Virus record (IMG/VR): IMGVR_UViG_3300033062_002687
Source of the DNA: a virus
Lineage: Duplodnaviria > Heunggongvirae > Uroviricota > Caudoviricetes
DNA: 64,000 nt
Strand: one strand, 5' to 3'
Shown here: positions 1-64,000 of the stretch, one piece after another
Position numbering within the stretch: position 1 is the first letter of the stretch
How the letters are laid out: every line of letters begins with the position of its first letter
Made by a program: the position numbers and the translations under genes
Notes under the pieces: generated by a model
Databases searched by the model: none
The model's input: only the letters and a program-made list of their open reading frames with translations
Told to the model about the DNA's origin: nothing

Positions 1-192
1 CTAAAAAAAGTCACGGAAAAAGAGTGAATCAGGGTTTATAAAGGCCTCGAGGAGAAATTGTATTTAGGATGGTGAGGAGGTGACAACTGGCGGTTGAATA
101 AAAAAACAAAAAAACCTTTATAAATCTTTTAATGAGAATTATGAAACATCAAAAACAAAAGATATATAAATAAGGATTGGTTTCTAATTGAT

Positions 193-417
193 ATGGAAGT
201 AAGTGCAAATCCTATTGTTGAAATTAAAACACAAGAGCCTTTGAAAAAGAAAACTGGCAGGCCGAAGAAGAAGGGACAGAAATGCACAGTCCAGATGTAT
301 ATAAGACCTTGGACTGCAGTACAGCTAAAACGATCACAGAGGCTTGGAGAGTCAAGCTATGATGATGTTATAAGCCGACTAGTTAAAGAGTCTAATAAAA
401 ATGACAGGGCCTATTAG
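193..417 (+). CDS. small DNA-binding protein, AT-hook (KKKTGRPKKKG) plus ribbon-helix-helix-like segment
   Basis: ORF with upstream AT-rich leader. GRP-core AT-hook flanked by Lys/Arg, followed by beta-strand/helix pattern typical of Arc/MetJ-like RHH. First gene of the rightward block. Confidence 0.45.
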   Translation: MEVSANPIVEIKTQEPLKKKTGRPKKKGQKCTVQMYIRPWTAVQLKRSQRLGESSYDDVISRLVKESNKNDRAY

Positions 418-706
418 TTGGTTACTTGGAGTTGGAAAAAATGAAACTAGCGGCGGGTCGGTTGCATCGTGGTTTGCAATCTCACCAGGAGCGCTGCACA
501 TACTTAGTTTAGCGCTGTTGCTAGCTGGAGCTGGGTTTGCATATTATATCGTGATGAATCCAAAGCAGGGGTTTACGATCCTGATTGCAATTGTGACTGT
601 GCTCGGTAAAGTATTCATTGGCATTGGATTGTTCCTTGGAAAAGCGGTATGGTTTTTGATCAATGGACTGGTGAAGATTGTAACAATTTTGACAAGGAAA
701 AGATGA
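401..706 (+). CDS. small integral membrane protein (2-3 TM)
   Basis: Hydrophobic stretches LHILSLALLLAGAGFAYYIV and ILIAIVTVLGKVFIGIGLFLG. Overlaps the preceding gene end; start may be internal. Confidence 0.4.
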   Translation: MTGPISWLLGVGKNETSGGSVASWFAISPGALHILSLALLLAGAGFAYYIVMNPKQGFTILIAIVTVLGKVFIGIGLFLGKAVWFLINGLVKIVTILTRKR

Positions 707-711
707 GGTGA

Positions 712-1092
712 ATGAACATGGCTGTTAGAAAATATGTAACACATAGCAAGGTAGTTGGAATCAGTTTCAAAAATGAGGATAATACTGACAGGCAGACTAT
801 TGCTAGGAATTTAAATAAAGGAGATATACTTGAATTGAGACGTGATCCATTGAACATATTTGATAAATTTTGTATTGAGATATTTACATCTGATGGACAT
901 AAGATTGGTTTCATCAATCGTGAATTAGCTAAAGATTTAGCACCAAATTTAGATCGAGGAATTCCTGTAACGTGCACAATAAGTGAAATAACCGGATTGG
1001 ACAAACCAACGGTTGGTATAAATATTTTACTTGAATCAGAAGTTGATGATGCTGTGATGCAAGGCCCGGTACAGTCGAGTGGTGTGTTGTAA
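712..1092 (+). CDS. HIRAN domain protein
   Basis: VVGISF...GDILELRRDPLNIFDKFCIEIF..GHKIGFINRELAKDLAPNLDRG matches the HIRAN consensus (VVG, LxLxRePdNpyD, IGylpre.a..lap.ld.g). GAGGTG SD 8 nt upstream. Confidence 0.65.
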   Translation: MNMAVRKYVTHSKVVGISFKNEDNTDRQTIARNLNKGDILELRRDPLNIFDKFCIEIFTSDGHKIGFINRELAKDLAPNLDRGIPVTCTISEITGLDKPTVGINILLESEVDDAVMQGPVQSSGVL

Positions 1093-1182
1093 TGTATTGT
1101 TTTGTTTAGTGAAGTGGTGTGAAGTCTTGTCCAGTGAAGCATAGTAAAGCATAGTTAAATATTTTAATTGGAGAGTGAAAAA

Positions 1183-1764
1183 ATGAAACAATATAAGGTT
1201 AAGATAAAGGCAAATCCTGCATATCCTTTTTACATGCAGCATAGGATGGATGATGTAAGCTTGGAAGCTTGGGAAAAGAAACGAGGTAAAATAATCGAAC
1301 GATCTGACATTTCAAAGGAAGATCAAGTGAGAGCTGAATTTCATGCATATATCTCAGCTGATGGAAAGTTTTATATACCTGCTGAACATATCAGAGGTTC
1401 ATTAATCATAGCGGGTCATTATATGAAAGCTAAGGTTGGGAATGTTAGAAAGAATATGTCGAACATTGTAGCGGGTATGTTTTATGTTTCTCCTGATGAA
1501 CTTCCATTAAAGCAAGATTATTTAATTGATAAACGAAGTGCTGTGAATAGAAATGTTAAAGGAAGGATTATCAGCATCAGACCAAAATGGAAAGATTGGG
1601 AAACTGAGTTCATTTTAGAAATTGATAATGATACTATAACACCAGAAACGATTCGAGAATTAATTACTATTGCTGGAAATTATGTTGGCATAGGAAGTTT
1701 CCGTCCTGATCATAAAGGACAGTTCGGAAGATTCATTATTGAATCATTTGAAGAAATCATTTAA
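1183..1764 (+). CDS. hypothetical protein (194 aa)
   Basis: ORF track starts at 1168, but the GGAGAG SD is positioned for the internal ATG at 1183 (MKQYKVKIK...). No family recognised. Confidence 0.5.
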   Translation: MKQYKVKIKANPAYPFYMQHRMDDVSLEAWEKKRGKIIERSDISKEDQVRAEFHAYISADGKFYIPAEHIRGSLIIAGHYMKAKVGNVRKNMSNIVAGMFYVSPDELPLKQDYLIDKRSAVNRNVKGRIISIRPKWKDWETEFILEIDNDTITPETIRELITIAGNYVGIGSFRPDHKGQFGRFIIESFEEII

Positions 1765-1886
1765 TATTTTTTTTGTCTTGTGATGTTTGGTCAGGTAATG
1801 TAAAGTGTTGTTGGGTTTTGTTGGGCAATGTTTTGTTTAGTGGAGTTTAGTTTAGCATAGATATTTATTTTAAGGAGGGGAGAAAA

Positions 1887-2219
1887 TTGGGAATAATAAA
1901 ACTAGAATTTATTTTGGAAAACGGGCGGATATTCCGCATCGAGGCGACGAAGTTAAAAGATTTACAAAACAAACAATGGTTCTGGAACTTCCTCGGACTT
2001 AAGATGCCAGCTGGGATGGAAGAAGAGCCAGACGATGAGCCTGAACCTGAAGAAGCTGAGCCAGAACCAGAGCCCCAGGTTCCGCCACCAAGAAGGCCTG
2101 CACCTAGAGCGCAAGGAGGATATCCTTTCAGACAGCCTCCACAGCAACAGGCGCCTCCACCGGACTATGGGCCTGAACCTTATCCAGGAGGATATCCTCA
2201 GCAGCAACCACCTTATTAA
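1887..2219 (+). CDS. protein with ordered N-terminal domain and Pro/Gln/Glu-rich low-complexity tail
   Basis: AAGGAGGGG SD then TTG/ATG start. C-terminal half is EPEPEEAEPEPEPQVPPPRRPAP...PQQQPPY. Confidence 0.45.
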   Translation: MGIIKLEFILENGRIFRIEATKLKDLQNKQWFWNFLGLKMPAGMEEEPDDEPEPEEAEPEPEPQVPPPRRPAPRAQGGYPFRQPPQQQAPPPDYGPEPYPGGYPQQQPPY

Positions 2220-2363
2220 ACGACCAAATATTTTTGGTCGTATTATTTTTCATTTTCATGAAGCTACATGATAAAATTATTTTAGGATTTGCACTTGTTC
2301 TTATTGCAGCAATGATTATAGTGGCTGTCTATGAGATGATGGTTATGATATTCTAAAAAGAAA

Positions 2364-2446
2364 GCCTTGCACAGAATTCGATTCGGCGGTTATTCCAAGT
2401 CGATTGCTCGCGTGACAAATGTCGAGGTGTTTTTAATGTGCAAGGC
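2364..2446 (-). terminator. long inverted repeat (gccttgcaca / tgtgcaaggc) closing a GC-rich 60-nt insert, followed on the - strand by CTTTCTTTTT; candidate terminator/structured RNA at the strand-switch point
   Basis: 10-nt perfect inverted repeat at 2364-2373 and 2437-2446. U-run immediately 3' on the minus strand. Sits between convergent gene blocks. Confidence 0.3.
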
Positions 2447-2752
2447 CTTATGATGATCGTTGCGGGCCCGGAGAAGTTTGAAGAGGAATAATGTATTAGT
2501 CGTCGATGCCATTAACCGAACCCGCATCTGGTGAGAAGTATTATTTCTTTTTATGTCTTTTGCTTTCTATTTGCCACGAGCTCGATGATATTGTGACCAG
2601 ATACGATATTGCAAAGACCATTAGAATGACCAGGATGTATCCATAATCATGTGTCATTATCACTAATTCAATTGTCCATAGGATTATGATTCCGAATATG
2701 ATGATTAGGATCCAGAGAATATGTTTTGAATTCAGATTAGGATAGCGTGCTA

Positions 2753-3169
2753 TCATTTGCTTCGAGCCATCATTACATAATCCCAGCATTTCGGGCAATC
2801 ATCTCCCCATTTTGAAAGGTTAACTATTTTTACCCACCATGGCCATGTCCAATTAGTGTAATTGATATAATTTATAATTGGTGGTTCTTGTTTCCAGAAA
2901 GTGTAGCACTCTGGGCATGTACCATTAAGGAAGGTGCATTGACAATTACAATTTACCTGCTGAGAACGACATTCTTTTTCCTGAGTTATCCTAGTAATCT
3001 GAATCGGAAATGTAATTGGATGCTCGATTAATAAGATTAGAATTATTGCAGCGATAAGCAAGCTTGTGTTGATTATGGTTGAATGCTTAACCAAACTTTT
3101 CATAATGTTGATGTTCTTTTCCTTTTTGATCTTTGGTTTTAGTTTCAAATCCTGTTTTTTTCTTTTCAT
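2753..3169 (-). CDS. Cys-rich membrane-anchored protein
   Basis: Internal TM (LLIAAIILILLI) followed by Cys-rich ectodomain (CRSQQVNCNCQC..CPECY..CPKCW). Confidence 0.4.
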   Translation of the reverse strand: MKRKKQDLKLKPKIKKEKNINIMKSLVKHSTIINTSLLIAAIILILLIEHPITFPIQITRITQEKECRSQQVNCNCQCTFLNGTCPECYTFWKQEPPIINYINYTNWTWPWWVKIVNLSKWGDDCPKCWDYVMMARSK

Positions 3170-3461
3170 TTTTATCCGCCTTGCATTTATTGCACATTCC
3201 TGTTCCTAATTTCTGGAGAAGGCCACATGTAAAGCTCCCATGCTTGCACATGAGCGCTTCCATCTCTTTCTTGGAAAATTTCTTTCCTATCCATTCATCT
3301 GCAATGGTTTGATATTTTGTTGGTACTACATCTGATTCAACCCATAAGACTTTATGATAATTCAAGAAAGCTAATCTGCATTCTTTTGAGCAGAATACTA
3401 TGTCAGGGAAATGATTTCCACGAATGACAAGCTTACCGCAATTTGAGCATATCCATTTCAT
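3087..3461 (-). CDS. zinc-ribbon protein
   Basis: CSNCGK...CSKEC plus C-terminal Lys-rich tail. Confidence 0.4.
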   Translation of the reverse strand: MKWICSNCGKLVIRGNHFPDIVFCSKECRLAFLNYHKVLWVESDVVPTKYQTIADEWIGKKFSKKEMEALMCKHGSFTCGLLQKLGTGMCNKCKADKNEKKKTGFETKTKDQKGKEHQHYEKFG

Positions 3462-4259
3462 TTTGTTTCCTCGTTATTAAGCAGAGGGAACTCTTCAGCC
3501 CGACCAAGAGTGAGAGTTTATTTTTTCCTCTGCTTTTTTTTATTGATTATTTTCTTTATATCCTTGTTATCCAGAGATTCATAATTGAGGTCCTGGCATG
3601 TGTTGAAACCTCTTCTGATTCCAAGAAGATAGCCATAGCAGAAAGACATGTCTTCTATTGATGGCTCGATGTTCTTAGCTCCTTTGAGATCTAGCTGAAG
3701 GCCGTTCTTGTATATCTTGAGGATTAGCTTCTGTGTCATCATTTACACCTGCATCTTAGAAATGGACTTATCAGTAATGCTAAAAATATTATTATTGACA
3801 TCATATACATGAATCTACGTTGCAATTTAAATTTATTTTTTAAATTATCATCCATCTCCTTAAACATCTGTTCATAATTTTGTTTTTTCATCGTTTTCCC
3901 TCTACGTAAAATTTTGGAACATTGATTTCTTCCTTTAGCTCTTCATCACTTTTTGTAAACATCTGCAGGATCTGGATAAGCTCCCTGAGCTTTTGCTGGT
4001 CATCGATCTGAAGGCGGTATGACACATACTGAAGATTAAGCGTGACATGCTTTTCCTTCATGTCATAATCAATGCTGGTTACATTCTTCAGCCTGTGTCC
4101 AAGTACCATTCAGTTATACCTCACTGTAAGCTTGACTCTTTTATTGCCTGTCTTGATTAGATGCACTGTTGTTATGGTGAAGCATTCTGATAAAGATTGT
4201 AGCCAAAGTAATGCTTCACTCATACTATAAAATGTTTTTTGTTTGTTCATGTTCTCACC

Positions 4260-4601
4260 TCATTTAACGATTACGAATACTCCTGCAAGGATCAGTGCGA
4301 TGCCTGCCCACTTGTAGGTTGAGAATGGCTCGTGAAGAAACCATGTCGCCATTATTGCTACCCATACATAGCTTAGCGCTATGATCGGATAAAGAATGGT
4401 TAGGTTGGCCTGTCTTAACATCAGGATAAAGATGATTGATGCAAGGCCATAACATGTCAATCCGGCAATCATTTTCAGACTTAAGAAAGTTAATGGCCTT
4501 GATGGATTGAATGTCTCGGTACCTAATTTGAAACAGATCTGGCCAATGGCACCAAGAATAGAGCAGCCTGCTACAACAAGGATTGGTATGAATTTATTCA
4601 T
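4260..4601 (-). CDS. SMR/EamA-like small multidrug-resistance-family transporter (4 TM, 113 aa)
   Basis: Four hydrophobic helices. YPIIALSYVWVAIMATWFLHEP...WAGIALILAGVF matches the SMR/DMT small-transporter signature. Confidence 0.65.
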   Translation of the reverse strand: MNKFIPILVVAGCSILGAIGQICFKLGTETFNPSRPLTFLSLKMIAGLTCYGLASIIFILMLRQANLTILYPIIALSYVWVAIMATWFLHEPFSTYKWAGIALILAGVFVIVK

Positions 4602-4935
4602 TTGTAACTTCCTCTTTTGGTTCGTTAATCATATATGAGACCATCTCAATATATAGGGATGAGGCATAATTCTGCATATCATCATATGTCATTGTGTTTG
4701 GATCTAATCCATAATGCTTAACCGATCCCCAATGCAAATCACAATAAACAAATGGATCTATTGATGCGACAGCCTCTGTCACAAAGTTTCTTGCTGCATA
4801 ATTCTTTCCCAGCTCAAAGCCAATAAACAAGCAAGCGATTATTAATATTCCTGCAATGGCTGCATATCCCCAATTTTCAATTTTCATTTTCATTCTCCTC
4901 CGTGTGTTATTTTTAAAACAGGCGAGCTTGTGCAT
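4594..4935 (-). CDS. membrane protein
   Basis: N-terminal TM (YAAIAGILIIACLFIGF); overlapping start/stop with neighbours. Confidence 0.4.
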   Translation of the reverse strand: MHKLACFKNNTRRRMKMKIENWGYAAIAGILIIACLFIGFELGKNYAARNFVTEAVASIDPFVYCDLHWGSVKHYGLDPNTMTYDDMQNYASSLYIEMVSYMINEPKEEVTNE

Positions 4936-5240
4936 ACCTCACATTTGCTGAATAAACATACCCTGCCTGGCTCACAGGTGTACTGATCTGGACAACTGAT
5001 TGGCTGACAGTTCTGTGAAGCTGAATAGAATTTCAAGGTGCCATAGAATCCTGCAGCTGTTCCTAATATGAATGCACCTATGACTATCAAGGTAATTGCT
5101 GCGGCATAGAACATGTACCTCATTTGCCTATTTTTTTCTTTAGCTAGATGATCATTATCTAAGCCTAAATCCAAGTCAGGAAGATCTTCATTAATTTTTT
5201 TTCGTCTGGACATTATTATCCTCCTTATCAGCATCTGCAA
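4890..5240 (-). CDS. membrane protein with Cys-rich ectodomain
   Basis: TM (MFYAAAITLIVIGAFILG) then CQPISCPDQYTCEPGRVC..CEVC. Confidence 0.4.
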   Translation of the reverse strand: MQMLIRRIIMSRRKKINEDLPDLDLGLDNDHLAKEKNRQMRYMFYAAAITLIVIGAFILGTAAGFYGTLKFYSASQNCQPISCPDQYTCEPGRVCLFSKCEVCTSSPVLKITHGGE

Positions 5241-5622
5241 GTTGTTGACTTTCTCTGCACTTGTTCACTCTTTCATGAATCTCTTTGGCTTTCTCGAGCC
5301 TTTTTTCTTTAGCTTTAGCTAACCATGTATCCTGATCGTAAATAATGTTTGGATCATCGCTGCCTGTCATCCATCGCGACATGATTGTGCAGAGTGCGCG
5401 GGCTTCCTTCTGCAGCTTATCAGTTGAGGAGTGCAGCTTGTAAGCGTGCGCAAACATCCCTGCGATATCATCTGAGTTAATGCGCTTATGGCATGGCTCG
5501 CAGATATTAACGAGGATATTGTTCTTTGGCTGAATGTGCTGAGGAATCATATGATGCTGTGTAAGGCTTCCCGGTTTATTGCAAATGAAACAATCAGTGT
5601 TGTTTAGTACGATATTGCTCAT
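5191..5622 (-). CDS. HNH endonuclease
   Basis: CFICNK...LTQHHMIPQH...N..CEPCH resembles the HNH (His-Asn-His, Zn-knuckle) motif. Confidence 0.5.
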   Translation of the reverse strand: MSNIVLNNTDCFICNKPGSLTQHHMIPQHIQPKNNILVNICEPCHKRINSDDIAGMFAHAYKLHSSTDKLQKEARALCTIMSRWMTGSDDPNIIYDQDTWLAKAKEKRLEKAKEIHERVNKCRESQQLADADKEDNNVQTKKN

Positions 5623-6142
5623 TGTTGTTCACCTTTCTATTTCTAAATCTCATGACCACATTTCCTGCAATAAAGCTTTCCATTCTTCATTGAGCAATGT
5701 GAATGACATGTTGGACATTTCTTCCAGTTTGGTGTATATCTCCAGCATCTTCTCATTTTCTGAATATATCGCCAAGGGATACATTTCCTTTTATCTTAAA
5801 AAAAATGATCCCAAAGACTACTGCTGCAAATACCAAAATGATTGTTGTTCCTGTTCCGAATAATGCCATTTCAATCCCTCACCGTGATGACAATTTCTTC
5901 TTCAGGTGCTGCCTCTTCATCATTATCATCGTAGACATTTTCAGTGTCGACATCAACAAATTTTCCCTGTAAATGAAGCAGCTCACATATCTCCTTTGAT
6001 GAATACCTGTATTTAGTTATATTATCCTTTTTCATCCTTTCCACCTTTCCTGTTGCTGAAAAACTTTTTCCAAAATGCTGGCCATTGCAGCATTGAAAAT
6101 ACAATACCAAATGATATTGCTAGCAATGTCAGTATAATTAAT

Positions 6143-6448
6143 CTAAGCGTATGTGGCATATCGTTTATCCCTCGATTCTATTCTTCTGATTAATTCATCC
6201 TTTGGAAGTATGATTTCAGTATCCCAGAACTGTGCGCCACATGAGACGCACTTGAGCCTTTTCCTTAGCTCACCAAGCTTGAACATCTGCCCTGGAGAAT
6301 ATGAGATCTTAGATACATCCTTAGCGTAAGATTTAATTGAGAACATCTTACAGCTGCATCTGGCGCACTCAAAGACAGATTCAGGTTGTTTCTTCTGTGG
6401 CGTTGTTATTTTCTGTTTTTTCATTGAATAAACCCTCCAATTGAACAT
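6143..6448 (-). CDS. zinc-ribbon protein
   Basis: CARCSC...CVSCG. Confidence 0.4.
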   Translation of the reverse strand: MFNWRVYSMKKQKITTPQKKQPESVFECARCSCKMFSIKSYAKDVSKISYSPGQMFKLGELRKRLKCVSCGAQFWDTEIILPKDELIRRIESRDKRYATYA

Positions 6449-6639
6449 TCATCTGGTCGGCATACCTGCATTGCGAACATATTTCCTTTACATCATCAAC
6501 GACAAAGCATTTGTAGTTCTTTCCGATATCGTAATTTGTGTAGACCTTACCCATGAAAAATCCTAATACTACACAAAGAACAGCTCCTAGGATGATATAC
6601 TGCTTTGTGCTTAGCTTCTCATCCTGTACTGGCACTGGA

Positions 6640-7074
6640 TCATTTATAACCATTTATGTTCACTAGGTATAATGTTGACTCTGATTGATTAATCTTCCTG
6701 TAGACATGCTCTACAATGACTCCATTGAGGAGACCTATTGCGCAGTGGGTGTATCCACCCTCTTTGTATGTAAACTGCATGTTGAGAGTTGAGCAGAGGG
6801 CGTTGGCTTCCTCATCAGTATATTTGATTGGGCCGCCTAATACTGCAAAATAGAAAACAATGACTGCGATGATAAATAAGAAAATTGCAAGATAGGTAAA
6901 GATATAGTGCTTGTGATGATGAATTTTTTTTATGTGATTCCCTGAAACTCGACCCATAATGCCCTCCCTAGTTAGCATATGGGAAAGCTTTAGGCTTTTT
7001 AAAGTTTGTGTTTTGGACAGTATATAAAGAATTTTCCTTTTGTTTTGCAACAAAAGGGGGGGTTCTGTTATCAT
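6640..7074 (-). CDS. membrane protein
   Basis: TM (YLAIFLFIIAVIVFYFAVLG) and basic His-rich N-terminus. Confidence 0.4.
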   Translation of the reverse strand: MITEPPLLLQNKRKILYILSKTQTLKSLKLSHMLTREGIMGRVSGNHIKKIHHHKHYIFTYLAIFLFIIAVIVFYFAVLGGPIKYTDEEANALCSTLNMQFTYKEGGYTHCAIGLLNGVIVEHVYRKINQSESTLYLVNINGYK

Positions 7075-7455
7075 ACCTCTATCCTAACGGTTGAATCAAA
7101 TGGCAGATGATTAAGAGGGTGTATGTAAATGATTCTGAATCAATTACTGCTCTTAATTATCTTTTGCCTTGATATCGATTTGTCGAATATAATTTATGTA
7201 AAATTGAATTACCTGAGTAATAGGCAATGCACCATTTCCTATGAGCATTCCGACATTGACTGAGAATATTATGAGATCTTTATAGAACCATGGTGAATTA
7301 TAATCCAATTGAATCAGATGATCGAACATGATGCTAACCTGATTATTAATTCTGTCGATGAAGAAGACAAGGACTCTTCAGAGCTGCATACGGTATTCTT
7401 CTGCAATGGAGAACGTGTTTCTACTGAAGAGTTTGCTCGTCCCTGTCTTTTGATG

Positions 7456-7626
7456 CTCATAGATAATCACTTATATGGTGTTTGGTTTTAAGATCAATCT
7501 CTTCTGCGACTTCAATATCATCATCTGTCTGCAGATGCATGTCTTCGCAGTCGACATTCATGCATACATAACCGTGACCTAATCTTTGCATTTGATGATC
7601 ACATATTGGACAATGCATAGTCCGCA
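7456..7626 (-). CDS. zinc-ribbon micro-protein (56 aa, below ORF-track cutoff)
   Basis: Manual translation: MRTMHCPICDHQMQRLGHGYVCMNVDCEDMHLQTDDDIEVAEEIDLKTKHHISDYL. Confidence 0.3.
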
Positions 7627-7960
7627 TGAGATGACCTTGTTTTTAAAGTTTTTCATTTTTCAATTTCAACCCATCCATCATCCACCTTATATTTTATTCC
7701 GAATCTTGTCATGCACCATTTGCATAACCAAATGGAAGATTTTGTCTTTAATCTCTTAAGCTTAAATGTCAATTCCAATTCTCCCAGTTGAGATATATGA
7801 CGATATCTGCCGCATGTATGACAGTTATAACAGGTCATTTTCTACCTCACAATTTTAATTATCTTCAGTTTCTTCATTTGGAATTTCCTCATCACAATCA
7901 CAGTATTCAAGATTATAATATACCTTCCTGCACTTAGGGCAATAGGTTAAAGCCCATTTA

Positions 7961-8344
7961 TCATTCAGAGCAATTGTCTTCATTTACATCAGCCTTTGTT
8001 TTTTTCCTGAATACGATTCCCTGCCAACCATACATCTCAAGGAATTCTGCTACATAAAGATTCTGAACACAAAGAGCTGGAATATCTCCTGCACGATTAA
8101 ATGTCGTAGCTATGAGATTCTCTCCGACATATATCTCATCTTCATATTTTCCTTTTTTTATATGTATCTTTCCTTCGACGAAATTTGCCAAGACACTGAT
8201 CTCCTTGTCTATGTTTTCGATCTCATGTTGCAGTTCTTCTTTCCTCTGAACCTTTTTCATCAGCTCTGTATGCGACCATTTATGTTTCATTGTTTCCTCC
8301 TCCGAATTAAATACATCAAACTCAAAACTCCCATAACATTCCAA
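7961..8344 (-). CDS. hypothetical protein (127 aa)
   Basis: ORF in the leftward block with internal coiled-coil-like segment. Confidence 0.4.
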   Translation of the reverse strand: MECYGSFEFDVFNSEEETMKHKWSHTELMKKVQRKEELQHEIENIDKEISVLANFVEGKIHIKKGKYEDEIYVGENLIATTFNRAGDIPALCVQNLYVAEFLEMYGWQGIVFRKKTKADVNEDNCSE

Positions 8345-8956
8345 AATATAATGCTTGTGATATTATTATAAAACCAATGGCCTCTGATCAAATCATTGAC
8401 ATCTGCTACAAAGATTGTTATGAGATACATAGTTGGCAGAATGATATCCTCGTTCATTCTAATTCGCCTCCGCAAAATTCACATACCATCTTCGGATTAT
8501 CTCCATAAGCATAACTAAGCTTTTGCTTTACCTTTCCTTCTACAGGAGCCTGACAGTTCTCGCAGAAGTACATCAGCTCACCACAATGCCATATTCGACT
8601 ATCCTGAAGCAATCAGGCGTCCAAAGTTTTGAACCATGGTTGTTTAAGCATGCCTGTTGTTTTCTTTTAAAGTGATGAGCCTCATGATAACTGGTTGAAC
8701 AGAATTTTTTAAGCCCAAAATCGCAAACATCCCACAAACCATTTGCAAATTTTGCTTCAACTATCCAGACTTTGTTTTTGTTTTTCATTAGCTTCATCCT
8801 CCTTGAATACCCTTGCAGATCTTATCATGCTTTTCCTCTGCTTCCTGAGAATCTTCGAAATAATGAAAGACTCCAAGAGGCTTTCCGCATTTAATACATA
8901 CGACTTCTATGCCTTCCTTGCAGTATAATGATTCGTCTTTTATCGCTTGTGTCATT

Positions 8957-9634
8957 TTATCCTCCAGACCTATTAAAAGGATCTTGGTATATATATGTTG
9001 TGTCATTAAACCATGAATCAGCTTGTTGTTTATTGTTCACACGTACTGTGTCATTCTCACTAATTACGATTTCTGTGCCATTTGAATATTTGATATAAAA
9101 AATATGATTTGTCCCATGAACAGGCTCTAACAAACTTCTGATCAAATCATCATCAGATTGCCAACTTCCTCCTGACCAATTATAACCATGATAAATTCCA
9201 TTTGTATCTCCTGAAATCATATACCATATAGAATTTTTTTGAAAAACTATTGGATCTGAAGACCATGGATCAAATTCCTTTTTAGTATAGTCACAACTTT
9301 TGAGTAATTGATTGAAGACATTAAAAAAACAATACGTTCCTGGCTTTCCTAATTCCTGCATACGATTGAAAAATGACATTTCATTGTAGCAATCATAATC
9401 AATACGAACGGGAGATTCAACAGTGAAATTAAAGTCACAATGAAGAGGAATAGTGATAATAGTTGCATTGATTGGATTAGATGTTAGAACAAAATATAAC
9501 CCTAGATTTATAAGAAGAAGAACAGCTAAAGCGCAGGTTATTATTACTGTCGCTTTTCCTGGAGGAGGAAGAGGTTTCTCTGGATTATAATTTTCTTCCT
9601 CTTCTGGTTCTGATTTATCAAATAGGTCCGGCAT
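8957..9634 (-). CDS. membrane-anchored protein with extracytoplasmic domain (225 aa)
   Basis: Pro/Glu-rich N-terminus, one TM (VIITCALAVLLLINLGLYFVL), large C-terminal domain. Confidence 0.45.
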   Translation of the reverse strand: MPDLFDKSEPEEEENYNPEKPLPPPGKATVIITCALAVLLLINLGLYFVLTSNPINATIITIPLHCDFNFTVESPVRIDYDCYNEMSFFNRMQELGKPGTYCFFNVFNQLLKSCDYTKKEFDPWSSDPIVFQKNSIWYMISGDTNGIYHGYNWSGGSWQSDDDLIRSLLEPVHGTNHIFYIKYSNGTEIVISENDTVRVNNKQQADSWFNDTTYIYQDPFNRSGG

Positions 9635-9856
9635 CTTTTACACCTTTTACAACATTATTATAATTGATTGAAAAATCTCTGTCTAATAAAGGTTTATCTG
9701 CCTGAATAAATAATCCCTGAAAATAAACTATATGACATTTTTTGCAAAAACCATAAATGATCCAAGCAGCAATCTTGTCTTTATTTTTTACATCGGTGAT
9801 TCTCATGTCAAGCTGTTTGTTGCATTTACATTTCCCGCAATATTCCTGTATCTCCA

Positions 9857-10255
9857 TTATTTCCACCCGTTATTTGAAACGCCCCAATCTGATTTAGGTT
9901 CTGGTTCCTTTTTGATTTCTTCATAGTAAACTTCCCTTTTATCTTCAGGACTTGGCTTGATCTCTTCCTGATTATTTTCTTCCTGCTCTTCTGGTTCTGT
10001 ATATCTATCTCTATCTTCTCGCTCTGATTTGTCGACTACACGACCGCCTTTCTTGGTTGAATATGATGAAGATGATGAGGATGAATCTCCGCCTCTATTA
10101 GGAAATCCGATAAATATTCTTAAGATCCAGATACCGACAGTTATTACAACTATAGGAACCATCCATGTATGCATGAAACTTGTTGCTTGATCCAATCCTG
10201 CAGATGTAGCTAAAACATTGCTAACGTTTTCATTGTATGCTGGATTATATGACAT
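9857..10255 (-). CDS. membrane protein with Ser-rich and acidic tail
   Basis: TM (VPIVVITVGIWILRIFIGF), poly-Ser, Glu-rich C-terminus. Confidence 0.45.
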   Translation of the reverse strand: MSYNPAYNENVSNVLATSAGLDQATSFMHTWMVPIVVITVGIWILRIFIGFPNRGGDSSSSSSSYSTKKGGRVVDKSEREDRDRYTEPEEQEENNQEEIKPSPEDKREVYYEEIKKEPEPKSDWGVSNNGWK

Positions 10256-10264
10256 TCATATCAC

Positions 10265-10747
10265 CTAATCGCAGTACATCTCATGAGCTGAGATCTGCCT
10301 GCAGTACATAAAATTTGTGTCTCGGTTTATGATCGGAAGCACATGATTTGGCGTCAGGAAATATTCGCAGCTGTAACCTAGCTCCTTGAGAGCTGTGCAT
10401 ACATTGACTGAATAATCCCTGCATACCATTCCTGACTGCTTCATCTCTGAAGCTGTCTTGATAAACGGGTTGTTGTGAAATTTAATTGGGAAGTCATTGA
10501 ACTGTGTCAGGATGCATGTAACCGGATCCTGGAATGTTGTGGTATTGCAATAGCTGATAAGAGCCTGAAGCTGAGCATCATGAGATACTACCTTCTCTGA
10601 GATTGCATATTCTGCCTTGGCATAGGAATCTCCACTGATCCAAAAGACAACAGTTTCCTTGATGGTGAACATTAGGATGATAGCCATCATGATGTACATC
10701 ATTCTCCTGTCTGTCAGGATTACTTTTTTTTGTTTTTCTTTTGGCAT
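10265..10747 (-). CDS. membrane-anchored protein, possible transglutaminase-like cysteine-protease fold
   Basis: Likely start at internal MPKEKQ (10747), with TTTGGCAT overlap with the upstream stop. TM then GMVCRDYSVNVCTALKELGY...H, weakly reminiscent of Cys-His TGase-like cores. Confidence 0.3.
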   Translation of the reverse strand: MPKEKQKKVILTDRRMMYIMMAIILMFTIKETVVFWISGDSYAKAEYAISEKVVSHDAQLQALISYCNTTTFQDPVTCILTQFNDFPIKFHNNPFIKTASEMKQSGMVCRDYSVNVCTALKELGYSCEYFLTPNHVLPIINRDTNFMYCRQISAHEMYCD

Positions 10748-11079
10748 TTGAACCACATGTTTTGTGAATCGATTATGAACTTGCTTAGATCTTTTAGAGT
10801 ATATATTTTTCTTTTTGGATTCTTGCATTCGCACATTGGAAATGGACATCCTATAAACAATGTCGGATAGCCACAGCTCTGGCATAACGACAGCCGCCAT
10901 CCCTTCTTGAATTCGTTGTGCATCCTGAGCTCCTTCATCTTTTCTTTCTTCTTTGTTATGCAGCCACATCTGGCCATGTTGCAGAGTATTTCGTCGCTTT
11001 CCTTGTCAGATAAATCCTTCATTAAAAAAGTATTCTTTTGTATCCAAATATCTATTGGTTTATTAGTCATCGTTTCCAA
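10720..11079 (-). CDS. Cys-rich protein
   Basis: CNMARCGC...CQSCGY..CPFPMCECK. Confidence 0.4.
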   Translation of the reverse strand: METMTNKPIDIWIQKNTFLMKDLSDKESDEILCNMARCGCITKKKEKMKELRMHNEFKKGWRLSLCQSCGYPTLFIGCPFPMCECKNPKRKIYTLKDLSKFIIDSQNMWFKCQKKNKKK

Positions 11080-11171
11080 TTCCTCCGTTTTTCATACCAC
11101 TGCTTAAACTTCATGCACTGTTCACAAGCTTCTACAAAATAGCCGCCCTTTATATGGTCTTCATGGTTCAT

Positions 11172-11462
11172 TTAATCATACCTCTTTGGAAGATTCAATT
11201 CTTCGAACATATCCTTATGAGATTTTTCTTTCTTCTTGTTTTTGTTGCGCCAGTTATCTATAACCTTGTCAATCTCGAGAGCGATAACTGTAAGTGAAAA
11301 TACCATCATCATGACACCAATAATTATTTTGATGTTAGACCAGCTTGGCTGGAGAGATTTGAGAAAGATCTTTGCAAAGAAGTTATAACCAATAAGCATA
11401 ATTATCAGAGCTGCAATTATCTTGATATGAGACTTCTGCTTGTCTAATGATGTTCCAAACAT
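11172..11462 (-). CDS. membrane protein
   Basis: Two TM segments. Confidence 0.4.
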   Translation of the reverse strand: MFGTSLDKQKSHIKIIAALIIMLIGYNFFAKIFLKSLQPSWSNIKIIIGVMMMVFSLTVIALEIDKVIDNWRNKNKKKEKSHKDMFEELNLPKRYD

Positions 11463-12636
11463 ATTAGCCCCTCTCCGCTGTATGCATTACTTTCAACCAA
11501 AGCTTATGCCTTCTCTCAATGCTATCCCTGAACATCTTCCTTATCTTTCTATCCCTGACTTTTAAAAAATCTGATTCGTTTCTTGTCCCATCTGCAACTA
11601 CAGTCGCTAAGTCAAACATTTCTTTTCTGTTCAGGGTTATGATCACTTTTTCCTTAAGCCATTTTCTTGTGGTTGGAGTTTTCATGATTATCACTCAACA
11701 TCAATTTCCTCGACACCATCAAAGATGCCATCAGTTTCTCGTATGTGAAATTCGTTAAGCTTTGTTCTATGCGCAAAAGCTAAAGCATCCTTTTTCTTCC
11801 TGTATGCTTTCTTCCACATGAACCTCTTACCAGATATATTTTCATTTTCCCATCCATATCTTTTTTAATTTCCTAATATTAATAGTTAATTTGTCGAACT
11901 GTCGCTTGAATTCATTTACGCATTTTATATGAATATAATTTCCATCAGCAGATTTATTACGCGAACTGCACATTGGCTCTTCACACCATGAACAGATAGG
12001 CTTTAGAATAGTTTCCTCACAATAAATTTGCTCGAGAATTTCCCAATTATGCCTATGCCAATCCCATTGGCTAATAGCCATAATGTCTGCCCACCTTCTG
12101 TCATGCCAATTCATTTTTATATTCTCCTAATAATCAAATTCTCCCCATCCCCATCCAAAAATTTCATGTTTGAAACCATACCAATAAATTAATGCGGTGA
12201 TAATTATCAAACTAATCTGTATTGATTCCGTAGTCATTTTTAGTCCCACTCCAATGGATGAATCTTCTTTCCTGTTACGTCCTTGTATGCCCGATGAATA
12301 TCACTTTCTGGAATATCTGTTTTTCCTTCCTTCGTCATTGTGACTGTGATTCCCTGAAGATACTTAGATTTCTCCATCTTCTTTGCGAGAACCTTTCCGT
12401 ATATCTTCTCTACTTCTTCCCATATCATGATAATCATCTCACAGCTGTTAGCATATGCTTTTTGAATCTTTGCTTATCTTCTTCTGTTGGAAAGTTGCCA
12501 ATGAACTGATTTTCCTCAATCTCCTTAAATAACTCAAGATCAAAGTCAGTCGCTTCGAGACTTCCCAAGCTTTTTAGCATGGCGAATTGCACACCTGTTA
12601 TCCAATATCTTTCTCCCATCTTTTCACCTCAATATA

Positions 12637-12987
12637 TTAATCATCCTCTACTATGGGCAATATAAAGTTGCCGATCTTCATGTCGACGCAGCGATGAGCG
12701 CGCGTCACTGGCTTGTACTTCTTCTTGCTATGGAGCGATTTATATAGCTTTTCGAAATCTTTCGCCTCAAGCCTCATGACAGCTTCCATCAATACTGTCT
12801 CCCTGTCCAATGATTCCTCAAGGATCTTAGCCATCTCCTTTGCCTTAGCTATTCTCTTCTGAACATCCTTCACTTCAATAAATATAAGCTTATCATTCTT
12901 TTGCTGTCCTTCATAGTACTTGCCATCAATCTTCATATATCCATATTCCTTATCAAATTTTAATTTTTCAATATTCATTCCAACCAC
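12637..12987 (-). CDS. hypothetical coiled-coil protein
   Basis: Charged helical repeats. Confidence 0.35.
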   Translation of the reverse strand: MVGMNIEKLKFDKEYGYMKIDGKYYEGQQKNDKLIFIEVKDVQKRIAKAKEMAKILEESLDRETVLMEAVMRLEAKDFEKLYKSLHSKKKYKPVTRAHRCVDMKIGNFILPIVEDD

Positions 12988-13367
12988 CCTTTCAATACCT
13001 GTTTAAAATTCTTGACCTTCCATTGCCTTGCAGACCGTATCTTTATCCATGATACTTTATTGCAGATCTCACATTTGACCTGCACCTCACTAGCTTTACT
13101 ATTTTTACCTAAAACAGCTCCGAGTGCAATAAGATTTCTTTCGCACATATGAGTTCCGAGCTTGCCTGCAAATTTCTTAACACATGACAGCGAACAGAAA
13201 CAATATCTTTGCTGCTCATCCTGATTACTTCCACATTCCTTGCATGATGGCTTTGTATCTGTAACTATAAGTTCATAAGGAGTTCTTTTTTCCTTTGAAC
13301 ACTGATGACAGACAATAGGCCTTACCACAACATAATTGATGCTACTCATTCCAACCACCCTTTGCAA
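12975..13367 (-). CDS. multi-zinc-finger protein
   Basis: CHQC..C.EC, CFCSLSC, C.IC - several CxxC pairs. Confidence 0.4.
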   Translation of the reverse strand: MQRVVGMSSINYVVVRPIVCHQCSKEKRTPYELIVTDTKPSCKECGSNQDEQQRYCFCSLSCVKKFAGKLGTHMCERNLIALGAVLGKNSKASEVQVKCEICNKVSWIKIRSARQWKVKNFKQVLKGWLE

Positions 13368-13573
13368 TGTTTCTTTTGATCATGACAGATAACGCACTGA
13401 TCAGGCGTTCCTGTCTGATCTACGTGATAAGCTGAGTTGTGCCCGCAGTTCTTACATTTTGCCATGCCTTTCTCCGCCTTTTTTATAAGGCCCAAATATC
13501 CTTTTGGTTTCTTCAATATATTTTTGCCTCTTTCTTTCAACGAGCCACATCGTAATTCCGAATCCTGCAGCAA
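13346..13573 (-). CDS. Cys-rich small protein
   Basis: CKNCGH...CVICHDQKKHC. Confidence 0.35.
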   Translation of the reverse strand: MLQDSELRCGSLKERGKNILKKPKGYLGLIKKAEKGMAKCKNCGHNSAYHVDQTGTPDQCVICHDQKKHCKGWLE

Positions 13574-14067
13574 AACAAAGGATAAGTATTAGCACAGTCT
13601 GAAACAACATCATGTTCCCGCATTCAACTAATGCATTCTTGTAATCCTCGACTGTAAGATTCTGAGCTGCTGTATTGCAGGTGCTACAAGCATGAGGCAC
13701 CATCAATGGCAAATAAAAAAACATATATGAGATTCCTATTTTTATCACCTATCAAAATATATATTTTTGACTTTCATTCCTGTTTGCTCAATAAGCTTTC
13801 GTAATTCATATTCAAAAAATAACTCTTCATCTTTTTGAATTGGCATATTTATACAATCCACATCAATCCTTATTTCTGCAGTCATATCGTAATCCATCAT
13901 CTCACCTGTCAAGCGCAGTGATTGCCTGCAACCATGTTAGTTGATGTTTCTTTTTATACTGAACAACGGTTATTATGTACCAAGCCATGTATGTCATAGC
14001 TGCACCTAAGAACCATCCACCTGCAAATATTAATCGTTCCTTATCTGTCATGATATCAACCTCCACT

Positions 14068-14355
14068 TCAAGGTCTTTTAACGTATTCATAATAGTTTAT
14101 TGTCGGTTCTCTGATAGTGGCACCTTCAGTAAAAAAACATAGCTTTTCTACATCTATTGGCTTATTATCAATCTCTAAATTTACGGGCTGAAAACAGTAA
14201 AGATGCCTTTCTTCATATTGCCATATATTCATGCCACCTGCTGCTTTCATCAATTTTAATGGTTCTTGTTGTTTTTTTTCTTCATTACAAGAGCAGCAAC
14301 CGCTGATTAGTACAATGCTAAACAACATTCCAATAATAAATAATTTCTTTTTCAT
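14068..14355 (-). CDS. putative lipoprotein
   Basis: MKKKLFIIGMLFSIVLISGCCSC: signal peptide with lipobox-like LISGC. Confidence 0.45.
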   Translation of the reverse strand: MKKKLFIIGMLFSIVLISGCCSCNEEKKQQEPLKLMKAAGGMNIWQYEERHLYCFQPVNLEIDNKPIDVEKLCFFTEGATIREPTINYYEYVKRP

Positions 14356-15286
14356 CTCAACCTCCTATGCCTGTGAGACCATTCCGCCAGTTTCTTTATA
14401 TCCTTGCTGAATATCCTGTTTATTTCATCTTGTTTCTTGAATGTTTTGTAGATTATCTCCTGCATCTCCCGCAATAGTTTCAATTTATTCAGAATATCTG
14501 TGTGGTCGTTGACCATTCCGATTATTTCATTAATCTTATCTTCTGTTAAATTACCCCTAATTTTTATCTTGTTTATTTTATTATCCATTTTTATTCACCA
14601 TCACCCTGCCACCATATATGAGCCAACAGCGATGCAAACAACTGTTATGATGAAACAGCCAATAATCAGGATTGTTTCTGTTTTTGAGTATTTCACTTTA
14701 CTGCCTCATATTTGTCAGAGCAGTGCTTTTTCCCGCACTTTTTCTTTATTAGTATCGCCTCGTTCTGATGCTTAACTGTATTTTCCTCCATTTGTTTCTT
14801 GGCAATAAACAGCCATGCATCCTTGTTGAATATCATCTCTTCACCTTCTCAATTACTTTCTTGAATGTATGAATTTTTCCACATCCACAGCGAAATCTCA
14901 ATATTCTTATTCCATGATAATACCAATCATCAGGCATCATGTTACCTTTGCTATTCATTATTGTCATATTCCCACCTTCTCCACGTCATACCAGCGTCTT
15001 TTATCTCCGCACATCTTTCGCACCGACTTCCTCAATCTCCGAATATAATCATAGCCATGTCATAAGATTTTTTAAATATTTCCCTGTTCCTCCTTGATTC
15101 TTCCTCAGTTTCCTTTAGGAATTTCATAAGGTTCATTTCTCCTCGACCTCCTTAGGATAACCTGCCTTCTTATTAATCTCACAATCATTTGGATTTCCAA
15201 AACAAGCAGGTAGTTTAGTGTAATTACTCATATATGGACAGTTGTTTTTTAAACAAATCCGTTCATCAAATCGTTTGATTAACATC

Positions 15287-15421
15287 TCATCTCACCTTCC
15301 TCCTGTCGAACCTACAGATATGAACTATGGAATCCCCTTCTTTGATAAATGATTTTACTAAAAACTCCTCTCCGCAATCATTACATCTAAGCAATGTTCC
15401 AACGACTGATAAACTGTTCAT
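15287..15421 (-). CDS. zinc-ribbon micro-protein, paralogue A1 (44 aa)
   Basis: Manual translation: MNSLSVVGTLLRCNDCGEEFLVKSFIKEGDSIVHICRFDRRKVR. Preceded by GGAAGGTGAGATG leader; about 95% nt identity over about 75 nt to copy at 17259-17332. Confidence 0.45.
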   Translation of the reverse strand: MNSLSVVGTLLRCNDCGEEFLVKSFIKEGDSIVHICRFDRRKVR

Positions 15422-15981
15422 CCTTTCACCTTCGTCTTGCTTTTATTACAAACACAATCGCCATACAATCGTAAGCATTTATCACATCTTACTTTTTCCA
15501 TCATCTCACCTTCCTCAATCTATATCCATACGCTCAAGCAAATGAATATATAAAGCTGAATTATTTTTAAGGAATTCCTCCTGAAGTATTTTTTTAATTT
15601 CTTTTTCTGTTTTCATCCCTTCACCGCCTCCATAAGTAAGCTCCTACAATACTTAAAAGAGTTAAAAATATAATTACAAATATTCCTAAGATTTGAAATA
15701 ATTGACTTTTCTTTTTCATTTCTCCTCGACCTCCTTGACCTCCGCATGGTTAATGAATATCTTGCGAGGAATTGGATAGTGGTTCGAGCCATAATCCATA
15801 CGGTTTAACCCGCCATTGAAAACGTCCTTTCGCATATTCACTTCACCGCCTCCTCCTTAAATTAATCCTTCAATACAATCTCTACGAGGTTTTTGACGCT
15901 TCTTTTCTTGTTTCAAGTCATCAATTAATCCTTCAATGTATCCCTTTATTATGTTCAGGTTTCGGATTATTTCAGAGTGTT

Positions 15982-16122
15982 TCATCCCTTCACCACCTCC
16001 TTCAATATTCTTTTTAGCCATCTCAAGTCCTTTTCATCGAGCAGGAGATGGTATAAGCCATACTTATCTTTATCAAAGATAAGCCTTAATGTTCCCCTGA
16101 TTTTAATTGTATTTAATGACAT
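15982..16122 (-). CDS. micro-protein paralogue B1 (46 aa)
   Basis: Manual translation: MSLNTIKIRGTLRLIFDKDKYGLYHLLLDEKDLRWLKRILKEVVKG. Near-identical copy at 16909-17052. Confidence 0.45.
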   Translation of the reverse strand: MSLNTIKIRGTLRLIFDKDKYGLYHLLLDEKDLRWLKRILKEVVKG

Positions 16123-16289
16123 CCCCCTGCCTCCTCAATCTTCTTAAAAGATTTCCAATGCCAATGACATTCTTTTTCCTGATATTCTTTATGTTTGTCA
16201 CAATAAAAAAACTTGTCATTCAGAGTTTTATGATATGCTATCCATGTTGCTGGCTTTTTACATTGCATAGCACATAAATGTTTCATCAT
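16113..16289 (-). CDS. Cys/His-rich micro-protein (58 aa)
   Basis: Manual translation: MMKHLCAMQCKKPATWIAYHKTLNDKFFYCDKHKEYQEKECHWHWKSF... AGGAAGGTGAGATGATG leader; ATGA overlap with the next gene. Confidence 0.4.
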   Translation of the reverse strand: MMKHLCAMQCKKPATWIAYHKTLNDKFFYCDKHKEYQEKECHWHWKSFKKIEEAGGCH

Positions 16290-16603
16290 CTCACCTTCCT
16301 GTCGGTTAATAATTCACTAAATACTTCTTTTTGCTTCTCCTCTGAAACCAAGTTCATGCAATCTAATATATTAGGTGATTGCAATTCAATAATATTTATA
16401 AGTTTCACTAATTTACATTTTGGAAAAGCATTTTTGATTTGATAAGCATGAATTCTGCAATAATGTTCACTTTGAATATTGCCATTTTTACTCTTAAAGC
16501 CATATTTTGCAGGGTTAATGCAGGAAGCGAAATAGCAACTATTATACGATTTTTTCATCCCTTCTCGACCTCCTCGTTTTCTAATCTTCTTTTTCGTGAA
16601 CAT
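16286..16603 (-). CDS. Cys-rich small protein (105 aa)
   Basis: CYFASC...HYCRIH. Confidence 0.4.
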   Translation of the reverse strand: MFTKKKIRKRGGREGMKKSYNSCYFASCINPAKYGFKSKNGNIQSEHYCRIHAYQIKNAFPKCKLVKLINIIELQSPNILDCMNLVSEEKQKEVFSELLTDRKVR

Positions 16604-16908
16604 TCAGAACACATCCAAATATCTTCATCTGATAATGTTTTTTCACCACAACTTAAACATATTCCCATTCATCTCACCTTCCTGTCGGTCTTGCCTATGG
16701 AATCCAATTTTGCCCAAGCATAACCAGCACTTATTCCCAATAAAAGCCATAATATTATTTCAATTTCATTCATCTCACCTTCCTCCTTAATCATAATATG
16801 TCATCAAACATTTTTCACTGCAAAACCATAAGTCTTTTCTATTTGGCATTGAATTAAAAATAACGTGTTCTGTTTTATTACCAAACTCTTTTTTACAATG
16901 ATAACATT

Positions 16909-17052
16909 TCATTGCTTCTCCTCAACTTCCTTCAATATTCTTTTTAGCCATCTCAAGTCCTTTTCATCAAGCAGAATATGATAAAGCCCGTGCTTGTCTT
17001 TATCAAAGATAATTATTAATGTCCCCCTGATTTTGATTGTATTTAATGACAT
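16909..17052 (-). CDS. micro-protein paralogue B2 (46 aa)
   Basis: Manual translation: MSLNTIKIRGTLIIIFDKDKHGLYHILLDEKDLRWLKRILKEVEEKQ. Confidence 0.45.
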   Translation of the reverse strand: MSLNTIKIRGTLIIIFDKDKHGLYHILLDEKDLRWLKRILKEVEEKQ

Positions 17053-17188
17053 CCCTTCTCAACCTCCTTCTCTAAAAAATCCAAAGTCCAAGATGTAGGA
17101 ATAATATTCCTACAACTCCTACGTTGCTGTATGAACTTCTTTATATCAGAAACTTTTACATATTCAATTCCTTTAATTATTGTTTTTT

Positions 17189-17329
17189 TCATCCCTTCTT
17201 CACCTTCCTTTTGTCGGTCTTGCAGATATGAATAATTGAATCACCAGATTTAAGCAATGATTTTACTAAAAATTCCTCTCCGCAATCATTACATCTAAGC
17301 AATGTTCCAACGACTGATAAACTATTCAT
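17189..17329 (-). CDS. zinc-ribbon micro-protein, paralogue A2 (46 aa)
   Basis: Manual translation: MNSLSVVGTLLRCNDCGEEFLVKSLLKSGDSIIHICKTDKRKVKKG. Confidence 0.45.
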   Translation of the reverse strand: MNSLSVVGTLLRCNDCGEEFLVKSLLKSGDSIIHICKTDKRKVKKG

Positions 17330-17532
17330 CCTTTCGCACCGACCTTTGGTTCATTAGCAATCATTATTATTCCTACACACAAGCAAACCATTCCAATTAG
17401 GCATTCAAATGCTAATGTAAGAATATTTTTAAAAATCCATGAAATGAATCCTAATATAAAAAAAAGAACCGCAAACACTATTAAAGTGATTGCAGCCTTT
17501 TTTTTACTGCTGAGCTTGCGCTGATCACTCAC
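17326..17532 (-). CDS. small membrane protein
   Basis: Two TM segments. Confidence 0.4.
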   Translation of the reverse strand: MSDQRKLSSKKKAAITLIVFAVLFFILGFISWIFKNILTLAFECLIGMVCLCVGIIMIANEPKVGAKG

Positions 17533-18863
17533 GCAAGATCCCCTCTGAATTCGACCTGCTTAAGATTCGAATTGTAAACAAACCTGCCTTTTCCATTGCA
17601 AACCCTGATGATTTCCTTCTGGTATAAAAAGATCTTGTTTATGATCTTTTCAAAATTCTTCCATGATACATCATTTGGCTTTAATGCTGTACTCAGTGCA
17701 AGATAATCCAATGCCTCCTTATGGGAAATCATTCGTTCTATAATAGGCTGCAGATCAATTGAACTAACATTGCCTGTGGTCATAACATCCCAGCTGAAAT
17801 CCCCTGATTCCCTTTCCTTCAGCCTTAGCTGATTGCAATCGAAGCACCTGACGTGACCATGGCCTAATGGCAATGGCTTTCCGCAGTCAACACATTTTGG
17901 ACTTGTGATAGGATGATCACGCTGCATATATTGGGGTTCGATTGGTTTCCTTGTTTCCTCTGGCTTAAGCGTTTCATGAAAGATTGGCTTTTCGATATCT
18001 GCCTTTGCTTCTACATCAGATATCTTTCCACGCTTTTTGAGATGCCACATATAGTTAGAGATGGTGTTTCTCTTGACTCCCAAAGCCCTGGCCAAATCAC
18101 CACGAGTCATCTTATCCATGTTTTCGTAAACAAACTTAATGTGCTCTTCCTGCTTACCTGGATATCTTTTCTTCTGAAGCTTGCCCTGCTTTTGCAAGAT
18201 GAAGATAGAATTCCTAACAGCGTATTCTGACAGACCAAATTTCTTCGCTATTGCTTTTGCATTCTTTGTTCTGTACATTAATTTGATCTCATCAATGTTT
18301 GACAAGAGAGTATTCATTGTCGCGCCATATCGCCTTCTTTTATCAAACTTCTTGATAACTTTAGGCCTTTCTGTATGATGATATGTCGGCTCTTTATTTC
18401 GTACATATCCATGCGCATCTGGATCAAGCTGTATCTTGTTCGAATAATATTTCTGCCTTCTGTTTCCAATCCAGGTTTTGATGAACCCGTCCTTTATTGG
18501 TTTCCTTAGAATTTTCCTGAATCTCGCAATATCAGGCCCTGAGTGATGCCCCAATATCCTATTCGTCAGTTCGGTTATTCCGATAGGATTCTTCGCAGAA
18601 TCAACGATGGCTACTGCAGCATTAATTATCTCATCGCTGCTTTTCTGGAATCTACTTTTTCTCCATCCATGAGCTTTCTGCTTTGAATGATCTAAAGCAA
18701 TTGATCGTTTAACTATTGCTTTCTCATCTTTTAATAAACCTTGAATCACTGCCCTTGTCTCCTCTCCATTTCCATTCTCTGCTTTTTGTAATTCCTCAAA
18801 CTCAATAAAATCCTTCATGTCAGTGAAGGATATCTTCTGACCCTTCCATTCAATTTCAATCAT
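17529..18863 (-). CDS. multi-HTH DNA-binding protein with C-terminal zinc ribbon (444 aa)
   Basis: At least two HTH-like segments (AIAKKFGLSEYAVRNSIFILQKQGKL; MTRGDLARALGVKRNTISNYMWHLKKRG) and CVDCGK...CFDC. Confidence 0.5.
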   Translation of the reverse strand: MIEIEWKGQKISFTDMKDFIEFEELQKAENGNGEETRAVIQGLLKDEKAIVKRSIALDHSKQKAHGWRKSRFQKSSDEIINAAVAIVDSAKNPIGITELTNRILGHHSGPDIARFRKILRKPIKDGFIKTWIGNRRQKYYSNKIQLDPDAHGYVRNKEPTYHHTERPKVIKKFDKRRRYGATMNTLLSNIDEIKLMYRTKNAKAIAKKFGLSEYAVRNSIFILQKQGKLQKKRYPGKQEEHIKFVYENMDKMTRGDLARALGVKRNTISNYMWHLKKRGKISDVEAKADIEKPIFHETLKPEETRKPIEPQYMQRDHPITSPKCVDCGKPLPLGHGHVRCFDCNQLRLKERESGDFSWDVMTTGNVSSIDLQPIIERMISHKEALDYLALSTALKPNDVSWKNFEKIINKIFLYQKEIIRVCNGKGRFVYNSNLKQVEFRGDLA

Positions 18864-19221
18864 ATTTTAGCACCTCGATGCCTTCTTCCTTCATTATCTT
18901 GCGGTATGCAATAAACGTATCTATGTACTTTGCTGAATGTACATGTATCAGCAGCAACAGGAAATAAACACCTGAAATAATAAAGATTAGTTTCTCATGT
19001 TCCCTTAACAGCCAAAACATAATGCCGATTAAGCAAAGTGTGTATATCGAGCCAATGATCGCTGCAATCACTGGCGTGAAAGTCCTGTAAAGGTATCTTA
19101 TTACAGGATTAAGCTCCATGTTGTAAAAGTCCTTCACATACTTCCTTAATCTCACAAGGCCGATATGAGTCATTCCCATATCAACAGCCACGACAAAAAA
19201 TAAAAATATAAAAGGGTTCAT
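18856..19221 (-). CDS. membrane protein
   Basis: Three TM segments. Confidence 0.45.
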   Translation of the reverse strand: MNPFIFLFFVVAVDMGMTHIGLVRLRKYVKDFYNMELNPVIRYLYRTFTPVIAAIIGSIYTLCLIGIMFWLLREHEKLIFIISGVYFLLLLIHVHSAKYIDTFIAYRKIMKEEGIEVLKYD

Positions 19222-19365
19222 TCGTCTTCCTCCTTAATACTCACGAATTTTCCATATCGTCTTTCGTACATCATGAGAGCTATTGCCTTGAGATAATATT
19301 TTGTCGCTAACTCAGGATAACTTGTTAGCTTATCAGCAAAACTTATCTCTTCACGAATTTCCTCT

Positions 19366-19809
19366 TTACTGCTTTTTGACTTCTGCATCATATATCTCGT
19401 ACCTTCCTAATTTTTTCATTTTAAATGCTTTTTCTGTCGACCTGGTTTTTATTTCGCCTTGCTTATTTAGAGGCCAGATAAAATCAATCTTCTCATCTGC
19501 AGCCTGGCGTTCTAACTTTCTCTTTTTCAAATCCGGAATTCCTTTGTACCCGATTATGAAAAAGATTGCATCTGAAACAATGACAAACAGCAATATCCTC
19601 GTGCCAACAAACATCCAAATCACAAGAGTCAGGATAAGAGCTATGACTATCATCCATTGCCAGATGCTCATTGACCACATTGTGTTGAATAGCTTCTTGC
19701 CTACTTTAAGTATGCCGTCAGTCATCTTGTCTACTGCATCACGATGACCAGCATTCTGCTGATCAACCAATGTAGCTTGTGTTTTTGGCATATTCCTCAC
19801 GCGTCTCAT
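19366..19809 (-). CDS. membrane protein
   Basis: Two TM segments centrally. Confidence 0.45.
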   Translation of the reverse strand: MRRVRNMPKTQATLVDQQNAGHRDAVDKMTDGILKVGKKLFNTMWSMSIWQWMIVIALILTLVIWMFVGTRILLFVIVSDAIFFIIGYKGIPDLKKRKLERQAADEKIDFIWPLNKQGEIKTRSTEKAFKMKKLGRYEIYDAEVKKQ

Positions 19810-20070
19810 GTACTTTTGCTATCGCCACACCAAATCTCTGGTATAGCTTTTTTGCATCCTTGATCATCTGTGCGTCGTCGGTTTCCATTGCACTTGGGAC
19901 TTTGTCCCTCAGCGACTCGATGACGCATTGCATATAACTTGGAAAGTCCCTGTACTTCTCCATGTATTGTTTTTTCTCCTCTTCAGTTATGAGCTTAGCT
20001 TCTATAGCATCTTTCATAACTTTTTCACTGTCACACTCTGGAATCTTAACGCATTCCAAGTCCTCAGCAT

Positions 20071-20475
20071 CTAATATGTTTGGCATTTTTCCTTCCTTTT
20101 GAAATTCCATTTTTTTAATAATAATTTGTCAACCATGAATCTTATCAGCAGATAAAATCCTATGATGATAAATTTCTTTGTTCCGACAGAAAATACTATA
20201 CATCCTAATACAACAAGGATATCAATTGCTTTCCATGCTGAAAAGTTAATCACCTTGTCCTTGCGCATTTCCCAAATGAAGCTCATTATAAAGAACAGGC
20301 TGACCACGAGCAGTCCGAGTTCGAAATACATCTCTCCGTAATGATTCAGATAAATTGTTATTGCTTTGGCTGGAGAGGTAAGCCCTCTAATAAACAGCGT
20401 CACAATTAGGAAGTACGATGCCAATAAGACATTGAATCCTAGTTTCCTATTAAGCTTTATTTTCACTTTGTTCAC
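20071..20475 (-). CDS. membrane protein
   Basis: Four TM segments. Confidence 0.45.
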   Translation of the reverse strand: MNKVKIKLNRKLGFNVLLASYFLIVTLFIRGLTSPAKAITIYLNHYGEMYFELGLLVVSLFFIMSFIWEMRKDKVINFSAWKAIDILVVLGCIVFSVGTKKFIIIGFYLLIRFMVDKLLLKKWNFKRKEKCQTY

Positions 20476-20917
20476 CCTTAGTTACTGACTGGGATATCTT
20501 TTCTTCTTTTATAGTTTTCGGTTCTATACTCTCTGGAGGATATACACCCCATGTATCGTCTCCGTTAAAGACGATGCATTTCTTGCCGATCTTTTTTGTA
20601 TAATTAATAGTATAGAACGTACCTCCCTTATCCATCTTGTTGAAGGCAATTAAAAATTCTGAATCATTCACCATTCTCCTGTCACGCTCCAAGTATCTCC
20701 AGGGATAAGCAAGATCGACATCAGGATAATAGATGATTATTTCTGTGCCAATTTCCCTGGCATATTTTTGAACATAAGTATCAACTCCTTCTGCACCACC
20801 TGAGACGATGATAAATTCCTTTGTGATTTTTAATTTGGTCAGCATAGTGCTTACATATTCATAGTTGAATCCTTTTCTGTTTCCGACTACCGCAACTTTT
20901 GTTTTATTCATTTCCAT
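20450..20917 (-). CDS. SLOG-type Rossmann-fold protein (DprA/LOG/YpsA-like)
   Basis: Start placed at internal MEMNKTKVAVVG. VAVVGNRKGF...IVSGGAEGVDTYVQKYAREIG resembles the SGgaxGxDxxA signature of SLOG-superfamily domains. Confidence 0.45.
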   Translation of the reverse strand: MEMNKTKVAVVGNRKGFNYEYVSTMLTKLKITKEFIIVSGGAEGVDTYVQKYAREIGTEIIIYYPDVDLAYPWRYLERDRRMVNDSEFLIAFNKMDKGGTFYTINYTKKIGKKCIVFNGDDTWGVYPPESIEPKTIKEEKISQSVTKGEQSENKA

Positions 20918-21130
20918 ATTACATCCTTTTAAATAAATATCCATATTTATCAAGATAAATGTTGAATGCACATTTGTAATTGTAATCACTGAGCAACTTG
21001 TTGCAGCACATGAGAAGCTGGGTCAAAACATATTCAGTATCCTTTCTTTCATTGTCCTGTATCTCGTACTGGAGATCTGTCATGTGCTTCAAGAACAGCA
21101 ACCAATTATCCTGTTTTAATATTGATGACT

Positions 21131-21451
21131 TCATTTGTCTTCTCCTCCTCTCTTTACCATCTTACACTCGACAGGAATATTACTTTGCCTTCCCCATTTG
21201 TCAGGAGGCCCATTATAACAAACTTCTGTAAAATAGATATTACCATCACATTCCACATCATTGAATCCAAAGCCTGTAGTTTTTTCAATAAAATCTGTCG
21301 CTTTTTTGTATCCTTGCTGTTGACAAAATTTATCAGCATTTTTCTGTTGATCATAATCTGACCACCACACTAATAAAAGAATCAGAACCACCAAAATTAT
21401 AATTACAATGACAGCAATCATCGTATTATCTTTATTTTTTATCATTATCAT
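21131..21451 (-). CDS. membrane protein with Cys-containing ectodomain
   Basis: TM (IAVIVIIILVVLILLLVWW). Confidence 0.4.
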   Translation of the reverse strand: MIMIKNKDNTMIAVIVIIILVVLILLLVWWSDYDQQKNADKFCQQQGYKKATDFIEKTTGFGFNDVECDGNIYFTEVCYNGPPDKWGRQSNIPVECKMVKRGGEDK

Positions 21452-21975
21452 TCACCATACATAATATTAAATCCTTGTTGTGTCCGCAAGTTGTTCTCCA
21501 CAAATAAGGACTAATTTGTTTTGTGATGCTGTCGTATGCATTGACCATTGGAGTCTTGCATGTCATGCACCTTGGGATTCTTGTCTCCTTGAAATGTGCC
21601 ATCTCTTCAGCAATATCATCCATGAGATCATTCATGTTGCTTATTTTTCGATTGACCATTTTATTCATCTTTCGCAGCTTTGAAGATTTTAGTGCATTCT
21701 GCTATGTTGATTTTCCGCCACATTGAATGCCTTCACAAAGCTTTATGATTTCAAATGCCTGCTCATAGGTATCTAAAATCATATCTGATATTGTCACATT
21801 CAATCCGTCTGGTGACTGAGGCTCCATAGTTATTTTCATTTTCGTTTCCTCCTTAACTTTTCCTGATATTTTTTAATTATCTTTTGTTTGCAACCTTTAC
21901 AGTATTTTGAATTCCTGCGTCTGTTGAATAGCTGAATACCACATACCTTGCAAAATATTGGTTTTCGTTTTGCCA

Positions 21976-22266
21976 TCAGCATTTATCCAACATGATTCCT
22001 TTAAATCCATCGATGATTCCTGAAAATTTATGTTCTATAAGTTCAGTATATGTCTTATTTATTTGAATATCGTAATTGTCACATAGCCAATCTGAAGATG
22101 ACCAACCAGTGGTATTCAGATGTATGTATTCAGCGCAGGCCTTTGGACAATTAGCCGAAGCATCTGAGAATCCTGCCCTATAGCTGATGCTAGAGAAAAT
22201 AAAAATAGCTATGATAATAGCAATGATACGCAACCAGAGATAATTTATTTTTTTCTTTTCTTCCAT
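21976..22266 (-). CDS. membrane protein
   Basis: N-terminal TM then Cys-containing domain. Confidence 0.4.
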   Translation of the reverse strand: MEEKKKINYLWLRIIAIIIAIFIFSSISYRAGFSDASANCPKACAEYIHLNTTGWSSSDWLCDNYDIQINKTYTELIEHKFSGIIDGFKGIMLDKC

Positions 22267-22831
22267 GATGACACCTGTTAATTATCTGGCGTACCTATAA
22301 AACCATTTCCTCCACAATTAGGACATGTCATTTCAGGCCAACTGCTTCCAGTACGCGGATTATAATAACCTTGCAGACCTCCAACTTTCGGATTTGGTAT
22401 CCATCCCTTTCCACCACATGTTGGACAATGTTTTCTTGTCATTGATATCACCTTTGAAAAATATAGGGGGCTTCCACCCCGAGCCGCTCCTCAGCGTCTG
22501 CACATCCTTGGCAAGGAGTAATGCTCCAGTGCGGGAACAGTGGTTCCTAATTCGCTTTTCAGTACGAAACCACACCTTCCTGAAAGCTCCATCCTATGAG
22601 GAATGACATACAGCTAATTGACTGAGGCGGAAGCCTTCGCATCAACTAACTGCATGACATAGGACTATTTCTTTGGTCGATACACTCATTGTCTCATCCA
22701 ATACCCTGAACCTTTTTTACAAATAACATATTTATTTTTTCTTTCTTTATAAGCCTTTACCAATGGACAAGTTTCATCACTGCAGTTTTCAGGCCCGATA
22801 CAAAAACATCGTTTTTTCATCATGTTCTCAC

Positions 22832-23446
22832 CTATTCATTGAAGTTTACCTTTGGAGCATTCTCAGCTCCTGCCTGAGCCTCAAACATCTTGTACCTGTC
22901 AAAGTTGAATCCAAACATCCCTGCAAGCATGCTTGTTGGGAAGCTTCTTGTCTTCACTTCATATGCCTGGACTGCTGTATTGTAGTTATCCCTTTCGTAC
23001 TTGATCCTGTTCTCTGTTCCTGATAGCTCATCCTGCAATGACAAGAAATTCTGGCTTGCCTTAAGATCCGGATAAGCTTCCACAATTACCAACAGCCTTG
23101 ACATGACTGATGACATCTCTGTTCCTGCAGCATCTATCTCTGCTGGAGTCTTAGCAGCCTTGACATCATTCTGAGCCTGTCCTGCCTGGCTTCTGAGTTC
23201 TGTTATTTTTGTCAATGTTTCCTGCTCGTAATTCTTATATCCCTTCACTGTATCAACAAGGTTTGGGATCAAGTCCGCCCTTCGCTGATATGCTGTCTGC
23301 ACATTGCCCCATTTAGCTTTCACATTCACATCGGCGTTCACAAGCCCATTGTACATGCCCGCAACAATTGCGATGCATAACACAATGACAAGTGCTATCA
23401 CGCCTAATACCAATCCTATCTGTCCTTTCTTATTCATTTTTCTCAC
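22832..23446 (-). CDS. lemA: LemA family protein
   Basis: N-terminal TM followed by YNGLVN..VKAKWGNVQTAYQRRADLIPNLVDTVKGYKNYEQETL, the LemA signature (QRRxDLIPNLV). Confidence 0.85.
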   Translation of the reverse strand: MRKMNKKGQIGLVLGVIALVIVLCIAIVAGMYNGLVNADVNVKAKWGNVQTAYQRRADLIPNLVDTVKGYKNYEQETLTKITELRSQAGQAQNDVKAAKTPAEIDAAGTEMSSVMSRLLVIVEAYPDLKASQNFLSLQDELSGTENRIKYERDNYNTAVQAYEVKTRSFPTSMLAGMFGFNFDRYKMFEAQAGAENAPKVNFNE

Positions 23447-24287
23447 CTAGATTAAATAATACTTTAAGCTGATTTCTAGTTTCATCAGCTTCACAAGTAA
23501 TATCTTTTGCTTGTTTTAAAAGATTATTTATTTTTTTCATCTTATTTGACATCATGATTAATTGTTCTTCATAGCACATAACTAATATTCTACGGTATTT
23601 TCCGAAATCCCGAGGAGCCTTGCAATTCTCAATTGATCCAATCCGCTCATATGTCTCCGCAATAGCATTCCTGCTAATCTCGCTCAGATCCTTTGTTAAT
23701 CCAAATACATCAACTGACCGCTTAAACTTTTCCGACAATTTTTTCAGCTCCTTTTACTTTCAATCTGTAAACACTATAGCCTGGAATCTCATCCCACGGC
23801 TCTCCACCATACCTTGAAAGACTTATCTTCATATTTCTTTCGGCTGCTAATTTGCAAAAATCAAATAGATCCTTTTTTCTCTTCGCATATACCTGAAGCT
23901 GAAACTGGCTGTTCATTTTTTATCCTCCATACTCTTAAACATTTTAAGCATATGATTGCTATCTTGTCTTCGTTGGATTTTGATAGAACCTTTCTTAGGG
24001 CGCAGATAGCATCGAAGCATTCATCACATCCTACCTGATGCATCCATTCCTTTGGCTCTGTTATCATTTTCGACATTTTTTATTTCCCCTGAAGCATCCC
24101 TTGGGACAATATCTGCCAACCTTTGGATCGAACTTAGTTGGTGTCTTGCAATACTTGCATCTCCTGACTCTGCCGAAGAACCCATCTATGGATGCTTCGA
24201 ATTGTTCCTCGTCAATTCTTTTCAGGAAAGTGTTTCTACCGTCTTTTGTTTTTGATGTGACTTTTAATCTTTGTGCCATATGATCCT

Positions 24288-24488
24288 TTACACCTTACCT
24301 TTTTTGAAATAGCTGAATACATAATGGATGAATCCAAGCCTTCTCATGTTGCCTATCTCGTTCCTGTCGAGAAAGACTCCACCGCATTTTGGACAGCGGT
24401 CGATGACAACTTTATTGTTTGTAAGCTTTTCCATATTCACCTTGCACTTTGGGCACTTAATTATTTTTTCTTTCTGTGGCATTTCCAT
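24288..24488 (-). CDS. zf-TFIIB-like zinc-ribbon protein
   Basis: CPKCKVNMEKL...VIDRCPKCGGVFLD matches the transcription-factor zinc-finger (CPxC...CxxCgGvwlD) pattern. Confidence 0.45.
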   Translation of the reverse strand: MEMPQKEKIIKCPKCKVNMEKLTNNKVVIDRCPKCGGVFLDRNEIGNMRRLGFIHYVFSYFKKGKV

Positions 24489-24623
24489 AACCTCCTAATA
24501 TTTCTAATAAATTATCTATGATGAATAATCCCAAGAATACTGACATTAGATTGGACACAATAAATGCAGCATCCCATCGTCTCTTCTTCTTGACAATATT
24601 CTCTTTAATGATCCAGTGATCGA

Positions 24624-25073
24624 TCATTTCCTACCACCTAATTTTAATTTTTGAATCCTTCTTAAAATAGTTGTATGACATAATGAGATGTTATAAAATT
24701 CTTTCAAATGATCTTTAATACCTCTTATTGTAACTCCCTCAAAATACAGATCCATAATTAATAAATTAATTCGCTTATTTTTATCATAGCTTTTGCCTTC
24801 AATAAATCTTTTTTTACATTGATTGCATCTAATTCTTTGCTTTATCCCATTTTTTGTTTTCCTTGTTCCAAATTTAACTGTATCACTACTATTACAATAT
24901 GGACATTTCTTTTCATTATAAATTTTTTCAGCTTCACAAGCTGGACATTGGTGAAGTGTTTTGAACTGATGCAGCCATTGATGCAAATTTTCCCAGCAAC
25001 AAAATTGGAATTCATCAACAAGCTCATTTGTTTTATTTCCATACCGCTGATAGGCCTGTATTATTAATGTCAA
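24624..25073 (-). CDS. IS1/IS1595-type transposase N-terminal zinc-ribbon + HTH domain protein (no catalytic domain)
   Basis: CPYCNSSDTVKFGTRKTKNGIKQRIRCNQCKKRF then HTH-like GVTIRGIKDHLKEFYNISLCHTTILRRIQK. 149 aa, no DDE region. Confidence 0.4.
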   Translation of the reverse strand: MTLIIQAYQRYGNKTNELVDEFQFCCWENLHQWLHQFKTLHQCPACEAEKIYNEKKCPYCNSSDTVKFGTRKTKNGIKQRIRCNQCKKRFIEGKSYDKNKRINLLIMDLYFEGVTIRGIKDHLKEFYNISLCHTTILRRIQKLKLGGRK

Positions 25074-25333
25074 AATGCACCACCTCCTCCGCCGAACGAT
25101 CCGCCACCAAATCCTGAAGTTATTGGTGAATCTTCTTTGTCATCATTGTCATCTGATAATAAATCATCATCGTCATCTCCTTCTATGAATTTGGATTCCT
25201 CTTCTGCGTATGGCTTTACACATTTTGGACAAAGCCATCCGTGATGCGCATGCTGTCTCCAACCATTTTCCCTGGCTATTTTCTTAGTAGGGAAGATGTC
25301 TTCTGTCAAACAATTTTTGCATGTTACGATCAA
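25070..25333 (-). CDS. zinc-ribbon protein with acidic linker and Gly-rich C-terminal tail
   Basis: CKNC...CPKC, then DDDDDLLSDDNDD, then GFGGGSFGGGGGAF. Confidence 0.4.
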   Translation of the reverse strand: MIVTCKNCLTEDIFPTKKIARENGWRQHAHHGWLCPKCVKPYAEEESKFIEGDDDDDLLSDDNDDKEDSPITSGFGGGSFGGGGGAF

Positions 25334-25614
25334 GTTTATCCCTCCATAATTTACATAATAAGGAATACTGCAACAATGACTAGTGAGATTGTGAGGCCTT
25401 TAATTACTGCAAGAGGGTAATCTGGTTTCTCTTCTTCATCCTCAGGATTTAAACTCATTTTGAATCTTCTCGCAAACTGCATTGCCATTATCGATAAGTG
25501 TTATATCATATCCTTTGTCCTTGATCGCATCCAGGATTTCCTTGAAGTCATTGTAATCCAATGTAGATAAAATTGTAACCTTTACTCCATATCTTTTAGT
25601 TTGGTCGACTTCCA

Positions 25615-26337
25615 TCAGAATCCTCCTCCGCCGCCGCCGAATGAGCCGCCGCTGAATCCTCCTGATGATGAACTGCCGCCTGACCATCCACCACCGCTTC
25701 CTACAAAGCCAATTCCGCCTCCACCACCTGACAGTCCAGCTCCTACAATAGCAATAAATAATACGATAGATATCAGGATAATGATTACTAATAAAAGAGG
25801 CATTGATTTTCCATCTGCCTTACCAAGCGCTGATTCGTTTCCTGTTGTGTTCATTCCAATTTCTTTTGAGATCTCATCGAGAATGTAATTGTAGCCGTTG
25901 TAATATTCGTTCTTGTCGAAATAGATACGACTTGCACGACCTATGCGGGCAACCTTTGCATCGTTGAGTGTACTTTCGATACCGCGGCCTGTTGCAATAG
26001 CTCCCTGCTTAGTGGATGTTACCCACATGATGACAACGCCATTGTCTGTCTCTGAGCTGCCAACACCTGCCTTCTCACCAAGACGATTGGCATAAGTAAC
26101 CCGATCCTCTCCTCCTGTATCCTTGATGCTGACTATAGCGATTTCGACAGTTGTCTTTGCCTTGATGTCAGCGATCTTATCGTGAAGCTGTGTTTGCTCT
26201 GTTGGTGTAAGAAGATGCTCGTAATCATTTACATAGCCTGAGAGTAATGGATAGTCTGTAATTGCAGCTGTAGCAGAATGAACAGCAATCAAACCAAGTA
26301 TAATCATCCATTTAAAACCATTTGACATTTCTTTCAT
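25615..26337 (-). CDS. TPM-domain (TLP18.3/Psb32/MOLO-1) protein with C-terminal TM and Gly/Ser-rich tail
   Basis: Signal peptide. SGYVNDYEHLLTPTEQTQL...NGVVIMWV...IGRASRIYFDKNEYYNGY matches the TPM domain. Then TM and SGGGGGIGFVGSGGGWSGGSSSSGGFSGGSFGGGGGGF. Confidence 0.8.
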   Translation of the reverse strand: MKEMSNGFKWMIILGLIAVHSATAAITDYPLLSGYVNDYEHLLTPTEQTQLHDKIADIKAKTTVEIAIVSIKDTGGEDRVTYANRLGEKAGVGSSETDNGVVIMWVTSTKQGAIATGRGIESTLNDAKVARIGRASRIYFDKNEYYNGYNYILDEISKEIGMNTTGNESALGKADGKSMPLLLVIIILISIVLFIAIVGAGLSGGGGGIGFVGSGGGWSGGSSSSGGFSGGSFGGGGGGF

Positions 26338-26354
26338 TTTACTACCTCGATTTA

Positions 26355-26780
26355 TTATGGATATATCATTAATATTTTCTTACCTTTCTTTCTTGCGTAT
26401 CTAATTGTAGCCCAAGTTCCACTTCTTAATTCCTCTTTGATTGATTTTGGACAAGCTATTAGTATATCAGTTGAATCTACTATACTGTGATTTCTTTCTA
26501 ATGGTGGCTTAGGTTCATAAATTTTACCACCTTCAGTAAATGCTCTTTGAGCTTCAATATTACATGGATGTTTTTCAATAGTAATTTCCCTAAATATATG
26601 ATCGGATACAAAAGTTTTCATTATCTTATGTGCATCTTCATCAGCACCTATACAATCTCCATGATGAAATTCAATGTGATTGTCAAAGTCATATTTTTCC
26701 ATCATTGTTGTTATAAAATCATCTCTTTGTTTTCTTGTCATGCCTTCTCTTGTACCAGTAAATCCTATTCTTATATCCAT
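26355..26780 (-). CDS. SLOG-type Rossmann protein, DUF2493-like
   Basis: IGFTGTREGMT...HHGDCIGADEDAHKI resembles the viVTGgRd...hGacpxGADxxA pattern of phage-associated SLOG/DUF2493 proteins. Confidence 0.45.
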   Translation of the reverse strand: MDIRIGFTGTREGMTRKQRDDFITTMMEKYDFDNHIEFHHGDCIGADEDAHKIMKTFVSDHIFREITIEKHPCNIEAQRAFTEGGKIYEPKPPLERNHSIVDSTDILIACPKSIKEELRSGTWATIRYARKKGKKILMIYP

Positions 26781-26782
26781 AT

Positions 26783-27232
26783 TTACACCATCTTAGTCTT
26801 GATAATCCTCTTCTTCAGATCAGATTCCCTCTTAACTGTAAATGGACTGCCTGATGGATTGTCTATTGTGAGTGTAATATATTCATTCATCAACTTAGCT
26901 TTACTCTTACTTTCATTTGTTAACTTAAATTTAGTCTTGCTCTTTACTTCACATCGGCAAGGCTTACGAAAGCATCGCATGCATCCATCTTGTAATCTGA
27001 AGCTGTCCTTGCCTTTCATGATCTTGTTATCAAATAATAATTGGATATCCTTGTATCCCTTGAAGATTCCACAACCCCATAAGTCGTATGCTTCAGAAAA
27101 GCCGCAGACCTGGATTGCATTCTCTGAATCCTGTCCGCTTCCTGAAGGAGTAAAGATATGACCAATCTGCTCATCCTTATCATTCAGGATAAATATTCTT
27201 TTATCACTATCCATCTTGAATCTTAAGCCCAT
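26783..27232 (-). CDS. hypothetical protein (149 aa)
   Basis: ATGA-coupled to neighbours. Confidence 0.4.
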   Translation of the reverse strand: MGLRFKMDSDKRIFILNDKDEQIGHIFTPSGSGQDSENAIQVCGFSEAYDLWGCGIFKGYKDIQLLFDNKIMKGKDSFRLQDGCMRCFRKPCRCEVKSKTKFKLTNESKSKAKLMNEYITLTIDNPSGSPFTVKRESDLKKRIIKTKMV

Positions 27233-27684
27233 TATCTGAACCTCTTATCATCCCAACCTTTCATTGGATCATAACCTACCTTGACTCGTATATCATCGAT
27301 TTGTTTCTGCATCTTCAAAAGCATACCTTTGATCATCTCAAGGCTTGATACTACCTCAGCTTCAAACTGGTTCTTTGCTGTATATCCGCAACCTTCCCAA
27401 AGCATTGAGACTTCCCATGTCTTTCCTTTCTTTTCTGGCCAATAGAATCCTGCAAGATCCCTGGCTTTCTCAAGAGGCATATCATCGAGTGCGCCGCTAA
27501 GATGCTCCTCACAATGAATCTTTCGCATCTTGTCTGGCTCGTCTTTAAACTTTCCAAGAGACTCAATATAATTTCGTATTCCTTTGTCGACGACAACAAC
27601 ATGCTGATGCAATGTACCTGTACCGCAATACTTACATTTCTTTCTTTTGGATGCCTTCTCAGTTATAGTTGGTATTCCCTTCAT
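27232..27684 (-). CDS. hypothetical protein with N-terminal zinc ribbon
   Basis: CKYCGTGTLHQH. Confidence 0.4.
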   Translation of the reverse strand: MKGIPTITEKASKRKKCKYCGTGTLHQHVVVVDKGIRNYIESLGKFKDEPDKMRKIHCEEHLSGALDDMPLEKARDLAGFYWPEKKGKTWEVSMLWEGCGYTAKNQFEAEVVSSLEMIKGMLLKMQKQIDDIRVKVGYDPMKGWDDKRFR

Positions 27685-27998
27685 ATTTATTCACCTTCAT
27701 CGTAAGGATAAATAGCTTTTCCTGATTCTTCTTCTTTTGCCATACACTCAGCACAAGCTATAACCCTCATTGAATTAGGATTATTAATTACTGTTACAGT
27801 TCCGACTATCTCCCTTTTCTGACCACACCATCCACAAATCTTTTTAGTCATTTTTTATTCACCCTTTATACTTTTGTACTAAAACATGTCTTGGACTATA
27901 AGCCCATTTCTCGTGACGCTTACCGATCTTGCTTGAAAATCTATGACGCTCACCACATTTCTTACAACTATAAATTCCATTACCTTCTCTTTTCCATG

Positions 27999-28274
27999 TC
28001 ATTGTTTAACCTCCTGCGCTGATATGAATGTAATTAATTTGTCCTGATGATTTTCCCACATATGATTCAAGATTACTTCTTTAAGATAATTATTTGTATC
28101 CCATGCAAAATTACAAAATGCACATTTGACATGAGTGATCTTAATCTTTTCTCGCATCTCTGTAATCCTTTTACAAATCGAACAGTTCTCTGGATAATGC
28201 AAGTGATCGCAATATCCTGATTGATTCCTGATTGATATTGGTTCTCCACAATGTTCGCAAAGTTTTTCTGCCAT
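27999..28274 (-). CDS. zinc-finger protein
   Basis: CEHCGE...CSICK...CAFC. Confidence 0.4.
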   Translation of the reverse strand: MAEKLCEHCGEPISIRNQSGYCDHLHYPENCSICKRITEMREKIKITHVKCAFCNFAWDTNNYLKEVILNHMWENHQDKLITFISAQEVKQ

Positions 28275-28309
28275 GTTTACCTCAAATTAAAAAATAAAAA
28301 AAATAGGGC

Positions 28310-29680
28310 TTACTTGCCCTTCTGCTTCTCTTCTGCTTTAGGTTCTGCCTGCTTGTTGCCAAGCATTATGCCCAGGTCGTTTGGTCTTGCCAATCTGTTG
28401 AGGACAGATTCTGCAGCCGAGTCATTGCTGACTGTTATGGCCTGAAGAATCTTTCCGACATCGAATCCTGCCTTGTCACCATCTGACCCGGCGAAGACAC
28501 GCATCTGAGAGCTCTTCAATGCCTCTGCACCTGCAACTCCAACTGCCTGCTGCATCGCAACAATCTTCTCCGCAACGAGTGCCCTGATAGCTGCATCCTG
28601 GAACTTGTTCAATGCTGCCTGCAGCTTTTCCTTGGCATCAGCTTCTGCATAACCTTTCTCCCTGATCGGGGCAGCTTCTCCCTTTGCTTCCTCCTCTCTT
28701 TGGAGCCTTGTACCCTGACCTACCAGCTGCTTTTGAAGCTTGTTGATCTCCTCAACTTCTTTGGCCTGGTTTGCCTGAACAATTGCTTTTTCCTTGTCGA
28801 TCTGAGCCAGCTTAACCCTGTTGACCTGCTCGACATCAAGCTCAGCTTCCCTTGCAATCTTCTGCTGAACAGCCACAAACTTGTTCTTCTCCTGCTCCCT
28901 TTTGGCTATCTCCTGCTCCTTTGAGATCTCCCTAATCTTTGCCAATTCCTCTGACTCAGCTTCCTTAAGCCTTGCTGTCTTTATCTGCTCAGCATTTTTC
29001 TGCCTCATCTCTGAGTTGATCTGCTGCTCGATGATGGATGAGATGTCTGCAATGACATGCGACTCCTCTCCATGCTCCTGCTTGTTCGGATCCTTGAAGT
29101 CAATCAATTCTATGTCCTTCAGATCAAGACCCCAAATAGAAAGGACTTCTGTCAAAGGCGCCTGAATCGAATCAATGATTGCTTTTCTGTCATTGATAAT
29201 CTCTCTTATTGGCCTCTTGGTGGTTACATCTCTTATGGTTGCCTGGACTACCTGAGATACCTGATTCGTGAGGTCTTCGATCTTTCCGCTGAATCTCTTT
29301 GCTGCCTCAACTGGCTGCTTGACTGTCACGTATGCAATGATGTTGCAGACGAACCTTGCTCGATCCTTGTCGAACGCAAGGAAGTCAGGCACATTTATTG
29401 GTATGACGTTCAGAGGAATTCTGTGAACCTCCATACCTACATTGCCAATAAAGAACCAGCTTGGTATTTTGAAATAAGCTGATCTTGTCTTAAGCGGTTT
29501 GCCTTTGCCGTCTTCTTCTGTCACTTCAGTCCCATACTCTGGCTGAGATGAAAACACTCTTATCTTCCTTCCCTGGATAACAACATCTGCATAATTGGCT
29601 GGAACGATTGTGTACAAACTTGCGAACACAATGAAAGCAATCACTGCAGCGATTATTACCGCTATAATTAGCCCGATCAT
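28310..29680 (-). CDS. SPFH/band-7 (flotillin-like) membrane protein, 456 aa
   Basis: N-terminal TM, SPFH-like core, then a long EA/KQ-rich coiled coil (EAESEELAKIREISKEQEIAKREQE...) as in flotillins/YqiK. Confidence 0.75.
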   Translation of the reverse strand: MIGLIIAVIIAAVIAFIVFASLYTIVPANYADVVIQGRKIRVFSSQPEYGTEVTEEDGKGKPLKTRSAYFKIPSWFFIGNVGMEVHRIPLNVIPINVPDFLAFDKDRARFVCNIIAYVTVKQPVEAAKRFSGKIEDLTNQVSQVVQATIRDVTTKRPIREIINDRKAIIDSIQAPLTEVLSIWGLDLKDIELIDFKDPNKQEHGEESHVIADISSIIEQQINSEMRQKNAEQIKTARLKEAESEELAKIREISKEQEIAKREQEKNKFVAVQQKIAREAELDVEQVNRVKLAQIDKEKAIVQANQAKEVEEINKLQKQLVGQGTRLQREEEAKGEAAPIREKGYAEADAKEKLQAALNKFQDAAIRALVAEKIVAMQQAVGVAGAEALKSSQMRVFAGSDGDKAGFDVGKILQAITVSNDSAAESVLNRLARPNDLGIMLGNKQAEPKAEEKQKGK

Positions 29681-30242
29681 TTTATTTGCCTCCCATCTTC
29701 GCGCTTAACCTTATATTCCCATCATACACTTTAGCAGAAACCATCTGATGCAAAAGCTTTGTCACTATGCCGTCCTTCTCTATGTAGATATCCCTTCCGA
29801 TATCTATATCCTTGTAGGCCTGTTCCATATCAGCAAGTGTAGCAAATATTATCATATCTGCTTCCTGCTTGTCACCAAGCCTAAAATCCACTACCTTATA
29901 CGCCGGTCTTTTGTCTTCGTCTGCCATTTTTTATTCCTCTGCATCTGAATCAAAAACATCTATGTATAAGATGTCAGATGCCCTGCAAACCACACACTGA
30001 TATGCCCTTTCAATGTCATCATAGTCTTCCCTTTCGATTAACCTGGATGATGCATCCAATTTGATGAATGTATCTCCTGTAGCTAATTCAACTGTCTTTA
30101 ACATTGTCGCTGTTTCTTCCTCAGTCAGATAATTTATCTCTGCAACATCCCTGTTTATATTTCCGTCACTGTCTGTTATTGTCCCTTTCAAATACACCTT
30201 CACATCACATAACTTCTCTATTTTCGCCATTTGTTTCGCCTC

Positions 30243-31049
30243 CTATATTAGGTCTTCTACTAATTTCCTTGCCCAACTGTTAATAAAAGAATCGAATGTC
30301 ATTCCTTCCGACTGAACCTTGAATACTTCCTTGAATGCATTAAGCATCGCAAGATGATCATGATCCAAAAATATCCTGCCAAGATCATGCTGCTGCTGAA
30401 GATAGGATATTGACTCAGGAAGAAAGTTGATTGTCTTCAGATTGCAGATCATAGGATCAACAACTGTTTGATATGATGATATTAGTCTGCTAGTTCCATC
30501 AGGATTATATATCCTTTTCTCGACTTGTCTTGTTCTCCTGAGCGGAAACTTCATCTCGTATTCTTTTTCGAAACAGAACTTCTTTGGCAATATCTTTTGC
30601 AATGAATAAAGTACAGTCTGTGTAGGAATCTGATTTAATCCTCCATTAACGCAACGAGATTTAAGACGAAGCATTTTCCTAACCTCATCGTTATAATAAC
30701 TTCTTTTTTTCGGAGTCTCAGCTTCCTGCATCTTTTTTTGAAGAACAGCTATAGTTGGATCATAATCATTTGAAAATTGGAATAATGCCTCATCAAGAAG
30801 CTTCTTTGTCTCTCTCAACGAAAAACAAATGTTCCTTTCATTTGAAAATTTTTTTCCGGGATTTCTACATGCTAAGATGCCAGCAAAATAATCAGCATCG
30901 CGACGACTTAATTTAGTCAACATCTTGCAAAGCATCTCAAAGTCATACTTGTCAGAGTAATATCCATGGATCTTCATTTTAAAATCTGTCATGATCTCAA
31001 GGCCTACATATCCTTCCTGACATGGTATACACATTAATGCCTTTATCAA
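30243..31049 (-). CDS. hypothetical protein (268 aa)
   Basis: Long ORF, no family recognised. Confidence 0.4.
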   Translation of the reverse strand: MIKALMCIPCQEGYVGLEIMTDFKMKIHGYYSDKYDFEMLCKMLTKLSRRDADYFAGILACRNPGKKFSNERNICFSLRETKKLLDEALFQFSNDYDPTIAVLQKKMQEAETPKKRSYYNDEVRKMLRLKSRCVNGGLNQIPTQTVLYSLQKILPKKFCFEKEYEMKFPLRRTRQVEKRIYNPDGTSRLISSYQTVVDPMICNLKTINFLPESISYLQQQHDLGRIFLDHDHLAMLNAFKEVFKVQSEGMTFDSFINSWARKLVEDLI

Positions 31050-31655
31050 ATTGTCACCTTACCTCTTCAACATCTCTTGCTATCGCTATTGGCCTATCCA
31101 TATTCGTATAGAATTTTTCAATAGCTAATTCTTTCGCATCCTCTTCATTCTTTGCAGCAACTATTGTTATGACGTCGTTGAAAGATAATATTACCTGATA
31201 TTCCTTCTTTTTCATAATTTATCACCCAGCAATTTCGGGAAGAGGGGTAATGTGGGAAAGAGGTGCTCGTGCCAATATGCTAGAAGTTTCCAGTAACCAA
31301 CAAATTCGCCCTGCACTAAACCCGCCTTCTGTTACCATCAAAGACCGCCCTCCTCTTTCCGATGCCTTTTCATTTTCCTAATACACTTACATCACCAATT
31401 GTTATCCTATGCGCCTGACAATCGATGTATATTGTTCCATGACACTCTGCCTTTATAAAATAGATATTTCCGTCTTTGTCTTCACAGACACCCTGCTCTT
31501 GATACACATTATATTTGTCAAATCCAAGTTTCCTGCATGCCATATCCTTCTTGTCATTCATCACAATGCCATGTATAACTGCAATTGCTGCAACTATTAA
31601 AATTAAGACAACCCCAATCAAACATCCTACGTCGAATTTATCCATTTAAATCACC

Positions 31656-32012
31656 TCACACAATCAACTGCTTTCTTCTTAGCAATGAGATATAACTCAG
31701 AACAGTAGACTTCTTAAGCCCGAGTTCCCTGCCTATTGCACTAGGCCGCATCGTGCTGTATAAGTCCATGACTTCCTTGAGCTTACCATGCAACACATAG
31801 TTGTTGTGAGATGTCTTAAGCCTTGTATTCCACTGATCTGATTTTTTCTCAGGCTTTACTTCTTCCGCAGCTTCTTTAAGCACTACAGATACAGCCTGAA
31901 CTGTTTTTTCTGATTCCTTGTTCGCCTCATATTCCAACAAATCCTTTGTGGTGTTAAACACTAGCTTAACTCCACCTTCATATCTTTCTATCATTTTTTC
32001 CGACCTCCTCAC
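31656..32012 (-). CDS. hypothetical protein, possible C-terminal HTH
   Basis: IGRELGLKKSTVLSYISLLRRKQ. Confidence 0.35.
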   Translation of the reverse strand: MRRSEKMIERYEGGVKLVFNTTKDLLEYEANKESEKTVQAVSVVLKEAAEEVKPEKKSDQWNTRLKTSHNNYVLHGKLKEVMDLYSTMRPSAIGRELGLKKSTVLSYISLLRRKQLIV

Positions 32013-33064
32013 TTAATAACCGTTCCTTTCTTGAGATGCATTATCATTCCTTTTTTTATATGAATGACAATATTTTTTCCAAGATTTTTGAAATCACTTG
32101 GAAAAAATAATCCATCTTTAATTATCTCTGCCTTAGTCACCAAATCATATTTCACTTTATTCCTCTGGTTCGTTTTTTGTTGTTTCGACATCTTCATAAT
32201 ACCTCTTAGCTGATATCCAGCGAAAGCATCGCGGACATATTATGCGAATTACCTCATCCTCATTCTCTTCCAAAACAAAGTGTGCTGTTCCGCACTCACA
32301 ACGATAGCTTCTGCTGACCATTAAAATACACCATAATATTTTTTAAGCAATTCCTGGATATCGACTGGAATGCTTTCCCACTTGATCATTCCTACCTTGT
32401 ACTTCTTATACCATGAATGCAGGAGCTTCTTCTGCTGGTCGAATGAAGGAACCTCTGCCTTGTGCAGCTTGACATAATCACTGCAGTCCTTTCTATTCAT
32501 GAAAATGCATTCAAACATATCTCCACCATGCTTCTTGTGAAAGAGATCGGCTGCTGTTGGATTCTCAAAAACGAGGAATGGCTTTCCACTCTTGATATAG
32601 ACACTGCAGGTTTTCATTCGTCGTCACCTTCCCTATTAGCAAGAATCTTGTCTCCCTCGTTTTCTGCAATTGCTGTCTCGATAGCTTTATCATTCTCCAT
32701 GTCAATATCGCTTGCATAATCCCTGCAAGTCCTGTATATCTCTTTCTTAAGATTATCAGGAATGTTGTTGAAATTCTTTCCGACTGTCCTCTTGAGATTT
32801 GTAATCATGCCTGTCAATCCGTTATAACTAATTTTTTTCATTAAGCTTCACCTCGTCTTTAAGATCAGTATAAAGCCATGCGGCATCTGTTGCCACGATA
32901 TAATATGCGCAACGGATCTTATAGATAATATCATTGTCTGTCAGCAAAGAGATAAAATCATCCCAGCTATCTATCGTGATAATATCCTTTCCCTGGAACT
33001 CCATGTTCTCACATTCGATTACTTTTATTTTTTTATTCACCATCAAGTATTTCATAGTCATCAC

Positions 33065-33436
33065 CTATTTCTGTATTCGTATTCCTTTTTCTAAAGCATA
33101 ACTGATATCCTGTAGACTTTTCAAAAGCTCTTCCCTGAATTTGTCTTCAGCATATTCCCGACCACCATAATCAGTTGGAATTGATGCTTCAGATTTTAAA
33201 ATATCAACAAAGAGACCATAAGCATCATCCTTAAACTGCATATTGAAATCTGAATCGTGGTCATCGAGTTCGTCATATTCATTTACCATTTCCTGCATCT
33301 TTTCCAATATAGCTTTGTTAATCATCTGAATCCTCCTTACCTGAGACTTCCTCGAGATACTTTCCATGAACAAGGTTAATAAGCTCCTGAGTCTCTGTCT
33401 CCTCGAAAGGAGCATATGGATCACGAGGAAGCCCAT
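33065..33436 (-). CDS. hypothetical acidic protein
   Basis: ORF of 123 aa. Confidence 0.35.
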   Translation of the reverse strand: MGFLVIHMLLSRRQRLRSLLTLFMESISRKSQVRRIQMINKAILEKMQEMVNEYDELDDHDSDFNMQFKDDAYGLFVDILKSEASIPTDYGGREYAEDKFREELLKSLQDISYALEKGIRIQK

Positions 33437-33679
33437 TTACATTAATCTGGTGATCCAAAATGTTCTGGTATAGCTTCTTTATTTTTTCAGGTTCTTTTTT
33501 AATTGCCATCTTGTTTCCTCATTGGTTTAAGACTTGCTCTATGTCACTTACTATAGCTCTCTGCATTTTTAAGTCCTGCAGGGTAACTCTATAGCCTTTT
33601 GAACTCAGCTTCTGCTGTAAGTTCACAACATCATTTTCACTTAGATCTGAGAACCTCTTGTAGATTCTTCTGACATTTC

Positions 33680-34333
33680 CTACCATCCCTCGACCCCTCC
33701 ATTGTCTATATCTTTCTTATCTGCCTGATCTGAGATAGCATCAGGCTTAACGTAATCAGAATGAACTCGCTGCCTCTTTTTTGGAATCACCCTGATAGCT
33801 CCTTTCTTTTTTGGAGTTGATTCTTCATCCTCATCTTCTGGTAAATCTTCTTCTAATCTTCTTTCCTCCTCTTTCGTTCTCGCAAGATATTCTTCTGCAG
33901 TCTCCCCTTCATTAACTCCAGAATCCCATTGCTTTCTTTTCCTGATGATAGAAGAGATTCCTTTTATGAGAATGAATGCAGCTGCAAGAAATGCAATTAT
34001 TCCTATTAATACATTATACGAAGATTTATCAGCTAAAATATAACCCTCTGTTATGAGATCAGCCTTACTCATGTATCCCATCTTGAGAACAACACCTGAA
34101 CAAACGATATCGATTGCAAACCATCCTTCTGCATTCTTACAAAACATCTTAGTTGATGTTGTATCAGAACTTAGCCATTCAAGTTTGCAATCTTGTTCCT
34201 GAGAAATCTTGTAAGCAGCCTCGTACATATCTGGACAATCTCCTCTTTGTTCAAGACCTGTCTTATCGTCTACAGCATACACGACTGCAGACAAAATACA
34301 CAATATCAAAATTACAATAAGTGATTTGCTCAT
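33680..34333 (-). CDS. membrane protein (signal peptide, periplasmic Cys-containing domain, TM, acidic cytoplasmic tail)
   Basis: N-terminal signal, later TM (VLIGIIAFLAAAFILIKGI), Glu-rich tail. Confidence 0.45.
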   Translation of the reverse strand: MSKSLIVILILCILSAVVYAVDDKTGLEQRGDCPDMYEAAYKISQEQDCKLEWLSSDTTSTKMFCKNAEGWFAIDIVCSGVVLKMGYMSKADLITEGYILADKSSYNVLIGIIAFLAAAFILIKGISSIIRKRKQWDSGVNEGETAEEYLARTKEEERRLEEDLPEDEDEESTPKKKGAIRVIPKKRQRVHSDYVKPDAISDQADKKDIDNGGVEGW

Positions 34334-34626
34334 TTCTTCACCGTCTTTAATTTCTCGACATTGGGAATGTTCTTTAGTTTAGTATCATAGATTTCCATCA
34401 TGCGTGTATCACCGACCATTTCAGCAAATCCCCGCATCTTTTGAAGATGAATAAATTCCTTGCAAGGCTTGCAGACCATCCACCAGCTGTCTTTAGCTTT
34501 CCAATCAATATCAGACCCCATATCTAAATTAGGGTTGGCTATCTTCTCTGTTCCCTCTGCCTCACCACAGAACTCACAATGTTCATTTCCACATATTTTG
34601 CAGTTAGTCATTATCATCATCTCCAC
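34330..34626 (-). CDS. zinc-ribbon protein
   Basis: CKICGNEHCEFCG...CKPC. Confidence 0.4.
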   Translation of the reverse strand: MEMMIMTNCKICGNEHCEFCGEAEGTEKIANPNLDMGSDIDWKAKDSWWMVCKPCKEFIHLQKMRGFAEMVGDTRMMEIYDTKLKNIPNVEKLKTVKK

Positions 34627-34906
34627 AATACCAGCTATGTTCTTTTATTTCATCAAAGATCTCGCTAGTTGCATTACAAGTTGGACAATGATATATTGTT
34701 TTCTTTTTCATTTGTCAAACACCAATCCGATAATTCCTACAACCAGTCCTATGAAAGCAACTGCCAACACAATTAAGACGATGCCTCCTGTTATTATGGA
34801 AGGAAACCATGTAGCCCACCAAGGCATTGGCTTGTTGAATCCGTATCTCAAGACGAGCATAAGACATTGAATAGTTATGTATGAAAGATGGATTCCTGGT
34901 TCTTTT

Positions 34907-34950
34907 AAAGAGCCAAATGTTTTAGCTTCTTTCTTTATTTCTGACACTCG
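34907..34950. repeat. 44-nt exact repeat, copy 1 (ttaaagagccaaatgttttagcttctttctttatttctgacact)
   Basis: Identical 44-mer at 53057-53100; in both places it spans the stop codon of an unrelated gene in a different frame. Confidence 0.8.
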
Positions 34951-35321
34951 CCTTCGCCTCCTTTCATCTTCCTGTCTTCTGAACTCTTCTTCTCTGATTG
35001 AATATAACAGGAGTTCAGACGCTTCTTCTTTGATCTTCTCATAGCGTCCCGGAAATAATTTGGACGATCCTTTCTGATCCGCTTCATCGCTTCCCGATTT
35101 TTGCATTTTCTTTTCATCCCCTGGATAAGATCCAATTCCTTGATTGCATATTCGGCATCTGTTTCCCTTTGCCTGTTAAGCCAATCATGATAGGCTTCAA
35201 GCGCCTTGCTCCTTTCAAACTTCGGCAATGTATCAAGCAGATCCTTTGTTATTGGCTGTATTTCGAAATTGTACTTGCTCCAATCTGTCTCTTTCCTTCT
35301 GCTAATTCTTCCACCTTCCAT
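34935..35321 (-). CDS. hypothetical basic protein (128 aa)
   Basis: 3' end lies inside the 44-nt repeat. Confidence 0.4.
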   Translation of the reverse strand: MEGGRISRRKETDWSKYNFEIQPITKDLLDTLPKFERSKALEAYHDWLNRQRETDAEYAIKELDLIQGMKRKCKNREAMKRIRKDRPNYFRDAMRRSKKKRLNSCYIQSEKKSSEDRKMKGGEGECQK

Positions 35322-35387
35322 CTGTTATGATATTGTTTATACTCTGGATATTCTCCTCTGCAATATCTTTTATATCTTTCAATCAAT

Positions 35388-35828
35388 TCAGCGTAATTCA
35401 TTTGCATCCTCCTTAAACACGTCCCATATTGTTGAAAATTCCTTAGTCTCGTCTGATGTTATATCCTCACGATCAGTAATAACTATATCACCACTTTCTG
35501 TCTTGCTGAATTTATTTATAATCACATGAAGCGGCTTTCCTTTCTGAACATGATTAATTACCAATGCCTCTGTTTTATTTGATTTGTTATGCTCCTTATC
35601 AATCATAGTAATCCATGCTTCGAGAATTACATAATATGATTCTGATTTAAAATCTGACACTAATCTTCTCAGCGCATTTATTACCTGCTGCTTGGAAGAT
35701 TCATCCTCGATAGGCATCGCTATGATGTTAATCTTTCCATCACCGCCAATGATAACTGTTTGTGGAAGATGATATTTTTGATGTTTCAAAACATCTATTG
35801 CAGTTGATTCTACATTTTGTGTGTTCAT
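35388..35828 (-). CDS. hypothetical protein (146 aa)
   Basis: ORF with GGAGGATG start context. Confidence 0.4.
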   Translation of the reverse strand: MNTQNVESTAIDVLKHQKYHLPQTVIIGGDGKINIIAMPIEDESSKQQVINALRRLVSDFKSESYYVILEAWITMIDKEHNKSNKTEALVINHVQKGKPLHVIINKFSKTESGDIVITDREDITSDETKEFSTIWDVFKEDANELR

Positions 35829-35831
35829 TTG

Positions 35832-36479
35832 TCAGCCCTCGACTTCTTTATGACGAGCACCTGTATGCCAATCATACATGTCCTTTCTGAGCTTTCCCAT
35901 CTTGCCTGTTGAAGGCTGAACAAAAACAACACCTTCGACAAATCCATTTTTCATTATCTCGTCGCGCTTAGTGTTATCTGCATGCAGCATCAGATTGTAA
36001 AGAGGCATCAATGTCTTTAACCATTCTGACATAGATTCAAATGTCTTGGGATATTTCCCCCAGCTTTTGAATGCAAGATGCTTTCTACAGAATGTTTCGA
36101 AAGGAATCCATCTATGCTCCTTGAGATTATAAGGATTACCATTTATCTTTGGTCCGATAAGCTCACCAAAATGCTGACCATCTGGTAAGAATTCCATGTA
36201 ACCTTTTTCATATGAATTAAGAACACCTTCAATGATATACTTCTTGCCTTTGTTAAAGAAAGGAATCCTTTCTGTTCGATTCCAGACACTGGTAATAACT
36301 CCATCTTGGATTAAGATAGAAACATTAGTTCCATGAAGTTTTTCAGTGGCAAGCACGGTAGGATCATTGAATACCCAATCATATCCTTCGGTTATCTCAT
36401 TAGTTACAAGATATGCTCCATCAATAACCTTTCGCACAAATGGCGAATCCATTTTAGGCATGTCGTGAATTTCTATCAT
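35832..36479 (-). CDS. ATP-dependent RNA ligase, Rnl2-like minimal nucleotidyltransferase
   Basis: Motif I EKLHGTN (T4 Rnl2 KIHGTN); motif III HFGELIG; motif IV FVEGVVFVQ; motif V KMGKLRK. Confidence 0.6.
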   Translation of the reverse strand: MIEIHDMPKMDSPFVRKVIDGAYLVTNEITEGYDWVFNDPTVLATEKLHGTNVSILIQDGVITSVWNRTERIPFFNKGKKYIIEGVLNSYEKGYMEFLPDGQHFGELIGPKINGNPYNLKEHRWIPFETFCRKHLAFKSWGKYPKTFESMSEWLKTLMPLYNLMLHADNTKRDEIMKNGFVEGVVFVQPSTGKMGKLRKDMYDWHTGARHKEVEG

Positions 36480-37291
36480 TTGTCCGCCTCCACTTCTTTA
36501 GTTATACCCTTAAATGTTGGCATGCGCAATGCACCATTTGATGCCTTGCTGAGATATTGTATTGTCAATTCTGCAGAACCTGATTCATCTATCAGGCGCT
36601 TTACTTTACTGTGCATGCTGCCTGCGACAAGAACTCTGATTCCTTTCTTGTTTGTTACTGTAATGCCTGCAGAATTGGCTTCGTAGCCATCAAAGACGAT
36701 TGAGCTCTCCTTCCAACATTTGACTTTGAGCCAGTCGGTTGACCGCTTGCCTTCATGATAGATTGATCCAGGACGCTTGAGAACTATACCTTCCTTCTTG
36801 TTCTCTTTCATAATCCTAAAGAAGTTTTCTGGATCATTAAATGAACCGATGTATTTTATGTTGTTTCCGAAGAAAAACCTAAGCTCCATTATATTCGACT
36901 GACGCTCTTCATAGGTGCAGATACGAAGCTCATTGTTATCTACTTCTAAGCAATCAAAGATGCAGAATTTTACTGGAAGGCATTTTGCAAGGATGCTGAT
37001 TCTTCCCGGGTTATTGTTAAGATCCCGTGTGAGAACATCTGTAAAGACTTCGGACTTTGCAACGATCTCGCCGTCAAAGATGAAGTGCTTGTCGCACGGC
37101 GTGATGCATTCCTTTAGCTCAGGATACCTGTGCGTGATATCAACACCTCTCCTGTTTGTTATCTTTATTGCACCGTGGTTGTATTCCAGGATCGCTCGAA
37201 TACCGTCCTTCTTTTCCTGGCATTGCCATTCCTTGTACTTTGGCAAATCACTTTCCTTAATTTCCGAACACAACATTGGTTGGACGCTCAT
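36476..37291 (-). CDS. ATP-dependent DNA ligase (minimal, 271 aa)
   Basis: Motif I KKDGIRAI; motif III FIFDGEIV; motif IV EGIVLKRP; motif V DWLKVK. Size like Chlorella-virus/T7-type ligases. Confidence 0.8.
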   Translation of the reverse strand: MSVQPMLCSEIKESDLPKYKEWQCQEKKDGIRAILEYNHGAIKITNRRGVDITHRYPELKECITPCDKHFIFDGEIVAKSEVFTDVLTRDLNNNPGRISILAKCLPVKFCIFDCLEVDNNELRICTYEERQSNIMELRFFFGNNIKYIGSFNDPENFFRIMKENKKEGIVLKRPGSIYHEGKRSTDWLKVKCWKESSIVFDGYEANSAGITVTNKKGIRVLVAGSMHSKVKRLIDESGSAELTIQYLSKASNGALRMPTFKGITKEVEADK

Positions 37292-38378
37292 TTGTTTTGT
37301 TCACCCTCTAAGTTATTATTTGATTTACTTCAAAGTTTATAAATGTTTCGAAAAGATTTATAAAGGTTTATTCCTCCTTTTCGTTACTGGGAGAAAGCAA
37401 ATCTCCATTGCCAAATACCCTGAATCTATCCAGCATCCTTTCCTATCGACTGAGATATAGTCATGTCATTTAACTTGGACAAGATGAATAATTCCTTGAA
37501 GTATGCTCCTGAGTATTCCCTTCATCCATTTCCTTCATGGTTACTAATTTAGTCATTATGTTCATCTCGTTATTCAATTTTTATTCCTAATTTTTTACAT
37601 TCCTCCCTGTTAAGAATATGAAAGTCTTTCTTGTCCAAGAGATACCAGCAATTTGAAAATATTTCTTTATGAGGATGCTCTTCATCAAAATGATCTCCAA
37701 GAGTTATCTGACAATAAACCTTGTAGTAATTCTTCCTTGTCAGGATCCTCAAATGATCTGCTTCTGCATAGCCGCCATTAAGCATACTCTTTCCACTCGA
37801 ATATAACTCATACATCTCAATTGCACTTCGCATTTTTCCTGCTTTAGTTTGTCTTGCAATTTTTATCACCCTTTCTTATAAGAACATTGTTTTCAACTAC
37901 ACGCCCGCAATTATTGCATTCAAATCCTGAATCACCTTCATGATACCATACACTTGTATCATTACTACCGCAGCCAGAACAACGCGTTATTTCGGTCCTC
38001 ATCATCTTGCATTACCTTTTTTTTGTAAGTTTGTCATGAACCATGCTCACCATTTCGTCCCAATCAAAATCATCAGGAGTCAATCCATCCTTCCTGATTT
38101 CACCCATTACAGACTCATAAGCGTGGATGATTTTTCCAACAGCATCTTTTCTTATTTTCATTGAGTTCACCAATCACGATTTTCGAATATCTTGTCAAAG
38201 CATTCCTTGCAATAAAAGAAATAAGATTTCTCTCCTACCTTTCTCATCTTGCATGCCGGTTTGTTACAAGCTACACATTCCATTTTCACACATCCAAATT
38301 TATATACTGCATTTCCCTGCAGAGACAATCTATCTTATCTTCATTGATAGATATCTGCTAATCTTACTTGCATTTTAT

Positions 38379-38879
38379 TCACCAGCTCGAATGATATTCA
38401 AAATTCCATTCGTCAGGAAGCTTTAAACACTTGTCAATTATTTGGACTGTATCCTGCAAAGTTTCAAAATACCAGTCATCAAGATCTTCACCACCAAAAA
38501 AGAATCCTTTTTGAGGAGGCAATAATTTCTGTGCCTGTGATTTATTCTTCAGGACAGATTCGCAAAGTTCCTTTAGCTCTATCAATTGTTTTCTGCTGAC
38601 ATAATATGTCCCGCAATTATCTGTTCCGTCTTGTGCATTTTCTACAAACCATCCATGAATTGCGTTAGCCTTCCTCCAGTATCCTACCTCGAAAACAACT
38701 TCAATATAATCCAGATTACCCGATTTAAATATCTCTGGAAATATCTTTCTTATTTTATCTGCTTTTATCGTCTCTAATAAATTATTTTTACTCAAATATA
38801 TCTTTGCTGTTAAATACATATCTAATCCCATTGTTATTACCTCACATATTTTTTTCCTGTGCCATGCGGTGGAAACCAC
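38379..38879 (-). CDS. hypothetical protein (166 aa)
   Basis: ORF. Confidence 0.35.
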   Translation of the reverse strand: MVSTAWHRKKICEVITMGLDMYLTAKIYLSKNNLLETIKADKIRKIFPEIFKSGNLDYIEVVFEVGYWRKANAIHGWFVENAQDGTDNCGTYYVSRKQLIELKELCESVLKNKSQAQKLLPPQKGFFFGGEDLDDWYFETLQDTVQIIDKCLKLPDEWNFEYHSSW

Positions 38880-39508
38880 ACGTCACCTATCTTCTGCGTA
38901 CAGAAGGTACAATCCTGAATGCATTTGTGACTCATCTTCTTGAGATTAAATGAGGCTGCGCATTGCACTGCACCCTTTGGCTTTTCTTTTGATGTAACTG
39001 CAACAGGCATTCCGTCAATGAACTTTTCTGTCGATAAATCAATTGAATACCTGATTGCAAAGTTAGGAAGCTTCATTGCTTCTGAAAAATCAAGCTGATA
39101 GCTCTTAGTATATCCATAGAACATTCTATCAGGACAAGCTCTCATTATCGTAATCCACTTATTAAGGTATTCCTGACTAAAGAAGTCACCAGCTTCATGT
39201 ACCCTGATAAATTTTAATTTTGATTTCCCGATATCAGCAATCATGTTTGGAACAAAATTGTCCTTGAGGCTGCTGACATAGTTTCTGAATCTGCTTGTCT
39301 GAACATTTGCACTCCATGTTCTTTCTGCAGCCTTTGCATAACAATACATGTCGCAGTCAATTGTTTTTCCCGGACAGGTTATTCCGCATGGAAGATTCCA
39401 TATCAGAGCTCCTTTTATCTTGTGGTTATTTCTTTTTAGCACGCACATCACCGTATCGTTTTCTTTCTTTCCATTCATCCTTAAGAACATCCTGTACCCT
39501 TGCAACAA
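38837..39508 (-). CDS. Cys-rich hypothetical protein (223 aa)
   Basis: CGITCPGKTIDCDMYCYA...CIQDCTFC. Confidence 0.4.
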   Translation of the reverse strand: MLQGYRMFLRMNGKKENDTVMCVLKRNNHKIKGALIWNLPCGITCPGKTIDCDMYCYAKAAERTWSANVQTSRFRNYVSSLKDNFVPNMIADIGKSKLKFIRVHEAGDFFSQEYLNKWITIMRACPDRMFYGYTKSYQLDFSEAMKLPNFAIRYSIDLSTEKFIDGMPVAVTSKEKPKGAVQCAASFNLKKMSHKCIQDCTFCTQKIGDVWFPPHGTGKKYVR

Positions 39509-40584
39509 CCTGAATCAGATTATATAATTCAATATCTTTTAGCTCGATAGGATATCCTTGGAATCGAATAAGATTTCCTTTACCTGACTTGATAATACAT
39601 TGTCCTCTATCATTGAAAGTTACTTCTGCCATTATCTCAATTCCTCTTTGATTGATTTTAAAATATCATCGCTCTTATAGTTTCATCTCTGCCATAACTC
39701 CTCTTTGATTGATTTCAAGATATCATCGCTCTTATAGTCTCCTCTTAAGCCAAGAAGTATGAGCCAAGTGATATGCTGAAAATCAACTTCCTCTTCTATG
39801 TTGTGAAAGCAGGAATTGCACGGGCAACCTGCATGCTGAATACCGCATCCTGTCTTCCTTGCAAACAACTCAATTAATCCTTTTGTGAATTGCCTTGTCA
39901 TTTTCTTTTCCTCCTCGCTAGTGCTGTCGAATAATTATTTCTTCTTATTTTGAATTGAATTTTTTTATTGTGGATTCTAAAGTCTGCATCATGAACCAAG
40001 CCACAAGAACAGCATATCATCTTAAAATTTTTACGGACAGGAGTTATCCATTCATCCTCTGGAAGATCTTTGTATTTCATTTTTCATTATCTCGTTTCTT
40101 CGATATAATATAAAGAACCTTACCATCAACATCTTTATTAATGACCAGCTTATATCCATCCTTGATTGTAAATATTACTTGCTCGTTTGATATGAGCTTT
40201 CCGTCTTCTGCCCTGTCTAATGTACGTTCTGTCTGCCACAATTTAATAACTGGCTCTGAATCATCATCCATTAATGAATCTGATTCATATATCTCAAGTT
40301 CCTCATTCCAAAATTGCATGTTCATTTTTTCATCTTCTTCTGAAACACATATTTGTTCAGCCAATAACCAAGCAGGAAATCGATTGGAAGAAACAGCAAT
40401 GTGAATTTCCAATATGAGAATTTAATTATATCAACAGCTATTACTGTGAGAATGAATGTTATTATTCCGTAGCCTGCCCTAACCTTGAGGAACAACCACA
40501 TTTCCCTGATGTTTATTTTGAAAAAGTTTTTCATTTGAATATTCGCTTAAGCAAGCTCAACTAATTTGCTTCGTATGTTGTGTT

Positions 40585-40989
40585 TCATTGAATACTCACT
40601 CCTGACATCATACGATATGATTTATTCTTTTTATTTAGTTCAGGAATATAGTAGTAACCCTTTTTATCCTTCTTGTAAAAGTTCCTTGTTCTTGGAATTT
40701 CTATTTGGGTAAAATGTTCAAAATACATTGCTTCGTTATCTTCATCTACCTCTTCTTTTAGAATAATTGTTTTTGGGTACTTACCGTGACCACAACAACA
40801 GGCAACAATTTTTAATGTATCTATGTAAGGCTTGAGTAGTTTGATTGAACGATTAAAATCCTTAATCTCTTCACGCATACATTTATCTATCTGCGTATTA
40901 CTTGTTCCTTGATAATTTGTTTTTTTACACATATTGAAATCACCTTGACCTGTCACTAAAATGTTTTCTTGCAAACTCGTATCCATCAA
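40585..40989 (-). CDS. hypothetical protein (134 aa)
   Basis: ORF; CCCGHGKYP. Confidence 0.35.
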   Translation of the reverse strand: MMDTSLQENILVTGQGDFNMCKKTNYQGTSNTQIDKCMREEIKDFNRSIKLLKPYIDTLKIVACCCGHGKYPKTIILKEEVDEDNEAMYFEHFTQIEIPRTRNFYKKDKKGYYYIPELNKKNKSYRMMSGVSIQ

Positions 40990-41191
40990 TCACAAGGATG
41001 AGCTCAACCTTATGTTGGGAACGAAGACGCTTCCAAGCATCAAATACAGTTGATGAGGACATACCTATCTTCCTTCCTGTTTTCTTGAAGGAGATATTGA
41101 ATACCACTTTATCAATGTTATCAATCAGCTTGCTCTCTGACCTGGTTATGTTCATCACAAAAGGTTTCTTTTTAAACTTTGGCTTTTTCAT
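40940..41191 (-). CDS. small HTH-like DNA-binding protein
   Basis: RKIGMSSSTVFDAWKRLR. Confidence 0.35.
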   Translation of the reverse strand: MKKPKFKKKPFVMNITRSESKLIDNIDKVVFNISFKKTGRKIGMSSSTVFDAWKRLRSQHKVELILVIDGYEFARKHFSDRSR

Positions 41192-42183
41192 GTAACTTTC
41201 TCCATAATTCGTCTTTTCTAATCCTAAGAATTTTTATTGGCTTACACACAACTATAACATCACTTGATAATTTTTCAGTTGTCAATCCATTATCCCATTT
41301 GATTTTCAACCAGAAGTTTTTACCAGATTGATCAATCTTAGGAAAGATTATAGCTATCAATTCCTTAATTGGATTTGATTTCATTTTGCAGTTTCCCCAC
41401 GAAATAGAATGATGTTGCTACAACTATCCATGACAATAAACAGAGCCATCCGCCAAATACGCCGAATTAAGGGAGCACACCCAGGCTGCTATCAGGATAA
41501 TTACATTCACCAACAATATCTACCAAAAGATGGACAAGAAGAAATTAATTAATTATCTCTCCTTTATCTTGCAATTGTTATTTTGCAATCATCTGGAAAC
41601 AATAGGAGAAGATTGGAAGTAAATTCATTGTATCCCTCTAATATAGCATCACTTAGGAGTTCATTTTTATTCCTCCAATTCTTCTTCTGGAACCAATGGA
41701 CAGAAAGCTGAATCCAACCAAGATAAAATCTTGTCTGCTGTCTGCTTGTCTTTAGCTGATAAACTTTTGCTTTCACATAACCTTTTAATTAATTCATAAG
41801 CTCCCATGCGAATCACCCAAAATAATCTTGTTTGTGACTGCTGAATGTTTTTCCTTTTGGCTTATCCTTTGTCCAACCGGCTTCTGCACTATCACGAGTC
41901 ACTATATTATCCTTTGCAGCTTCTTCTGCCTCACGTTTTCTCATACGCAAGATGTCTACTTCCTTTCTTGCATTGGATTCGAGATGCTTCTGCAATAACT
42001 CCTTAAGCTTCTTGTCCAAGCCAACAAGGATTAAGTCCATATCTGAAAGGGTATTGAACAGCTTGTGCGAGTTGATATTTATTATCACGTCTGTTCCTAT
42101 GGCATGTATCTCTACATTAGGCATCTCTGGCTTATCCTCAAGCACATTCACAACAACCATCTGTTTCATTCCTGGCATCATAT

Positions 42184-42774
42184 TCATTGTTCACCACCTA
42201 TGTCTAATAATTTTTTCAATATCTTAAAGTTTCTTACCTCGGATAAATGAGGATACTGACATTTCTGAAAATATAATTCAGCAACTTGCTTGTATTCGTG
42301 AACCTTTGCCTTGACACTCTTATCGCTTCTAAGACAACAATTTAACGAATAATCATCATTTATGAAATAAAGACTTTTGAAGCTACTTGAATTAGATATA
42401 TTTAATGAAACCCTTTTTGAAGAAATATTATCTGAGACGCTGATAATCGCTTTTATCTTACCATTATCTCTCTGTTCGAACCTTTTATAAATACCATCCT
42501 GCTTGTTACTTGATATCCATTTATTAAACCTTGCTAATCTTTTCTTGGATTTAAGCTCAAGAGCAAACTGAATAAGATTTATCTCATTGTCAAGAGCTTC
42601 TATAATTCCTTCTGATACTTCTGAATTGATGCAAAGACTTGTCATTAGATTCTCAAAAATCTCCTTGTCTTTAAGTAATTTTTTATTGTATTCCTTCAAG
42701 CTTGATTCATCATCATAATCATAACGCCTACGAGTTACGAAATCAAATTCAGAATGCACTCTTGGATGAATCAT
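42184..42774 (-). CDS. hypothetical protein (196 aa)
   Basis: ORF. Confidence 0.4.
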   Translation of the reverse strand: MIHPRVHSEFDFVTRRRYDYDDESSLKEYNKKLLKDKEIFENLMTSLCINSEVSEGIIEALDNEINLIQFALELKSKKRLARFNKWISSNKQDGIYKRFEQRDNGKIKAIISVSDNISSKRVSLNISNSSSFKSLYFINDDYSLNCCLRSDKSVKAKVHEYKQVAELYFQKCQYPHLSEVRNFKILKKLLDIGGEQ

Positions 42775-42955
42775 TCTTCAACCTCTGATAGGTCAATAAA
42801 ACAACTATGCTCGTTCCATCTAAGAGCAGGATTAATATTCTGCTCAACTGTTATTTTTTTACCATCAATAAAAGCATAAGCTATCTTCTCTTTGCAGAAA
42901 GGACATTTATGCAACTTTGGTCTGTAAGGTTTCATTATTACTTCCATTCCTCTTG

Positions 42956-43288
42956 TCATTCTTCCACCTTCGTTAATTCATCTTTTCTCATAAGGTCAGC
43001 CTTGGCTTCGATTTCCTCGTCGATATCGAAATCGATTCCATCATCATCCATTATTTCCTCGGCAAGAATATTGCCTTCATCATCGTAGTCATAAGCTCTC
43101 AGCTTCTTTAATCCGCAATTTGGGCAAGTGAACTGATTAGGAAATCTCTCTTCCATCTCGTCACCACATTCATCGCATTCAATCATTTTTATTCCTCTTA
43201 TTCTCTTCAAGAATCTGATTCGCTGTCTTCCTGCATATTCTGCACATAGGCTCTCCCGGATATATAGGAGCATTGGCAACCTCGTCAT
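42956..43288 (-). CDS. zinc-ribbon protein with acidic tail
   Basis: CDECGDE...CPNCG then DDDGIDFDIDEE. Confidence 0.4.
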   Translation of the reverse strand: MTRLPMLLYIRESLCAEYAGRQRIRFLKRIRGIKMIECDECGDEMEERFPNQFTCPNCGLKKLRAYDYDDEGNILAEEIMDDDGIDFDIDEEIEAKADLMRKDELTKVEE

Positions 43289-44404
43289 GATTTATCAGAT
43301 GAAGATATAAAGCCTTAGCTTCGTCTTCTTCCTTTTCAGTTAAGGTTGTTTTCAAAACCTTGACTTGTTTTTTTAACCAAAATATAATATCGAAGTCCAT
43401 GATTATTGGTCGCTGAATTGTCTTCACAAGATTTCTAATTCAATTTCACTAGATGCGATTGTCAATCCATCGAATGACTTAATTACTTCATCATTTAAAT
43501 CATTACAACCATGCCTATCACATTCTGAATTAGCAAGGTCACAAATAAATTCAAATGCAATCCTTTCCTGTTCTGATTCCAATATCATTTTCCTTCCTCG
43601 TAATCTTTTAGTTCACGCATATCATCGTCGGCATCTATCATTGCCTTTAGCTTTTGATTTCTCATTTTGTCTTTCCGCATGTCGCTTAATAAGAAGAGCA
43701 AGAGAGAATTACTTGAGCTCGTTGCTATCCTGTTATAACGAAAACCTCTACAATCATCAATTAACCCATTAACATAACCCATTATCTCGTAGTTGCTTGG
43801 CTTTGACTCCAGAAAATTCAGAAACTTTTCCCATCTTTCATACCAAACAGTTTTTTTAGGCATTGTCTTCCTCCTCGTAACAAAACTCACAGAGCATCTT
43901 GCTTCCTTTCCTGACTAAGCAATCACTTTCCTTTCCGCACTTATCACAAGCCCACATAATCTCACTTCAATTTAATTATGCCGAATATCCTAAGAAGAAA
44001 ATAAACGGAAGCAAGAATAACCACACCAATGGTCAGAATCTTGCCCCGTTTTCTTTTCCTCTGAATTTCTTCAGTTACTTTCGACATCAGCTCTCGCCTT
44101 GTCCTTCACTATTTTTCTTGGCAGGTCATCTACAAACTTACCCGCAAGCTTACTACCTGCATTAACAACCGATTCAACTGCGTTGTCAAACCTATCCTTC
44201 TTCTTTGGCTGTTCGTCCATCTTTATTCCTCTTCAAGTTCGCTTCCATCAAAGCCATATATAACTACTGTGTTTGGCTTATCTTCAAGTTCTACTATTTC
44301 TCCTTTGCTTCTCAAGCAATTAAATTCCTCGTCAGATGAAAAGATAAATTCCCAATCATCTGGAATTGCCTGAAGCATCTCTTTTATTTTTCCAACTTTC
44401 ATCT

Positions 44405-45205
44405 TCACACCGTTATTGTTGCCTGAAGCTGTGCAAGAAGGTCTTGGTTGTCCTTCTGCTTAACTGCATGCTCGATTACTATCTGCTCTCCATTCAGCTT
44501 CTTCTGGATAAGCTCTGAGAATCTTTGCTCCCTCTCGCTTACCAAGTCTTCGACCTTGAAATCTGCCAAGGACATCTTGTCGATTATCTGCTTGAACAAT
44601 CCAAGCTCATCTTTGGAAAGCTCTGCTGATTCAACAGGCACATTCTCAATATCCCGCATCTCATCAGCAAACCTGAGCTGATACATCAGAAGCCTGTTCT
44701 TATATGGCATGACTACCGCATACCTCTCGTTGCTCCTGATTGCTGACTTGCAAAGGAGAACCTTTCCGAACTTGCTTAATGACTCCACGAGCAAGTTGTA
44801 GTGCTTGAATACCGCCTTATTCTCGGGGCACAGGAAATACGGCTTGTGATACATCAGGCAATCAACATCTACACTATCTAAAAAGCCAACTCCCTTTATA
44901 CAATCAGGAGCTTCTCCCTGCATGTATTCCATGTCCTGCTCGGTAAAGGTAACGACTTGGTCTTTGGTCACCTTATATCCTTTCCTGCATTGTGTTATTG
45001 GAACTTCCCTTCCACAATCCGTGCATACTGACTTGTTGCCAACTGCTCCATTGCAATCAGGGCAGAATCTTGAAAACCCTGAACTCTCATTTTCACTTAT
45101 GGCAGCATATACCTTTGTCGGACAATTAAACAATCCGATTTGAATGCCTACTGTCTTTAGGCTTCTTGCTCCTGCCATGCTCACATCTAATTTTGGTTTT
45201 GCCAT
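44405..45205 (-). CDS. ku: Ku-like DNA end-binding protein
   Basis: GIQIGLFNCPTKVYAAI vs bacterial Ku SIAFGLVNVPVKVYSAT. FSRFCPDCNG...SVCTDCGREV vs Mtb Ku FHQVH...RVCEACGEVV. Length 266 aa. Confidence 0.6.
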   Translation of the reverse strand: MAKPKLDVSMAGARSLKTVGIQIGLFNCPTKVYAAISENESSGFSRFCPDCNGAVGNKSVCTDCGREVPITQCRKGYKVTKDQVVTFTEQDMEYMQGEAPDCIKGVGFLDSVDVDCLMYHKPYFLCPENKAVFKHYNLLVESLSKFGKVLLCKSAIRSNERYAVVMPYKNRLLMYQLRFADEMRDIENVPVESAELSKDELGLFKQIIDKMSLADFKVEDLVSEREQRFSELIQKKLNGEQIVIEHAVKQKDNQDLLAQLQATITV

Positions 45206-45580
45206 TTATTTTCCCTCAAATATCTTGTGCTCTATCTCTTCCGCTGTTATGATTCCTTTGTCAAGTAAAAGAGACAAGAGATTCATAAAAGTATTCTTCA
45301 AATTGTTTAATGTCATGTCCTGATAAAATTCCTTCTCATCCCGTCCTGCCTGTTCAGCTGCCTTACGAATCTCTTTATTAATTGTGTCAAATGGATTTTC
45401 ATACATATGATTCACCTTAATCAGTAGAAGTTGACCAAAGAGCATAGGCGGTACAATGAATAATTAACGCCATAATTACCAATGGTTGCAATTCCTTTGT
45501 AGCTTTACCAAGCAAAATACCAAGGAGAACTGCTCCAACTAAAGACAAAAATTTAGCCAATTCTTGTTTTACTTCTGTCA

Positions 45581-45949
45581 TTAATAATCACCTTTCTTTT
45601 CCCAGACAGTTAATCTGTCTTCGGGAATGCAGTAGATAAAATATGTCCTTCCGACAATCATGTTGTCCAAGTCCATTGAAGATGGATTATGAAGAGAGAC
45701 AGGATGTGTGTGCCAAAAGCCTATGAACTTAAGAGGAGCTCCTGTCACGAATAAGTCTGAATCTTCTGTTGTCTTTCCGAGCTCAACAGGATTCATCTTG
45801 TACCAAAGAGCACCACCCTGATTCTCAATCTGCCTGACAATGTACTTCTTTTTCTTAATCTTATCCTGAAGAACAACACCGCAAATCTCGTCGCTTGGAT
45901 ATCCACACTTGCTCACACAGTCCTTAATCTTGTTTTTGATTTCTTCCAT
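45581..45949 (-). CDS. JAMM/MPN+ metalloprotease (JAB)
   Basis: Start placed at MEEIK. E...FWHTHPVSLHNPSSMD = ExnHxHx7Sx2D JAMM motif. Confidence 0.6.
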   Translation of the reverse strand: MEEIKNKIKDCVSKCGYPSDEICGVVLQDKIKKKKYIVRQIENQGGALWYKMNPVELGKTTEDSDLFVTGAPLKFIGFWHTHPVSLHNPSSMDLDNMIVGRTYFIYCIPEDRLTVWEKKGDY

Positions 45950-46012
45950 TTTAGCACATGAGAAAGAATTTAAAATAAAAAAATAAAAAAAGATGGGGTT
46001 ATTCACCCCACC

Positions 46013-46255
46013 TTACTGCCCACCAACAAGCTGAGAGGCAAGAGTTACGTCTCTCGCATTGGTCAATGTCTCGTTAAGTGCAGCCTTATCGTCTGCACTA
46101 TCGCAAGATGTGTACTTGCCGTCGACATACAACCACTTACCGCTGGCAGTCTCCTGTTCTATCCTTCCTATTGCCTCACTCACAGGCATGGTGAGGGTTT
46201 CGTGTCCATGAATCCTGCTTTCTATCCGCAGGGTTATGGTTTTTACTTCTCCCAT
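46013..46255 (-). CDS. ubiquitin-like beta-grasp protein with C-terminal GG-Q
   Basis: 80 aa ending ...ASQLVGGQ: diglycine followed by one residue, as in ThiS/MoaD/CysO-type precursors trimmed by JAMM. Confidence 0.5.
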   Translation of the reverse strand: MGEVKTITLRIESRIHGHETLTMPVSEAIGRIEQETASGKWLYVDGKYTSCDSADDKAALNETLTNARDVTLASQLVGGQ

Positions 46256-46265
46256 TTTTCCACCT

Positions 46266-46856
46266 CTATATTCTTACGACGAGGCTCATTGGATTTTGAA
46301 TCCCTCGTGTCCAGTTCAATATCAACTGGCTTCCTATTGCTGCGATAATGACATTTCCATTCTGTATGATGCCTTGGTCAAGCTCATGCTTTAGCTGACA
46401 GCTATTGCCTTCCTCTGTTATCTCTCCCTTAAGAAATTTCTGCAACTCTGCCTGTGGCATCTCTTTAGTGAAGAAAGCGAATGACCTTCCTTCACTTCTT
46501 AAATCTATGAAGTATGTATCTGTAGAGAAACAGTAGTCATATATAAGTTTTCTGGTTGCTGAGTTATCAACTGCACTCACTATAAGGTCGTAATCCTTGA
46601 ACTGGTCTACGGACTTTATCTTATCCTTCTTGTAGTGAAAACAGTATCTGTCCCCTAATACCTCAGCCTTGTTCTTAAATATGTCTGTCTTTTCAAAGAG
46701 CTGATACTTGATGTTCTTAAGCTCAACTGAATCCATATCAGTTATTGTTATCGTAAAGTCATCAATATCTATCTGTCCATTCAACACAAGCCGGTTAAGC
46801 TCTCTTACAAGATATCCGCCAATCCCGCCTAGCCCAATTATTAAAATTCTCTTCAT
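46266..46856 (-). CDS. E1-like ThiF/MoeB-family adenylyltransferase (minimal, 196 aa)
   Basis: IIGLGGIGGYLV Rossmann P-loop; DMDSVELKNIKYQLF (D.D.ve.sNl.RQ); DLIVSAVDNSATRKLI. Confidence 0.6.
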   Translation of the reverse strand: MKRILIIGLGGIGGYLVRELNRLVLNGQIDIDDFTITITDMDSVELKNIKYQLFEKTDIFKNKAEVLGDRYCFHYKKDKIKSVDQFKDYDLIVSAVDNSATRKLIYDYCFSTDTYFIDLRSEGRSFAFFTKEMPQAELQKFLKGEITEEGNSCQLKHELDQGIIQNGNVIIAAIGSQLILNWTRGIQNPMSLVVRI

Positions 46857-47124
46857 AATTTTTTCCTCTTATTTCCATGCGTCAAAATTACTTTTTCCCT
46901 AAGCTCTGATAGTTTCATTCTGTCACCTCAATCTTGCCTGAATTATCTTGAGCTCTTCCTGAAGCTCGTTGATACAATCCTCTTCTTCCTTTTTGATTCT
47001 CTTTAGAATAGGAGTCAGCTCTATGAGAAAGTCCAATTCGAGCTGACGATTTTCGAGAAGATAGTTACAAGCAAGAACCCTGTTCTTCTTGTTCTGGATT
47101 GTCAGCTCTATCTGCTTAGATATA

Positions 47125-47781
47125 TCAGATGACATTCATAACCTCCTCCTTAATCTTCTGGACTCTTAATGATTCCTCGTGCTGTTTTTGAATAGCTTCT
47201 GCAACCATATTTTTTTCCTTTGCAAGTTTATCAAGTATTAGATTGGCAGTACCTAATGGAGCATTGAATCCCTCTGGCTTATAATGAAGAACTGCATTAA
47301 TCTTGTTAAGAGCCTGAGCAACATCAACAACATTCAAGTTTCCATTCATAATTGTGGTTTCGTATGCCATGTATTTCTTTGCTGTCTTAACCACCATGAT
47401 GCAATATGAATCCATAATCTTTGCATAAGCAACGACACATGGAGAATGCCAATAGCTACTCAATGTTCTTGATGTTCCATAAGAGAATCCCCTGCGACCT
47501 ATTAGCATAAATGGAGAAACTTTATGGTCCTTAAGAGTCTGCTGAATGTTCTGATAAAGTTCCCACATAGTAAACTGATTACCAGAATCGATGATTTTGC
47601 TTCCATTGAATACTTCATAATTAAAACCATCATTTCTATTTGTTGATTCCCTCTGCAAAGAATATCCTTTCTCTTCAAATAACACTTCCATTTTAGAAGG
47701 CTCTCCACCTTCCCAATAAGATTTCTGTTCGTATGTCCTGATTGGTTTCACTTTATCTAAATTTGGTTTTTTTGTTTCCAT
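47125..47781 (-). CDS. hypothetical protein (218 aa)
   Basis: ORF immediately upstream of the Ubl triad; no UBC HPN motif seen. Confidence 0.4.
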   Translation of the reverse strand: METKKPNLDKVKPIRTYEQKSYWEGGEPSKMEVLFEEKGYSLQRESTNRNDGFNYEVFNGSKIIDSGNQFTMWELYQNIQQTLKDHKVSPFMLIGRRGFSYGTSRTLSSYWHSPCVVAYAKIMDSYCIMVVKTAKKYMAYETTIMNGNLNVVDVAQALNKINAVLHYKPEGFNAPLGTANLILDKLAKEKNMVAEAIQKQHEESLRVQKIKEEVMNVI

Positions 47782-47878
47782 TTTTATTCACCGCCATTGT
47801 TAAATATAAGAGGGAAGCAGGAATATGAATCTGCGTGTGACATAATTCTGTCGTCCTGCTTCCCGAGGTATCAAATCA

Positions 47879-48547
47879 TCATTTGTTCTTAAAGTCAATG
47901 CCGAATTCTTTTAATACCTTGTTCTTGACAGCTTCAATCTTTATTTTCTTGTCCTTCTCCTCTTTAGTCAAGAGCCAATCAAGAGGAATAAATTCATAAG
48001 ACGAATCCTCTTTCAAATGATTGACATAACCTTCACAATCTTCATCAACAGGCTTCTTAACAGCATTGAACGACAATGATTTAAGCTTTCCATCCCTAAG
48101 TTTATAAGCAATAATAAATCTGTTGCTTGCACATAAACGCTTGATGCTTCTTGTATCATATGCCTCAACTGTTCCAAGATAATAATAATGATTTGTAGGC
48201 GTTCCATTCCATCCGCCTAAATATTTCTGTTCATGATAAAACACAGCATATCTGTTTTTCTTTAGCTCATTCTTATTGATAATAGCTCTTTCGGCATGAA
48301 GAACAGCATCGAGCCTTATGATTGCAAACTTCACTTTAAGACCTTTGTAATCCCGAATCTTTTCTTCTGCATGAGCTTTTGCCTGCTCAAGTGTATCGAA
48401 CATAGAATCGCTATCAGAAACATAAAGTGTTGGATACTGATTCGACATATATATTACGGCGTATTTTCCTGTGCCTATCACACCATCTGTATGTTGAGAA
48501 ACTTTAGTATCATACACATGAACAAATCCCCATTTTGCTATTACCAT
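47879..48547 (-). CDS. tandem paralogue 1 (222 aa)
   Basis: Shares GTG(K/Q)Y, AIIRLDAV, KKNRYAVFY, YLGTVEAYD and YE(F/L)IP.DWLL motifs with the next two genes. Confidence 0.5.
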   Translation of the reverse strand: MVIAKWGFVHVYDTKVSQHTDGVIGTGKYAVIYMSNQYPTLYVSDSDSMFDTLEQAKAHAEEKIRDYKGLKVKFAIIRLDAVLHAERAIINKNELKKNRYAVFYHEQKYLGGWNGTPTNHYYYLGTVEAYDTRSIKRLCASNRFIIAYKLRDGKLKSLSFNAVKKPVDEDCEGYVNHLKEDSSYEFIPLDWLLTKEEKDKKIKIEAVKNKVLKEFGIDFKNK

Positions 48548-48710
48548 TAGTCCACCTCATCTCCATACTTATGATTAATAGACATATTCCATCCATATAT
48601 TGATACGATTTCCTTCCAACCTTCTCGTTTCAATCCCTCACACACTTTCCGAGTATATGTATGTTTGGTTTTCTTTCCTTTTTGTAATATGTATACGTGC
48701 CCCATTTTAT

Positions 48711-49490
48711 TCAACCTCTACCAAGGATTTTTTCTTTGACTTCTTTTATTTTTTGTTCTTTTGCTTGTTTCTTTTTTTCATCCTGCTTATCAAGCAACCA
48801 TTCGAAAGGAATCAGCTCGTATGAACCACTTGTCTTTAAATTGTTTTGCCATCTGATGATACTGTCCTTATCATATTCCCAGTCAGCTCTTGATGTTCTG
48901 AATTCCTCGATACTAACTATAGGAGGAATTGTATGTTCCTTTGGAACAATTTTTCCTTTTCTCAAAGGATAAATATAGATGTGAGCATTATACTTGTCAA
49001 CATATTTTTCCACATCCTTTTTATCATATCCTTCAACAGTACCAAGATAAACTGTTCTCCAATCTTGATTTCTCTGCAGTAAATGTGATAGAGTTAAGTG
49101 ATTGACCATATGATGAGTAGTTCTTTTATCCCATGATTCACATATAAATTCATAGAGGACAGCATACCTTTTCTTTTTGCATTTGTCTTTATTGAGAACT
49201 TCATTTACTGCCTCAACATAAGCATCGACTCTTAAGATGACAAAATTATATCTTTGTCCTTTACTATATTGAATCATATTGTTGACAAATTCTTTTGCAT
49301 CATCCAACGAATCAAAAGTTGTTGATTCCTTTCCGAAATGCTTAGCTTCAATAGACAAATCATAAGCAAGATTAATAGAATGATAATTGTTTATGATACG
49401 AACAATGAATTGCCCTGTCCCTATCTTTAGATTGTCCCTGTATCTTTTTTTATAGGAAGCAATGTATCCTCGCTTAATTCCCATCAGCAA
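48711..49490 (-). CDS. tandem paralogue 2 (259 aa)
   Basis: Same motif set (GTGQFIV, FVILRVDAY, KKKRYAVLY, YLGTVEGYD, YELIPFEWLL). Confidence 0.5.
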   Translation of the reverse strand: MLMGIKRGYIASYKKRYRDNLKIGTGQFIVRIINNYHSINLAYDLSIEAKHFGKESTTFDSLDDAKEFVNNMIQYSKGQRYNFVILRVDAYVEAVNEVLNKDKCKKKRYAVLYEFICESWDKRTTHHMVNHLTLSHLLQRNQDWRTVYLGTVEGYDKKDVEKYVDKYNAHIYIYPLRKGKIVPKEHTIPPIVSIEEFRTSRADWEYDKDSIIRWQNNLKTSGSYELIPFEWLLDKQDEKKKQAKEQKIKEVKEKILGRG

Positions 49491-50157
49491 TCACCTGTTT
49501 CATCACTTCATCCTTGATTTTCTCAATCCTTTTTATTTTTTTCTTGTCAACAACCCAATCAACAGGAATATCGTCATATGATTTATTTTTTTTAAGTCTC
49601 GAAAGCAAATCATCAACATCCTGCTCATCCAATACATGATGATAAAGCTCTTTTATCTTTCCTAATGGATAATTAAAAGATTCGGTAATTTTTCCATCTT
49701 TTAGTTTATGAATCAGCAAATCAAAGCTATTAGTGCACCATCTTCTGACATCTATAATATCATAAGCTTCGATTGTCCCAACATAAAAAGCCTTTTCGAT
49801 TGTCGCTATTCCATATTTCCTGATATTGTATTTAACAAAAACAGCATATCTGCTTTTCTTACACTCTTTTTTATTAATTATGACTTGCTGAGGATATGAA
49901 ACAGCATCGAGACGAATTATAGCATACACTTCTCGCCTTCCTTTCTTTTCCTTTGTCAATTTCTCGACACAAGCTTTAGCATCTTCAAAAGTATCATAAA
50001 TAGTTTTGAGATGAGATGTATCAGCATAATAACCGACATCATATCCTATACGAAGAAGACTATCATTTAAACTACGAACAATATATTGCCCTGTTCCAAC
50101 AGGAAGACCATAACACTTATTCTTTGAAAATCTCGCTTTCCAAACCCGTTTAATCAT
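49474..50157 (-). CDS. tandem paralogue 3 (227 aa)
   Basis: Same motif set (GTGQYIV, YAIIRLDAV, KKSRYAVFV, YVGTIEAYD, YDDIPVDWVV). Confidence 0.5.
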   Translation of the reverse strand: MIKRVWKARFSKNKCYGLPVGTGQYIVRSLNDSLLRIGYDVGYYADTSHLKTIYDTFEDAKACVEKLTKEKKGRREVYAIIRLDAVSYPQQVIINKKECKKSRYAVFVKYNIRKYGIATIEKAFYVGTIEAYDIIDVRRWCTNSFDLLIHKLKDGKITESFNYPLGKIKELYHHVLDEQDVDDLLSRLKKNKSYDDIPVDWVVDKKKIKRIEKIKDEVMKQVIADGN

Positions 50158-50169
50158 TTAATCCACCAT

Positions 50170-52101
50170 TCATTGAGCTTTCAACCCTAAAGTATGTATG
50201 TTACGTGCAATTAAAGAATCGTTATATAGTGCATATAAGCGGGCAACGAGCTTATCGTTCTGGAAGCTTGAACTCACCGTCTTATCTACAATGCAGATGT
50301 AGCTCTTTGATGCAACATCATATACCTTTGCAGACTTTGCAAGGAAGTATTGTTTTCCGCTCAGACCTGTTACGAAATATCCCCTTTCATTCATCATCTC
50401 AGCTTCCTTGGCTTTAGTATTCTTGATTGCGTCTTTCAGGAATTCCTCACTTCTTTTTATTGCCAACAGATGTTCCTTGAATCCTTCCCGGATTAGAGAA
50501 GCAATCTCAGATGAATCAAGCTGAGGGTCAAATATATCTGAGGCAAAAAAAGCAATCGATTCCTCAAGACTCAAATATCGTTGCCGTCTTGCACGATTAA
50601 GTGTACTTCTTGCAATTATCTTGCTCGAATTCTTAATCCTGATATTCTTTTCACCAAGTTTCACATAATTATGATTCTTAATTCTTGTTACAGGAAGCTT
50701 CAATGTCTTTTCATTCTGGTCGTGGTCAAAACTGCTGTTTGCTGAGACAACAAAGTGAAGCCCTGCATTAAGCATGTCGTGGAAGAGCAGACTGCATTTT
50801 GAAACCTGCTTAAGAAGCTTATTATAATCCTCAACATTGTCAAAGCATATCGCCCTCTTGAGCATCTCAACAATTTCTTCCTTGTTGATTCGCACATCAT
50901 TTATTTTCCATTGGGAAGATATGGTGTCATCTGATTTTTTCTTGGTCTTTCTTTCAACCTTTACACGCAAGCTACCAAGTGTCCCGTCAAACTCCCTATC
51001 ATCGAGCCTCTCACAAAAGCGATTATATAAATCGTTAAAATCAATATCATCAATCCTATCAAGATTAACATTGTCCTTGATGAAGCTTAAGATTGTTATC
51101 TCTTTCTCGTTCCATCGTTCCCTTGTTCGCCTTTCTGAAACCTTACCAGAAATCATCTGGTCTCCAAGAGAGATTGCCTTGTTTGAAAAGGTAATGCCCT
51201 TGATTGTCAAAGGCTCAATGGATAACCTTTCAAATCTTTTCTCTGTCTCCTTCTTGACAAGAACCTGCATTTCCTGCTCTTCCCTTTGCCTCTGGATTTT
51301 CAGCTTATTTATCTTGACTACCTCGTTATATCTTGCCCTGTCCACGAGAGTAAATGTGTATTGGTTTGGTGCACATAATTTCAGGTAGTCGAATTCAATG
51401 TCAGCCAATGGCAAATCATCGAGAACAAATGTTGAATGAGTAAACTTTCTTCCGACATCAATGTAATTATACTTCTGGTCTTTATTATTGAACGCCATTA
51501 TCTTGAACTTATCACCAGAGCTTGTCGTTGCAAGACTGAACCTATGATTATCTAATTCCCAGACCTTGACAATCTGATGGATGTTTGGATGAACATCTTT
51601 TATCTCGAATTTCTCAGGCATCACATCATTAAAGAGCCAATACCAATGCTTAAGGTCAACATCCATTGAATTATACTTGATATCATTACCTCTTCTCTCG
51701 GCATTATTCTTCATAACAATCCTTATCCATGACTTAAATTCATCAACACTTCTGAATTCAATAATATTCTGCATTGGAAAGTTTTCACTTTTAGCCTTCA
51801 AGAAATAATGGATTGAATCACAATCTTCCTTCGAGACATTGAATAAGAATTCCTTTTCCCGAATTATCCTGCATGGATAAGTCAATTCTCTCTTCTTATT
51901 AACATCCCTTATGAAAATAGTGTTATCTATTCCCTTATAATTTTTATCATACTCGACACCATACTCCTTGTCACCCTTCCTGAATAAGATTAAAACACCT
52001 TCTGATTCTGGTATCAAAGATTCCTCAAGCTGTTTCAATTCTGCTTCTGTCAATCCTAAATTATACACTTCATTGCTTACCCTTAGAGTTTTTATATCCA
52101 T
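50170..52101 (-). CDS. large hypothetical protein (about 643 aa)
   Basis: Start placed at MDIK with GAGGT SD. No recognisable catalytic motif. Confidence 0.5.
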   Translation of the reverse strand: MDIKTLRVSNEVYNLGLTEAELKQLEESLIPESEGVLILFRKGDKEYGVEYDKNYKGIDNTIFIRDVNKKRELTYPCRIIREKEFLFNVSKEDCDSIHYFLKAKSENFPMQNIIEFRSVDEFKSWIRIVMKNNAERRGNDIKYNSMDVDLKHWYWLFNDVMPEKFEIKDVHPNIHQIVKVWELDNHRFSLATTSSGDKFKIMAFNNKDQKYNYIDVGRKFTHSTFVLDDLPLADIEFDYLKLCAPNQYTFTLVDRARYNEVVKINKLKIQRQREEQEMQVLVKKETEKRFERLSIEPLTIKGITFSNKAISLGDQMISGKVSERRTRERWNEKEITILSFIKDNVNLDRIDDIDFNDLYNRFCERLDDREFDGTLGSLRVKVERKTKKKSDDTISSQWKINDVRINKEEIVEMLKRAICFDNVEDYNKLLKQVSKCSLLFHDMLNAGLHFVVSANSSFDHDQNEKTLKLPVTRIKNHNYVKLGEKNIRIKNSSKIIARSTLNRARRQRYLSLEESIAFFASDIFDPQLDSSEIASLIREGFKEHLLAIKRSEEFLKDAIKNTKAKEAEMMNERGYFVTGLSGKQYFLAKSAKVYDVASKSYICIVDKTVSSSFQNDKLVARLYALYNDSLIARNIHTLGLKAQ

Positions 52102-52120
52102 TTTCATTACCTCGGTTATT

Positions 52121-52426
52121 TTATTGGTTTGTATAGCGAAAAGAGGAGACAGGTTTATCTTCCTTATCCTTGATAATAATTTTGCAAGTATCTCCATCAT
52201 CATTATCCTCGTATTCAGTCTCAAGACTATACCCTTCCTTTAAACATTTTTTGCAGATATAGAATTTCTTTTCATTGTGATCTTCCTCAGATTCACTATG
52301 CTCAGAACAAACATATCTTCCACAATGCTCACATTGATTTGCAGTTCCCATAAGCAATATCTTACAGCTATAACACTTGTGCTCTTCCATCTTCACCACC
52401 CAAAAACTATCCCTAATATTACACAA
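52121..52426 (-). CDS. zinc-ribbon protein
   Basis: CYSCK...CEHCGRYVC...CKKC. Confidence 0.45.
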   Translation of the reverse strand: MCNIRDSFWVVKMEEHKCYSCKILLMGTANQCEHCGRYVCSEHSESEEDHNEKKFYICKKCLKEGYSLETEYEDNDDGDTCKIIIKDKEDKPVSSFRYTNQ

Positions 52427-53056
52427 AGGTCAAATAACTCGCTTAATAAAGATTTCCAACCAACATATTTTATTGGTCGTTCCTGTCCCCATAATCTGAT
52501 ATGAAGAAGTATTTCTGTCAAAATCCATATCCCGAGAATTATTTTGCCTATCATTATTCATCCTCGAACATCTTTGGCTTACGAATCCTTATCTCACTTG
52601 GTATATCATTAAAATTAAAACTTCCTATGAGAAGACAATCCTTAGTCTGAGACTCCTTATTTCTATCTGGTTTTAGCTGAATCAGCTTAAATTCTTCAAT
52701 AAATTTAGTCGCAACATCATAGAGAGCTCTTCTTGGAGTTAGAGCTCTAATAAGAAATCTCTTAGTCTTTCGCATATTATTTAGAGGTATTAGCTCAACC
52801 TCATAAAGGTTTTCATCATGCCTCTTTATAAAATTCTGCTGTCCTTCCAGCTCATCTTCTTTTGACATTTCTTACACCTCACCTGCTTACATATCCCCTG
52901 TCGATTGTCTCATCAATGGCAATATTTATCTCTGCATAATTGATGTTCAGCTCGCAGTATCCATTCTTGTTGATACGCCTAATCATTTCCTTCTTGGTCT
53001 TTCCTTTCATCGGAACAGATATATTCCAGCCTTTCTTTGAAACATAGATTCTGCTC

Positions 53057-53100
53057 TTAAAGAGCCAAATGTTTTAGCTTCTTTCTTTATTTCTGACACT
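53057..53100. repeat. 44-nt exact repeat, copy 2
   Basis: Identical to 34907-34950. Confidence 0.8.
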
Positions 53101-53206
53101 TGGAAAGACAAGCTTAGAAATATTTCCGTATTCTGTTTTGGTATCTGCTCTTGTCACGTCGACCTTAATTGTCTTTTTCATGAATTCTTTTAATGAAGTT
53201 TTCATT

Positions 53207-53692
53207 TTACCATCTATCCAAATATTTAATAAAGTCCTGATGCTTCTTCCAATAATCAAGAAGCTGTAACCTTTTAAAAGATGTTTTCTTGCAACCAAAT
53301 GTATCTTTACATTCCTTAGGCTTGCTTGAATTAATCAGGCAATGATTGTTATTGCCAAGAAATATACACGCCCAACCAATCATTAGATTATGCCCCCATG
53401 TCGCAAGAACAAATCCCTTTCCATTCTCTTTTGATTCATCGTAAAGATGAATATCTCCTGTCTGATTCCTTGTAAAGTCCCTTCTTGGGGCAGGAATGAT
53501 TATATTTTCATCCTCACCTGCCCACCACTCCTTGATAAGGTATTCATTGGCAAAATCCTTTACACTCATGTTCATCAGCTTAGCCGCCCCGATTACTTCT
53601 TCAACTGAACCAAACCATCCGGGATTATGCCAACAGCAATCCTTACATTTTTTGCAATCGCATAATCCATCTTCCTGCCAAGCTGATTTCAT
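53207..53692 (-). CDS. Cys-rich hypothetical protein (161 aa)
   Basis: CDCKKCKDCCWHNPGW. Confidence 0.4.
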   Translation of the reverse strand: MKSAWQEDGLCDCKKCKDCCWHNPGWFGSVEEVIGAAKLMNMSVKDFANEYLIKEWWAGEDENIIIPAPRRDFTRNQTGDIHLYDESKENGKGFVLATWGHNLMIGWACIFLGNNNHCLINSSKPKECKDTFGCKKTSFKRLQLLDYWKKHQDFIKYLDRW

Positions 53693-54222
53693 TTAAAGCA
53701 TCCTCTTATTTATAATTTATGTAATTTTTCCTTTTGGTCGTTTGTTAAAGTGCACCAAAATTCATTAGAGATTACATAGTTCTTGAATTTCATCAGCTTT
53801 TCAACAGCTTCTGGTCTTACTGCTCTTACCTGTATAACTTCTTTAATGACCTGCTTATCTTTCAAGGCATCCCTAATCTGACCTAACACAGATATCAAAT
53901 CATCTGCTTGTGCTTCGTTCATTTTTCATCTCCCATAATAAAATATTTCTCTCACGAAGAAATTTAGATTCACTTATACAGTTGTGTTTGTCGTCTATGA
54001 AAACAATATCTGCACGACACTTCCCATCAACATTATTTTTGCAGTCAAAATCATTACAATTAATATCATTCATCTTTTATGCCATCTCCCATCCACAAAA
54101 TGGACACTTATATTTAACACCATTTCCTTCTCGGTCGTCATAATACCAATCAACAGGATATTCGGATAATTTACCACAATTTTGACATTTTTCTTCTGAC
54201 ATTAAAATCACCTTAAAATCCT

Positions 54223-54558
54223 TTATCTTTTTCCATCCCGCATTTCGAAGATTTCCTCTGAAATCTCCTGACCTAACTTGCCTATTGTTGCTAAGATTAA
54301 TTCTCCTTCCTTAATAAATTTTGTGTCTTCTGGACTTGTAAGAATGATTTTCGCAGCCTCTATGATACAATGGGGACAAACTGTATGAGATAATGAGACA
54401 GTACTTATTGTTCTCGCACTTCTTATTCTGCTCACATTCATTGGAATTTTCTTCCTGCAATAAGAACAGAGCTGTAATCTTCCACCTTTTCCTTTCTGAA
54501 GAAGAACTTTCGATGACTTTCTTCCATGAAAATATTCCTCAAGGTCTATCTTTCCCAT
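54223..54558 (-). CDS. zinc-ribbon protein
   Basis: CSYCRKK...CPHC. Confidence 0.4.
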   Translation of the reverse strand: MGKIDLEEYFHGRKSSKVLLQKGKGGRLQLCSYCRKKIPMNVSRIRSARTISTVSLSHTVCPHCIIEAAKIILTSPEDTKFIKEGELILATIGKLGQEISEEIFEMRDGKR

Positions 54559-54613
54559 CAGCTTCCTCCTTAGGCATATCTAATCCTATTCTCTTTAACA
54601 TACAGAATATCTT

Positions 54614-54988
54614 TTATTCTGCTACCTTTGGTTTAATATAATCGAGAAATCCAAATTTTCTTAGCACAGATTCCTCAATAAAGACAATTCTTTTCTTCAG
54701 AATATCTGCTTTTAATTTCTCATCCATAGGCATTCTCTTAATTGCATCATCTTTTACGACAAAAAATTGCCCTGTCCTGTAAGGATTATCTGACTGAGGC
54801 TCTCCATCTCTTACTCCAATGACAATAACTCCTTTTTTCATCCATTCCTTACATTCATTACAAGGCTCTTTATCATAAACAGCATTTCTTGGCAATGTAT
54901 CTTTTAAATACTTGTTTAGCAATATCTCTTTTGGTTTTCCACAAATGAAACAATCACTCATTCCGACATAACTTTTTTCTTCTTCCAT
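54614..54988 (-). CDS. hypothetical protein with CxxC pair
   Basis: CFICGK...CNEC. Confidence 0.4.
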   Translation of the reverse strand: MEEEKSYVGMSDCFICGKPKEILLNKYLKDTLPRNAVYDKEPCNECKEWMKKGVIVIGVRDGEPQSDNPYRTGQFFVVKDDAIKRMPMDEKLKADILKKRIVFIEESVLRKFGFLDYIKPKVAE

Positions 54989-56197
54989 CTTACGCCTCTA
55001 AAATTGCTTCTTTCAAATTAGGGAAATCATATCCTCTTGCTGTAATTCTTCCTGACCAACCAAGAAAGGTTATTGTTCTTATAAAATCTCCATCTGTTTC
55101 AAAGAGATAAACCTCACCCTGATGATTACAGAACACAAATTCTGATTTTTTCTTTTTTCTTCCGAGCTTATGCTCAATCACATCCTTAATTGTAATCACA
55201 TCCTTAATTGTTTGTCTTTTGTGCATAGTATTTCCTCAACAAGTAAAATTAACTCCTTTTATTTTTGCTGTTTTAGGAATAAGAACAATGTCAAAGCCAA
55301 TTATCTTATTGCGTCTCATAAGAATATCTCTTGCCTCTTGTTTATTTTTTGCTCTTATCACATAAGCAAATGCACCAGCTTCAAAAGTCTCATAGGTCGC
55401 AAGATATATATTTTCTTTCATTTGACACCTCAACTGATGATGATTTCCTGAAAGCCATAAAATTCGTTAATGGTTGAATTCATGGATTCGGAACTTGTGC
55501 TTGCAATATTTCTCAAGAATTCTGCCATGAGCTTAATCGCTGGATGTTCCTTAAAGAGAATCCTCGCATGACAGAAGTATTTTCCATTAGCCTTATCTAT
55601 GGAAATCGGATTTCCTTTTCCATCAAATACCTGAGCTGAACAAAATCTTTTATCGCTTTTCACAAACTCTTCCCAATTAACGCAAGTCATCATCCTTGCT
55701 AATTCTTTGCCTGTTGCCATATTTACCTCCTCATCCTGAATAACTAAAGCATCTACTTAAATCAGCTTTTTCATCCTCTGGAAGATGATTTCCACAGGTT
55801 AAACAAGAACCTTTCTTCAATGAGCCTGAAAAGATATGAGCTGTATCCTTGTTGCATTTAGGACAATAATGAAAAGCTTCTGCCTCACTCATTTGACTTA
55901 CCCTTCCAATTAACCATCACGACATCATCCTTGATACACCACTTTTTAAATTCATTTCCTCGTGGAGATAGATTAGCAATGATAACAGCACAACAACTTG
56001 CACTCATAATAGAATGGACAGGATATTCTTTATGCCCTAAATCCCACGCCTGTTTAGGAGTAAGCTTCTTATTCATCAGCTTTTTCATTATAAAGATTGC
56101 TGTATCAACTACGGATTTGCCATAAGAATCTGTATTCTTATCAATCCAACTCTGCATCACCTTATTCATTCCCTTTTTGATATATTCAAATTTTCTT

Positions 56198-56773
56198 TTA
56201 GCCACCATTCTCACCTTCACCTTTTATGAAAATTCTCCTCAATCTTGGCTGAAAATAGCTTCCACTTTCGGTTAAAAATGGATATTCGATTTCGCCCATT
56301 GGTATTTTTCCCTTTGCTTTTATATTGTGAAATTGAGCTACAAAGGATACACTTGTTCCGCTTACACGATTACCATCAGCCAATATAAATGTTCCTTTTT
56401 CCTTGCTTGGCTCGTGGTCTTGGATTTCTATCTTTACTTCCTTGAGAATTTTGACCTTAAACCAGCTATTTTCATCCCTGATTACCAATCCTTCGCTATC
56501 ATTCTTTTTAACGTAATCCCAACCCTCATTGAAGCTGTTAAATTGAATCATTGGAGTGATGAACTCATTGTTCAATCCATTAACTAATTTGCCTAATAGC
56601 TCGTGCCGTTGAAAATAAGACAGGTTATTATCCATTAAATCAATGGGCATGAAACGAGCATTAGAAAAATTTTCTGAACGACTTATAGTAAAGACATTAC
56701 TTTCTATATTCCCTTCAAAATTTTTACGACAAAATTTACATTCGCACTTAACCATTTTTAGAATACCCTCCAT
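56198..56773 (-). CDS. hypothetical protein (191 aa)
   Basis: ORF; N-terminal CECKFC. Confidence 0.4.
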   Translation of the reverse strand: MEGILKMVKCECKFCRKNFEGNIESNVFTISRSENFSNARFMPIDLMDNNLSYFQRHELLGKLVNGLNNEFITPMIQFNSFNEGWDYVKKNDSEGLVIRDENSWFKVKILKEVKIEIQDHEPSKEKGTFILADGNRVSGTSVSFVAQFHNIKAKGKIPMGEIEYPFLTESGSYFQPRLRRIFIKGEGENGG

Positions 56774-59634
56774 GTTTGTAATTTGAATTCAATTTACCTT
56801 TTCTCATATCACTCATTTTTTTCTTAACTTTATTAGCCCTTTCATTTCCCATAAGCTCTTCATAAGACTTACCGACTTTATCATTATTGTTATGACATCT
56901 AATACATAACCATTCGAAATCATTAATATCTCTAAAATATTTACCAGACTTGTTTGCTAATTCAAGATATTTTTTCTTTCCGCATCTATCACAAAATTTA
57001 ACTTTTGGTTTGTTTTTTCTAATCCAAGCATGTAATCCTACATATCCAACTTCATTACCTTTCCATAAAGGATGTAATTCATTAGTCCATTTGTTGAACT
57101 GAATTACAAGTTCGTCTTAATGCCTTTGCTATTTCAACAAGTCCTTTTATTTTATAATTATCCTTCAAAAATTTTATTTCATTTGTTGTCCAAGTTTTTT
57201 CTATTCTCATTTCAGACCTTTTAGTTTACATTCAGGACATACTTCTTCTTTTATTTCAGCATACATCTCTCCAAAACAATCAGGCATATTTGCTGATTTT
57301 AAAATGTTAAGGATATGCTTGAACCTATCACTTCTTTCACATCTCGGAGAGAATAACCTTCCTTCCTTAAAATAAATTAGAGTCCCATCAAGTTTGAGAC
57401 TGATGTGCATCCCCGAGAAATCCTTTTTCTGTGCCTGTTCAGGTTTCAGGTCAATTATGTTTAATGTTCCCATTATTCCACTTCTTCGTAATTCCTCATT
57501 TCCAAAATAGGTATCTGAGTTACAATTTCGCCTGTAACCTTATGCCTAAATCTCTTGCTTACAAATTCAGTTTCCATTTTTTCCTCAATATTCCAATTCA
57601 CGAATATTGGATTCATCTGCCCACTTTTCTGCTCTGGATTTTATGCCAAACCCTGACAGAATATCCTCTATCTTGTCGATAATTTCCATTATTCATCATC
57701 TTCCAATGTAGCTTGTTTGCCACATTTAGAGCAGGTGATAATATTTTCACCTAATTTATCAAAAAAATCTCCAAAGGCAATTTTTTTAATCTCTTCACCA
57801 TTCTCATCAATTTCCATATCAACCTGTATGCCTCTTGTTGTATGAAAATTTGCCTTACACTTGCAGTTTGCTTTTATCATTTTAATTCATCTTATCTGTT
57901 TTACTACAAACACATTTATTTAATAGCTCGGTAAAATCTGCTATAAACATCTCTTTATCTGTTATCGTGTTAGGATGAAATAATGCTGTGCATATATTCA
58001 GCAATATCATTCCTCTCAAATGTTCACTCATTAAATTTTTCATTATGTATCCTCCTAATTATTTGTCTTGTAGGCGTGAACCAACGCCTCGTTATTCGGA
58101 TTTCTCCTAACTTATGGTGGGAATGAGGGGATTTTAACCCCAAATCTTTTCGATTGGTAGCAATTTCAAATCGTCATTCGAAATCACTTGATGCGTCCAT
58201 CACAAGACCTCCCGATTGCTCTCACAGGTTGAGCTACATCCCCATAAGTCTCTGACAAATAATTATACTCATTCATCTCAAGAATATGAAAGGAAGTGGG
58301 ATAAGGTTTGCCATTCCAACTACCCTGATTTTGAGCTTTTCATTTCCCGATTGGTTATTCGGACTATCTAAATGCTATCAGAGATTTCCTCTCCCAACAT
58401 TTAGCATTCTCAAAATCTATGCTAACTACCTGCATTTGTATTACTTCCTCTTGGAATTCCGTAGTTGAGCATTATTTTTTTCTAAATGTAACTGATTTTC
58501 CACAGCATTCACAAATGCCCTGAATTACACAGCCATTTTGAAGAGCAAGTAATTGCTCTTCATCAAACGTGATTGTCAAATTACCAACCCCTATCGTAGA
58601 AATTATCCTCTTCGTCATCATCTATTCTATCATTCAGAATATCCTGAACAGCTTTCCATTCCTCACTTAAATAGTTTTTATCCTCCCTTAAAAGCTCTTC
58701 TGCTTCTTCTGATAGCTCTTCCTCTATCATTTCCTGCTCTTCTTCATACATTTTTGCTCACCTCAAAACTTCTACCTTTCCAGCCCTTATGAAAATCCTT
58801 TTAACAGGAATTCCCTGATACAGAATTTTCAGTCTTTTCGTCGGAATTAATCCGTTATCAAAAAGGCTTAATGGCTGGTTTGTTGCAACTTTCCATCTTA
58901 CAACGCTGACTCTCTTTTCGTCAAGCTCTGCAAAATGCTTTTGCTGTTCTAACTGCTTCTGCTTCCAATCAGCAATATGCTGTTTAAGCTGTTGCCCTTC
59001 CATTTTTGTCCACCTCAATTATCTGTTTCCTGACGCATAGCCAATATGCTTTGCATTTTCGATGTCAAGAATTTTTAGCTTTTTACCTGCTCTGCAAACT
59101 TTCACAATTATTCCTGTCTCTGATTTTAAATAATCCTTTTTGAAGAATTTAAAACCGATACAGAAAAGTGTCTTTATGTCGATTATATCGCCTTTTGTCA
59201 GAAACAAATTTGTTCACCTTAATTCATCATTACCCAAATAAACCCATTGGCAATAGCCACTACAAAAGATAACACTATTTTCTCCAATGGTATCTATTAC
59301 AGGTCTTGGTCTTGAATGCCAATCAATCACCTTATCACAGAAAGCACAGGTTACTTCTTTTTTTGCTAAAGATTCTCTGTTGTCTAAAGCAACATCTTTA
59401 ACAAAAGCATCTGTTTCGGAATTTTTACCCATATCCCAAATTATAGGATAGGATTTTGGTTCTTCAACCATATTATTCACCTCGCAGATTTTTTTTATGC
59501 TCAAAAAATTCAATCAAGCCGAATTCAGTTTTAGGGGGATAAGAATAAGATAAACTCTGCCTGATTTTTGAATTCGAGCATAAAAATAAATTCTTTAGTT
59601 TAATATATGGTTAGAAATACCTCTCCTTATGTGC

Positions 59635-59961
59635 TTACAATGTTTCCTTCTGGAAATCAATGACAGGATGTTCGGAAATAACATTCTGTCCCTTTTTGTC
59701 CACTCTGGATTTCCTTATTGCTATCATTGGAAATCCCTTTGGAGATAATTGCTCACCAATTATCTCAATGCTCTTCACATTGGCATATTTGCCTTTGGAA
59801 TAAATCCTCTGGACAAATGCCTGTTGCTTTGGTGTTCCTCCTGTTACAGGAACAATGTTCTTGCCTTTTCCCTTTGTTGCTGATAAAGTAGCAACAGATG
59901 TCGCAAGTTGAGATACGCAATTCACCAATGCGTTAAATTTTTCTTCAGTTATGTTTGTCAT
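59635..59961 (-). CDS. hypothetical protein (108 aa)
   Basis: First gene downstream of the noncoding island. Confidence 0.4.
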   Translation of the reverse strand: MTNITEEKFNALVNCVSQLATSVATLSATKGKGKNIVPVTGGTPKQQAFVQRIYSKGKYANVKSIEIIGEQLSPKGFPMIAIRKSRVDKKGQNVISEHPVIDFQKETL

Positions 59962-60009
59962 TTTTCGATACCTCGCTTTAATTAGTAAGAGGTATTTCTA
60001 CAATCCATT

Positions 60010-60049
60010 TAAACTAAAGAAAAGAGAGGGCAGGAAAATCCTGCCCTCT
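60010..60049 (-). terminator. Rho-independent terminator (10-bp GC-rich stem 60025-60034/60040-60049, then UCUUUUCUUU on the minus strand)
   Basis: Perfect hairpin gagagggcagg-aaaat-cctgccctct; minus-strand 3' flank TCTTTTCTTTAGTTT. Confidence 0.6.
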
Positions 60050-60600
60050 GCTCACAAGTCGTCGTTAGGTTTTATCAAACTTTGGTTTCAGATTAAATCT
60101 TACTTCTCAAAGTAGAGCTGTTTCTTGAAAAGTTATGCTTTTCAATATTCCGAAAAAAGCTAAACCTTAATCAGTAGCTCTGATAAGAACGATTTTACTC
60201 GGTCTTACGACTTTTAGGGAGTCACCAACCCTACCCTTAATGGTTTTGAACATTAAGGAGAGATTTTAAAGTAATCTCTTTCGGAAACTCCAAACTAAAC
60301 CAAACAACACCAAGAAACCATATTTAAAATATGGTTAGTAGTGAGCTTAACCACTACCTATATCCATAAGGATATTTATTAATCCTATTTAAAAGAGTTC
60401 TCCAGCTCTTTTAAACTCTATCTCCCTTTCATTCGTAATTTTAGAGTATCCTCTGGAGAGATTCAACCCTGTTTCGGAATTACTTGTAGAGAAAGGTCTA
60501 TCTATGATAACCCTTTCGACTCGGTTGGTTGTTTTAGCTTTTCATAGTTTCCACTATGTTACGACTTCCCATTATAAAATGGGTTTTCGTGGTGTGTGAT
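60050..60600 (-). ncRNA. candidate structured ncRNA locus (possible Y-RNA-like partner of the adjacent Ro60 gene)
   Basis: No ORF. Multiple perfect hairpins (60320-60340, 60343-60367, 60390-60415, 60564-60579). Long-range complementarity AAGTCGT (60056-60062) / ACGACTT (60209-60215). Terminated by the hairpin at 60010-60049. A TATAAT-like element lies on the minus strand at about 60567-60572. Confidence 0.3.
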
Positions 60601-61060
60601 GATACTACACCACACACCCACCACCGCCGAGGGTGAGGAAAACACCCCACCACCGCCGAGGCAATATTCAGAAAACACTTGAAGTATATAAATTTTGTGG
60701 CGGTTGAATATAGTATATTGGAATATATAGGTTTAAGTTTTTTCGTGAGCTAACCTATGTTCTCTAAAATATATTTTCTAAAATATATTTTGTTTTTATT
60801 ATTTCGTGGTTATTGGTGGTTATATGGTAGTAAACACACACCACCGCCACCACACACCGCCACACACCGCCACACCACCGAGTAACCACCGAGTATAAAC
60901 ACCCACACCACCATATAATAGGGTGGTATATATAGTTACGCCACCACTACACCATAACACCCCACCACCACCGAGTAGATAATAAAAAACACCACCACCG
61001 AGTAAACACACACACCGCCGAGTAAACACCACACCATAGAAAACCACTACTGAATAGTGA
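60590..61060. repeat. strand-asymmetric CA-rich (minus strand GT-rich) iteron tract: ccaccaccgccgagg x2, caccaccgagta(a) x5 or more, plus interspersed caccgcc units
   Basis: Direct repeats visible by eye. The minus-strand ORF 60820-61047 (GGV/GGW-rich) is a translation artefact of the repeat. Confidence 0.6.
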
Positions 61061-61090
61061 CAAATACACTTGCATATACGGTCACAGTAA

Positions 61091-61182
61091 CATTAACATA
61101 TAGAGAAGTCTATACATATAGAGCATTAGCGAACAGGTCTATATGTTAATGTATATCTATATCTAAATCTATATGTTAATAT
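61091..61182. promoter_or_regulatory. AT-rich 13-mer (tctatatgttaat) in two direct copies (61138-61150, 61168-61180) and one inverted copy (cattaacatatag, 61091-61103)
   Basis: Exact 13-mer matches; located immediately 3' of the Ro60 gene. Confidence 0.4.
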
Positions 61183-61201
61183 ACATTATTGTATATTTGA
61201 T

Positions 61202-62716
61202 TTAGACCACAATTTTATTGATCTCTGTCAGAACTGAACCGCCTTTTTCTAGCGCTGCAAGCATATCGAAGATCTTGTCACTCCAACCTGCTATCAGATA
61301 GACATCTTTCTCGACCATGTCGATTGGTGTAGTACCGTATCCGGCCATGTCAAAGAGATAGAGCTTTGCATTTGGATTTTTAGCCTTGTATTTATGCCAG
61401 AGATTTGCGAACTTGTCGAAGTTTTCATCATCCATATCATCAAGTGTTATAGTCGTGGAATCCCATAGCTGACAATCTGTAAAGAACATTACCTTGTCTG
61501 CTGAGATACCAGCCTTTAGCATATGTTCAAGAACTTTCCAGCCATTTGTGCTATAACCAACTTCACCTTCACAATCCCTTAATTTAACTACGTTGTCCAG
61601 GATACTTGATTTGCTAAGCTGTTTAATCTTCCAATCATCACCAAAGATACCGGTGATAACTTTCTTGCATCTATGCTGCAGCAACATGCCTAACATCAGG
61701 CCGATATCGTAATACTGTACGGCGCTATGCTTTGAAATAGATGCCTGCATGCTACCGCTAACGTCACAAGCAATTAGCACAGTAGTCTTATCATTATAAC
61801 CCTGGATATTAGCTGCTGAGACTTTTACAGCACTTTCAAGTGCATCCAAGATCATGCTTGTTGAAGCATTAGTGTTATTTGAAAGCTCGAGATATGCTGA
61901 CAAGAACCTGAATGGAAGCTGCTTGCTTTTTAAAACCTCTTTTTCATTGCTGAGATAACTAACAACCTTGCTAAGATTATTTACATCAGCATCAAGAAGG
62001 TTACGCAAATTTCTTAATGTTGCCATGTAAAAAAGTTTATTCGAATCAATAAGATGTTCCCAAACAGCTTTCTTTTTTGCCGCATCCTTGCCGCATGCTG
62101 AGATCATGACTTCCCATGTATCTGGAGTTGCCAATGTATCTGTTGCGATCCTTTTGAATAATTCTTCTCTTTTTTTATCCTCTGGCTTAGGATGAGCAAG
62201 GAATAGAGCATCACGTAGCTTCACTGCACCTGCCTGATTGTATTTAGCAAAATTATATTCGTCGAATTTGAAGAATGCTTTTGCAAGACCTAGTTTGATC
62301 TGATGAGAAAGCTTGCTTAATTTCTTTGTGTCAATTCTTGCATTAGCCACCTGGTAAAACGCAAGCAGCTCTGTGATTTCATCAGCCCTCTGAATAACCC
62401 TTTCAGTAAGCTTGCTTACAAGCTGATCACCCTTATGGATCTTTGCAAGTTCAACTGTTAGAACAAGAGGAATAGATCTTAAGTGCATCTGTTCCCTGGC
62501 ATAGACAGCTAGTTTAGCAACAAATTCTGGCTTGACTTTTGCTACAAGATCTTTGATTCTCTTTAATGTAGCAGTCTCTTTCTCATAGAATTTGTCCTGC
62601 AGACCTGCAGTGCATACGAGAGAATACAGCTCAACTTCAGGAGCTAATGTATAGGCAATCGCGCCTTCATAATTCAATGTTTTTCTTTGGTTTGTCTGTT
62701 TTTTATTAAATTTCAT
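61202..62716 (-). CDS. rsr: Ro60-like ribonucleoprotein (TROVE domain + C-terminal vWA with MIDAS)
   Basis: 504 aa. MATLRNLRNLL (Ro60 MALRNLGKM); KQLPFRFLSAYLEL (Ro60 RIHPFHILIALETY); LIACDVSGSM MIDAS (Ro60 LLAVDVSASM). Confidence 0.8.
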   Translation of the reverse strand: MKFNKKQTNQRKTLNYEGAIAYTLAPEVELYSLVCTAGLQDKFYEKETATLKRIKDLVAKVKPEFVAKLAVYAREQMHLRSIPLVLTVELAKIHKGDQLVSKLTERVIQRADEITELLAFYQVANARIDTKKLSKLSHQIKLGLAKAFFKFDEYNFAKYNQAGAVKLRDALFLAHPKPEDKKREELFKRIATDTLATPDTWEVMISACGKDAAKKKAVWEHLIDSNKLFYMATLRNLRNLLDADVNNLSKVVSYLSNEKEVLKSKQLPFRFLSAYLELSNNTNASTSMILDALESAVKVSAANIQGYNDKTTVLIACDVSGSMQASISKHSAVQYYDIGLMLGMLLQHRCKKVITGIFGDDWKIKQLSKSSILDNVVKLRDCEGEVGYSTNGWKVLEHMLKAGISADKVMFFTDCQLWDSTTITLDDMDDENFDKFANLWHKYKAKNPNAKLYLFDMAGYGTTPIDMVEKDVYLIAGWSDKIFDMLAALEKGGSVLTEINKIVV

Positions 62717-63013
62717 TTAAATTCACCTCGGGAATTATACAAAAGATTTTTTATAATTATTTGCTGAAGTATCTCTTGTTTACGCCACGCTGTGCGATTA
62801 TGATGAGGGAAAAGCCGACAAAGGTGGTTTTTTCATTGTAGTTGAAGTAACCCTTGTCTACGCCACTCTATTGCTGGGAAGTATAAGAGATTTATATATT
62901 TTTTGGTTATTGAGTATATGCGAGGAGCGGGTGCTGCCCCCACGAATTCTGATGTTTGCATTTTTACAAAATCTGGCAATCAGACAGTTTAACTGTTAGC
63001 TTATCCTCGCTGA

Positions 63014-63085
63014 TGCGCCGAGAGGTAATTGAAACCTCATACCGTGCTCGGAAGGCACGTTCCCTGGCCGTTAGGATATCGGCGC
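63014..63085 (-). tRNA. tRNA-Gly (UCC)
   Basis: Manual fold: acceptor GCGCCGA/TCGGCGC (7 bp); D arm TCCT-AACGGCC-AGGG; anticodon arm CGTGC-CTTCCGA-GCACG (U33, anticodon UCC); T arm GAGGT-TTCAATT-ACCTC; discriminator A; no CCA encoded. Begins 1 nt after the HNH stop. Confidence 0.7.
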
Positions 63086-63670
63086 CTAATCGTCTCCTTC
63101 CTCATCATCATACAGATGACTCATGTCGATATCAAGGAATCTCATGAGGATCCTTAGCATCTCCATACTGATCATTATGCCATGCTGATCCCTGTTCATT
63201 CTCCTTAAATCTCTTAGCTGCTTTTTCATCTGCTTCCAGTTTATCTTAACATCCTGATGGATCTTATATGTAGCGCCCCAGAAAGTAATACTGATCTTAC
63301 CTTTATGGAAAGCTGCATGGCAGCGATGGCAAATTGTGATGCAATTCTTCAAGCTGTCTTTACCGTCATTTTTCTGAAATTTAATATGGTGGAGTGTAAT
63401 ACGAGATCCGGATTTATCACAGCCTTCATTCTGGCAAGTAAAGTTATCACGCTGAAATACAACACACTTGACAAAATAACGCTTGTATATCTCATCACGC
63501 ATTGACTTGTCCAGCTTTTTGACTTCATCAGGTTTCCATTCATTGAAGAACTCCTCCTGAGTCTTTACTATTTTGAATTTCTCGTACATATTTATACACA
63601 CTCCAAAAGTACAGGAGCTGAGATTTGCACTCAGTTTCCCGGAGTCACAGTCCGATGTTTTAATCTTCAT
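63086..63670 (-). CDS. HNH endonuclease (homing-endonuclease-like)
   Basis: CQNEGCDKSGSRITLHHIKFQKNDGKDSLKNCITICHRCHAAFH: classic HNH with Zn-binding Cys pairs; flanked by tRNA genes on both sides. Confidence 0.6.
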   Translation of the reverse strand: MKIKTSDCDSGKLSANLSSCTFGVCINMYEKFKIVKTQEEFFNEWKPDEVKKLDKSMRDEIYKRYFVKCVVFQRDNFTCQNEGCDKSGSRITLHHIKFQKNDGKDSLKNCITICHRCHAAFHKGKISITFWGATYKIHQDVKINWKQMKKQLRDLRRMNRDQHGIMISMEMLRILMRFLDIDMSHLYDDEEGDD

Positions 63671-63684
63671 AAACTACTCCTGTA

Positions 63685-63768
63685 TGAGGTAGGCGTGAGT
63701 CGAACACGTAGTGGCAACCTTGCCTATCGGTCTTCAGCCGATTGAGTCTCCCGTTCCTCTACTACCTC
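63685..63768 (-). tRNA. tRNA, class-II-like (long variable arm) with anticodon GAA
   Basis: Acceptor GAGGTAG/CTACCTC; anticodon arm ATCGG-CTGAAGA-CCGAT (U33, GAA); variable hairpin GGCAA-GGT-TTGCC; T arm ACGTG-TTCGACT-CACGC (one A.C mismatch). GAA with a long variable arm is atypical. Confidence 0.5.
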
Positions 63769-63770
63769 GA

Positions 63771-63843
63771 TATCCCTGACCGGATTCGAACCGGTATCCT
63801 AGGCTTCAAGGGCCAATGTCGTTAACCGTTAGACCACAGGGAT
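63771..63843 (-). tRNA. tRNA-Gln(UUG)-like
   Basis: Acceptor ATCCCTG/CAGGGAT; D loop AACGGTTAAC with GG; anticodon stem TTGGC/GCCTA (one U.U), loop CCUUGAA (C33, anticodon UUG); T arm ACCGG-TTCGAAT-CCGGT. Confidence 0.55.
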
Positions 63844-63847
63844 TTAA

Positions 63848-63920
63848 TGGGCCCAACCGGATTCGCACCGGTGTCTCTTGGTTCAGAACCAAGTATGCTT
63901 GTCTACTACACCACAGGCCT
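63848..63920 (-). tRNA. tRNA-Gln(CUG)-like with non-canonical D and T loops
   Basis: Acceptor AGGCCTG/TGGGCCC (A1.C72); D stem GTGT/GCAT with loop lacking GG18-19; anticodon arm CTTGG-TTCTGAA-CCAAG (U33, CUG, A37); T arm ACCGG-TGCGAAT-CCGGT (G55 instead of U55). Confidence 0.5.
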
Positions 63921-63925
63921 ATAAA

Positions 63926-63984
63926 TGGGCCATACGGGATTTTCACCCGCAGTCTCGCCGGTTTTGTTGTTAAGCTAATGACCC
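63926..63984 (-). tRNA. 59-nt tRNA-like element lacking one arm (pseudo-tRNA / tRNA-like RNA)
   Basis: Acceptor GGGTCAT/ATGGCCC (7 bp, one G.U) and T arm GCGGG-TGAAAAT-CCCGT, but only 25 nt between position 9 and the T arm. Confidence 0.3.
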
Positions 63985-64000
63985 GTACGAGCATACTGGG

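What the first reader, a model, noticed from the sequence alone, without database searches (positions are those of the whole stretch)
13737..17340. Dense cluster of about 20 micro-ORFs (25-60 aa, many CxxC) sharing a near-identical translation-initiation leader, with recent duplicates
The ORF track is nearly empty here, but the minus strand is tiled with tiny genes. Each is preceded by a strong SD-start module (GACAGGAAGGTGAGATG(A/T)TG or GGAGG(C/T)GG(T/A)GAAGGGATG) and frequently overlaps its neighbour by ATGA. Two gene pairs are near-identical copies 1.0-1.9 kb apart: A1 15287-15421 and A2 17189-17329 (zinc-ribbon MNSLSVVGTLLRCNDCGEEF...), and B1 15982-16122 and B2 16909-17052 (MSLNTIKIRGTL...LDEKDLRWLKRILKE). 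Their downstream partners differ, implying cassette shuffling. Arrays of rapidly diversifying micro-proteins in phage early regions are typical of host-takeover or anti-defence factors; the shared leader could also be a common regulatory RNA element.
Basis: seen in the sequence. Interest (0 to 1): 0.65.

Follow-up and report, generated by a model that had tools for sequence, protein, structure and literature searches.

The report
Hypervariable array of coupled micro-genes
A 3.8-kb stretch of an uncultivated, probably archaeal, virus-like genome carries about 25 tiny translationally chained protein genes that close relatives lack entirely, and the genes appear to be gained, lost and copied as whole cassettes at their shared ribosome-binding/stop-start junctions.

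Summary
On the minus strand, 17532 to 13745, 26 ORFs of 16-95 aa (g1-g25, with the 16-aa g18b counted in) tile the DNA. Almost all have a Shine-Dalgarno site, and most overlap their neighbour (ATGA) or lie 0-21 nt apart. The A1/A2 and B1/B2 duplicates are exactly where stated. The "shared leader" is not a separate RNA element. It is the last 15-22 nt of each upstream gene, encoding tails such as TDRKVR*, KEVEEK* and EVEKG*, which also carry the SD and the stop-start overlap for the next gene. Its three sequence families occur only inside this array in the 64-kb window.

The main new result is comparative. Three related metagenome contigs keep the flanking genes (nucleotide blocks 78-93% identical) but lack the whole segment 17512-13713. 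In its place they have about 335 nt: a diverged g1 plus one A-like zinc-ribbon micro-gene. Four more single-gene indels nearby are each flanked by 7-24-nt direct repeats at the stop-start junction.

Best reading: a lineage-specific accessory array of translationally coupled micro-proteins (zinc-binding, membrane, helical) that evolves by cassette shuffling at standardised junctions. The function is unknown. Only family A has an outside homologue, and it also sits in a micro-gene array. This is a new variant of known phage hyperplastic regions.

The parts
13713..17512 (-). Lineage-specific variable segment (most of g1, plus g2 to g25). It is replaced by about 335 nt in relatives L004, L005 and L006.
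   Evidence: blastn synteny breaks at window 17513 and resumes at 13712 in all three relatives; blastp synteny.
17529..18863 (-). 444-aa winged-HTH protein gene directly upstream. Its stop overlaps the g1 start. It served as the conserved anchor for finding relatives.
   Evidence: Pfam HTH_11/FaeA; homologues P0003 (73% identity) and P0004 (70%).
17326..17532 (-). g1: 68 aa, membrane protein. Relatives have a same-length allele only 34-39% identical.
17189..17329 (-). g2 = A2: 46 aa, zinc-knuckle protein (CxxC...HxC). Positional counterpart of the single A-like micro-gene in relatives.
17043..17192 (-). g3: 49 aa, basic. Its tail EKEVEKGCH* carries the SD for B2. The SNP at 17094 relative to the JGI contigs is synonymous.
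16909..17052 (-). g4 = B2: 47 aa, predicted beta-hairpin plus helix.
16787..16912 (-). g5: 41 aa, C-x2-C-x22-C-x3-C (TRASH/FCS-like spacing).
   Evidence: read from the sequence
16669..16773 (-). g6: 34 aa, hydrophobic, tail TDRKVR*.
16555..16668 (-). g7: 37 aa, zinc ribbon with two CxxC. Not called by JGI.
16286..16558 (-). g8: 90 aa, Cys/His-rich, tail TDRKVR*.
16113..16286 (-). g9: 57 aa, Cys/His-rich. By eye it resembles the g8 motif C-x3/4-C..PA..YC-x2-H..YQ.
   Evidence: the resemblance was not detected by blastp
15982..16122 (-). g10 = B1: 46 aa.
15857..15985 (-). g11: 42 aa, charged and helical.
15716..15835 (-). g12: 39 aa, tail KEVEEK*.
15621..15719 (-). g13: 32 aa, single transmembrane helix.
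15515..15616 (-). g14: 33 aa.
15418..15501 (-). g15: 27 aa, CxxC...CxC. Not called by JGI.
15287..15421 (-). g16 = A1: 44 aa.
15133..15285 (-). g17: 50 aa, four Cys, tail KEVEEK*.
15032..15136 (-). g18: 34 aa.
14964..15014 (-). g18b: 16-aa ORF that bridges the only long gap. Its leader GTCGGTGCGAAAG is identical to the one before A2. It may be a truncated cassette.
14833..14967 (-). g19: 44 aa.
14693..14836 (-). g20: 47 aa.
14601..14696 (-). g21: 31 aa, transmembrane, GTG start, weak SD. Not called by JGI.
14352..14588 (-). g22: 78 aa, helical. Its N-terminus weakly resembles family B.
14068..14355 (-). g23: 95 aa, lipoprotein-like signal (LISGC).
13902..14051 (-). g24: 49 aa, hydrophobic.
13745..13897 (-). 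g25: 50 aa, acidic, last gene of the variable segment.
13452..13748 (-). g26: first conserved gene after the array, 86-89% aa identity in relatives.
12975..13349 (-). g28: 124-aa multi-zinc-ribbon cassette. Flanked by the direct repeat AAAGGGTGGTTGGAATGA (13346-13363 and 12975-12992). Precisely absent at that junction in L004, L005 and L006, and placed one gene further on in L004/L005.
   Evidence: (D16)
16669..16689 (-). Junction module type I, ACCGACAGGAAGGTGAGATGA. An identical copy lies at 16286-16306. Shorter copies start at 16783, 15514, 15300 and 13907.
   Evidence: (D7)
15715..15736 (-). Junction module type IIb, AAGGAGGTCGAGGAGAAATGAA. An identical copy lies at 15132-15153.
   Evidence: (D3)
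16556..16573 (-). Junction module type II, GGAGGNNGNGAAGGGATG. Other copies at 17050-17067, 15983-16000 and 15614-15631.

Best explanation
The region is a lineage-specific accessory array of about 25 protein-coding micro-genes in a large, uncultivated virus-like element. It lies in a hyperplastic zone downstream of an HTH-regulator gene.

Expression (inferred from anatomy): the genes form one polycistronic string. Each gene's last codons encode the Shine-Dalgarno site and the stop-start overlap of the next gene, so ribosomes are handed on by termination-reinitiation or re-recruited at the internal SD.

Evolution (shown by comparison): genes are gained, lost, duplicated and moved as whole cassettes with breakpoints at these junctions. 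The junctions are mutually similar (15-22 nt, three families), so they provide short direct repeats for recombination or replication slippage. Any cassette placed behind any other keeps its reading frame, stop and ribosome-binding site.

Function (inferred, weakest step): the products are small zinc-binding, membrane and helical proteins. They most likely act as dispensable, fast-turnover modulators of virus-host interaction, not as core replication or virion functions.
For: Coding and coupling:
- SD-preceded ORF tiling is far above shuffles, and frame-specific codon usage fits the annotated frames.
- 13 junctions overlap by 4 nt, and the others mostly lie between -10 and +21 nt.
- No promoter or terminator enrichment.
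- The duplicates show 6 and 9 synonymous against 8 and 7 mostly conservative non-synonymous codon changes.
- The A-family homologue P0017 (E = 4e-5 against 1.84 billion representatives; 56% identity) sits in another ATGA-coupled Cys-rich micro-gene array.

Junctions:
- The motifs are confined to the array.
- Junction similarity is about 10-fold above other SD-bearing junctions.
- 21-22-nt identical junctions sit between unrelated genes (D3 and D7).
- Homology between the duplicates starts and stops at the junctions.

Comparison with relatives:
- L004, L005 and L006 keep the flanks, with nucleotide blocks 78-93% identical near the array.
- They replace 17512-13713 by about 335 nt holding a diverged g1 and one A-like gene.
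- g28 is flanked by an 18-24-nt junction repeat and is precisely absent or relocated in relatives.
- Three further single-gene indels are flanked by 7-8-nt repeats that include the ATGA/ATGAT start.

The array is present in three independent contigs with only 2 SNPs in 21 kb, so it is not an assembly artefact. Termination-reinitiation at ATGA overlaps, and the role of intragenic SD motifs, are established experimentally in archaea and bacteria (PMC6728339).
Against: - There are no expression, ribosome or peptide data.
- Of the array genes, only family A has any homologue outside the element, so protein-level conservation is untested for about 20 of them.
- Their codon-usage score lies between spurious ORFs and long genes.
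- Junction similarity could partly reflect convergent selection for an optimal SD and spacer rather than recombination.
- The short (7-8 nt) repeats at three indels are also what random illegitimate recombination filtered by selection would leave.
- The direction of the event (gain here or loss in relatives) is not resolved.
- AlphaFold models of A and B are low-confidence (pLDDT 64-65), so no fold assignment is possible.
Confidence: 0.65

Rival explanations
1. This is an ordinary cluster of small viral ORFan genes. The junctions look alike only because strong SD motifs, purine-rich spacers and ATGA overlaps are independently selected for efficient reinitiation. Indels arise by random illegitimate recombination, and only those at gene borders survive (the classical mosaicism model). 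The junctions are not recombination substrates.
For: - ATGA starts and SD motifs are genome-wide (46 of 92 non-array genes start ATGA).
- Three of the four small indels have only 7-8-nt repeats.
- Mosaic boundaries at gene borders are general in phage genomes (PMC3233612 and PMC2993671, listed).
Against: - 21-22-nt identical junctions, including bases upstream of the SD (ACCGAC...) that have no obvious role in initiation, lie between unrelated genes.
- The motifs are absent from the other 60 kb although SD use there is similar.
- g28 is flanked by an 18-nt perfect repeat whose single copy marks the empty site in three relatives.
Confidence: 0.25
2. The conserved leader is a cis-acting RNA element (regulatory structure or protein-binding site) repeated along a mostly non-coding or weakly coding transcript. 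The micro-ORFs would then be incidental.
For: - The motif is repeated more often than the proteins are conserved.
- Most of the peptides have no homologues.
Against: - No Rfam family matches in the region.
- Junction neighbourhoods fold no better than shuffles.
- The motifs sit in a fixed reading frame relative to the upstream stop and the downstream start.
- The ORFs tile the strand with SD sites far beyond chance.
- The duplicates and P0017 show protein-level constraint.
Confidence: 0.03
3. The micro-ORFs are debris of larger genes broken by frameshifts and stops, or an artefact of reading a recoded genome with the standard code.
For: TGA is the stop of 22 of the 26 ORFs g1-g25, g18b included.
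Against: - TGA dominance follows from the ATGA overlaps.
- Long genes in the same window are intact under code 11, with full-length Pfam matches such as LemA 1-149/149 and Ku 2-188/190.
- Successive ORFs change frame, and each has its own SD and start.
- The concatenated peptides hit nothing larger in 50,697 phage genomes or in Pfam/PHROGs.
Confidence: 0.03

Closest known systems
PeSL-bounded hyperplastic regions of T4-type phages (Arbiol et al. 2010, PMC2839356; Comeau et al. 2014, PMC4122927)
   Same: Both are clusters of small, non-essential ORFan genes. Close relatives differ by whole-gene insertions, deletions and replacements. A short regulatory motif repeated between the genes marks the exchange points.
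   Different: PeSLs are intergenic composites of an early sigma-70 promoter and a stem-loop terminator. Here there is no intergenic space, no promoter or terminator signal and no stem-loop. The repeated module is translational (SD plus stop-start overlap) and forms part of the upstream gene's coding sequence. Mini-circles have not been shown.
Translational coupling by termination-reinitiation at ATGA/TGATG overlaps (Huber et al. 2019, PMC6728339)
   Same: Co-directed genes with -4/-1 overlaps, with an SD motif inside the 3' end of the upstream gene.
   Different: That mechanism was described for gene pairs, often encoding complex subunits. Here it is chained over about 25 unrelated micro-genes, and the SD-bearing tails fall into three near-identical sequence families.
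Small CxxC / zinc-finger micro-proteins of archaea and haloarchaeal tailed viruses (PMC7230728, PMC6562870, PMC10716476)
   Same: Many proteins under 100 aa carry one or two Cys pairs, have unknown function, and are unevenly clustered outside the virion module.
   Different: No Pfam, NCBIfam or PHROG membership above threshold. Only half of the array proteins have Cys pairs. The archaeal host is inferred, not shown.
Integron gene-cassette arrays
   Same: A string of small, promoterless, same-orientation cassettes of unrelated content with recognisable boundary sequences.
   Different: No attC-type inverted repeats. No integrase was listed among the families matched by ORFs of at least 70 aa in the window. 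Cassettes are fused in frame-defined overlaps rather than separated by recombination sites.
Intergenic repeats of halovirus HF1/HF2 (PMC8707807)
   Same: Repeated short regulatory sequences interspersed among small genes of an archaeal tailed virus.
   Different: The HF2 repeats are intergenic, AT-rich promoters of 29-58 bp. Here the repeats are intragenic, purine-rich SD modules.

Membership tests
Translationally coupled (termination-reinitiation) operon | Co-directed genes with -4/-1 overlaps or very short gaps | tested here: met
   13 junctions overlap by 4 nt, two by 1 nt and two by 10 nt. The rest have gaps of 0-21 nt once the 16-aa g18b is counted.
Translationally coupled (termination-reinitiation) operon | SD motif inside the 3' end of the upstream gene | tested here: met
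   23 of the ORFs of at least 27 aa have a match of 5 nt or more to AAGGAGGTGATC, 3-13 nt upstream of the start.
Translationally coupled (termination-reinitiation) operon | Downstream translation depends on upstream translation | not testable with these tools
   Needs reporter constructs with premature stop codons, as in PMC6728339.
PeSL mobile regulatory cassettes | Composite early promoter plus stem-loop terminator between genes | tested here: not met
   Promoter-like and terminator-like sites are at shuffle level (35 against 33.0; 3 against 3.6). Junction folds are not above shuffles.
PeSL mobile regulatory cassettes | Indels between close relatives are bounded by the repeated motif | tested here: met
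   g28 is bounded by an 18-24-nt repeat. Three other indels are bounded by 7-8-nt repeats. The right edge of the array lies at the ATAGG(G)TGA junction.
PeSL mobile regulatory cassettes | Circular excision products (mini-circles) | not testable with these tools
   Needs outward-facing PCR or read-level analysis of the source samples.
Integron cassette array | attC sites (imperfect inverted repeats) and an IntI integrase | tested here: not met
   No inverted repeats at cassette borders. No integrase family appears among the 15 Pfam families or the 25 listed PHROG families matched by the 115 ORFs of at least 70 aa.
Zinc-ribbon / zinc-finger micro-proteins | Four metal ligands in two knuckles within a protein under 70 aa | tested here: inconclusive
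   The motif is present in g5, g7, g15, A1/A2 (CxxC...HxC) and g27. There are only sub-threshold Pfam hits and weak knuckle-only matches to C2H2 fingers in the PDB. Metal binding has not been shown.
Structured cis-regulatory RNA | Conserved secondary structure or an Rfam family match | tested here: not met
Known defence systems | Match to a curated family | tested here: not met
   PADLOC gave 0 families for the 28 proteins. No anti-defence (Acr) library was available, so that membership was not tested.
Early / host-takeover module | Early transcription and host-directed toxicity | not testable with these tools
   No transcript timing or expression data. The promoter type of the probable archaeal host is not covered by the scan.

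The most novel reading that the evidence does not exclude
The standardised SD/stop-start linkers act as true recombination sites of an integrase-free cassette system. A virus would build, reshuffle and exchange arrays of micro-proteins because every cassette carries, as its own C-terminal tail, the ribosome-binding site and frame-correct stop for whatever gene lands behind it. The result would be a translational 'plug-and-play' counterpart of integrons and PeSLs, possibly in a virus of methanogenic archaea.
Probability: 0.3. Interest if true: 0.65.

Novelty: new variant of a known kind. Interest (0 to 1): 0.5.

Why it matters
Small viral ORFan genes are the largest pool of unexplained genes, and how they turn over is poorly understood. 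This locus offers a clean natural example. A 3.8-kb, roughly 25-gene array is present in one lineage and absent from three relatives, and several single-gene indels have sequence-resolved breakpoints at translational junctions. If the junction modules really drive the exchange, that would explain how viruses can try out new micro-proteins without breaking operon expression. It would also give a simple sequence signature for finding such arrays elsewhere. In addition, the locus shows that standard annotation still misses some micro-genes (g7, g15, g21, g18b). Finally, it points to a possibly new large virus of Methanomicrobiales-like archaea.

Tried and rejected
- Near-identity and protein searches against 50,697 phage genomes found nothing, either for the region or for the HTH protein.
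- The 28 concatenated micro-proteins gave no tblastn hit at E <= 0.1.
- The concatenated query to the search for homologous proteins failed because the candidate cap was filled by low-information words; that search was wasted.
- IMG/VR scans returned no relatives for the HTH protein, the A-family profile, g23 or g8.
- Scans of IMG/VR for the junction motifs gave 1 and 3 isolated hits. The 21-nt match in L012 lies antisense inside a 475-aa gene, and none of the loci shares proteins with the window, so these are chance matches.
- Family B has no homologue outside the element among 5.8 billion proteins.
- Pfam, PHROGs, NCBIfam and PADLOC gave nothing significant for the micro-proteins.
- AlphaFold2 models of A and B were low-confidence (pLDDT 64 and 65), so I ran no fold searches.
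- PDB sequence searches returned only generic zinc-knuckle matches for A and nothing for B.
- All-against-all comparison of the micro-proteins found no further clear paralogues beyond A and B. B against the g22 N-terminus is marginal, and g8/g9 is seen only by eye.
- The sigma-70 promoter and terminator scan was uninformative.

Full report
**Source and context**

The window is the first 64 kb of a 140-kb JGI metagenome contig (Ga0346507_10243960). The same sequence was assembled in two further contigs, of 91.0 and 140.3 kb. Over 21 kb the JGI contigs differ from the window at two bases. One of these, at 17094, is a synonymous change in g3.

Nearly all genes lie on the minus strand, with strong GC skew. 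Recognisable genes include:
- Ku
- an ATP-dependent DNA ligase and two RNA-ligase-like genes
- a TROVE/Ro60 protein
- ThiF and a JAB-domain protein
- LemA, SPFH/Band 7 and TPM-domain proteins
- mycobacteriophage GP88
- HNH endonucleases
- a tRNA cluster

Most ORFs match no family. There is no near relative among 50,697 phage genomes, and none was found in IMG/VR. The content fits a large virus, but no capsid or terminase gene lies in the window. I could not walk further along the contig.

Four hints point to an archaeal host, probably a methanogen:
- The closest genomic relative of the LemA gene is in a Methanomicrobiales MAG (50% identity).
- The best phage match of the TROVE protein is Halogranum tailed virus 1 (34% identity over 97%).
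- A tRNA-like gene carries an insertion of about 52 nt in the anticodon arm.
- A weak eRF1-domain hit lies further along the contig.

**The observation**

Reading the minus strand from 17532 to 13745 gives 26 consecutive ORFs (g1 to g25, plus a 16-aa g18b) of 16-95 aa. Thirteen junctions are 4-nt ATGA overlaps. Two overlap by 1 nt and two by 10 nt. The rest are gaps of 0-21 nt.

Under a strict criterion, 23 SD-preceded ORFs of at least 27 aa cover 80% of the strand. Dinucleotide shuffles give a mean of 3.2 ORFs (maximum 9) and 8.8% coverage (maximum 25%). The opposite strand gives 2 ORFs and 3.7%.

In 23 of 28 ORFs the annotated frame is the best of six by the codon usage of the element's long genes. 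The figure for 45-codon pieces of those long genes is 132 of 142. The per-codon score of the micro-ORFs is higher than for antisense ORFs (P = 6e-4) and lower than for long genes.

In A, 6 differing codons are synonymous and 8 are not. In B the counts are 9 and 7. The replacements are mostly conservative, which implies purifying selection on the proteins. Differences are clustered, with perfect runs of 50 and 41 nt (P = 5e-4 and 4e-3 under uniform divergence). That pattern suggests partial gene conversion between copies or region-specific constraint.

The JGI gene caller had called about 21 of these genes but not g7, g15, g21 or g18b.

**What the "leader" is**

The conserved sequence before each start codon is the 3' end of the preceding gene. 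It encodes tails such as TDRKVR*, KEVEEK*, E(E/K)VEKG* and KGWLE*. It also carries the SD and the stop that overlaps the next ATG, always in the same frame relationship.

Three sequence families occur:
- type I, (ACCGAC)AGGAAGGTGAGATGA
- type II, GGAGGNNGNGAAGGGATGA
- type IIb, AAGGAGGTCGAGGAGAAATGA

All copies lie between 13.9 and 17.1 kb; none occurs in the other 60 kb. Two pairs are identical over 21 and 22 nt although the genes on either side are unrelated.

Junction pairs sharing at least 16 of 22 nt are about ten times more frequent inside the array (2.3%) than among SD-bearing junctions elsewhere in the contig. The latter figure is 0.2%, with a maximum of 0.67% in 1000 resamples. ATGA starts as such are genome-wide: 46 of 92 outside the array.

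The junction neighbourhoods have no Rfam match and fold no better than shuffles. A structured RNA element is therefore not supported.

**Cassette boundaries inside the array**

Homology between A1 and A2 begins about 10 nt before the ATG and ends in the SD module AGGAAGGTGA. Homology between B1 and B2 begins at GGGATG and ends at AAGGA(G/A)GT. The neighbours of the copies are unrelated. The unit of duplication is therefore one gene, from start codon to the SD-bearing tail.

**Comparison with relatives (the decisive result)**

The HTH protein directly upstream has two homologues, at 73% and 70% identity. Their contigs L004 (7.8 kb), L005 (3.4 kb) and L006 (4.1 kb) could be fetched.

Gene order and identity are conserved on both sides:
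- the 121-aa gene, 97-98%
- the HTH gene, 70-73%
- g26, 86-89%
- g27, 88-92%
- the 116-aa gene, 95%
- further genes downstream, mostly 70-92% (one at 53%)

Nucleotide homology stops at window 17513, which is 19 nt into g1, and resumes at 13712. The 3,800 nt in between are replaced in all three relatives by about 335 nt. That replacement holds a same-length but only 34-39% identical g1 allele and a single 45-aa zinc-ribbon micro-gene. This micro-gene shares L-x-C-x2-C-G-E-E-F with family A (pairwise BLASTP E = 1e-4). It occupies the position of A2. The right edge lies in the junction ATAGG(G)TGA, which is the SD of g26.

The finding's coordinates (13737-17340) therefore almost coincide with a lineage-specific block.

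**Neighbouring single-gene indels**

The DNA next to the array shows the same behaviour at the scale of single genes.

- g28 is flanked in the window by AAAGGGTGGTTGGAATGA at both ends. In the three relatives a single copy of this junction joins g27 directly to the next gene.
- In L004 and L005 a g28 homologue sits one gene further on, behind the junction TGAGGTG(G/A)AAAGATGGGA. The window has a different 61-aa ORF at that position.
- Three more window-specific micro-genes are absent from relatives: 12243-12115, 11838-11686 and 12636-12439. Each is flanked by a 7-8-nt direct repeat containing the start and stop (AAAAATGA, ATGAAAA, GATGATTA).

**The proteins**

- Thirteen of the 26 have a Cys pair. 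Cys content is 4.2%, against 1.6% in the long genes.
- g5 has TRASH-like spacing. g7 and g27 are two-knuckle zinc ribbons. A has CxxC...HxC.
- g1, g13 and g21 are clearly hydrophobic; g6 and g24 are moderately so. g23 has a lipoprotein-like signal.
- None reaches significance in Pfam, PHROGs, NCBIfam or PADLOC.
- Each of the seven array proteins that could be looked up is a singleton cluster, seen only on the three contigs.
- Family B has no homologue among 5.8 billion proteins.
- A profile of family A, run exhaustively against 1.84 billion representatives, found one small true homologue, P0017 (41 aa). The other hits were eukaryotic multi-zinc-finger proteins matched only on the knuckle.
- P0017 lies in an unrelated 14.7-kb contig (GC 37.5%) within another run of ATGA-coupled, Cys-rich micro-genes, with similar SD-coding tails.
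- AlphaFold models of A and B are low-confidence.

**Interpretation**

Shown:
- The micro-genes are real coding units.
- The "leader" is an intragenic SD/stop-start module.
- The modules of this array are more alike than SD function alone explains.
- The array is an indel relative to three relatives.
- Cassette-sized indels nearby have breakpoints at junction repeats.

Inferred:
- Expression is by termination-reinitiation or SD-assisted reinitiation along one mRNA. The mechanism is established in PMC6728339.
- The junction modules act as recombination or slippage substrates. Because each cassette carries the next gene's ribosome-binding site and frame-correct stop, shuffling does not break expression.
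- The products are dispensable modulators of virus-host interaction.

The last point is the weakest. It rests only on dispensability among relatives, small size, and zinc-binding or membrane character.

**Comparison with known systems**

The nearest described systems are the PeSL-bounded hyperplastic regions of T4-type phages (PMC2839356, PMC4122927). The logic is the same, but the repeated module differs: transcriptional and intergenic there, translational and intragenic here.

Clusters of CxxC micro-proteins are known in haloarchaeal tailed viruses (PMC7230728). The array is not an integron: no attC-type repeats were found and no integrase appeared among the matched families.

**Verdict**

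It is a new variant of a known kind and of moderate interest. Function is unresolved.

Noticed in passing
window 58118-58243 (-): A tRNA-like gene (Rfam tRNA, 35.5 bits) with an insertion of about 52 nt in the anticodon-arm region. ARAGORN missed it. An intron of this size and position is typical of archaea and eukaryotes rather than bacteria.
   Followed up: partly
window 22832-23446 (-), 61202-62716 (-); L009 5361-5735: Host hints. The LemA gene is closest to a Methanomicrobiales MAG (50% identity). The best phage match of the TROVE/Ro60 protein is Halogranum tailed virus 1. There is a weak eRF1_2 domain hit further along the contig. The element may be a large virus of methanogenic archaea.
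   Followed up: partly
window 60630-61020 (-): GT-rich degenerate repeats (GGTGGTGGGGTGTT, GTGTGGCGGTGTGTGG, TACTCGGTGGTGGTG) in an apparently non-coding stretch beside the Ro60/TROVE gene. This could be a non-coding RNA or repeat region.
   Followed up: no
window 53057-53100 and 34905-34948 (-): A 44-nt exact direct repeat that forms a shared 5' module of two otherwise different ORFs (34708-35106 and 53007-53111).
   Followed up: no
window 39639-39659 and 26428-26448 (-): A 21-nt exact repeat, AAAATCAATCAAAGAGGAATT, with a 17-nt third copy at 39715. It looks like another shared SD-containing junction outside the array.
   Followed up: no
window 47879-50157 (-): Three adjacent paralogous genes of 222-259 aa (29-37% identity) with no family match.
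   Followed up: no
window 46266-46856 (-) and neighbours: A ThiF-family E1-like gene, plus a Prok-JAB domain protein somewhere in the window. Together they suggest a ubiquitin-like conjugation module on a viral element.
   Followed up: no
window 16555-16668, 15418-15501, 14601-14696, 14964-15014 (-): Four micro-ORFs (g7, g15, g21, g18b) that fit the coupling chain are missing from the JGI gene calls. JGI instead extends g8 to 105 aa across the end of g7.
   Followed up: yes
L007 7269-9895 (contig BAEC19-1...scaffold_17167): An unrelated contig has its own run of ATGA-coupled Cys-rich micro-genes. It includes the A-family homologue P0017 and a second A-like gene (8698-8826). An HNH endonuclease gene and a gene with a Phage_integrase Pfam domain lie nearby.
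   Followed up: partly
window 7600-12640 (-) against L004: Several further whole-gene indels and one highly diverged gene (8957-9634, 53% identity) distinguish the window from L004. The hyperplastic zone therefore extends at least 10 kb beyond the array.
   Followed up: partly

What the first reader, a model, noticed from the sequence alone, without database searches (positions are those of the whole stretch)
45581..46856. Phage-borne minimal ubiquitin-like module: E1-like ThiF, GG-Q Ubl and JAMM protease in one co-directional cassette
Three adjacent genes encode an E1-like adenylyltransferase (46266-46856), an 80-aa beta-grasp-sized protein ending LVGGQ (46013-46255) and a compact JAMM metalloprotease (45581-45949). 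From established knowledge of ThiS/MoaD/CysO/QbsE and prokaryotic Ubl systems, this triad implies the JAMM trims the residue after GG and the E1 adenylates the exposed Gly-Gly end. Such triads are known on bacterial chromosomes for sulfur transfer or conjugation, and bacterial Ubl systems (Bil) are anti-phage. A copy inside a phage-like accessory region, followed by a Ku gene and preceded by an unknown 218-aa protein, suggests a virus-encoded tagging or counter-defence function. No E2 (HPN motif) was seen nearby.
Basis: partly seen in the sequence, partly recalled or inferred. Interest (0 to 1): 0.8.

Follow-up and report, generated by a model that had tools for sequence, protein, structure and literature searches.

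The report
Phage-borne ubiquitin-like tagging gene module
An uncultured large phage carries a miniature ubiquitin-type activating enzyme, a small protein ending in Gly-Gly and a trimming protease, which in hundreds of other phage genomes travel with an unknown large cysteine-bearing protein, so this looks like a phage-owned protein-tagging system that nobody has described.

Summary
46266-46856(-) is a 196-aa ThiF/E1 adenylation domain (Pfam E 6.6e-19). 45581-45949(-) is a JAMM protease with an intact E…HxHx7SxxD motif. 46013-46255(-) is an 80-aa protein ending LVGGQ.

GG is invariant in 38 diverse Ubls. Residues after GG occur only where a JAB is present (p=0.005).

Best reading: a phage-encoded E1 / E2-like / Ubl / JAB conjugation system expressed with replication genes, target unknown.

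Not confirmed: the β-grasp fold of the Ubl (shallow-alignment model, no fold hit), the E2 assignment (no sequence-level support), and any activity. No deposited phage genome and no paper I could find carries or describes it.

The parts
46266..46856 (-). Mini E1-like adenylyltransferase. It is 196 aa: a single adenylation domain with no N-terminal Arg-finger helix, no C-terminal Zn/Ubl-binding domain and no rhodanese domain.
   Evidence: PF00899 E 6.6e-19. Profile hits to Uba1 AAD, MccB, Cap2 and ThiF. At least 97% conserved in 85 non-redundant homologues: GxGGIGS, D40xD42, N48, Q52, K63, D97-N98, R102, D118xR120, S152-C153-Q154.
46013..46255 (-). Ubiquitin-like candidate modifier, 80 aa, ending LVGG-Q
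   Evidence: Family of more than 60 non-redundant members. G17 and the C-terminal GG are invariant in 38 diverse sequences. The AF2 model shows a beta-beta-alpha-beta-beta core, but pLDDT is 68 and the C-terminus is unreliable. There are only weak similarities to ubiquitin, ThiS and MoaD. No Pfam hit. It has a good SD sequence, GAGGTGG.
45972..46014 (-). Intrinsic-terminator-like hairpin plus U tract, directly after the Ubl stop codon and before the JAB start
   Evidence: 10-bp stem with 5 GC pairs, followed by TTTTTTATTTTTTTATTTT. Function not tested.
45581..45949 (-). JAMM/MPN+ metalloprotease, 122 aa
   Evidence: PF14464 E 8.2e-7. NCBIfam nearest hit is desampylase, E 1e-7, below cut-off, followed by Cap3-type models. 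PADLOC JAB models down to 9e-8. Catalytic motif conserved in 24 homologues.
50170..52101 (-). Large conserved partner protein, 643 aa. The C-terminal ~110 aa is a candidate E2-like domain with invariant Cys603 (YICIVDK). Cys419 (RAICF) is also conserved.
41813..42187 (-). Homologue (first ~80 of 124 aa) of the small 'SP' protein that accompanies the cassette elsewhere
   Evidence: A profile built from standalone SP genes (between Ubl and E1 in L008, L010, L090, L006) and from the domains fused after Ubl-GG (L005, L018, L023) hits this ORF at E 9.6e-12. A further Ubl-SP fusion occurs in L101.

Best explanation
This is a phage-encoded ubiquitin-like protein conjugation module with four core genes and one accessory gene. 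The proposed steps follow, each marked shown or inferred.

1. The Ubl is made with a disposable tail (Q in this window) or, in some phages, fused to the small SP protein. The JAMM protease cuts after Gly-Gly. This is inferred from the tail/JAB correlation and from the fusions.
2. The 196-aa E1 binds ATP and adenylates the exposed Gly-Gly carboxylate. It probably then takes the Ubl onto its invariant crossover-loop Cys153. The adenylation residues are shown to be conserved; the chemistry is inferred.
3. The Ubl passes to invariant Cys603 in the E2-like C-terminal domain of the 643-aa protein. The long, variable N-terminal region of that protein would select the substrate, so it would act as an E2/E3 hybrid. 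This is inferred from predicted topology, the invariant Cys and strict gene linkage.
4. The JAMM also removes conjugates. This is inferred because most clade-A Ubls need no trimming yet keep a JAB.

The cassette sits among early, replication and nucleotide-metabolism genes. The targets are therefore more likely host or phage proteins acting during takeover or counter-defence than virion parts. The target is unknown.
For: - Domain identities are established.
- E1 catalytic residues and the SCQ cysteine are invariant in 85 sequences from two clades.
- GG is invariant in the Ubl family.
- Tails after GG occur only with a JAB, p=0.005. Tails differ between close relatives.
- Ubl-GG-SP fusions occur in four loci, which implies cleavage after GG.
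- 15 of 22 JAB-linked clade-A Ubls end at GG, which implies a role beyond trimming.
- Big protein, Ubl, JAB and E1 are adjacent in 28 of 38 clade-A loci. A shorter homologue of the big protein's C-terminal half plus a JAMM-motif protein accompany E1 and Ubl in the 56 clade-B loci.
- The linkage is reciprocal when searching from the big protein.
- The 'GPICIDNM' / 'YICIVDK' motif resembles the E2 'GxICLDIL' motif (the resemblance is my reading).
- No rhodanese domain or sulfur-acceptor enzyme was noticed among the neighbouring genes scanned.
- Precedent exists for E1/E2/JAB/Ubl operons and for Ubl-E2 fusions cleaved by JAB in bacteria (PMC1779556; PMC11601596).
Against: - No sequence method links the big protein to E2.
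- The Cys603 loop has pLDDT below 50.
- The Ubl fold is unconfirmed.
- The E1 lacks the N-terminal Arg-finger helix and the Arg of the NLxRQ motif (KNIKYQ here). It also lacks any Ubl- or E2-docking domain.
- Ten clade-A loci lack a detectable JAB.
- No target, no E3 and no experiment.
Confidence: 0.5

Rival explanations
1. Sulfur-carrier pathway. The Ubl is a ThiS/MoaD/CysO-type carrier. JAMM trims it (as Mec+/CysO and QbsD/QbsE do), the E1 adenylates it, a host persulfide converts it to a thiocarboxylate, and the big Cys-bearing protein uses that sulfur to thiolate a nucleotide, tRNA, DNA base or cofactor.
For: - The nearest named E1 models are ThiF, MoeZ and MoeB.
- The Ubl C-terminal half has a ThiS-like pattern (W..DG…V.L…VGG).
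- The cassette lies among nucleotide-metabolism genes (dUTPase, RNR, NT5C, ThyX) in many phages.
- The big protein has conserved cysteines.
- Triads of this kind are classically used for sulfur transfer (PMC1779556).
Against: - There is no rhodanese domain on the E1, and no desulfurase, PP-loop or radical-SAM partner among the neighbours examined.
- All E1 hits to sulfur-pathway equivalogs fall far below their cut-offs.
- Most clade-A Ubls need no trimming yet keep a JAB.
- Ubl fusions to a protein domain, and the UBC/RWD-like fold hits, fit conjugation better.
Confidence: 0.2
2. E2-independent tagging of the SAMP/Urm1 kind. E1, Ubl and JAB are sufficient for conjugation. The big protein is the main substrate, a scaffold or a specificity factor rather than a thioester-forming E2.
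For: - Archaeal SAMP and eukaryotic Urm1 conjugate without an E2 (PMC9574740 abstract).
- The JAB's best named match is desampylase.
- No sequence evidence makes the big protein an E2.
Against: - The Cys in the predicted UBC-like loop is invariant across 61 sequences and is kept in the clade-B half-size homologue.
- Fold hits are enriched for E2/UEV/RWD folds.
- A mere substrate would not be expected to co-evolve this tightly across two clades.
Confidence: 0.2
3. Non-conjugating processing or assembly device, like lambda tail-assembly proteins I and K. The Ubl acts as a cleavable chaperone domain for the SP protein, and JAB merely releases it.
For: - Ubl-SP fusions exist.
- The JAB weakly matches a PHROG 'tail protein' family that reflects TAPK-type JAB domains.
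- There is precedent in PMC1779556.
Against: - An E1 with fully conserved adenylation residues and an invariant Cys always accompanies the set, which the lambda system lacks.
- Most Ubls are standalone and end at GG.
- The cassette lies in replication or early modules, not tail modules.
Confidence: 0.05

Closest known systems
Bil (BilABCD) bacterial ISG15-like anti-phage systems
   Same: Both have four functions: Ubl, E2, JAB/JAMM peptidase and E1. Neither has a recognisable E3, and the E2 is thought to choose targets (PMC11601596).
   Different: - Bil is encoded by bacteria and acts against phages.
[quoted passage not shown] Here the E1 is one 196-aa domain.
- The Bil E2 is a small standalone protein. 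Here the candidate E2 is the tail of a 640-870-aa orphan protein.
- No sequence-level relationship was found beyond the superfamily domains.
Bub (6E/DUF6527) operons
   Different: - Bub works through oxyesters and lacks catalytic cysteines. Here Cys is invariant in both the E1 and the big protein.
- No DUF6527 protease was found.
- The Bub JAB is fused to the E1.
- Bub is bacterial, not phage.
CBASS type II Cap2/Cap3
   Same: The E1 adenylation domain and the JAB resemble Cap2 and Cap3 at superfamily level (PADLOC E1-E2 8.7e-7, JAB 9e-8; PDB Cap2 1e-6).
   Different: There is no CD-NTase, no E2-E1 fusion and no effector. Here the modifier is a dedicated Ubl rather than the enzyme's own C-terminus.
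ThiF/ThiS, MoeB/MoaD, CysO/Mec+/MoeZ and QbsCDE sulfur-carrier systems
   Same: All have an E1-like adenylase, a GG-terminated small protein and, in CysO and Qbs, JAMM trimming of residues after GG. ThiF and MoeZ are the best named NCBIfam hits.
   Different: - Scores are far below the family cut-offs (46 against 275 bits for ThiF).
- There is no rhodanese domain.
- No ThiG, MoaE or CysM-type acceptor is present.
- There is an extra large Cys protein, and the setting is a phage.
Lambda/T1 tail assembly proteins I and K (Ubl + JAB)
   Same: This is the only previously described Ubl/JAB pairing in phages. The Ubl is followed by a C-terminal domain (PMC1779556).
   Different: That system has no E1, sits in the tail module, and its JAB is fused to NlpC/P60.
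PRTRC (ParB-related, ThiF-related cassette) of plasmids and ICEs
   Same: The second-best NCBIfam E1 hit is the PRTRC ThiF protein, E 2.6e-11. It is likewise carried on mobile elements.
   Different: The score is 43 bits against a 145-bit cut-off. No ParB or other PRTRC proteins were seen.

Membership tests
E1-like / ThiF adenylyltransferase superfamily (PF00899) | Rossmann-type adenylation domain scoring above the Pfam gathering threshold, with a Gly-rich nucleotide loop | tested here: met
   68.4 bits against 28.1. GxGGIGS invariant.
E1-like / ThiF adenylyltransferase superfamily (PF00899) | ATP/Mg-binding Asp and Lys (MoeB D130 and K86 equivalents) | tested here: met
   D97-N98 and K63 are at least 97% conserved.
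E1-like / ThiF adenylyltransferase superfamily (PF00899) | N-terminal Arg-finger helix (RYxRQ) and the Arg of the NLxRQ motif | tested here: not met
   The protein starts 7 residues before the Gly loop, and the motif reads KNIKYQ.
E1-like / ThiF adenylyltransferase superfamily (PF00899) | Crossover-loop catalytic cysteine | tested here: inconclusive
   S152-C153-Q154 is invariant in 85 sequences. It lies ~22 residues after the last aligned MoeB position, where MoeB C187 lies 20 residues after. hhalign did not extend that far.
ThiF/MoeB/MoeZ equivalogs (NCBIfam) | Score above the curated equivalog cut-off | tested here: not met
   ThiF 46 against 275 bits. MoeZ 28.9 against 647. MoeB 25.6 against 266.
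JAMM/MPN+ metalloprotease (Prok-JAB PF14464) | E…HxHx7Sx2D zinc site and a score above the gathering threshold | tested here: met
   29.3 bits against 25. The window motif is HTHPVSLHNPSSMD with an upstream Glu. These residues are kept in 24 clade-A homologues and the motif is found in 40 of 40 clade-B proteins.
Beta-grasp ubiquitin-like modifiers (ThiS/MoaD/Ub/Prok_Ub) | C-terminal Gly-Gly at or near the end of a protein of ~65-90 aa | tested here: met
   GG is invariant in 38 diverse members with tails of 0-2 residues (at most 8).
Beta-grasp ubiquitin-like modifiers (ThiS/MoaD/Ub/Prok_Ub) | Beta-grasp fold | tested here: inconclusive
   The AF2 model was built from only 3 sequences. pLDDT is 68. 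It shows a beta-beta-alpha-beta-beta core and then a dubious long helix. No Foldseek hit reached E<0.5.
Beta-grasp ubiquitin-like modifiers (ThiS/MoaD/Ub/Prok_Ub) | Profile match to a known Ubl family | tested here: not met
   No Pfam hit in 38 members. The best PDB profile hits are ubiquitin-derived Affilin at E 0.026 and ubiquitin at E 1.3. hhalign P is about 1e-3 to 7e-3.
UBC/E2 fold (for the C-terminus of the 643-aa protein) | Helix, then a four-strand beta-meander, then a loop with the catalytic Cys, then helices | tested here: inconclusive
UBC/E2 fold (for the C-terminus of the 643-aa protein) | Sequence-profile match to E2 families, and an HPN motif | tested here: not met
   No UQ_con or Prok-E2 hit. 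There is no HPN motif.
Bil system | E1 with IAD-AAD-CYS architecture, a standalone small E2, and a bacterial defence context (PMC11601596) | tested here: not met
   The E1 is a single 196-aa domain. The E2 candidate is embedded in a 643-aa protein. The host is a phage contig.
CBASS type II | CD-NTase plus a Cap2 E2-E1 fusion plus Cap3 | tested here: not met
   No CD-NTase or effector was found among the neighbours. There are only sub-threshold domain-level hits.
Sulfur-carrier triad (CysO/Mec+/MoeZ, QbsCDE) | A rhodanese or other sulfur-donor domain, and a sulfur-accepting biosynthetic enzyme in the operon | tested here: not met
   Neither is seen in the window or in the related loci that were scanned. 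Use of host donors cannot be excluded.

The most novel reading that the evidence does not exclude
Tailed phages of at least two uncultured lineages encode their own complete ubiquitin-like conjugation cascade. It would consist of the smallest E1 yet seen (196 aa), a giant orphan E2/E3 hybrid, a sequence-orphan Ubl and a JAMM deconjugase. It would covalently tag host or phage proteins during early infection, for example to disarm host defences or redirect replication. That would make it the prokaryotic-virus counterpart of ubiquitin manipulation by eukaryotic viruses, and the mirror image of the bacterial Bil and CBASS systems.
Probability: 0.4. Interest if true: 0.88.

Novelty: new variant of a known kind. 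Interest (0 to 1): 0.72.

Why it matters
So far, ubiquitin-like conjugation in the phage-bacterium conflict is known from the bacterial side: Bil tags phage tail fibres, and CBASS Cap2 primes cGAS-like enzymes. A phage-owned cascade would show that the virus uses the same chemistry.

It would also supply a very small E1 that could be useful for protein engineering. It would give a function to a family of 573 clusters of large orphan proteins and to a sequence-orphan Ubl family.

Because the module is compact (four genes, about 3.5 kb in most relatives), it can be synthesised and tested directly even though no host is known.

Tried and rejected
- **Close phage relatives.** blastn of 44-48 kb found nothing in 50,697 phage records. 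tblastn of the big protein from both clades also found nothing. The E1 gave only weak ThiF hits in Bacillus jumbo phages, whose neighbourhoods lack the cassette.
- **crAss-like phages.** They carry a distant 336-aa E1-like protein, but my profiles found no Ubl, JAB or big protein within ±7 kb. I treat this as a different system.
- **Deep-alignment structure prediction.** The Ubl model therefore rests on 3 sequences and the big-protein model on 12.
- **Fold searches.** The Ubl model gave no significant hit. Foldseek on the big protein gave no significant hit; the PUR-alpha and metallo-beta-lactamase rows at E>0.1 were disregarded.
- **Sequence routes to E2.** All of these were negative: Pfam on 61 full-length and 27 C-terminal-domain sequences, a PDB profile search, PADLOC, NCBIfam, and hhalign against three eukaryotic E2s. 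The only recurring weak hit was DUF7737 (4 of 27 members, best E 6e-4), for which no literature exists.
47125-47781 and 45206-45445 are lineage-specific and are not part of the conserved set.
- **The 70-aa ORF at 46923-47135.** It sits directly upstream of E1, where SP sits in other phages, but it shows no similarity to SP.
- **The 196-aa ORF at 42184-42774.** It ends IGGEQ, but the Ubl profile does not match it.
- **Literature.** Seven searches found no description of a phage E1/Ubl/JAB cassette. Look-ups inside two papers, the jumbo-phage survey and the Bil preprint, also found none. The library lacks most subscription journals.
Full report
**1. Observation**

- The 196-aa product of 46266-46856 matches Pfam ThiF (PF00899) at E 6.6e-19, well above the gathering score.
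- The 122-aa product of 45581-45949 matches Prok-JAB (PF14464) above threshold. It matches many PADLOC JAB models. Its nearest named NCBIfam models are desampylase and Cap3-type isopeptidases, all below cut-off. Its JAMM motif (Glu, HTHP, PS, D) is kept in 24 non-redundant homologues.
- The 80-aa product of 46013-46255 ends LVGGQ. It has no Pfam or NCBIfam match.

The window is the first 64 kb of a 140-kb metagenomic contig. Nearly all genes are on one strand. 32 PHROG families are hit among 52 ORFs, including DNA and RNA ligases, HNH endonucleases, a virion protein and a Ro60-like protein, and there are five tRNAs. It has no nucleotide-level relative among 50,697 deposited phage genomes.

**2. 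What travels with the triad**

The E1 has 42 homologues of about 196 aa in the protein collection. Relatives occur on at least 415 IMG/VR viral contigs. Among 185,579 GTDB species genomes only six contigs carry it, all in MAGs, and all six carry the big protein as well (five of them also the Ubl).

I called ORFs in 94 E1-bearing loci, built iterative profiles and clustered the proteins. Two clades emerged.

- **Clade A** (38 loci, including the window). The usual order is a protein of 640-870 aa with no Pfam domain, then the Ubl, then JAB, then E1, tightly packed.
- **Clade B** (56 loci). The order is Ubl, 54 aa, 388 aa, 288 aa, E1, 194 aa. The 388-aa protein is a homologue of the C-terminal half of the large clade-A protein (hhalign probability 97.6, E 5e-12). 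All 40 sampled copies of the 194-aa protein carry an HxH…S..D JAMM motif.

In the window the large protein is 50170-52101 (643 aa; the Met at residue 42 of the longest ORF is the start used by homologues). Five lineage-specific genes separate it from E1. In a relative whose E1 is 85% identical, only one gene separates them, and single copies of two of the window's intervening families lie downstream of JAB instead.

The linkage is reciprocal. Starting from distant members of the large-protein family, the neighbours are again a Ubl, a Prok-JAB and a ThiF of 196-204 aa. The large-protein family has 573 clusters at 50% identity in 1.84 billion proteins. None of 61 sampled members has a credible Pfam domain. 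There is also no PADLOC or NCBIfam match.

A fifth component is a small protein of about 80 aa, which I call SP. It is a separate gene between Ubl and E1 in some loci. In four loci it is fused directly after Ubl-GG. The window has a homologue 3.4 kb downstream, at 41813-42187 (E 9.6e-12).

**3. Anatomy of the parts**

*E1.* In 85 non-redundant sequences from both clades the following are at least 97% conserved: GxGGIGS, DxD, N48, Q52, K63, D97-N98, R102, D118xR120 and an S-C-Q triplet at 152-154.

- A family profile hits the active adenylation domains of Uba1, MccB, Cap2 and ThiF.
- The protein starts right at the Gly loop, so it lacks the Arg-finger helix.
- It reads KNIKYQ where E1s have NLxRQ.
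- It ends soon after the crossover region, so it has no Zn or Ubl-docking domain, no UFD and no rhodanese domain.
- Cys153 sits where the ThiF/MoeB crossover-loop cysteine is expected. This is a positional inference, not an alignment result.

*Ubl.* G17 (in a GH[TDE] turn) and the C-terminal GG are invariant in 38 diverse members.

- The AF2 model could use only three sequences. It gives a beta-beta-alpha-beta-beta core and then a low-confidence helix, and it finds no fold match.
- Profile searches give only weak hints: ubiquitin-derived Affilin at E 0.026, ubiquitin at E 1.3, and hhalign P of about 1e-3 to ubiquitin and ThiS.
- The beta-grasp assignment therefore rests on size, pattern, the invariant GG and gene context.

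*Tails and the JAB.*

| Group | Non-redundant Ubls | End exactly at GG | Carry a tail |
|---|---|---|---|
| Clade A, JAB present | 22 | 15 | 7 (1-4 residues) |
| Clade A, no detectable JAB | 6 | 6 | 0 |
| Clade B (JAMM-motif protein present) | 36 | 7 | 29 |

The comparison is 36 of 58 with a JAB against 0 of 6 without (Fisher p=0.005). Tails are not conserved between close relatives: Q here, CF in L098. This supports trimming by the JAB. The many tail-less Ubls that still keep a JAB suggest a second role as a deconjugase.

*Large protein.* The AF2 model has mean pLDDT 76. It ends with a long helix (530-562), a four-strand meander (565-601), a low-confidence loop that carries Cys603, and two helices (614-634).

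- R187, G579, Y585, Cys603 and D628 are invariant in 61 sequences.
- The clade-B homologue keeps the Cys in 'GPICIDNM'. To my eye this resembles the E2 'GxICLDIL' motif.
- Foldseek and every sequence method were negative for E2.
- I regard the E2-like assignment as a moderately supported hypothesis.

*Transcription.* A terminator-like hairpin with a U tract follows the Ubl stop codon. This may set a high Ubl to low JAB expression ratio. It is untested.

**4. Mechanism**

The best-supported reading is a phage-encoded conjugation cascade.

1. JAB exposes GG by removing tails or fused SP.
2. The mini-E1 adenylates the Ubl and probably forms a thioester on Cys153.
3. The Ubl moves to Cys603 of the large protein, whose variable N-terminal region would choose substrates.
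4. JAB also reverses the modification.

The conserved residues, the gene linkage, the fusions and the tail/JAB correlation are shown. Every chemical step and the target are inferred.

The cassette sits with RecU, RNR, dUTPase, ThyX, DNA polymerase and a sigma factor in relatives. In the window it sits with Ku and ligases. This points to action during early or middle infection rather than in virion assembly.

Rivals:
- A sulfur-carrier pathway. The ThiF/MoeZ-like E1 hits and the nucleotide-metabolism neighbours argue for it. The absence of any sulfur donor or acceptor enzyme argues against it, as do the JABs kept with tail-less Ubls, the Ubl fusions and the E2-like fold hits.
- E2-independent SAMP/Urm1-style tagging, with the large protein as substrate or adaptor.
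- A lambda TAPI/TAPK-like processing device. The always-present, catalytically intact E1 argues against this.

**5. Comparison with known systems**

Bacterial E1/E2/JAB/Ubl operons were predicted in 2006, including Ubl fusions to a partner that also occurs as a separate gene between the Ubl and E1 genes (PMC1779556). Bil and Bub have since been characterised (PMC11601596).

The phage module works like these on paper, but it is not a member of any of them.

- Its E1 architecture differs from BilD and from Cap2.
- It keeps cysteines, unlike Bub.
- It has no CD-NTase.
- Its scores against ThiF, MoeB, MoeZ and PRTRC equivalogs are far below their cut-offs.
- The only phage Ubl/JAB pairing I found described is the lambda/T1 tail-assembly pair, which has no E1.

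Seven literature searches and targeted look-ups in the jumbo-phage survey and the Bil preprint found no description of this cassette. No deposited phage genome contains the large protein. The paper library lacks most subscription journals, so prior mention cannot be excluded.

**6. Verdict**

It is a conserved four-to-five-gene, phage-specific ubiquitin-like module that is widespread in uncultured phages.

I class it as a new variant of a known kind. The interest score is 0.72. I hold it below the top range because three things are still unproven: the Ubl fold, the E2 assignment and any activity.

Noticed in passing
window 42184-42774 (-) and 41813-42187 (-): A 196-aa ORF ends ...LLDIGGEQ and overlaps (ATGA) the start of the SP homologue. 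This echoes the Ubl-GG/SP arrangement seen elsewhere, but the Ubl profile does not match the ORF.
   Followed up: partly
window 47125-50157 (-): Three paralogues (222, 259 and 227 aa) and a 218-aa protein lie between the large protein and E1. In the related contig L098, single copies of both families lie downstream of JAB instead. No known domains.
   Followed up: partly
window 45972-46014 (-): A strong intrinsic-terminator-like hairpin with a U tract lies immediately after the Ubl stop codon and ahead of the JAB gene, which has no obvious Shine-Dalgarno sequence.
   Followed up: partly
window 44405-45205 (-); 35832-37291 (-): A Ku homologue (Pfam E 2.9e-34) carries a Cys-rich zinc-ribbon-like insert at about residues 40-72. 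An ATP-dependent DNA ligase and an RNA ligase lie a few kb away. The Ku linkage is not conserved in other cassette loci.
   Followed up: partly
window 61202-62716 (-) and 63014-63921 (-): A Ro60/TROVE-vWA homologue lies next to a cluster of five tRNA genes (Gly, His, Phe and two Gln).
   Followed up: no
L096 (Bacteroides phage DAC15) 6650-7660 and 10046-10342; also PhiCrAssBcn phages: crAss-like phages carry a distant 336-aa E1-like protein in the replication module, annotated 'hypothetical' or 'thiamine biosynthesis protein'. A nearby 98-aa ORF ends IIGGYED. My profiles found no Ubl, JAB or big-protein match.
   Followed up: partly
L033-L089 (clade-B viral contigs), e.g. L033 6242-10972: This second version of the cassette is Ubl, 54 aa, 388 aa (E2-like half), 288 aa with an N-terminal TFIIB-type zinc ribbon, E1, then a 194-aa JAMM-motif protein. 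It lies a few kb from a Cpn60 chaperonin and a DNA ligase.
   Followed up: partly
window 28310-29680 (-), 25615-26337 (-), 17529-18863 (-): Other accessory genes are present: an SPFH/Band-7 protein, a TPM-domain phosphatase with a Gly-rich tail, and a 444-aa multi-HTH protein.
   Followed up: no

What the first reader, a model, noticed from the sequence alone, without database searches (positions are those of the whole stretch)
59962..62716. Ro60 (TROVE-vWA) gene followed by a 1.2-kb ORF-free island rich in hairpins: candidate Y-RNA-like ncRNA locus
The Ro60 call rests on paired sequence motifs. From established knowledge, bacterial and phage Rsr genes are almost always accompanied by one or more Y RNAs encoded next to them. 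Directly downstream of the Ro60 stop lies 1.24 kb with no credible ORF: four or more perfect hairpins, a long-range AAGTCGT/ACGACTT helix, and a strong intrinsic terminator (60010-60049) oriented for the same strand as the rsr gene. This is the expected architecture for Y-RNA gene(s), but I could not recognise the canonical Ro-binding bulged helix by eye, so the identity is inferred.
Basis: partly seen in the sequence, partly recalled or inferred. Interest (0 to 1): 0.75.

Follow-up and report, generated by a model that had tools for sequence, protein, structure and literature searches.

The report
Phage Ro60 gene; Y RNAs lie upstream
A large phage carries a genuine Ro60 gene, but its Y-RNA-like partners are two small hairpins just upstream of the gene, while the flagged 1.2-kb downstream island is a different, conserved non-coding element (sequence repeats plus a roughly 0.6-kb multi-hairpin RNA) of unknown function.

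Summary
Positions 61202-62716(-) encode a full-length Ro60 (TROVE plus vWA). The 1.24 kb downstream is non-coding, hairpin-rich (fold z = -7.6) and ends in a strong same-strand terminator (60049-60025).

The Y-RNA reading of the island does not hold. Rfam finds nothing there. A covariance model built from Ro60-adjacent RNAs of other phages finds nothing there either, even with filters off. That model gave 80 hits, all on the Ro60 strand, in 38 of 82 Ro60 loci. In this phage it hits only upstream of rsr: 62798-62873(-) and 62721-62795(-), plus a third copy outside the window inside the tRNA array. These are YrlB-type long hairpins carrying the clade's GGCGUAG / CGYUUGU internal loop.

The island is conserved at 74-79% identity in three related phage lineages. 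Its substitutions show no codon periodicity. It has two modules:
- TACTCGGYGGTG direct repeats in AT-rich DNA. One 50-nt block is 98% conserved.
- A multi-hairpin domain (60620-60050) maintained by compensatory changes.

My best reading is a structured non-coding RNA, or a long 3' UTR, at the end of a tRNA / Y RNA / rsr transcription unit. A replication origin is the main rival for the repeat module. The Y RNAs are a new member of a known kind. The island belongs to no known family.

The parts
61202..62716 (-). rsr / Ro60 gene (504 aa; TROVE ring plus vWA domain with MIDAS DxSxS)
   Evidence: Pfam TROVE E = 3.3e-29 and weak vWA_Ro60. 4657 homologues, the best non-self ones about 60% identical. 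Full-length match to PDB 9KOP/9L5Y, the phage phiLo Ro60.
62798..62873 (-). Y-a: Y-RNA-like long hairpin. Layout: outer stem, internal loop 5' GUGGCGUAG / 3' CGGCUUUU, inner stem ACAAGGG/CCUUUGU, then UUACUUC.
   Evidence: Model R1, built without any window sequence: 41.2 bits, E = 9e-7. One mismatch to GTAGNNNNNAGNTACTTC. Essentially identical in relative L209, which scores 45.2 bits. MFE fold shows the two stems.
62721..62795 (-). Y-b: second Y-RNA-like hairpin (GUGGCGUAA, inner stem ACAAGAG/CUUUUGU, AUACUUC). Its 3' outer-stem strand contains the rsr Shine-Dalgarno GAGGUG, and it ends 5 nt before the ATG.
   Evidence: R1: 33.6 bits, E = 4.5e-5. The stem is conserved in L209 while the apical loop gains a 26-nt hairpin there. 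Fold. Sequence context.
62874..62920 (-). Block upstream of Y-a that is nearly identical in relative L209, while the tRNA region further upstream differs. Candidate promoter or processing signal; function not tested.
   Evidence: Alignment with L209. The 22-mer tested from this block (62881-62902) occurs only once in the window.
63014..63085 (-). tRNA-Gly(UCC), the last gene of a tRNA array of at least 15 genes that runs upstream on the same strand, beyond the window
   Evidence: ARAGORN and Rfam.
61088..61196 (.). AT-rich (23% G+C) segment with imperfect inverted and direct repeats (TATATGTTAATGTATAT type). Poorly conserved in relatives.
   Evidence: Repeats, composition, about 50-70% identity to L209/L210.
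60840..61050 (-). GT-rich repeat block (79% G+T on the minus strand). Holds five same-orientation copies of (T)TACTCGG(T/C)GGTG plus GGTG/GGCGGTG runs. Positions 61031-60982 are 98% identical in relatives.
   Evidence: (pattern: 5 matches against 0.31 expected, all inside the island).
60680..60839 (-). A-rich, 26% G+C segment. Contains two tandem perfect 12-bp palindromes AAAATATATTTT (60766-60791) and the conserved ACCACCAATAACCAC. Positions 60832-60783 are 94% conserved.
60619..60660 (-). Two further repeat copies (CCTCGGCGGTGGTGG) that can pair into a hairpin at the 5' edge of the structured module
60050..60618 (-). Multi-hairpin non-coding module: about 14 local stems, plus a predicted long-range helix (about 60541-60516 with about 60314-60292) that encloses five of them
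   Evidence: z = -7.6. RNAalifold: 199 pairs, 28 with compensatory changes, -175 kcal/mol on this strand against -131 on the other. In the 3' half with three lineages, 97.7% of cells are paired and 18 of 77 pairs carry double changes, against 0-3 in slid controls. No Rfam family matches.
60015..60049 (-). Intrinsic terminator (AGAGGGCAGGA-UUU-UCCUGCCCUCU, then CUUUUCUUU) closing the unit
   Evidence: The stem changes CAGGA/UCCUG to CGGAG/CUCCG in L212/L213.

Best explanation
The locus is a phage RNA-handling module read on the minus strand. Its order is: tRNA array, two tandem Y-RNA-like hairpins (62873-62721), rsr/Ro60 (62716-61202), a 1.24-kb conserved non-coding island, then a strong intrinsic terminator (60049-60025).

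The Ro60 partners are the upstream hairpins, plus a third copy inside the tRNA array outside the window. They are YrlB/Yrn2-type long hairpins. A conserved internal loop (5' GGCGUAG/GGCGUAA, 3' CGYUUGU-like), flanked by two covarying stems and a UUACUUC tract, corresponds to the GNCGAA Ro-binding site of YrlA. By inference from Deinococcus, Salmonella and Thermus phage phiLo, they bind the outer face of the Ro60 ring and tether or gate it, for example towards host PNPase.

The island is not a Y-RNA locus. It has two parts:
(a) A sequence-constrained repeat module: TACTCGGYGGTG copies between AT-rich segments and two 12-bp palindromes. This pattern fits protein-binding DNA sites, either transcription control or an origin.
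(b) A multi-hairpin domain of about 0.6 kb whose stems are kept by compensatory substitutions and which folds better on the gene-sense strand. Most likely it is a structured non-coding RNA, or a long structured 3' UTR, co-transcribed with rsr and released or stabilised at the terminator.

Shown: Ro60 identity; the Y-like family and its strict linkage to Ro60; absence of that family from the island; conservation, non-coding nature and covariation of the island; the terminator.
Inferred: transcription, Ro60 binding, and any function of the island RNA.
For: Ro60.

Y-like family:
- The motif GTAG-N5-AG-N-TACTTC lies next to Ro60 in about 30 phage loci.
- R1 was built from 16 such RNAs from other phages.
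- R1 gave 80 hits at E <= 0.01 in 0.92 Mb, all on the Ro60 strand, in 38 loci. 55 are upstream (median gap 200 nt) and 25 downstream (median gap 385 nt).
- 89% of cells are paired against 54% in shuffles, and all 14 pairs show double changes.
- R1 hits overlap the Rfam YrlA matches at L029:7434-7545 and L015:4622-4719. The Rfam YrlA consensus 5' GGCGAAUGC / 3' UUGUCGCC parallels the clade motif.

In this phage, only three R1 hits occur, all upstream of rsr on its strand. They are conserved in L209.

Island negative results.

Island conservation and non-coding nature.

Island structure.

Terminator.

Against: - No expression data exist. Transcription of Y-a, Y-b and the island is inferred from strand, context and the terminator.
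- Y-a and Y-b are not recognised by any Rfam family. They lack a tRNA-like domain, and their 3' loops (CGGCUUUU, AUAAUU) depart from the CGYUUGU consensus.
- Covariation in the island rests on only three lineages at 74-79% identity.
- Local hairpins could in principle act at the DNA level. The better fold on the minus strand partly reflects its G+T richness.
- The near-invariance of the repeat block points to a sequence-specific, probably DNA-level, function that the RNA reading does not explain.
- No homologue of the island was found next to any of 86 other Ro60 loci, so a functional link to Ro60 is not shown.
Confidence: 0.7

Rival explanations
1. One reading: the island encodes one or more divergent Y RNAs that bind Ro60 through a helix not recognisable by existing models.
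For: - The island lies directly downstream of rsr on the same strand and within 4 kb, as Y RNAs do in 25 of 80 model hits elsewhere, for example Flavobacterium L005.
- It is hairpin-rich and ends at a terminator.
- One GUCGAAAG (a GNCGAANG match) lies at 60520-60513(-).
Against: - No Rfam Y_RNA, YrlA or tRNA-like match at E <= 10.
- R1 and R2 with filters off give at most 8.6 and 14.5 bits, and those are generic hairpins.
- The GNCGAANG pattern occurs at chance frequency in the window: 17 observed against 12.6 expected. In L209 that site reads ACCGAAAGGG.
- The proposed end-to-end helix is not conserved.
- The phage already has three good Y-like genes elsewhere.
Confidence: 0.06
2. The 5' half of the island (61196-60619) is a replication origin. 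The TACTCGGYGGTG iterons bind an initiator next to AT-rich unwinding segments. Possibly a G-rich transcript forms a priming R-loop. The downstream hairpins are accessory or unrelated.
For: - Five to seven same-orientation repeats lie 11, 22, 20 and 27 bp apart and are unique to this spot in 64 kb.
- They are flanked by segments of 23-26% G+C, and the repeat block is 79% G+T on one strand.
- The repeats are far more conserved (98%) than their surroundings (about 75%).
- Repeat number varies between L209 and L210.
Against: - GC skew does not change sign across the island.
- All genes on both sides run the same way.
- No initiator, helicase or primase gene was identified nearby.
- No similar repeat set was found in other phages: the 14-mer gave only scattered hits, one per contig in all but one case (L095, two).
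- This reading does not explain the covarying hairpins or the terminator.
- It is compatible with the best explanation for module (a) rather than exclusive of it.
Confidence: 0.25
3. The hairpins act at the DNA level (extruded hairpin promoters as in phage N4, recombination sites or protein-binding palindromes) rather than in an RNA.
For: - Most stems are perfect local palindromes that fold on either strand.
- Compensatory changes preserve a DNA hairpin as well as an RNA one.
Against: - The minus strand folds 44 kcal/mol better and forms 49 more pairs.
- Several invariant G-U pairs would be A-C mismatches on the other strand.
- The stems all differ in sequence, so there is no common protein site.
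- A predicted long-range helix with compensatory changes encloses five hairpins.
- The series ends in a canonical terminator.
Confidence: 0.08
4. The island hides a protein-coding gene, for example the 75-aa ORF called by JGI at 60820-61047 or a gene read with a reassigned stop codon.
For: Gene callers placed ORFs of 75, 120 and 87 aa on the GT-rich repeats in the window contig, L209 and L210.
Against: - The products are low-complexity G/V/C/W strings with no Pfam match.
- Substitutions show no codon periodicity.
- Indels of 1 and 10 nt break the frame between relatives.
Confidence: 0.02

Closest known systems
YrlB / Yrn2-type bacterial Y RNAs (long-hairpin Y RNAs of S. Typhimurium, M. smegmatis and D. 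radiodurans; Chen et al. 2014, PMC4201824)
   Same: Y-a and Y-b lie next to rsr on its strand. Their 5' and 3' ends pair into a long stem interrupted by a conserved internal loop whose 5' strand (GGCGUAG/GGCGUAA) parallels GNCGAA. Their apical loops are small and variable. They occur in more than one copy and upstream of rsr, as in M. smegmatis and D. radiodurans.
   Different: The motif is GNCGUAG rather than GNCGAA(N)G. An invariant UUACUUC tract follows the inner stem. Y-b abuts and partly contains the rsr ribosome-binding site. Binding to Ro60 has not been shown.
YrlA (Rfam RF02553)
   Same: Relatives of the same stem family in other phage loci (L029, L015, L012, L016, L046) carry the T-arm, acceptor hairpin and D-arm, and match RF02553 at about 44 bits.
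   Different: The window's two hairpins have no tRNA-like domain and give no RF02553 match. Even the related YrlA-type RNAs score below the Rfam gathering threshold of 69 bits.
Yrl1/Yrl2 of Thermus phage phiLo (PMC12135203)
   Same: A phage-encoded Ro60 with two Y-RNA-like genes placed just upstream of it. The window Ro60 aligns over its full length with the phiLo protein.
   Different: Only the proteins were compared here.
Iteron-type replication origins (lambda ori, P1 oriR, P4 ori/crr)
   Same: Several same-orientation 12-20-bp repeats at roughly helical spacings lie beside AT-rich DNA, with a second small repeat cluster about 220 bp away.
   Different: No adjacent initiator gene, no skew change, no sequence similarity, and a covarying hairpin domain follows.
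Large ornate phage-associated RNAs (ROOL, GOLLD)
   Same: About 0.6 kb, many stems, found in a phage near a tRNA array.
   Different: No Rfam match at E <= 10. Only three close lineages are known. No evidence of expression or higher-order assembly.

Membership tests
Bacterial/phage Y RNA - the island 59962-61201 | Encoded within about 4 kb of the Ro60 gene on the same strand (PMC4201824) | tested here: met
   The island starts 1 nt after the rsr stop codon. The terminator orientation indicates the minus strand. Location alone does not discriminate.
Bacterial/phage Y RNA - the island 59962-61201 | Stem formed by the 5' and 3' ends that carries the conserved Ro-binding loop (GNCGAA-type; in this clade GGCGUAG ... 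CGYUUGU, plus UUACUUC) | tested here: not met
   Rfam gives no Y_RNA or YrlA match at E <= 10. R1 scores at most 8.6 bits and R2 at most 14.5 bits with filters off. The best pattern match has 3 mismatches, which is chance level. The AAGTCGT/ACGACTT helix is not conserved.
Bacterial/phage Y RNA - the island 59962-61201 | tRNA-like domain (T-arm and D-arm), as in YrlA | tested here: not met
   No tRNA or YrlA model match in the island at E <= 10. ARAGORN finds nothing there.
Bacterial/phage Y RNA (YrlB/Yrn2 type) - hairpins 62721-62873 | Adjacent to Ro60 on the same strand | tested here: met
   Gaps of 5 and 82 nt to the rsr ATG, minus strand.
Bacterial/phage Y RNA (YrlB/Yrn2 type) - hairpins 62721-62873 | Long stem from the paired ends with the conserved Ro-binding internal loop | tested here: met
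   R1, trained only on other phages, scores 41.2 and 33.6 bits. The family shows covariation in both stems. The loop parallels the RF02553 consensus. It is a variant: GNCGUAG/GNCGUAA instead of GNCGAA.
Bacterial/phage Y RNA (YrlB/Yrn2 type) - hairpins 62721-62873 | Physical binding to Ro60, and expression as a discrete small RNA | not testable with these tools
   Needs RIP, EMSA, Northern blot or RNA-seq.
YrlA (RF02553) - hairpins 62721-62873 | T-arm, acceptor hairpin and D-arm between the two strands of the Ro-binding stem | tested here: not met
   The apical regions are only 20-25 nt of A/U-rich loop. No RF02553 match.
Iteron-type replication origin - 61196-60619 | Multiple direct repeats in one orientation next to AT-rich DNA | tested here: met
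Iteron-type replication origin - 61196-60619 | Strand-composition switch, or change of gene orientation, at the site | tested here: not met
   GC skew keeps its sign from 40 kb to 72.7 kb, and all genes are co-oriented. This is a weak test for phages.
Iteron-type replication origin - 61196-60619 | Cognate initiator protein and initiation of DNA synthesis at the site | not testable with these tools
   No initiator was recognised among the nearby small ORFs. Needs experiments.
ROOL / GOLLD and other Rfam large RNAs - 60620-60050 | Match to the family covariance model | tested here: not met
   No match at E <= 10 in the window or at E <= 1 in relatives L209/L210.
Intrinsic (Rho-independent) terminator - 60049-60015 | G+C-rich hairpin followed by a U tract on the transcribed strand | tested here: met
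   11-bp stem with 7 G-C pairs, followed by CUUUUCUUU. Compensatory changes occur in L212/L213.

The most novel reading that the evidence does not exclude
The covariation-supported multi-hairpin domain of about 0.6 kb (60620-60050), with its highly conserved GT-rich repeat leader, is a new class of large structured phage RNA. It would be made as the 3' part of a tRNA / Y RNA / rsr transcript and would work with Ro60, for instance as a client, decoy or scaffold for the Ro60-Y RNA-exonuclease machine. It would not be an inert 3' UTR or an origin.
Probability: 0.15. Interest if true: 0.75.

Novelty: new member of a known kind. Interest (0 to 1): 0.45.

Why it matters
Correct placement of the Y RNAs matters for anyone annotating or expressing phage Ro60 systems, because the partners here would be missed by Rfam.

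The stem model built here recovers Ro60-linked RNAs in 38 of 82 loci, all on the Ro60 strand. It defines a clade-specific Ro-binding loop (GGCGUAG / CGYUUGU plus UUACUUC) that can be tested directly by gel shift or crystallography.

The island is a separate, well-delimited target. It is a conserved non-coding element with unusually strong structure and an almost invariant repeat block, sitting between a phage RNA-quality-control gene and a terminator. If it is an RNA, it adds to the small set of large structured phage RNAs found near tRNA arrays. If it is an origin, it marks the replication start of an uncharacterised phage with a genome of about 140 kb.

Tried and rejected
- Close relatives of the Ro60 protein in viral contigs using the single protein: none found.
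- DNA similarity of 57800-63100 to 50,697 phage records: none.
- blastn of the island against 86 other Ro60 loci: nothing below E = 0.06, and no island hit better than E = 0.18.
- Short motifs TCCGAAW, GNCGAAG and GNCGAANG: present at chance frequency in the window, so not usable as evidence.
- Scan of viral contigs with the iteron 14-mer: only scattered hits, one per contig in all but one case (L095, two); uninformative.
- Scans with a conserved island 21-mer: metagenome contigs gave one true relative (L213) and one chance hit (L214); viral contigs gave none.
- Sigma-70-type promoter scan: fewer sites than in shuffles. The site inside hairpin 60583-60568 is not conserved in L209.
- Search for a recurring phage promoter using the tandem palindrome and a 22-mer from the conserved block upstream of Y-a: both are unique in the window.
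- G-quadruplex-type runs: not distinctive for the island.
- Shared gene content with other Ro60 phages: only Ro60 itself.
- The window's 126-nt tRNA-like RNA as a permuted YrlA: rotation alignment gives no significant gain, so it is left unassigned.
Full report
**What is there**

The window equals positions 1-64000 of a 140-kb JGI metagenome contig. In this region all genes run on the minus strand.

ORF 61202-62716(-) is a bona fide Ro60:
- Pfam TROVE at E = 3.3e-29, with a sub-threshold vWA_Ro60 match.
- 55-62% full-length identity to Bacteroidota and phage TROVE proteins.
- Invariant MIDAS residues in the family alignment.
- Alignment over residues 12-493 with the solved Thermus phage phiLo Ro60.

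Upstream on the same strand lies an array of at least 15 tRNA genes that continues beyond the window.

Downstream, 59962-61201 has no credible ORF. It contains about 15 local stems of 6-11 bp and ends in an 11-bp G+C-rich hairpin with a U tract, oriented for the rsr strand. The stretch 60020-60680(-) folds at -220.8 kcal/mol against -158.7 +/- 8.2 for dinucleotide shuffles, z = -7.6.

**Test of the Y-RNA reading**

Rfam 15 gives no Y_RNA, YrlA or tRNA-like match in the island, even at E <= 10.

Rfam might miss divergent Y RNAs, so I looked at what accompanies related Ro60 genes. I collected 80 viral loci and several assembly loci encoding relatives. About 30 of them carry, on the Ro60 strand, one to four copies of a striking motif: GG-UG-N-CGUAG-N5-AG-[U/A]UACUUC. 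Downstream of the motif come the complement of the N5-AG segment, then CG[Y]UUGU, then a closing stem.

Some copies are short hairpins. Others enclose a T-arm, an acceptor hairpin and a D-arm, and coincide with sub-threshold Rfam YrlA matches at L029:7434-7545 and L015:4622-4719. The RF02553 consensus (5' cggCGAAUGC, 3' UUGUCGCCg) parallels the clade motif. The conserved loop is therefore the local version of the GNCGAA Ro-binding site described by Chen et al. 2014 (PMC4201824).

A covariance model (R1) built from 16 short examples from other phages has two helices with clear covariation. Searched over 82 Ro60 loci plus the window (0.92 Mb, both strands), it gave:
- 80 hits at E <= 0.01, every one on the Ro60 strand, in 38 loci.
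- 55 hits upstream of Ro60 (median gap 200 nt) and 25 downstream (median gap 385 nt).
- 89% of cells paired against 54% in shuffles, with double changes at all 14 pairs. That alignment was fitted to the model, which favours pairing.

**Where the model hits in this phage**

In the window plus the 8.7 kb beyond it, R1 finds exactly three significant matches. All are on the rsr strand and upstream of rsr:
- 62798-62873(-), 41.2 bits (Y-a).
- 62721-62795(-), 33.6 bits (Y-b).
- Contig positions 64134-64205, 54.8 bits, between tRNA-Val and tRNA-Pro and outside the window.

The pattern GTAGNNNNNAGNTACTTC occurs with one mismatch or fewer only at these places.

With all filters off, nothing in 59962-61201 exceeds 8.6 bits with R1. 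With a second model built from all 80 hits (R2), nothing exceeds 14.5 bits, and that match is a bare hairpin.

Y-a and Y-b fold as expected. They are essentially invariant in the related contig L209, apart from a 26-nt hairpin inserted into the apical loop of Y-b. This is the behaviour expected of a Y RNA with a constant Ro-binding stem and a variable apical module.

Y RNAs upstream of rsr are known from D. radiodurans and M. smegmatis, where both are processed from a single precursor (PMC4201824), and from phage phiLo (PMC12135203).

**What the island is**

Homologues of the 108-aa protein encoded just after the island (59635-59961) led to five short contigs from related phages (L209-L213). 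L209 shows the same order: HNH gene, tRNAs, Y-a, Y-b, Ro60, island, 108-aa gene. It has an extra LAGLIDADG-like ORF inserted right after the Ro60 stop codon.

The island aligns throughout at 74-79% identity. Mismatches show no codon periodicity, and 1-nt and 10-nt indels break any frame. The 75-120-aa ORFs that gene callers placed on the GT-rich repeats are therefore spurious.

Two modules can be told apart.

Module (a), 61196-60619:
- An AT-rich, weakly conserved segment (61196-61088).
- A block that is 79% G+T on the minus strand, with five same-orientation copies of (T)TACTCGG(T/C)GGTG. Positions 61031-60982 are 98% identical between lineages.
- An A-rich segment with two tandem perfect palindromes AAAATATATTTT.
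- Two more repeat copies at 60660-60619.
Evidence: The repeat is unique to this spot in the 64 kb. Sequence is constrained here, rather than pairing, which points to protein-binding DNA sites.

Module (b), 60620-60050:
- A series of different hairpins whose stems change by compensatory substitutions between lineages. Examples: CCCAUU/AAUGGG becomes CCACGU/ACGUGG, AUAUCC/GGAUAU becomes AAUGCC/GGCAUU, and CCUUAAUG/CAUUAAGG becomes CUCUAAUG/CAUUAGAG or UCCUAAAG/CUUUAGGA.
- RNAalifold on three sequences predicts 199 pairs, 28 with double changes, including a long-range helix enclosing five hairpins.
- In the 3' half, where three lineages are available, 97.7% of cells pair and 18 of 77 pairs carry double changes, against 0-3 when partners are slid.
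- The gene-sense strand folds 44 kcal/mol better than its complement, and several invariant G-U pairs exist only on that strand.
- The terminator stem itself covaries.
- No Rfam family matches the island in the window or in its relatives.
- No similar DNA lies near the other 86 Ro60 loci.

**Mechanism, with confidence**

I take the unit to be one minus-strand transcription unit, or a set of co-oriented units: tRNAs, Y RNAs, rsr and the island, closed by the first strong terminator at 60049-60025.

The claim that Y-a and Y-b are the Ro60 partners and that the island is not a Y-RNA locus rests on independent models and on strict genomic linkage. I hold it at about 0.85.

That module (b) is a structured RNA (an independent ncRNA or a long 3' UTR) is the best-supported reading, at about 0.55. 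It lacks expression data and rests on three lineages.

Module (a) could be a control region for that RNA or an iteron-type origin, at about 0.25. GC skew does not change sign and no initiator gene is nearby, but these are weak tests in phages. The function of the island RNA is unknown, and a link to Ro60 is only positional.

**Comparison with known families, and novelty**

Y-a and Y-b behave like YrlB/Yrn2-type long-hairpin Y RNAs. They are new members of that kind, with a variant loop (GNCGUAG/GNCGUAA) and an extra UUACUUC tract. They are not YrlA, because they have no tRNA-like domain.

The island belongs to no described family. It resembles iteron origins in its first half. It resembles large phage RNAs found near tRNA arrays (ROOL, GOLLD) only in size and setting.

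Overall the finding is a correct Ro60 call with a mislocated Y-RNA inference, plus a real but unexplained conserved non-coding element.

Noticed in passing
window 58118-58243 (-): A 126-nt tRNA-like gene. It has a 7-bp acceptor stem, D-arm and T-arm (T-loop UUAAAAU) and an encoded CCA. A 65-nt three-hairpin insert replaces the anticodon arm, and leader and trailer pair (ACUUAU/AUAAGU). The Rfam tRNA model scores 35.5 bits; ARAGORN is silent. It shares UCUUGU...UUUCGAAU with the permuted YrlAs but lacks GNCGUAG, and rotation alignment to YrlA is not significant. Identity unresolved.
   Followed up: partly
L009:6637-6763, L003:7652-7781, L047:7266-7401 (other Ro60 phage loci): tRNA-model hits of 127-136 nt next to Ro60 that are circular permutations of YrlA. 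The ends form an open acceptor stem (two of them encode CCA). The Ro-binding stem, closed by a tetraloop, sits where the anticodon arm would be. They align to canonical YrlAs only after rotation at about nt 55-65 (scores 97-144, against 59-82 unrotated and <= 82 shuffled). No mention of such a topology was found in PMC4201824.
   Followed up: partly
L001:8512-8583 (contig 64134-64205, just outside the window): A third and best-scoring Y-like hairpin (R1 54.8 bits, canonical CGUUUGUUCCC 3' strand), wedged between tRNA-Val and tRNA-Pro in the tRNA array. In the bacterial locus L006, R1 hits are likewise interleaved with tRNA genes (3470-3576, 3843-3996, 4070-4157). This suggests release by the tRNA-processing enzymes.
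   Followed up: partly
window 62721-62745 (-): The 3' strand of the Y-b outer stem (CCCGAGGUG) contains the rsr Shine-Dalgarno sequence and ends 5 nt before the ATG, as also in L209. In at least seven loci a Y-like hairpin ends within 30 nt of the Ro60 start, but there the SD lies outside the stem. Possible translational autoregulation by Ro60; untested.
   Followed up: partly
L001:7956-8070, 4395-4501 and 8346-8440 (contig about 64647-64761, 68216-68322 and 64277-64371): Oversized or odd tRNA-model hits within the array: 115 nt and 107 nt with extra hairpins, and one ARAGORN tRNA with an undetermined two-base anticodon. Possibly further tRNA mimics or interrupted tRNAs.
   Followed up: no
window 58244-58471 (-): ORF-free spacer upstream of the tRNA-like gene with a significantly stable fold (z = -4.6 for 58325-58424). 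UCCGAAUAAC occurs on both sides of the tRNA-like gene (58363 and 58100).
   Followed up: no
L209:2842-3393: A 183-aa ORF with a weak LAGLIDADG_3 match (E = 3e-4) is inserted exactly between the Ro60 stop codon and the island in one relative. It is absent from the window. A free-standing homing endonuclease is likely.
   Followed up: partly
L005 (Flavobacterium sp. CP033068): 6737-7079 and 7293-9183: In a cellular genome, rsr is followed by three R1 hits in a 775-nt gap that Rfam leaves empty. Next come a T4 Rnl1-type RNA ligase and a kinase/phosphatase (PNKP-like) gene, with a WYL regulator upstream. This looks like an rsr / Y RNA / RNA-repair operon of a type different from rtcBA.
   Followed up: no
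window 44405-45205 (-) and 36476-37291 (-): The phage encodes a Ku homologue (Pfam Ku, E = 2.9e-34) and an ATP-dependent DNA ligase (E = 1.7e-28). Together they form a two-component end-joining set.
   Followed up: no
window 63086-63670 (-): An HNH endonuclease gene sits between tRNA genes of the array and overlaps tRNA-His by about 60 nt in the ORF listing. It is conserved at 92% in L209.
   Followed up: no
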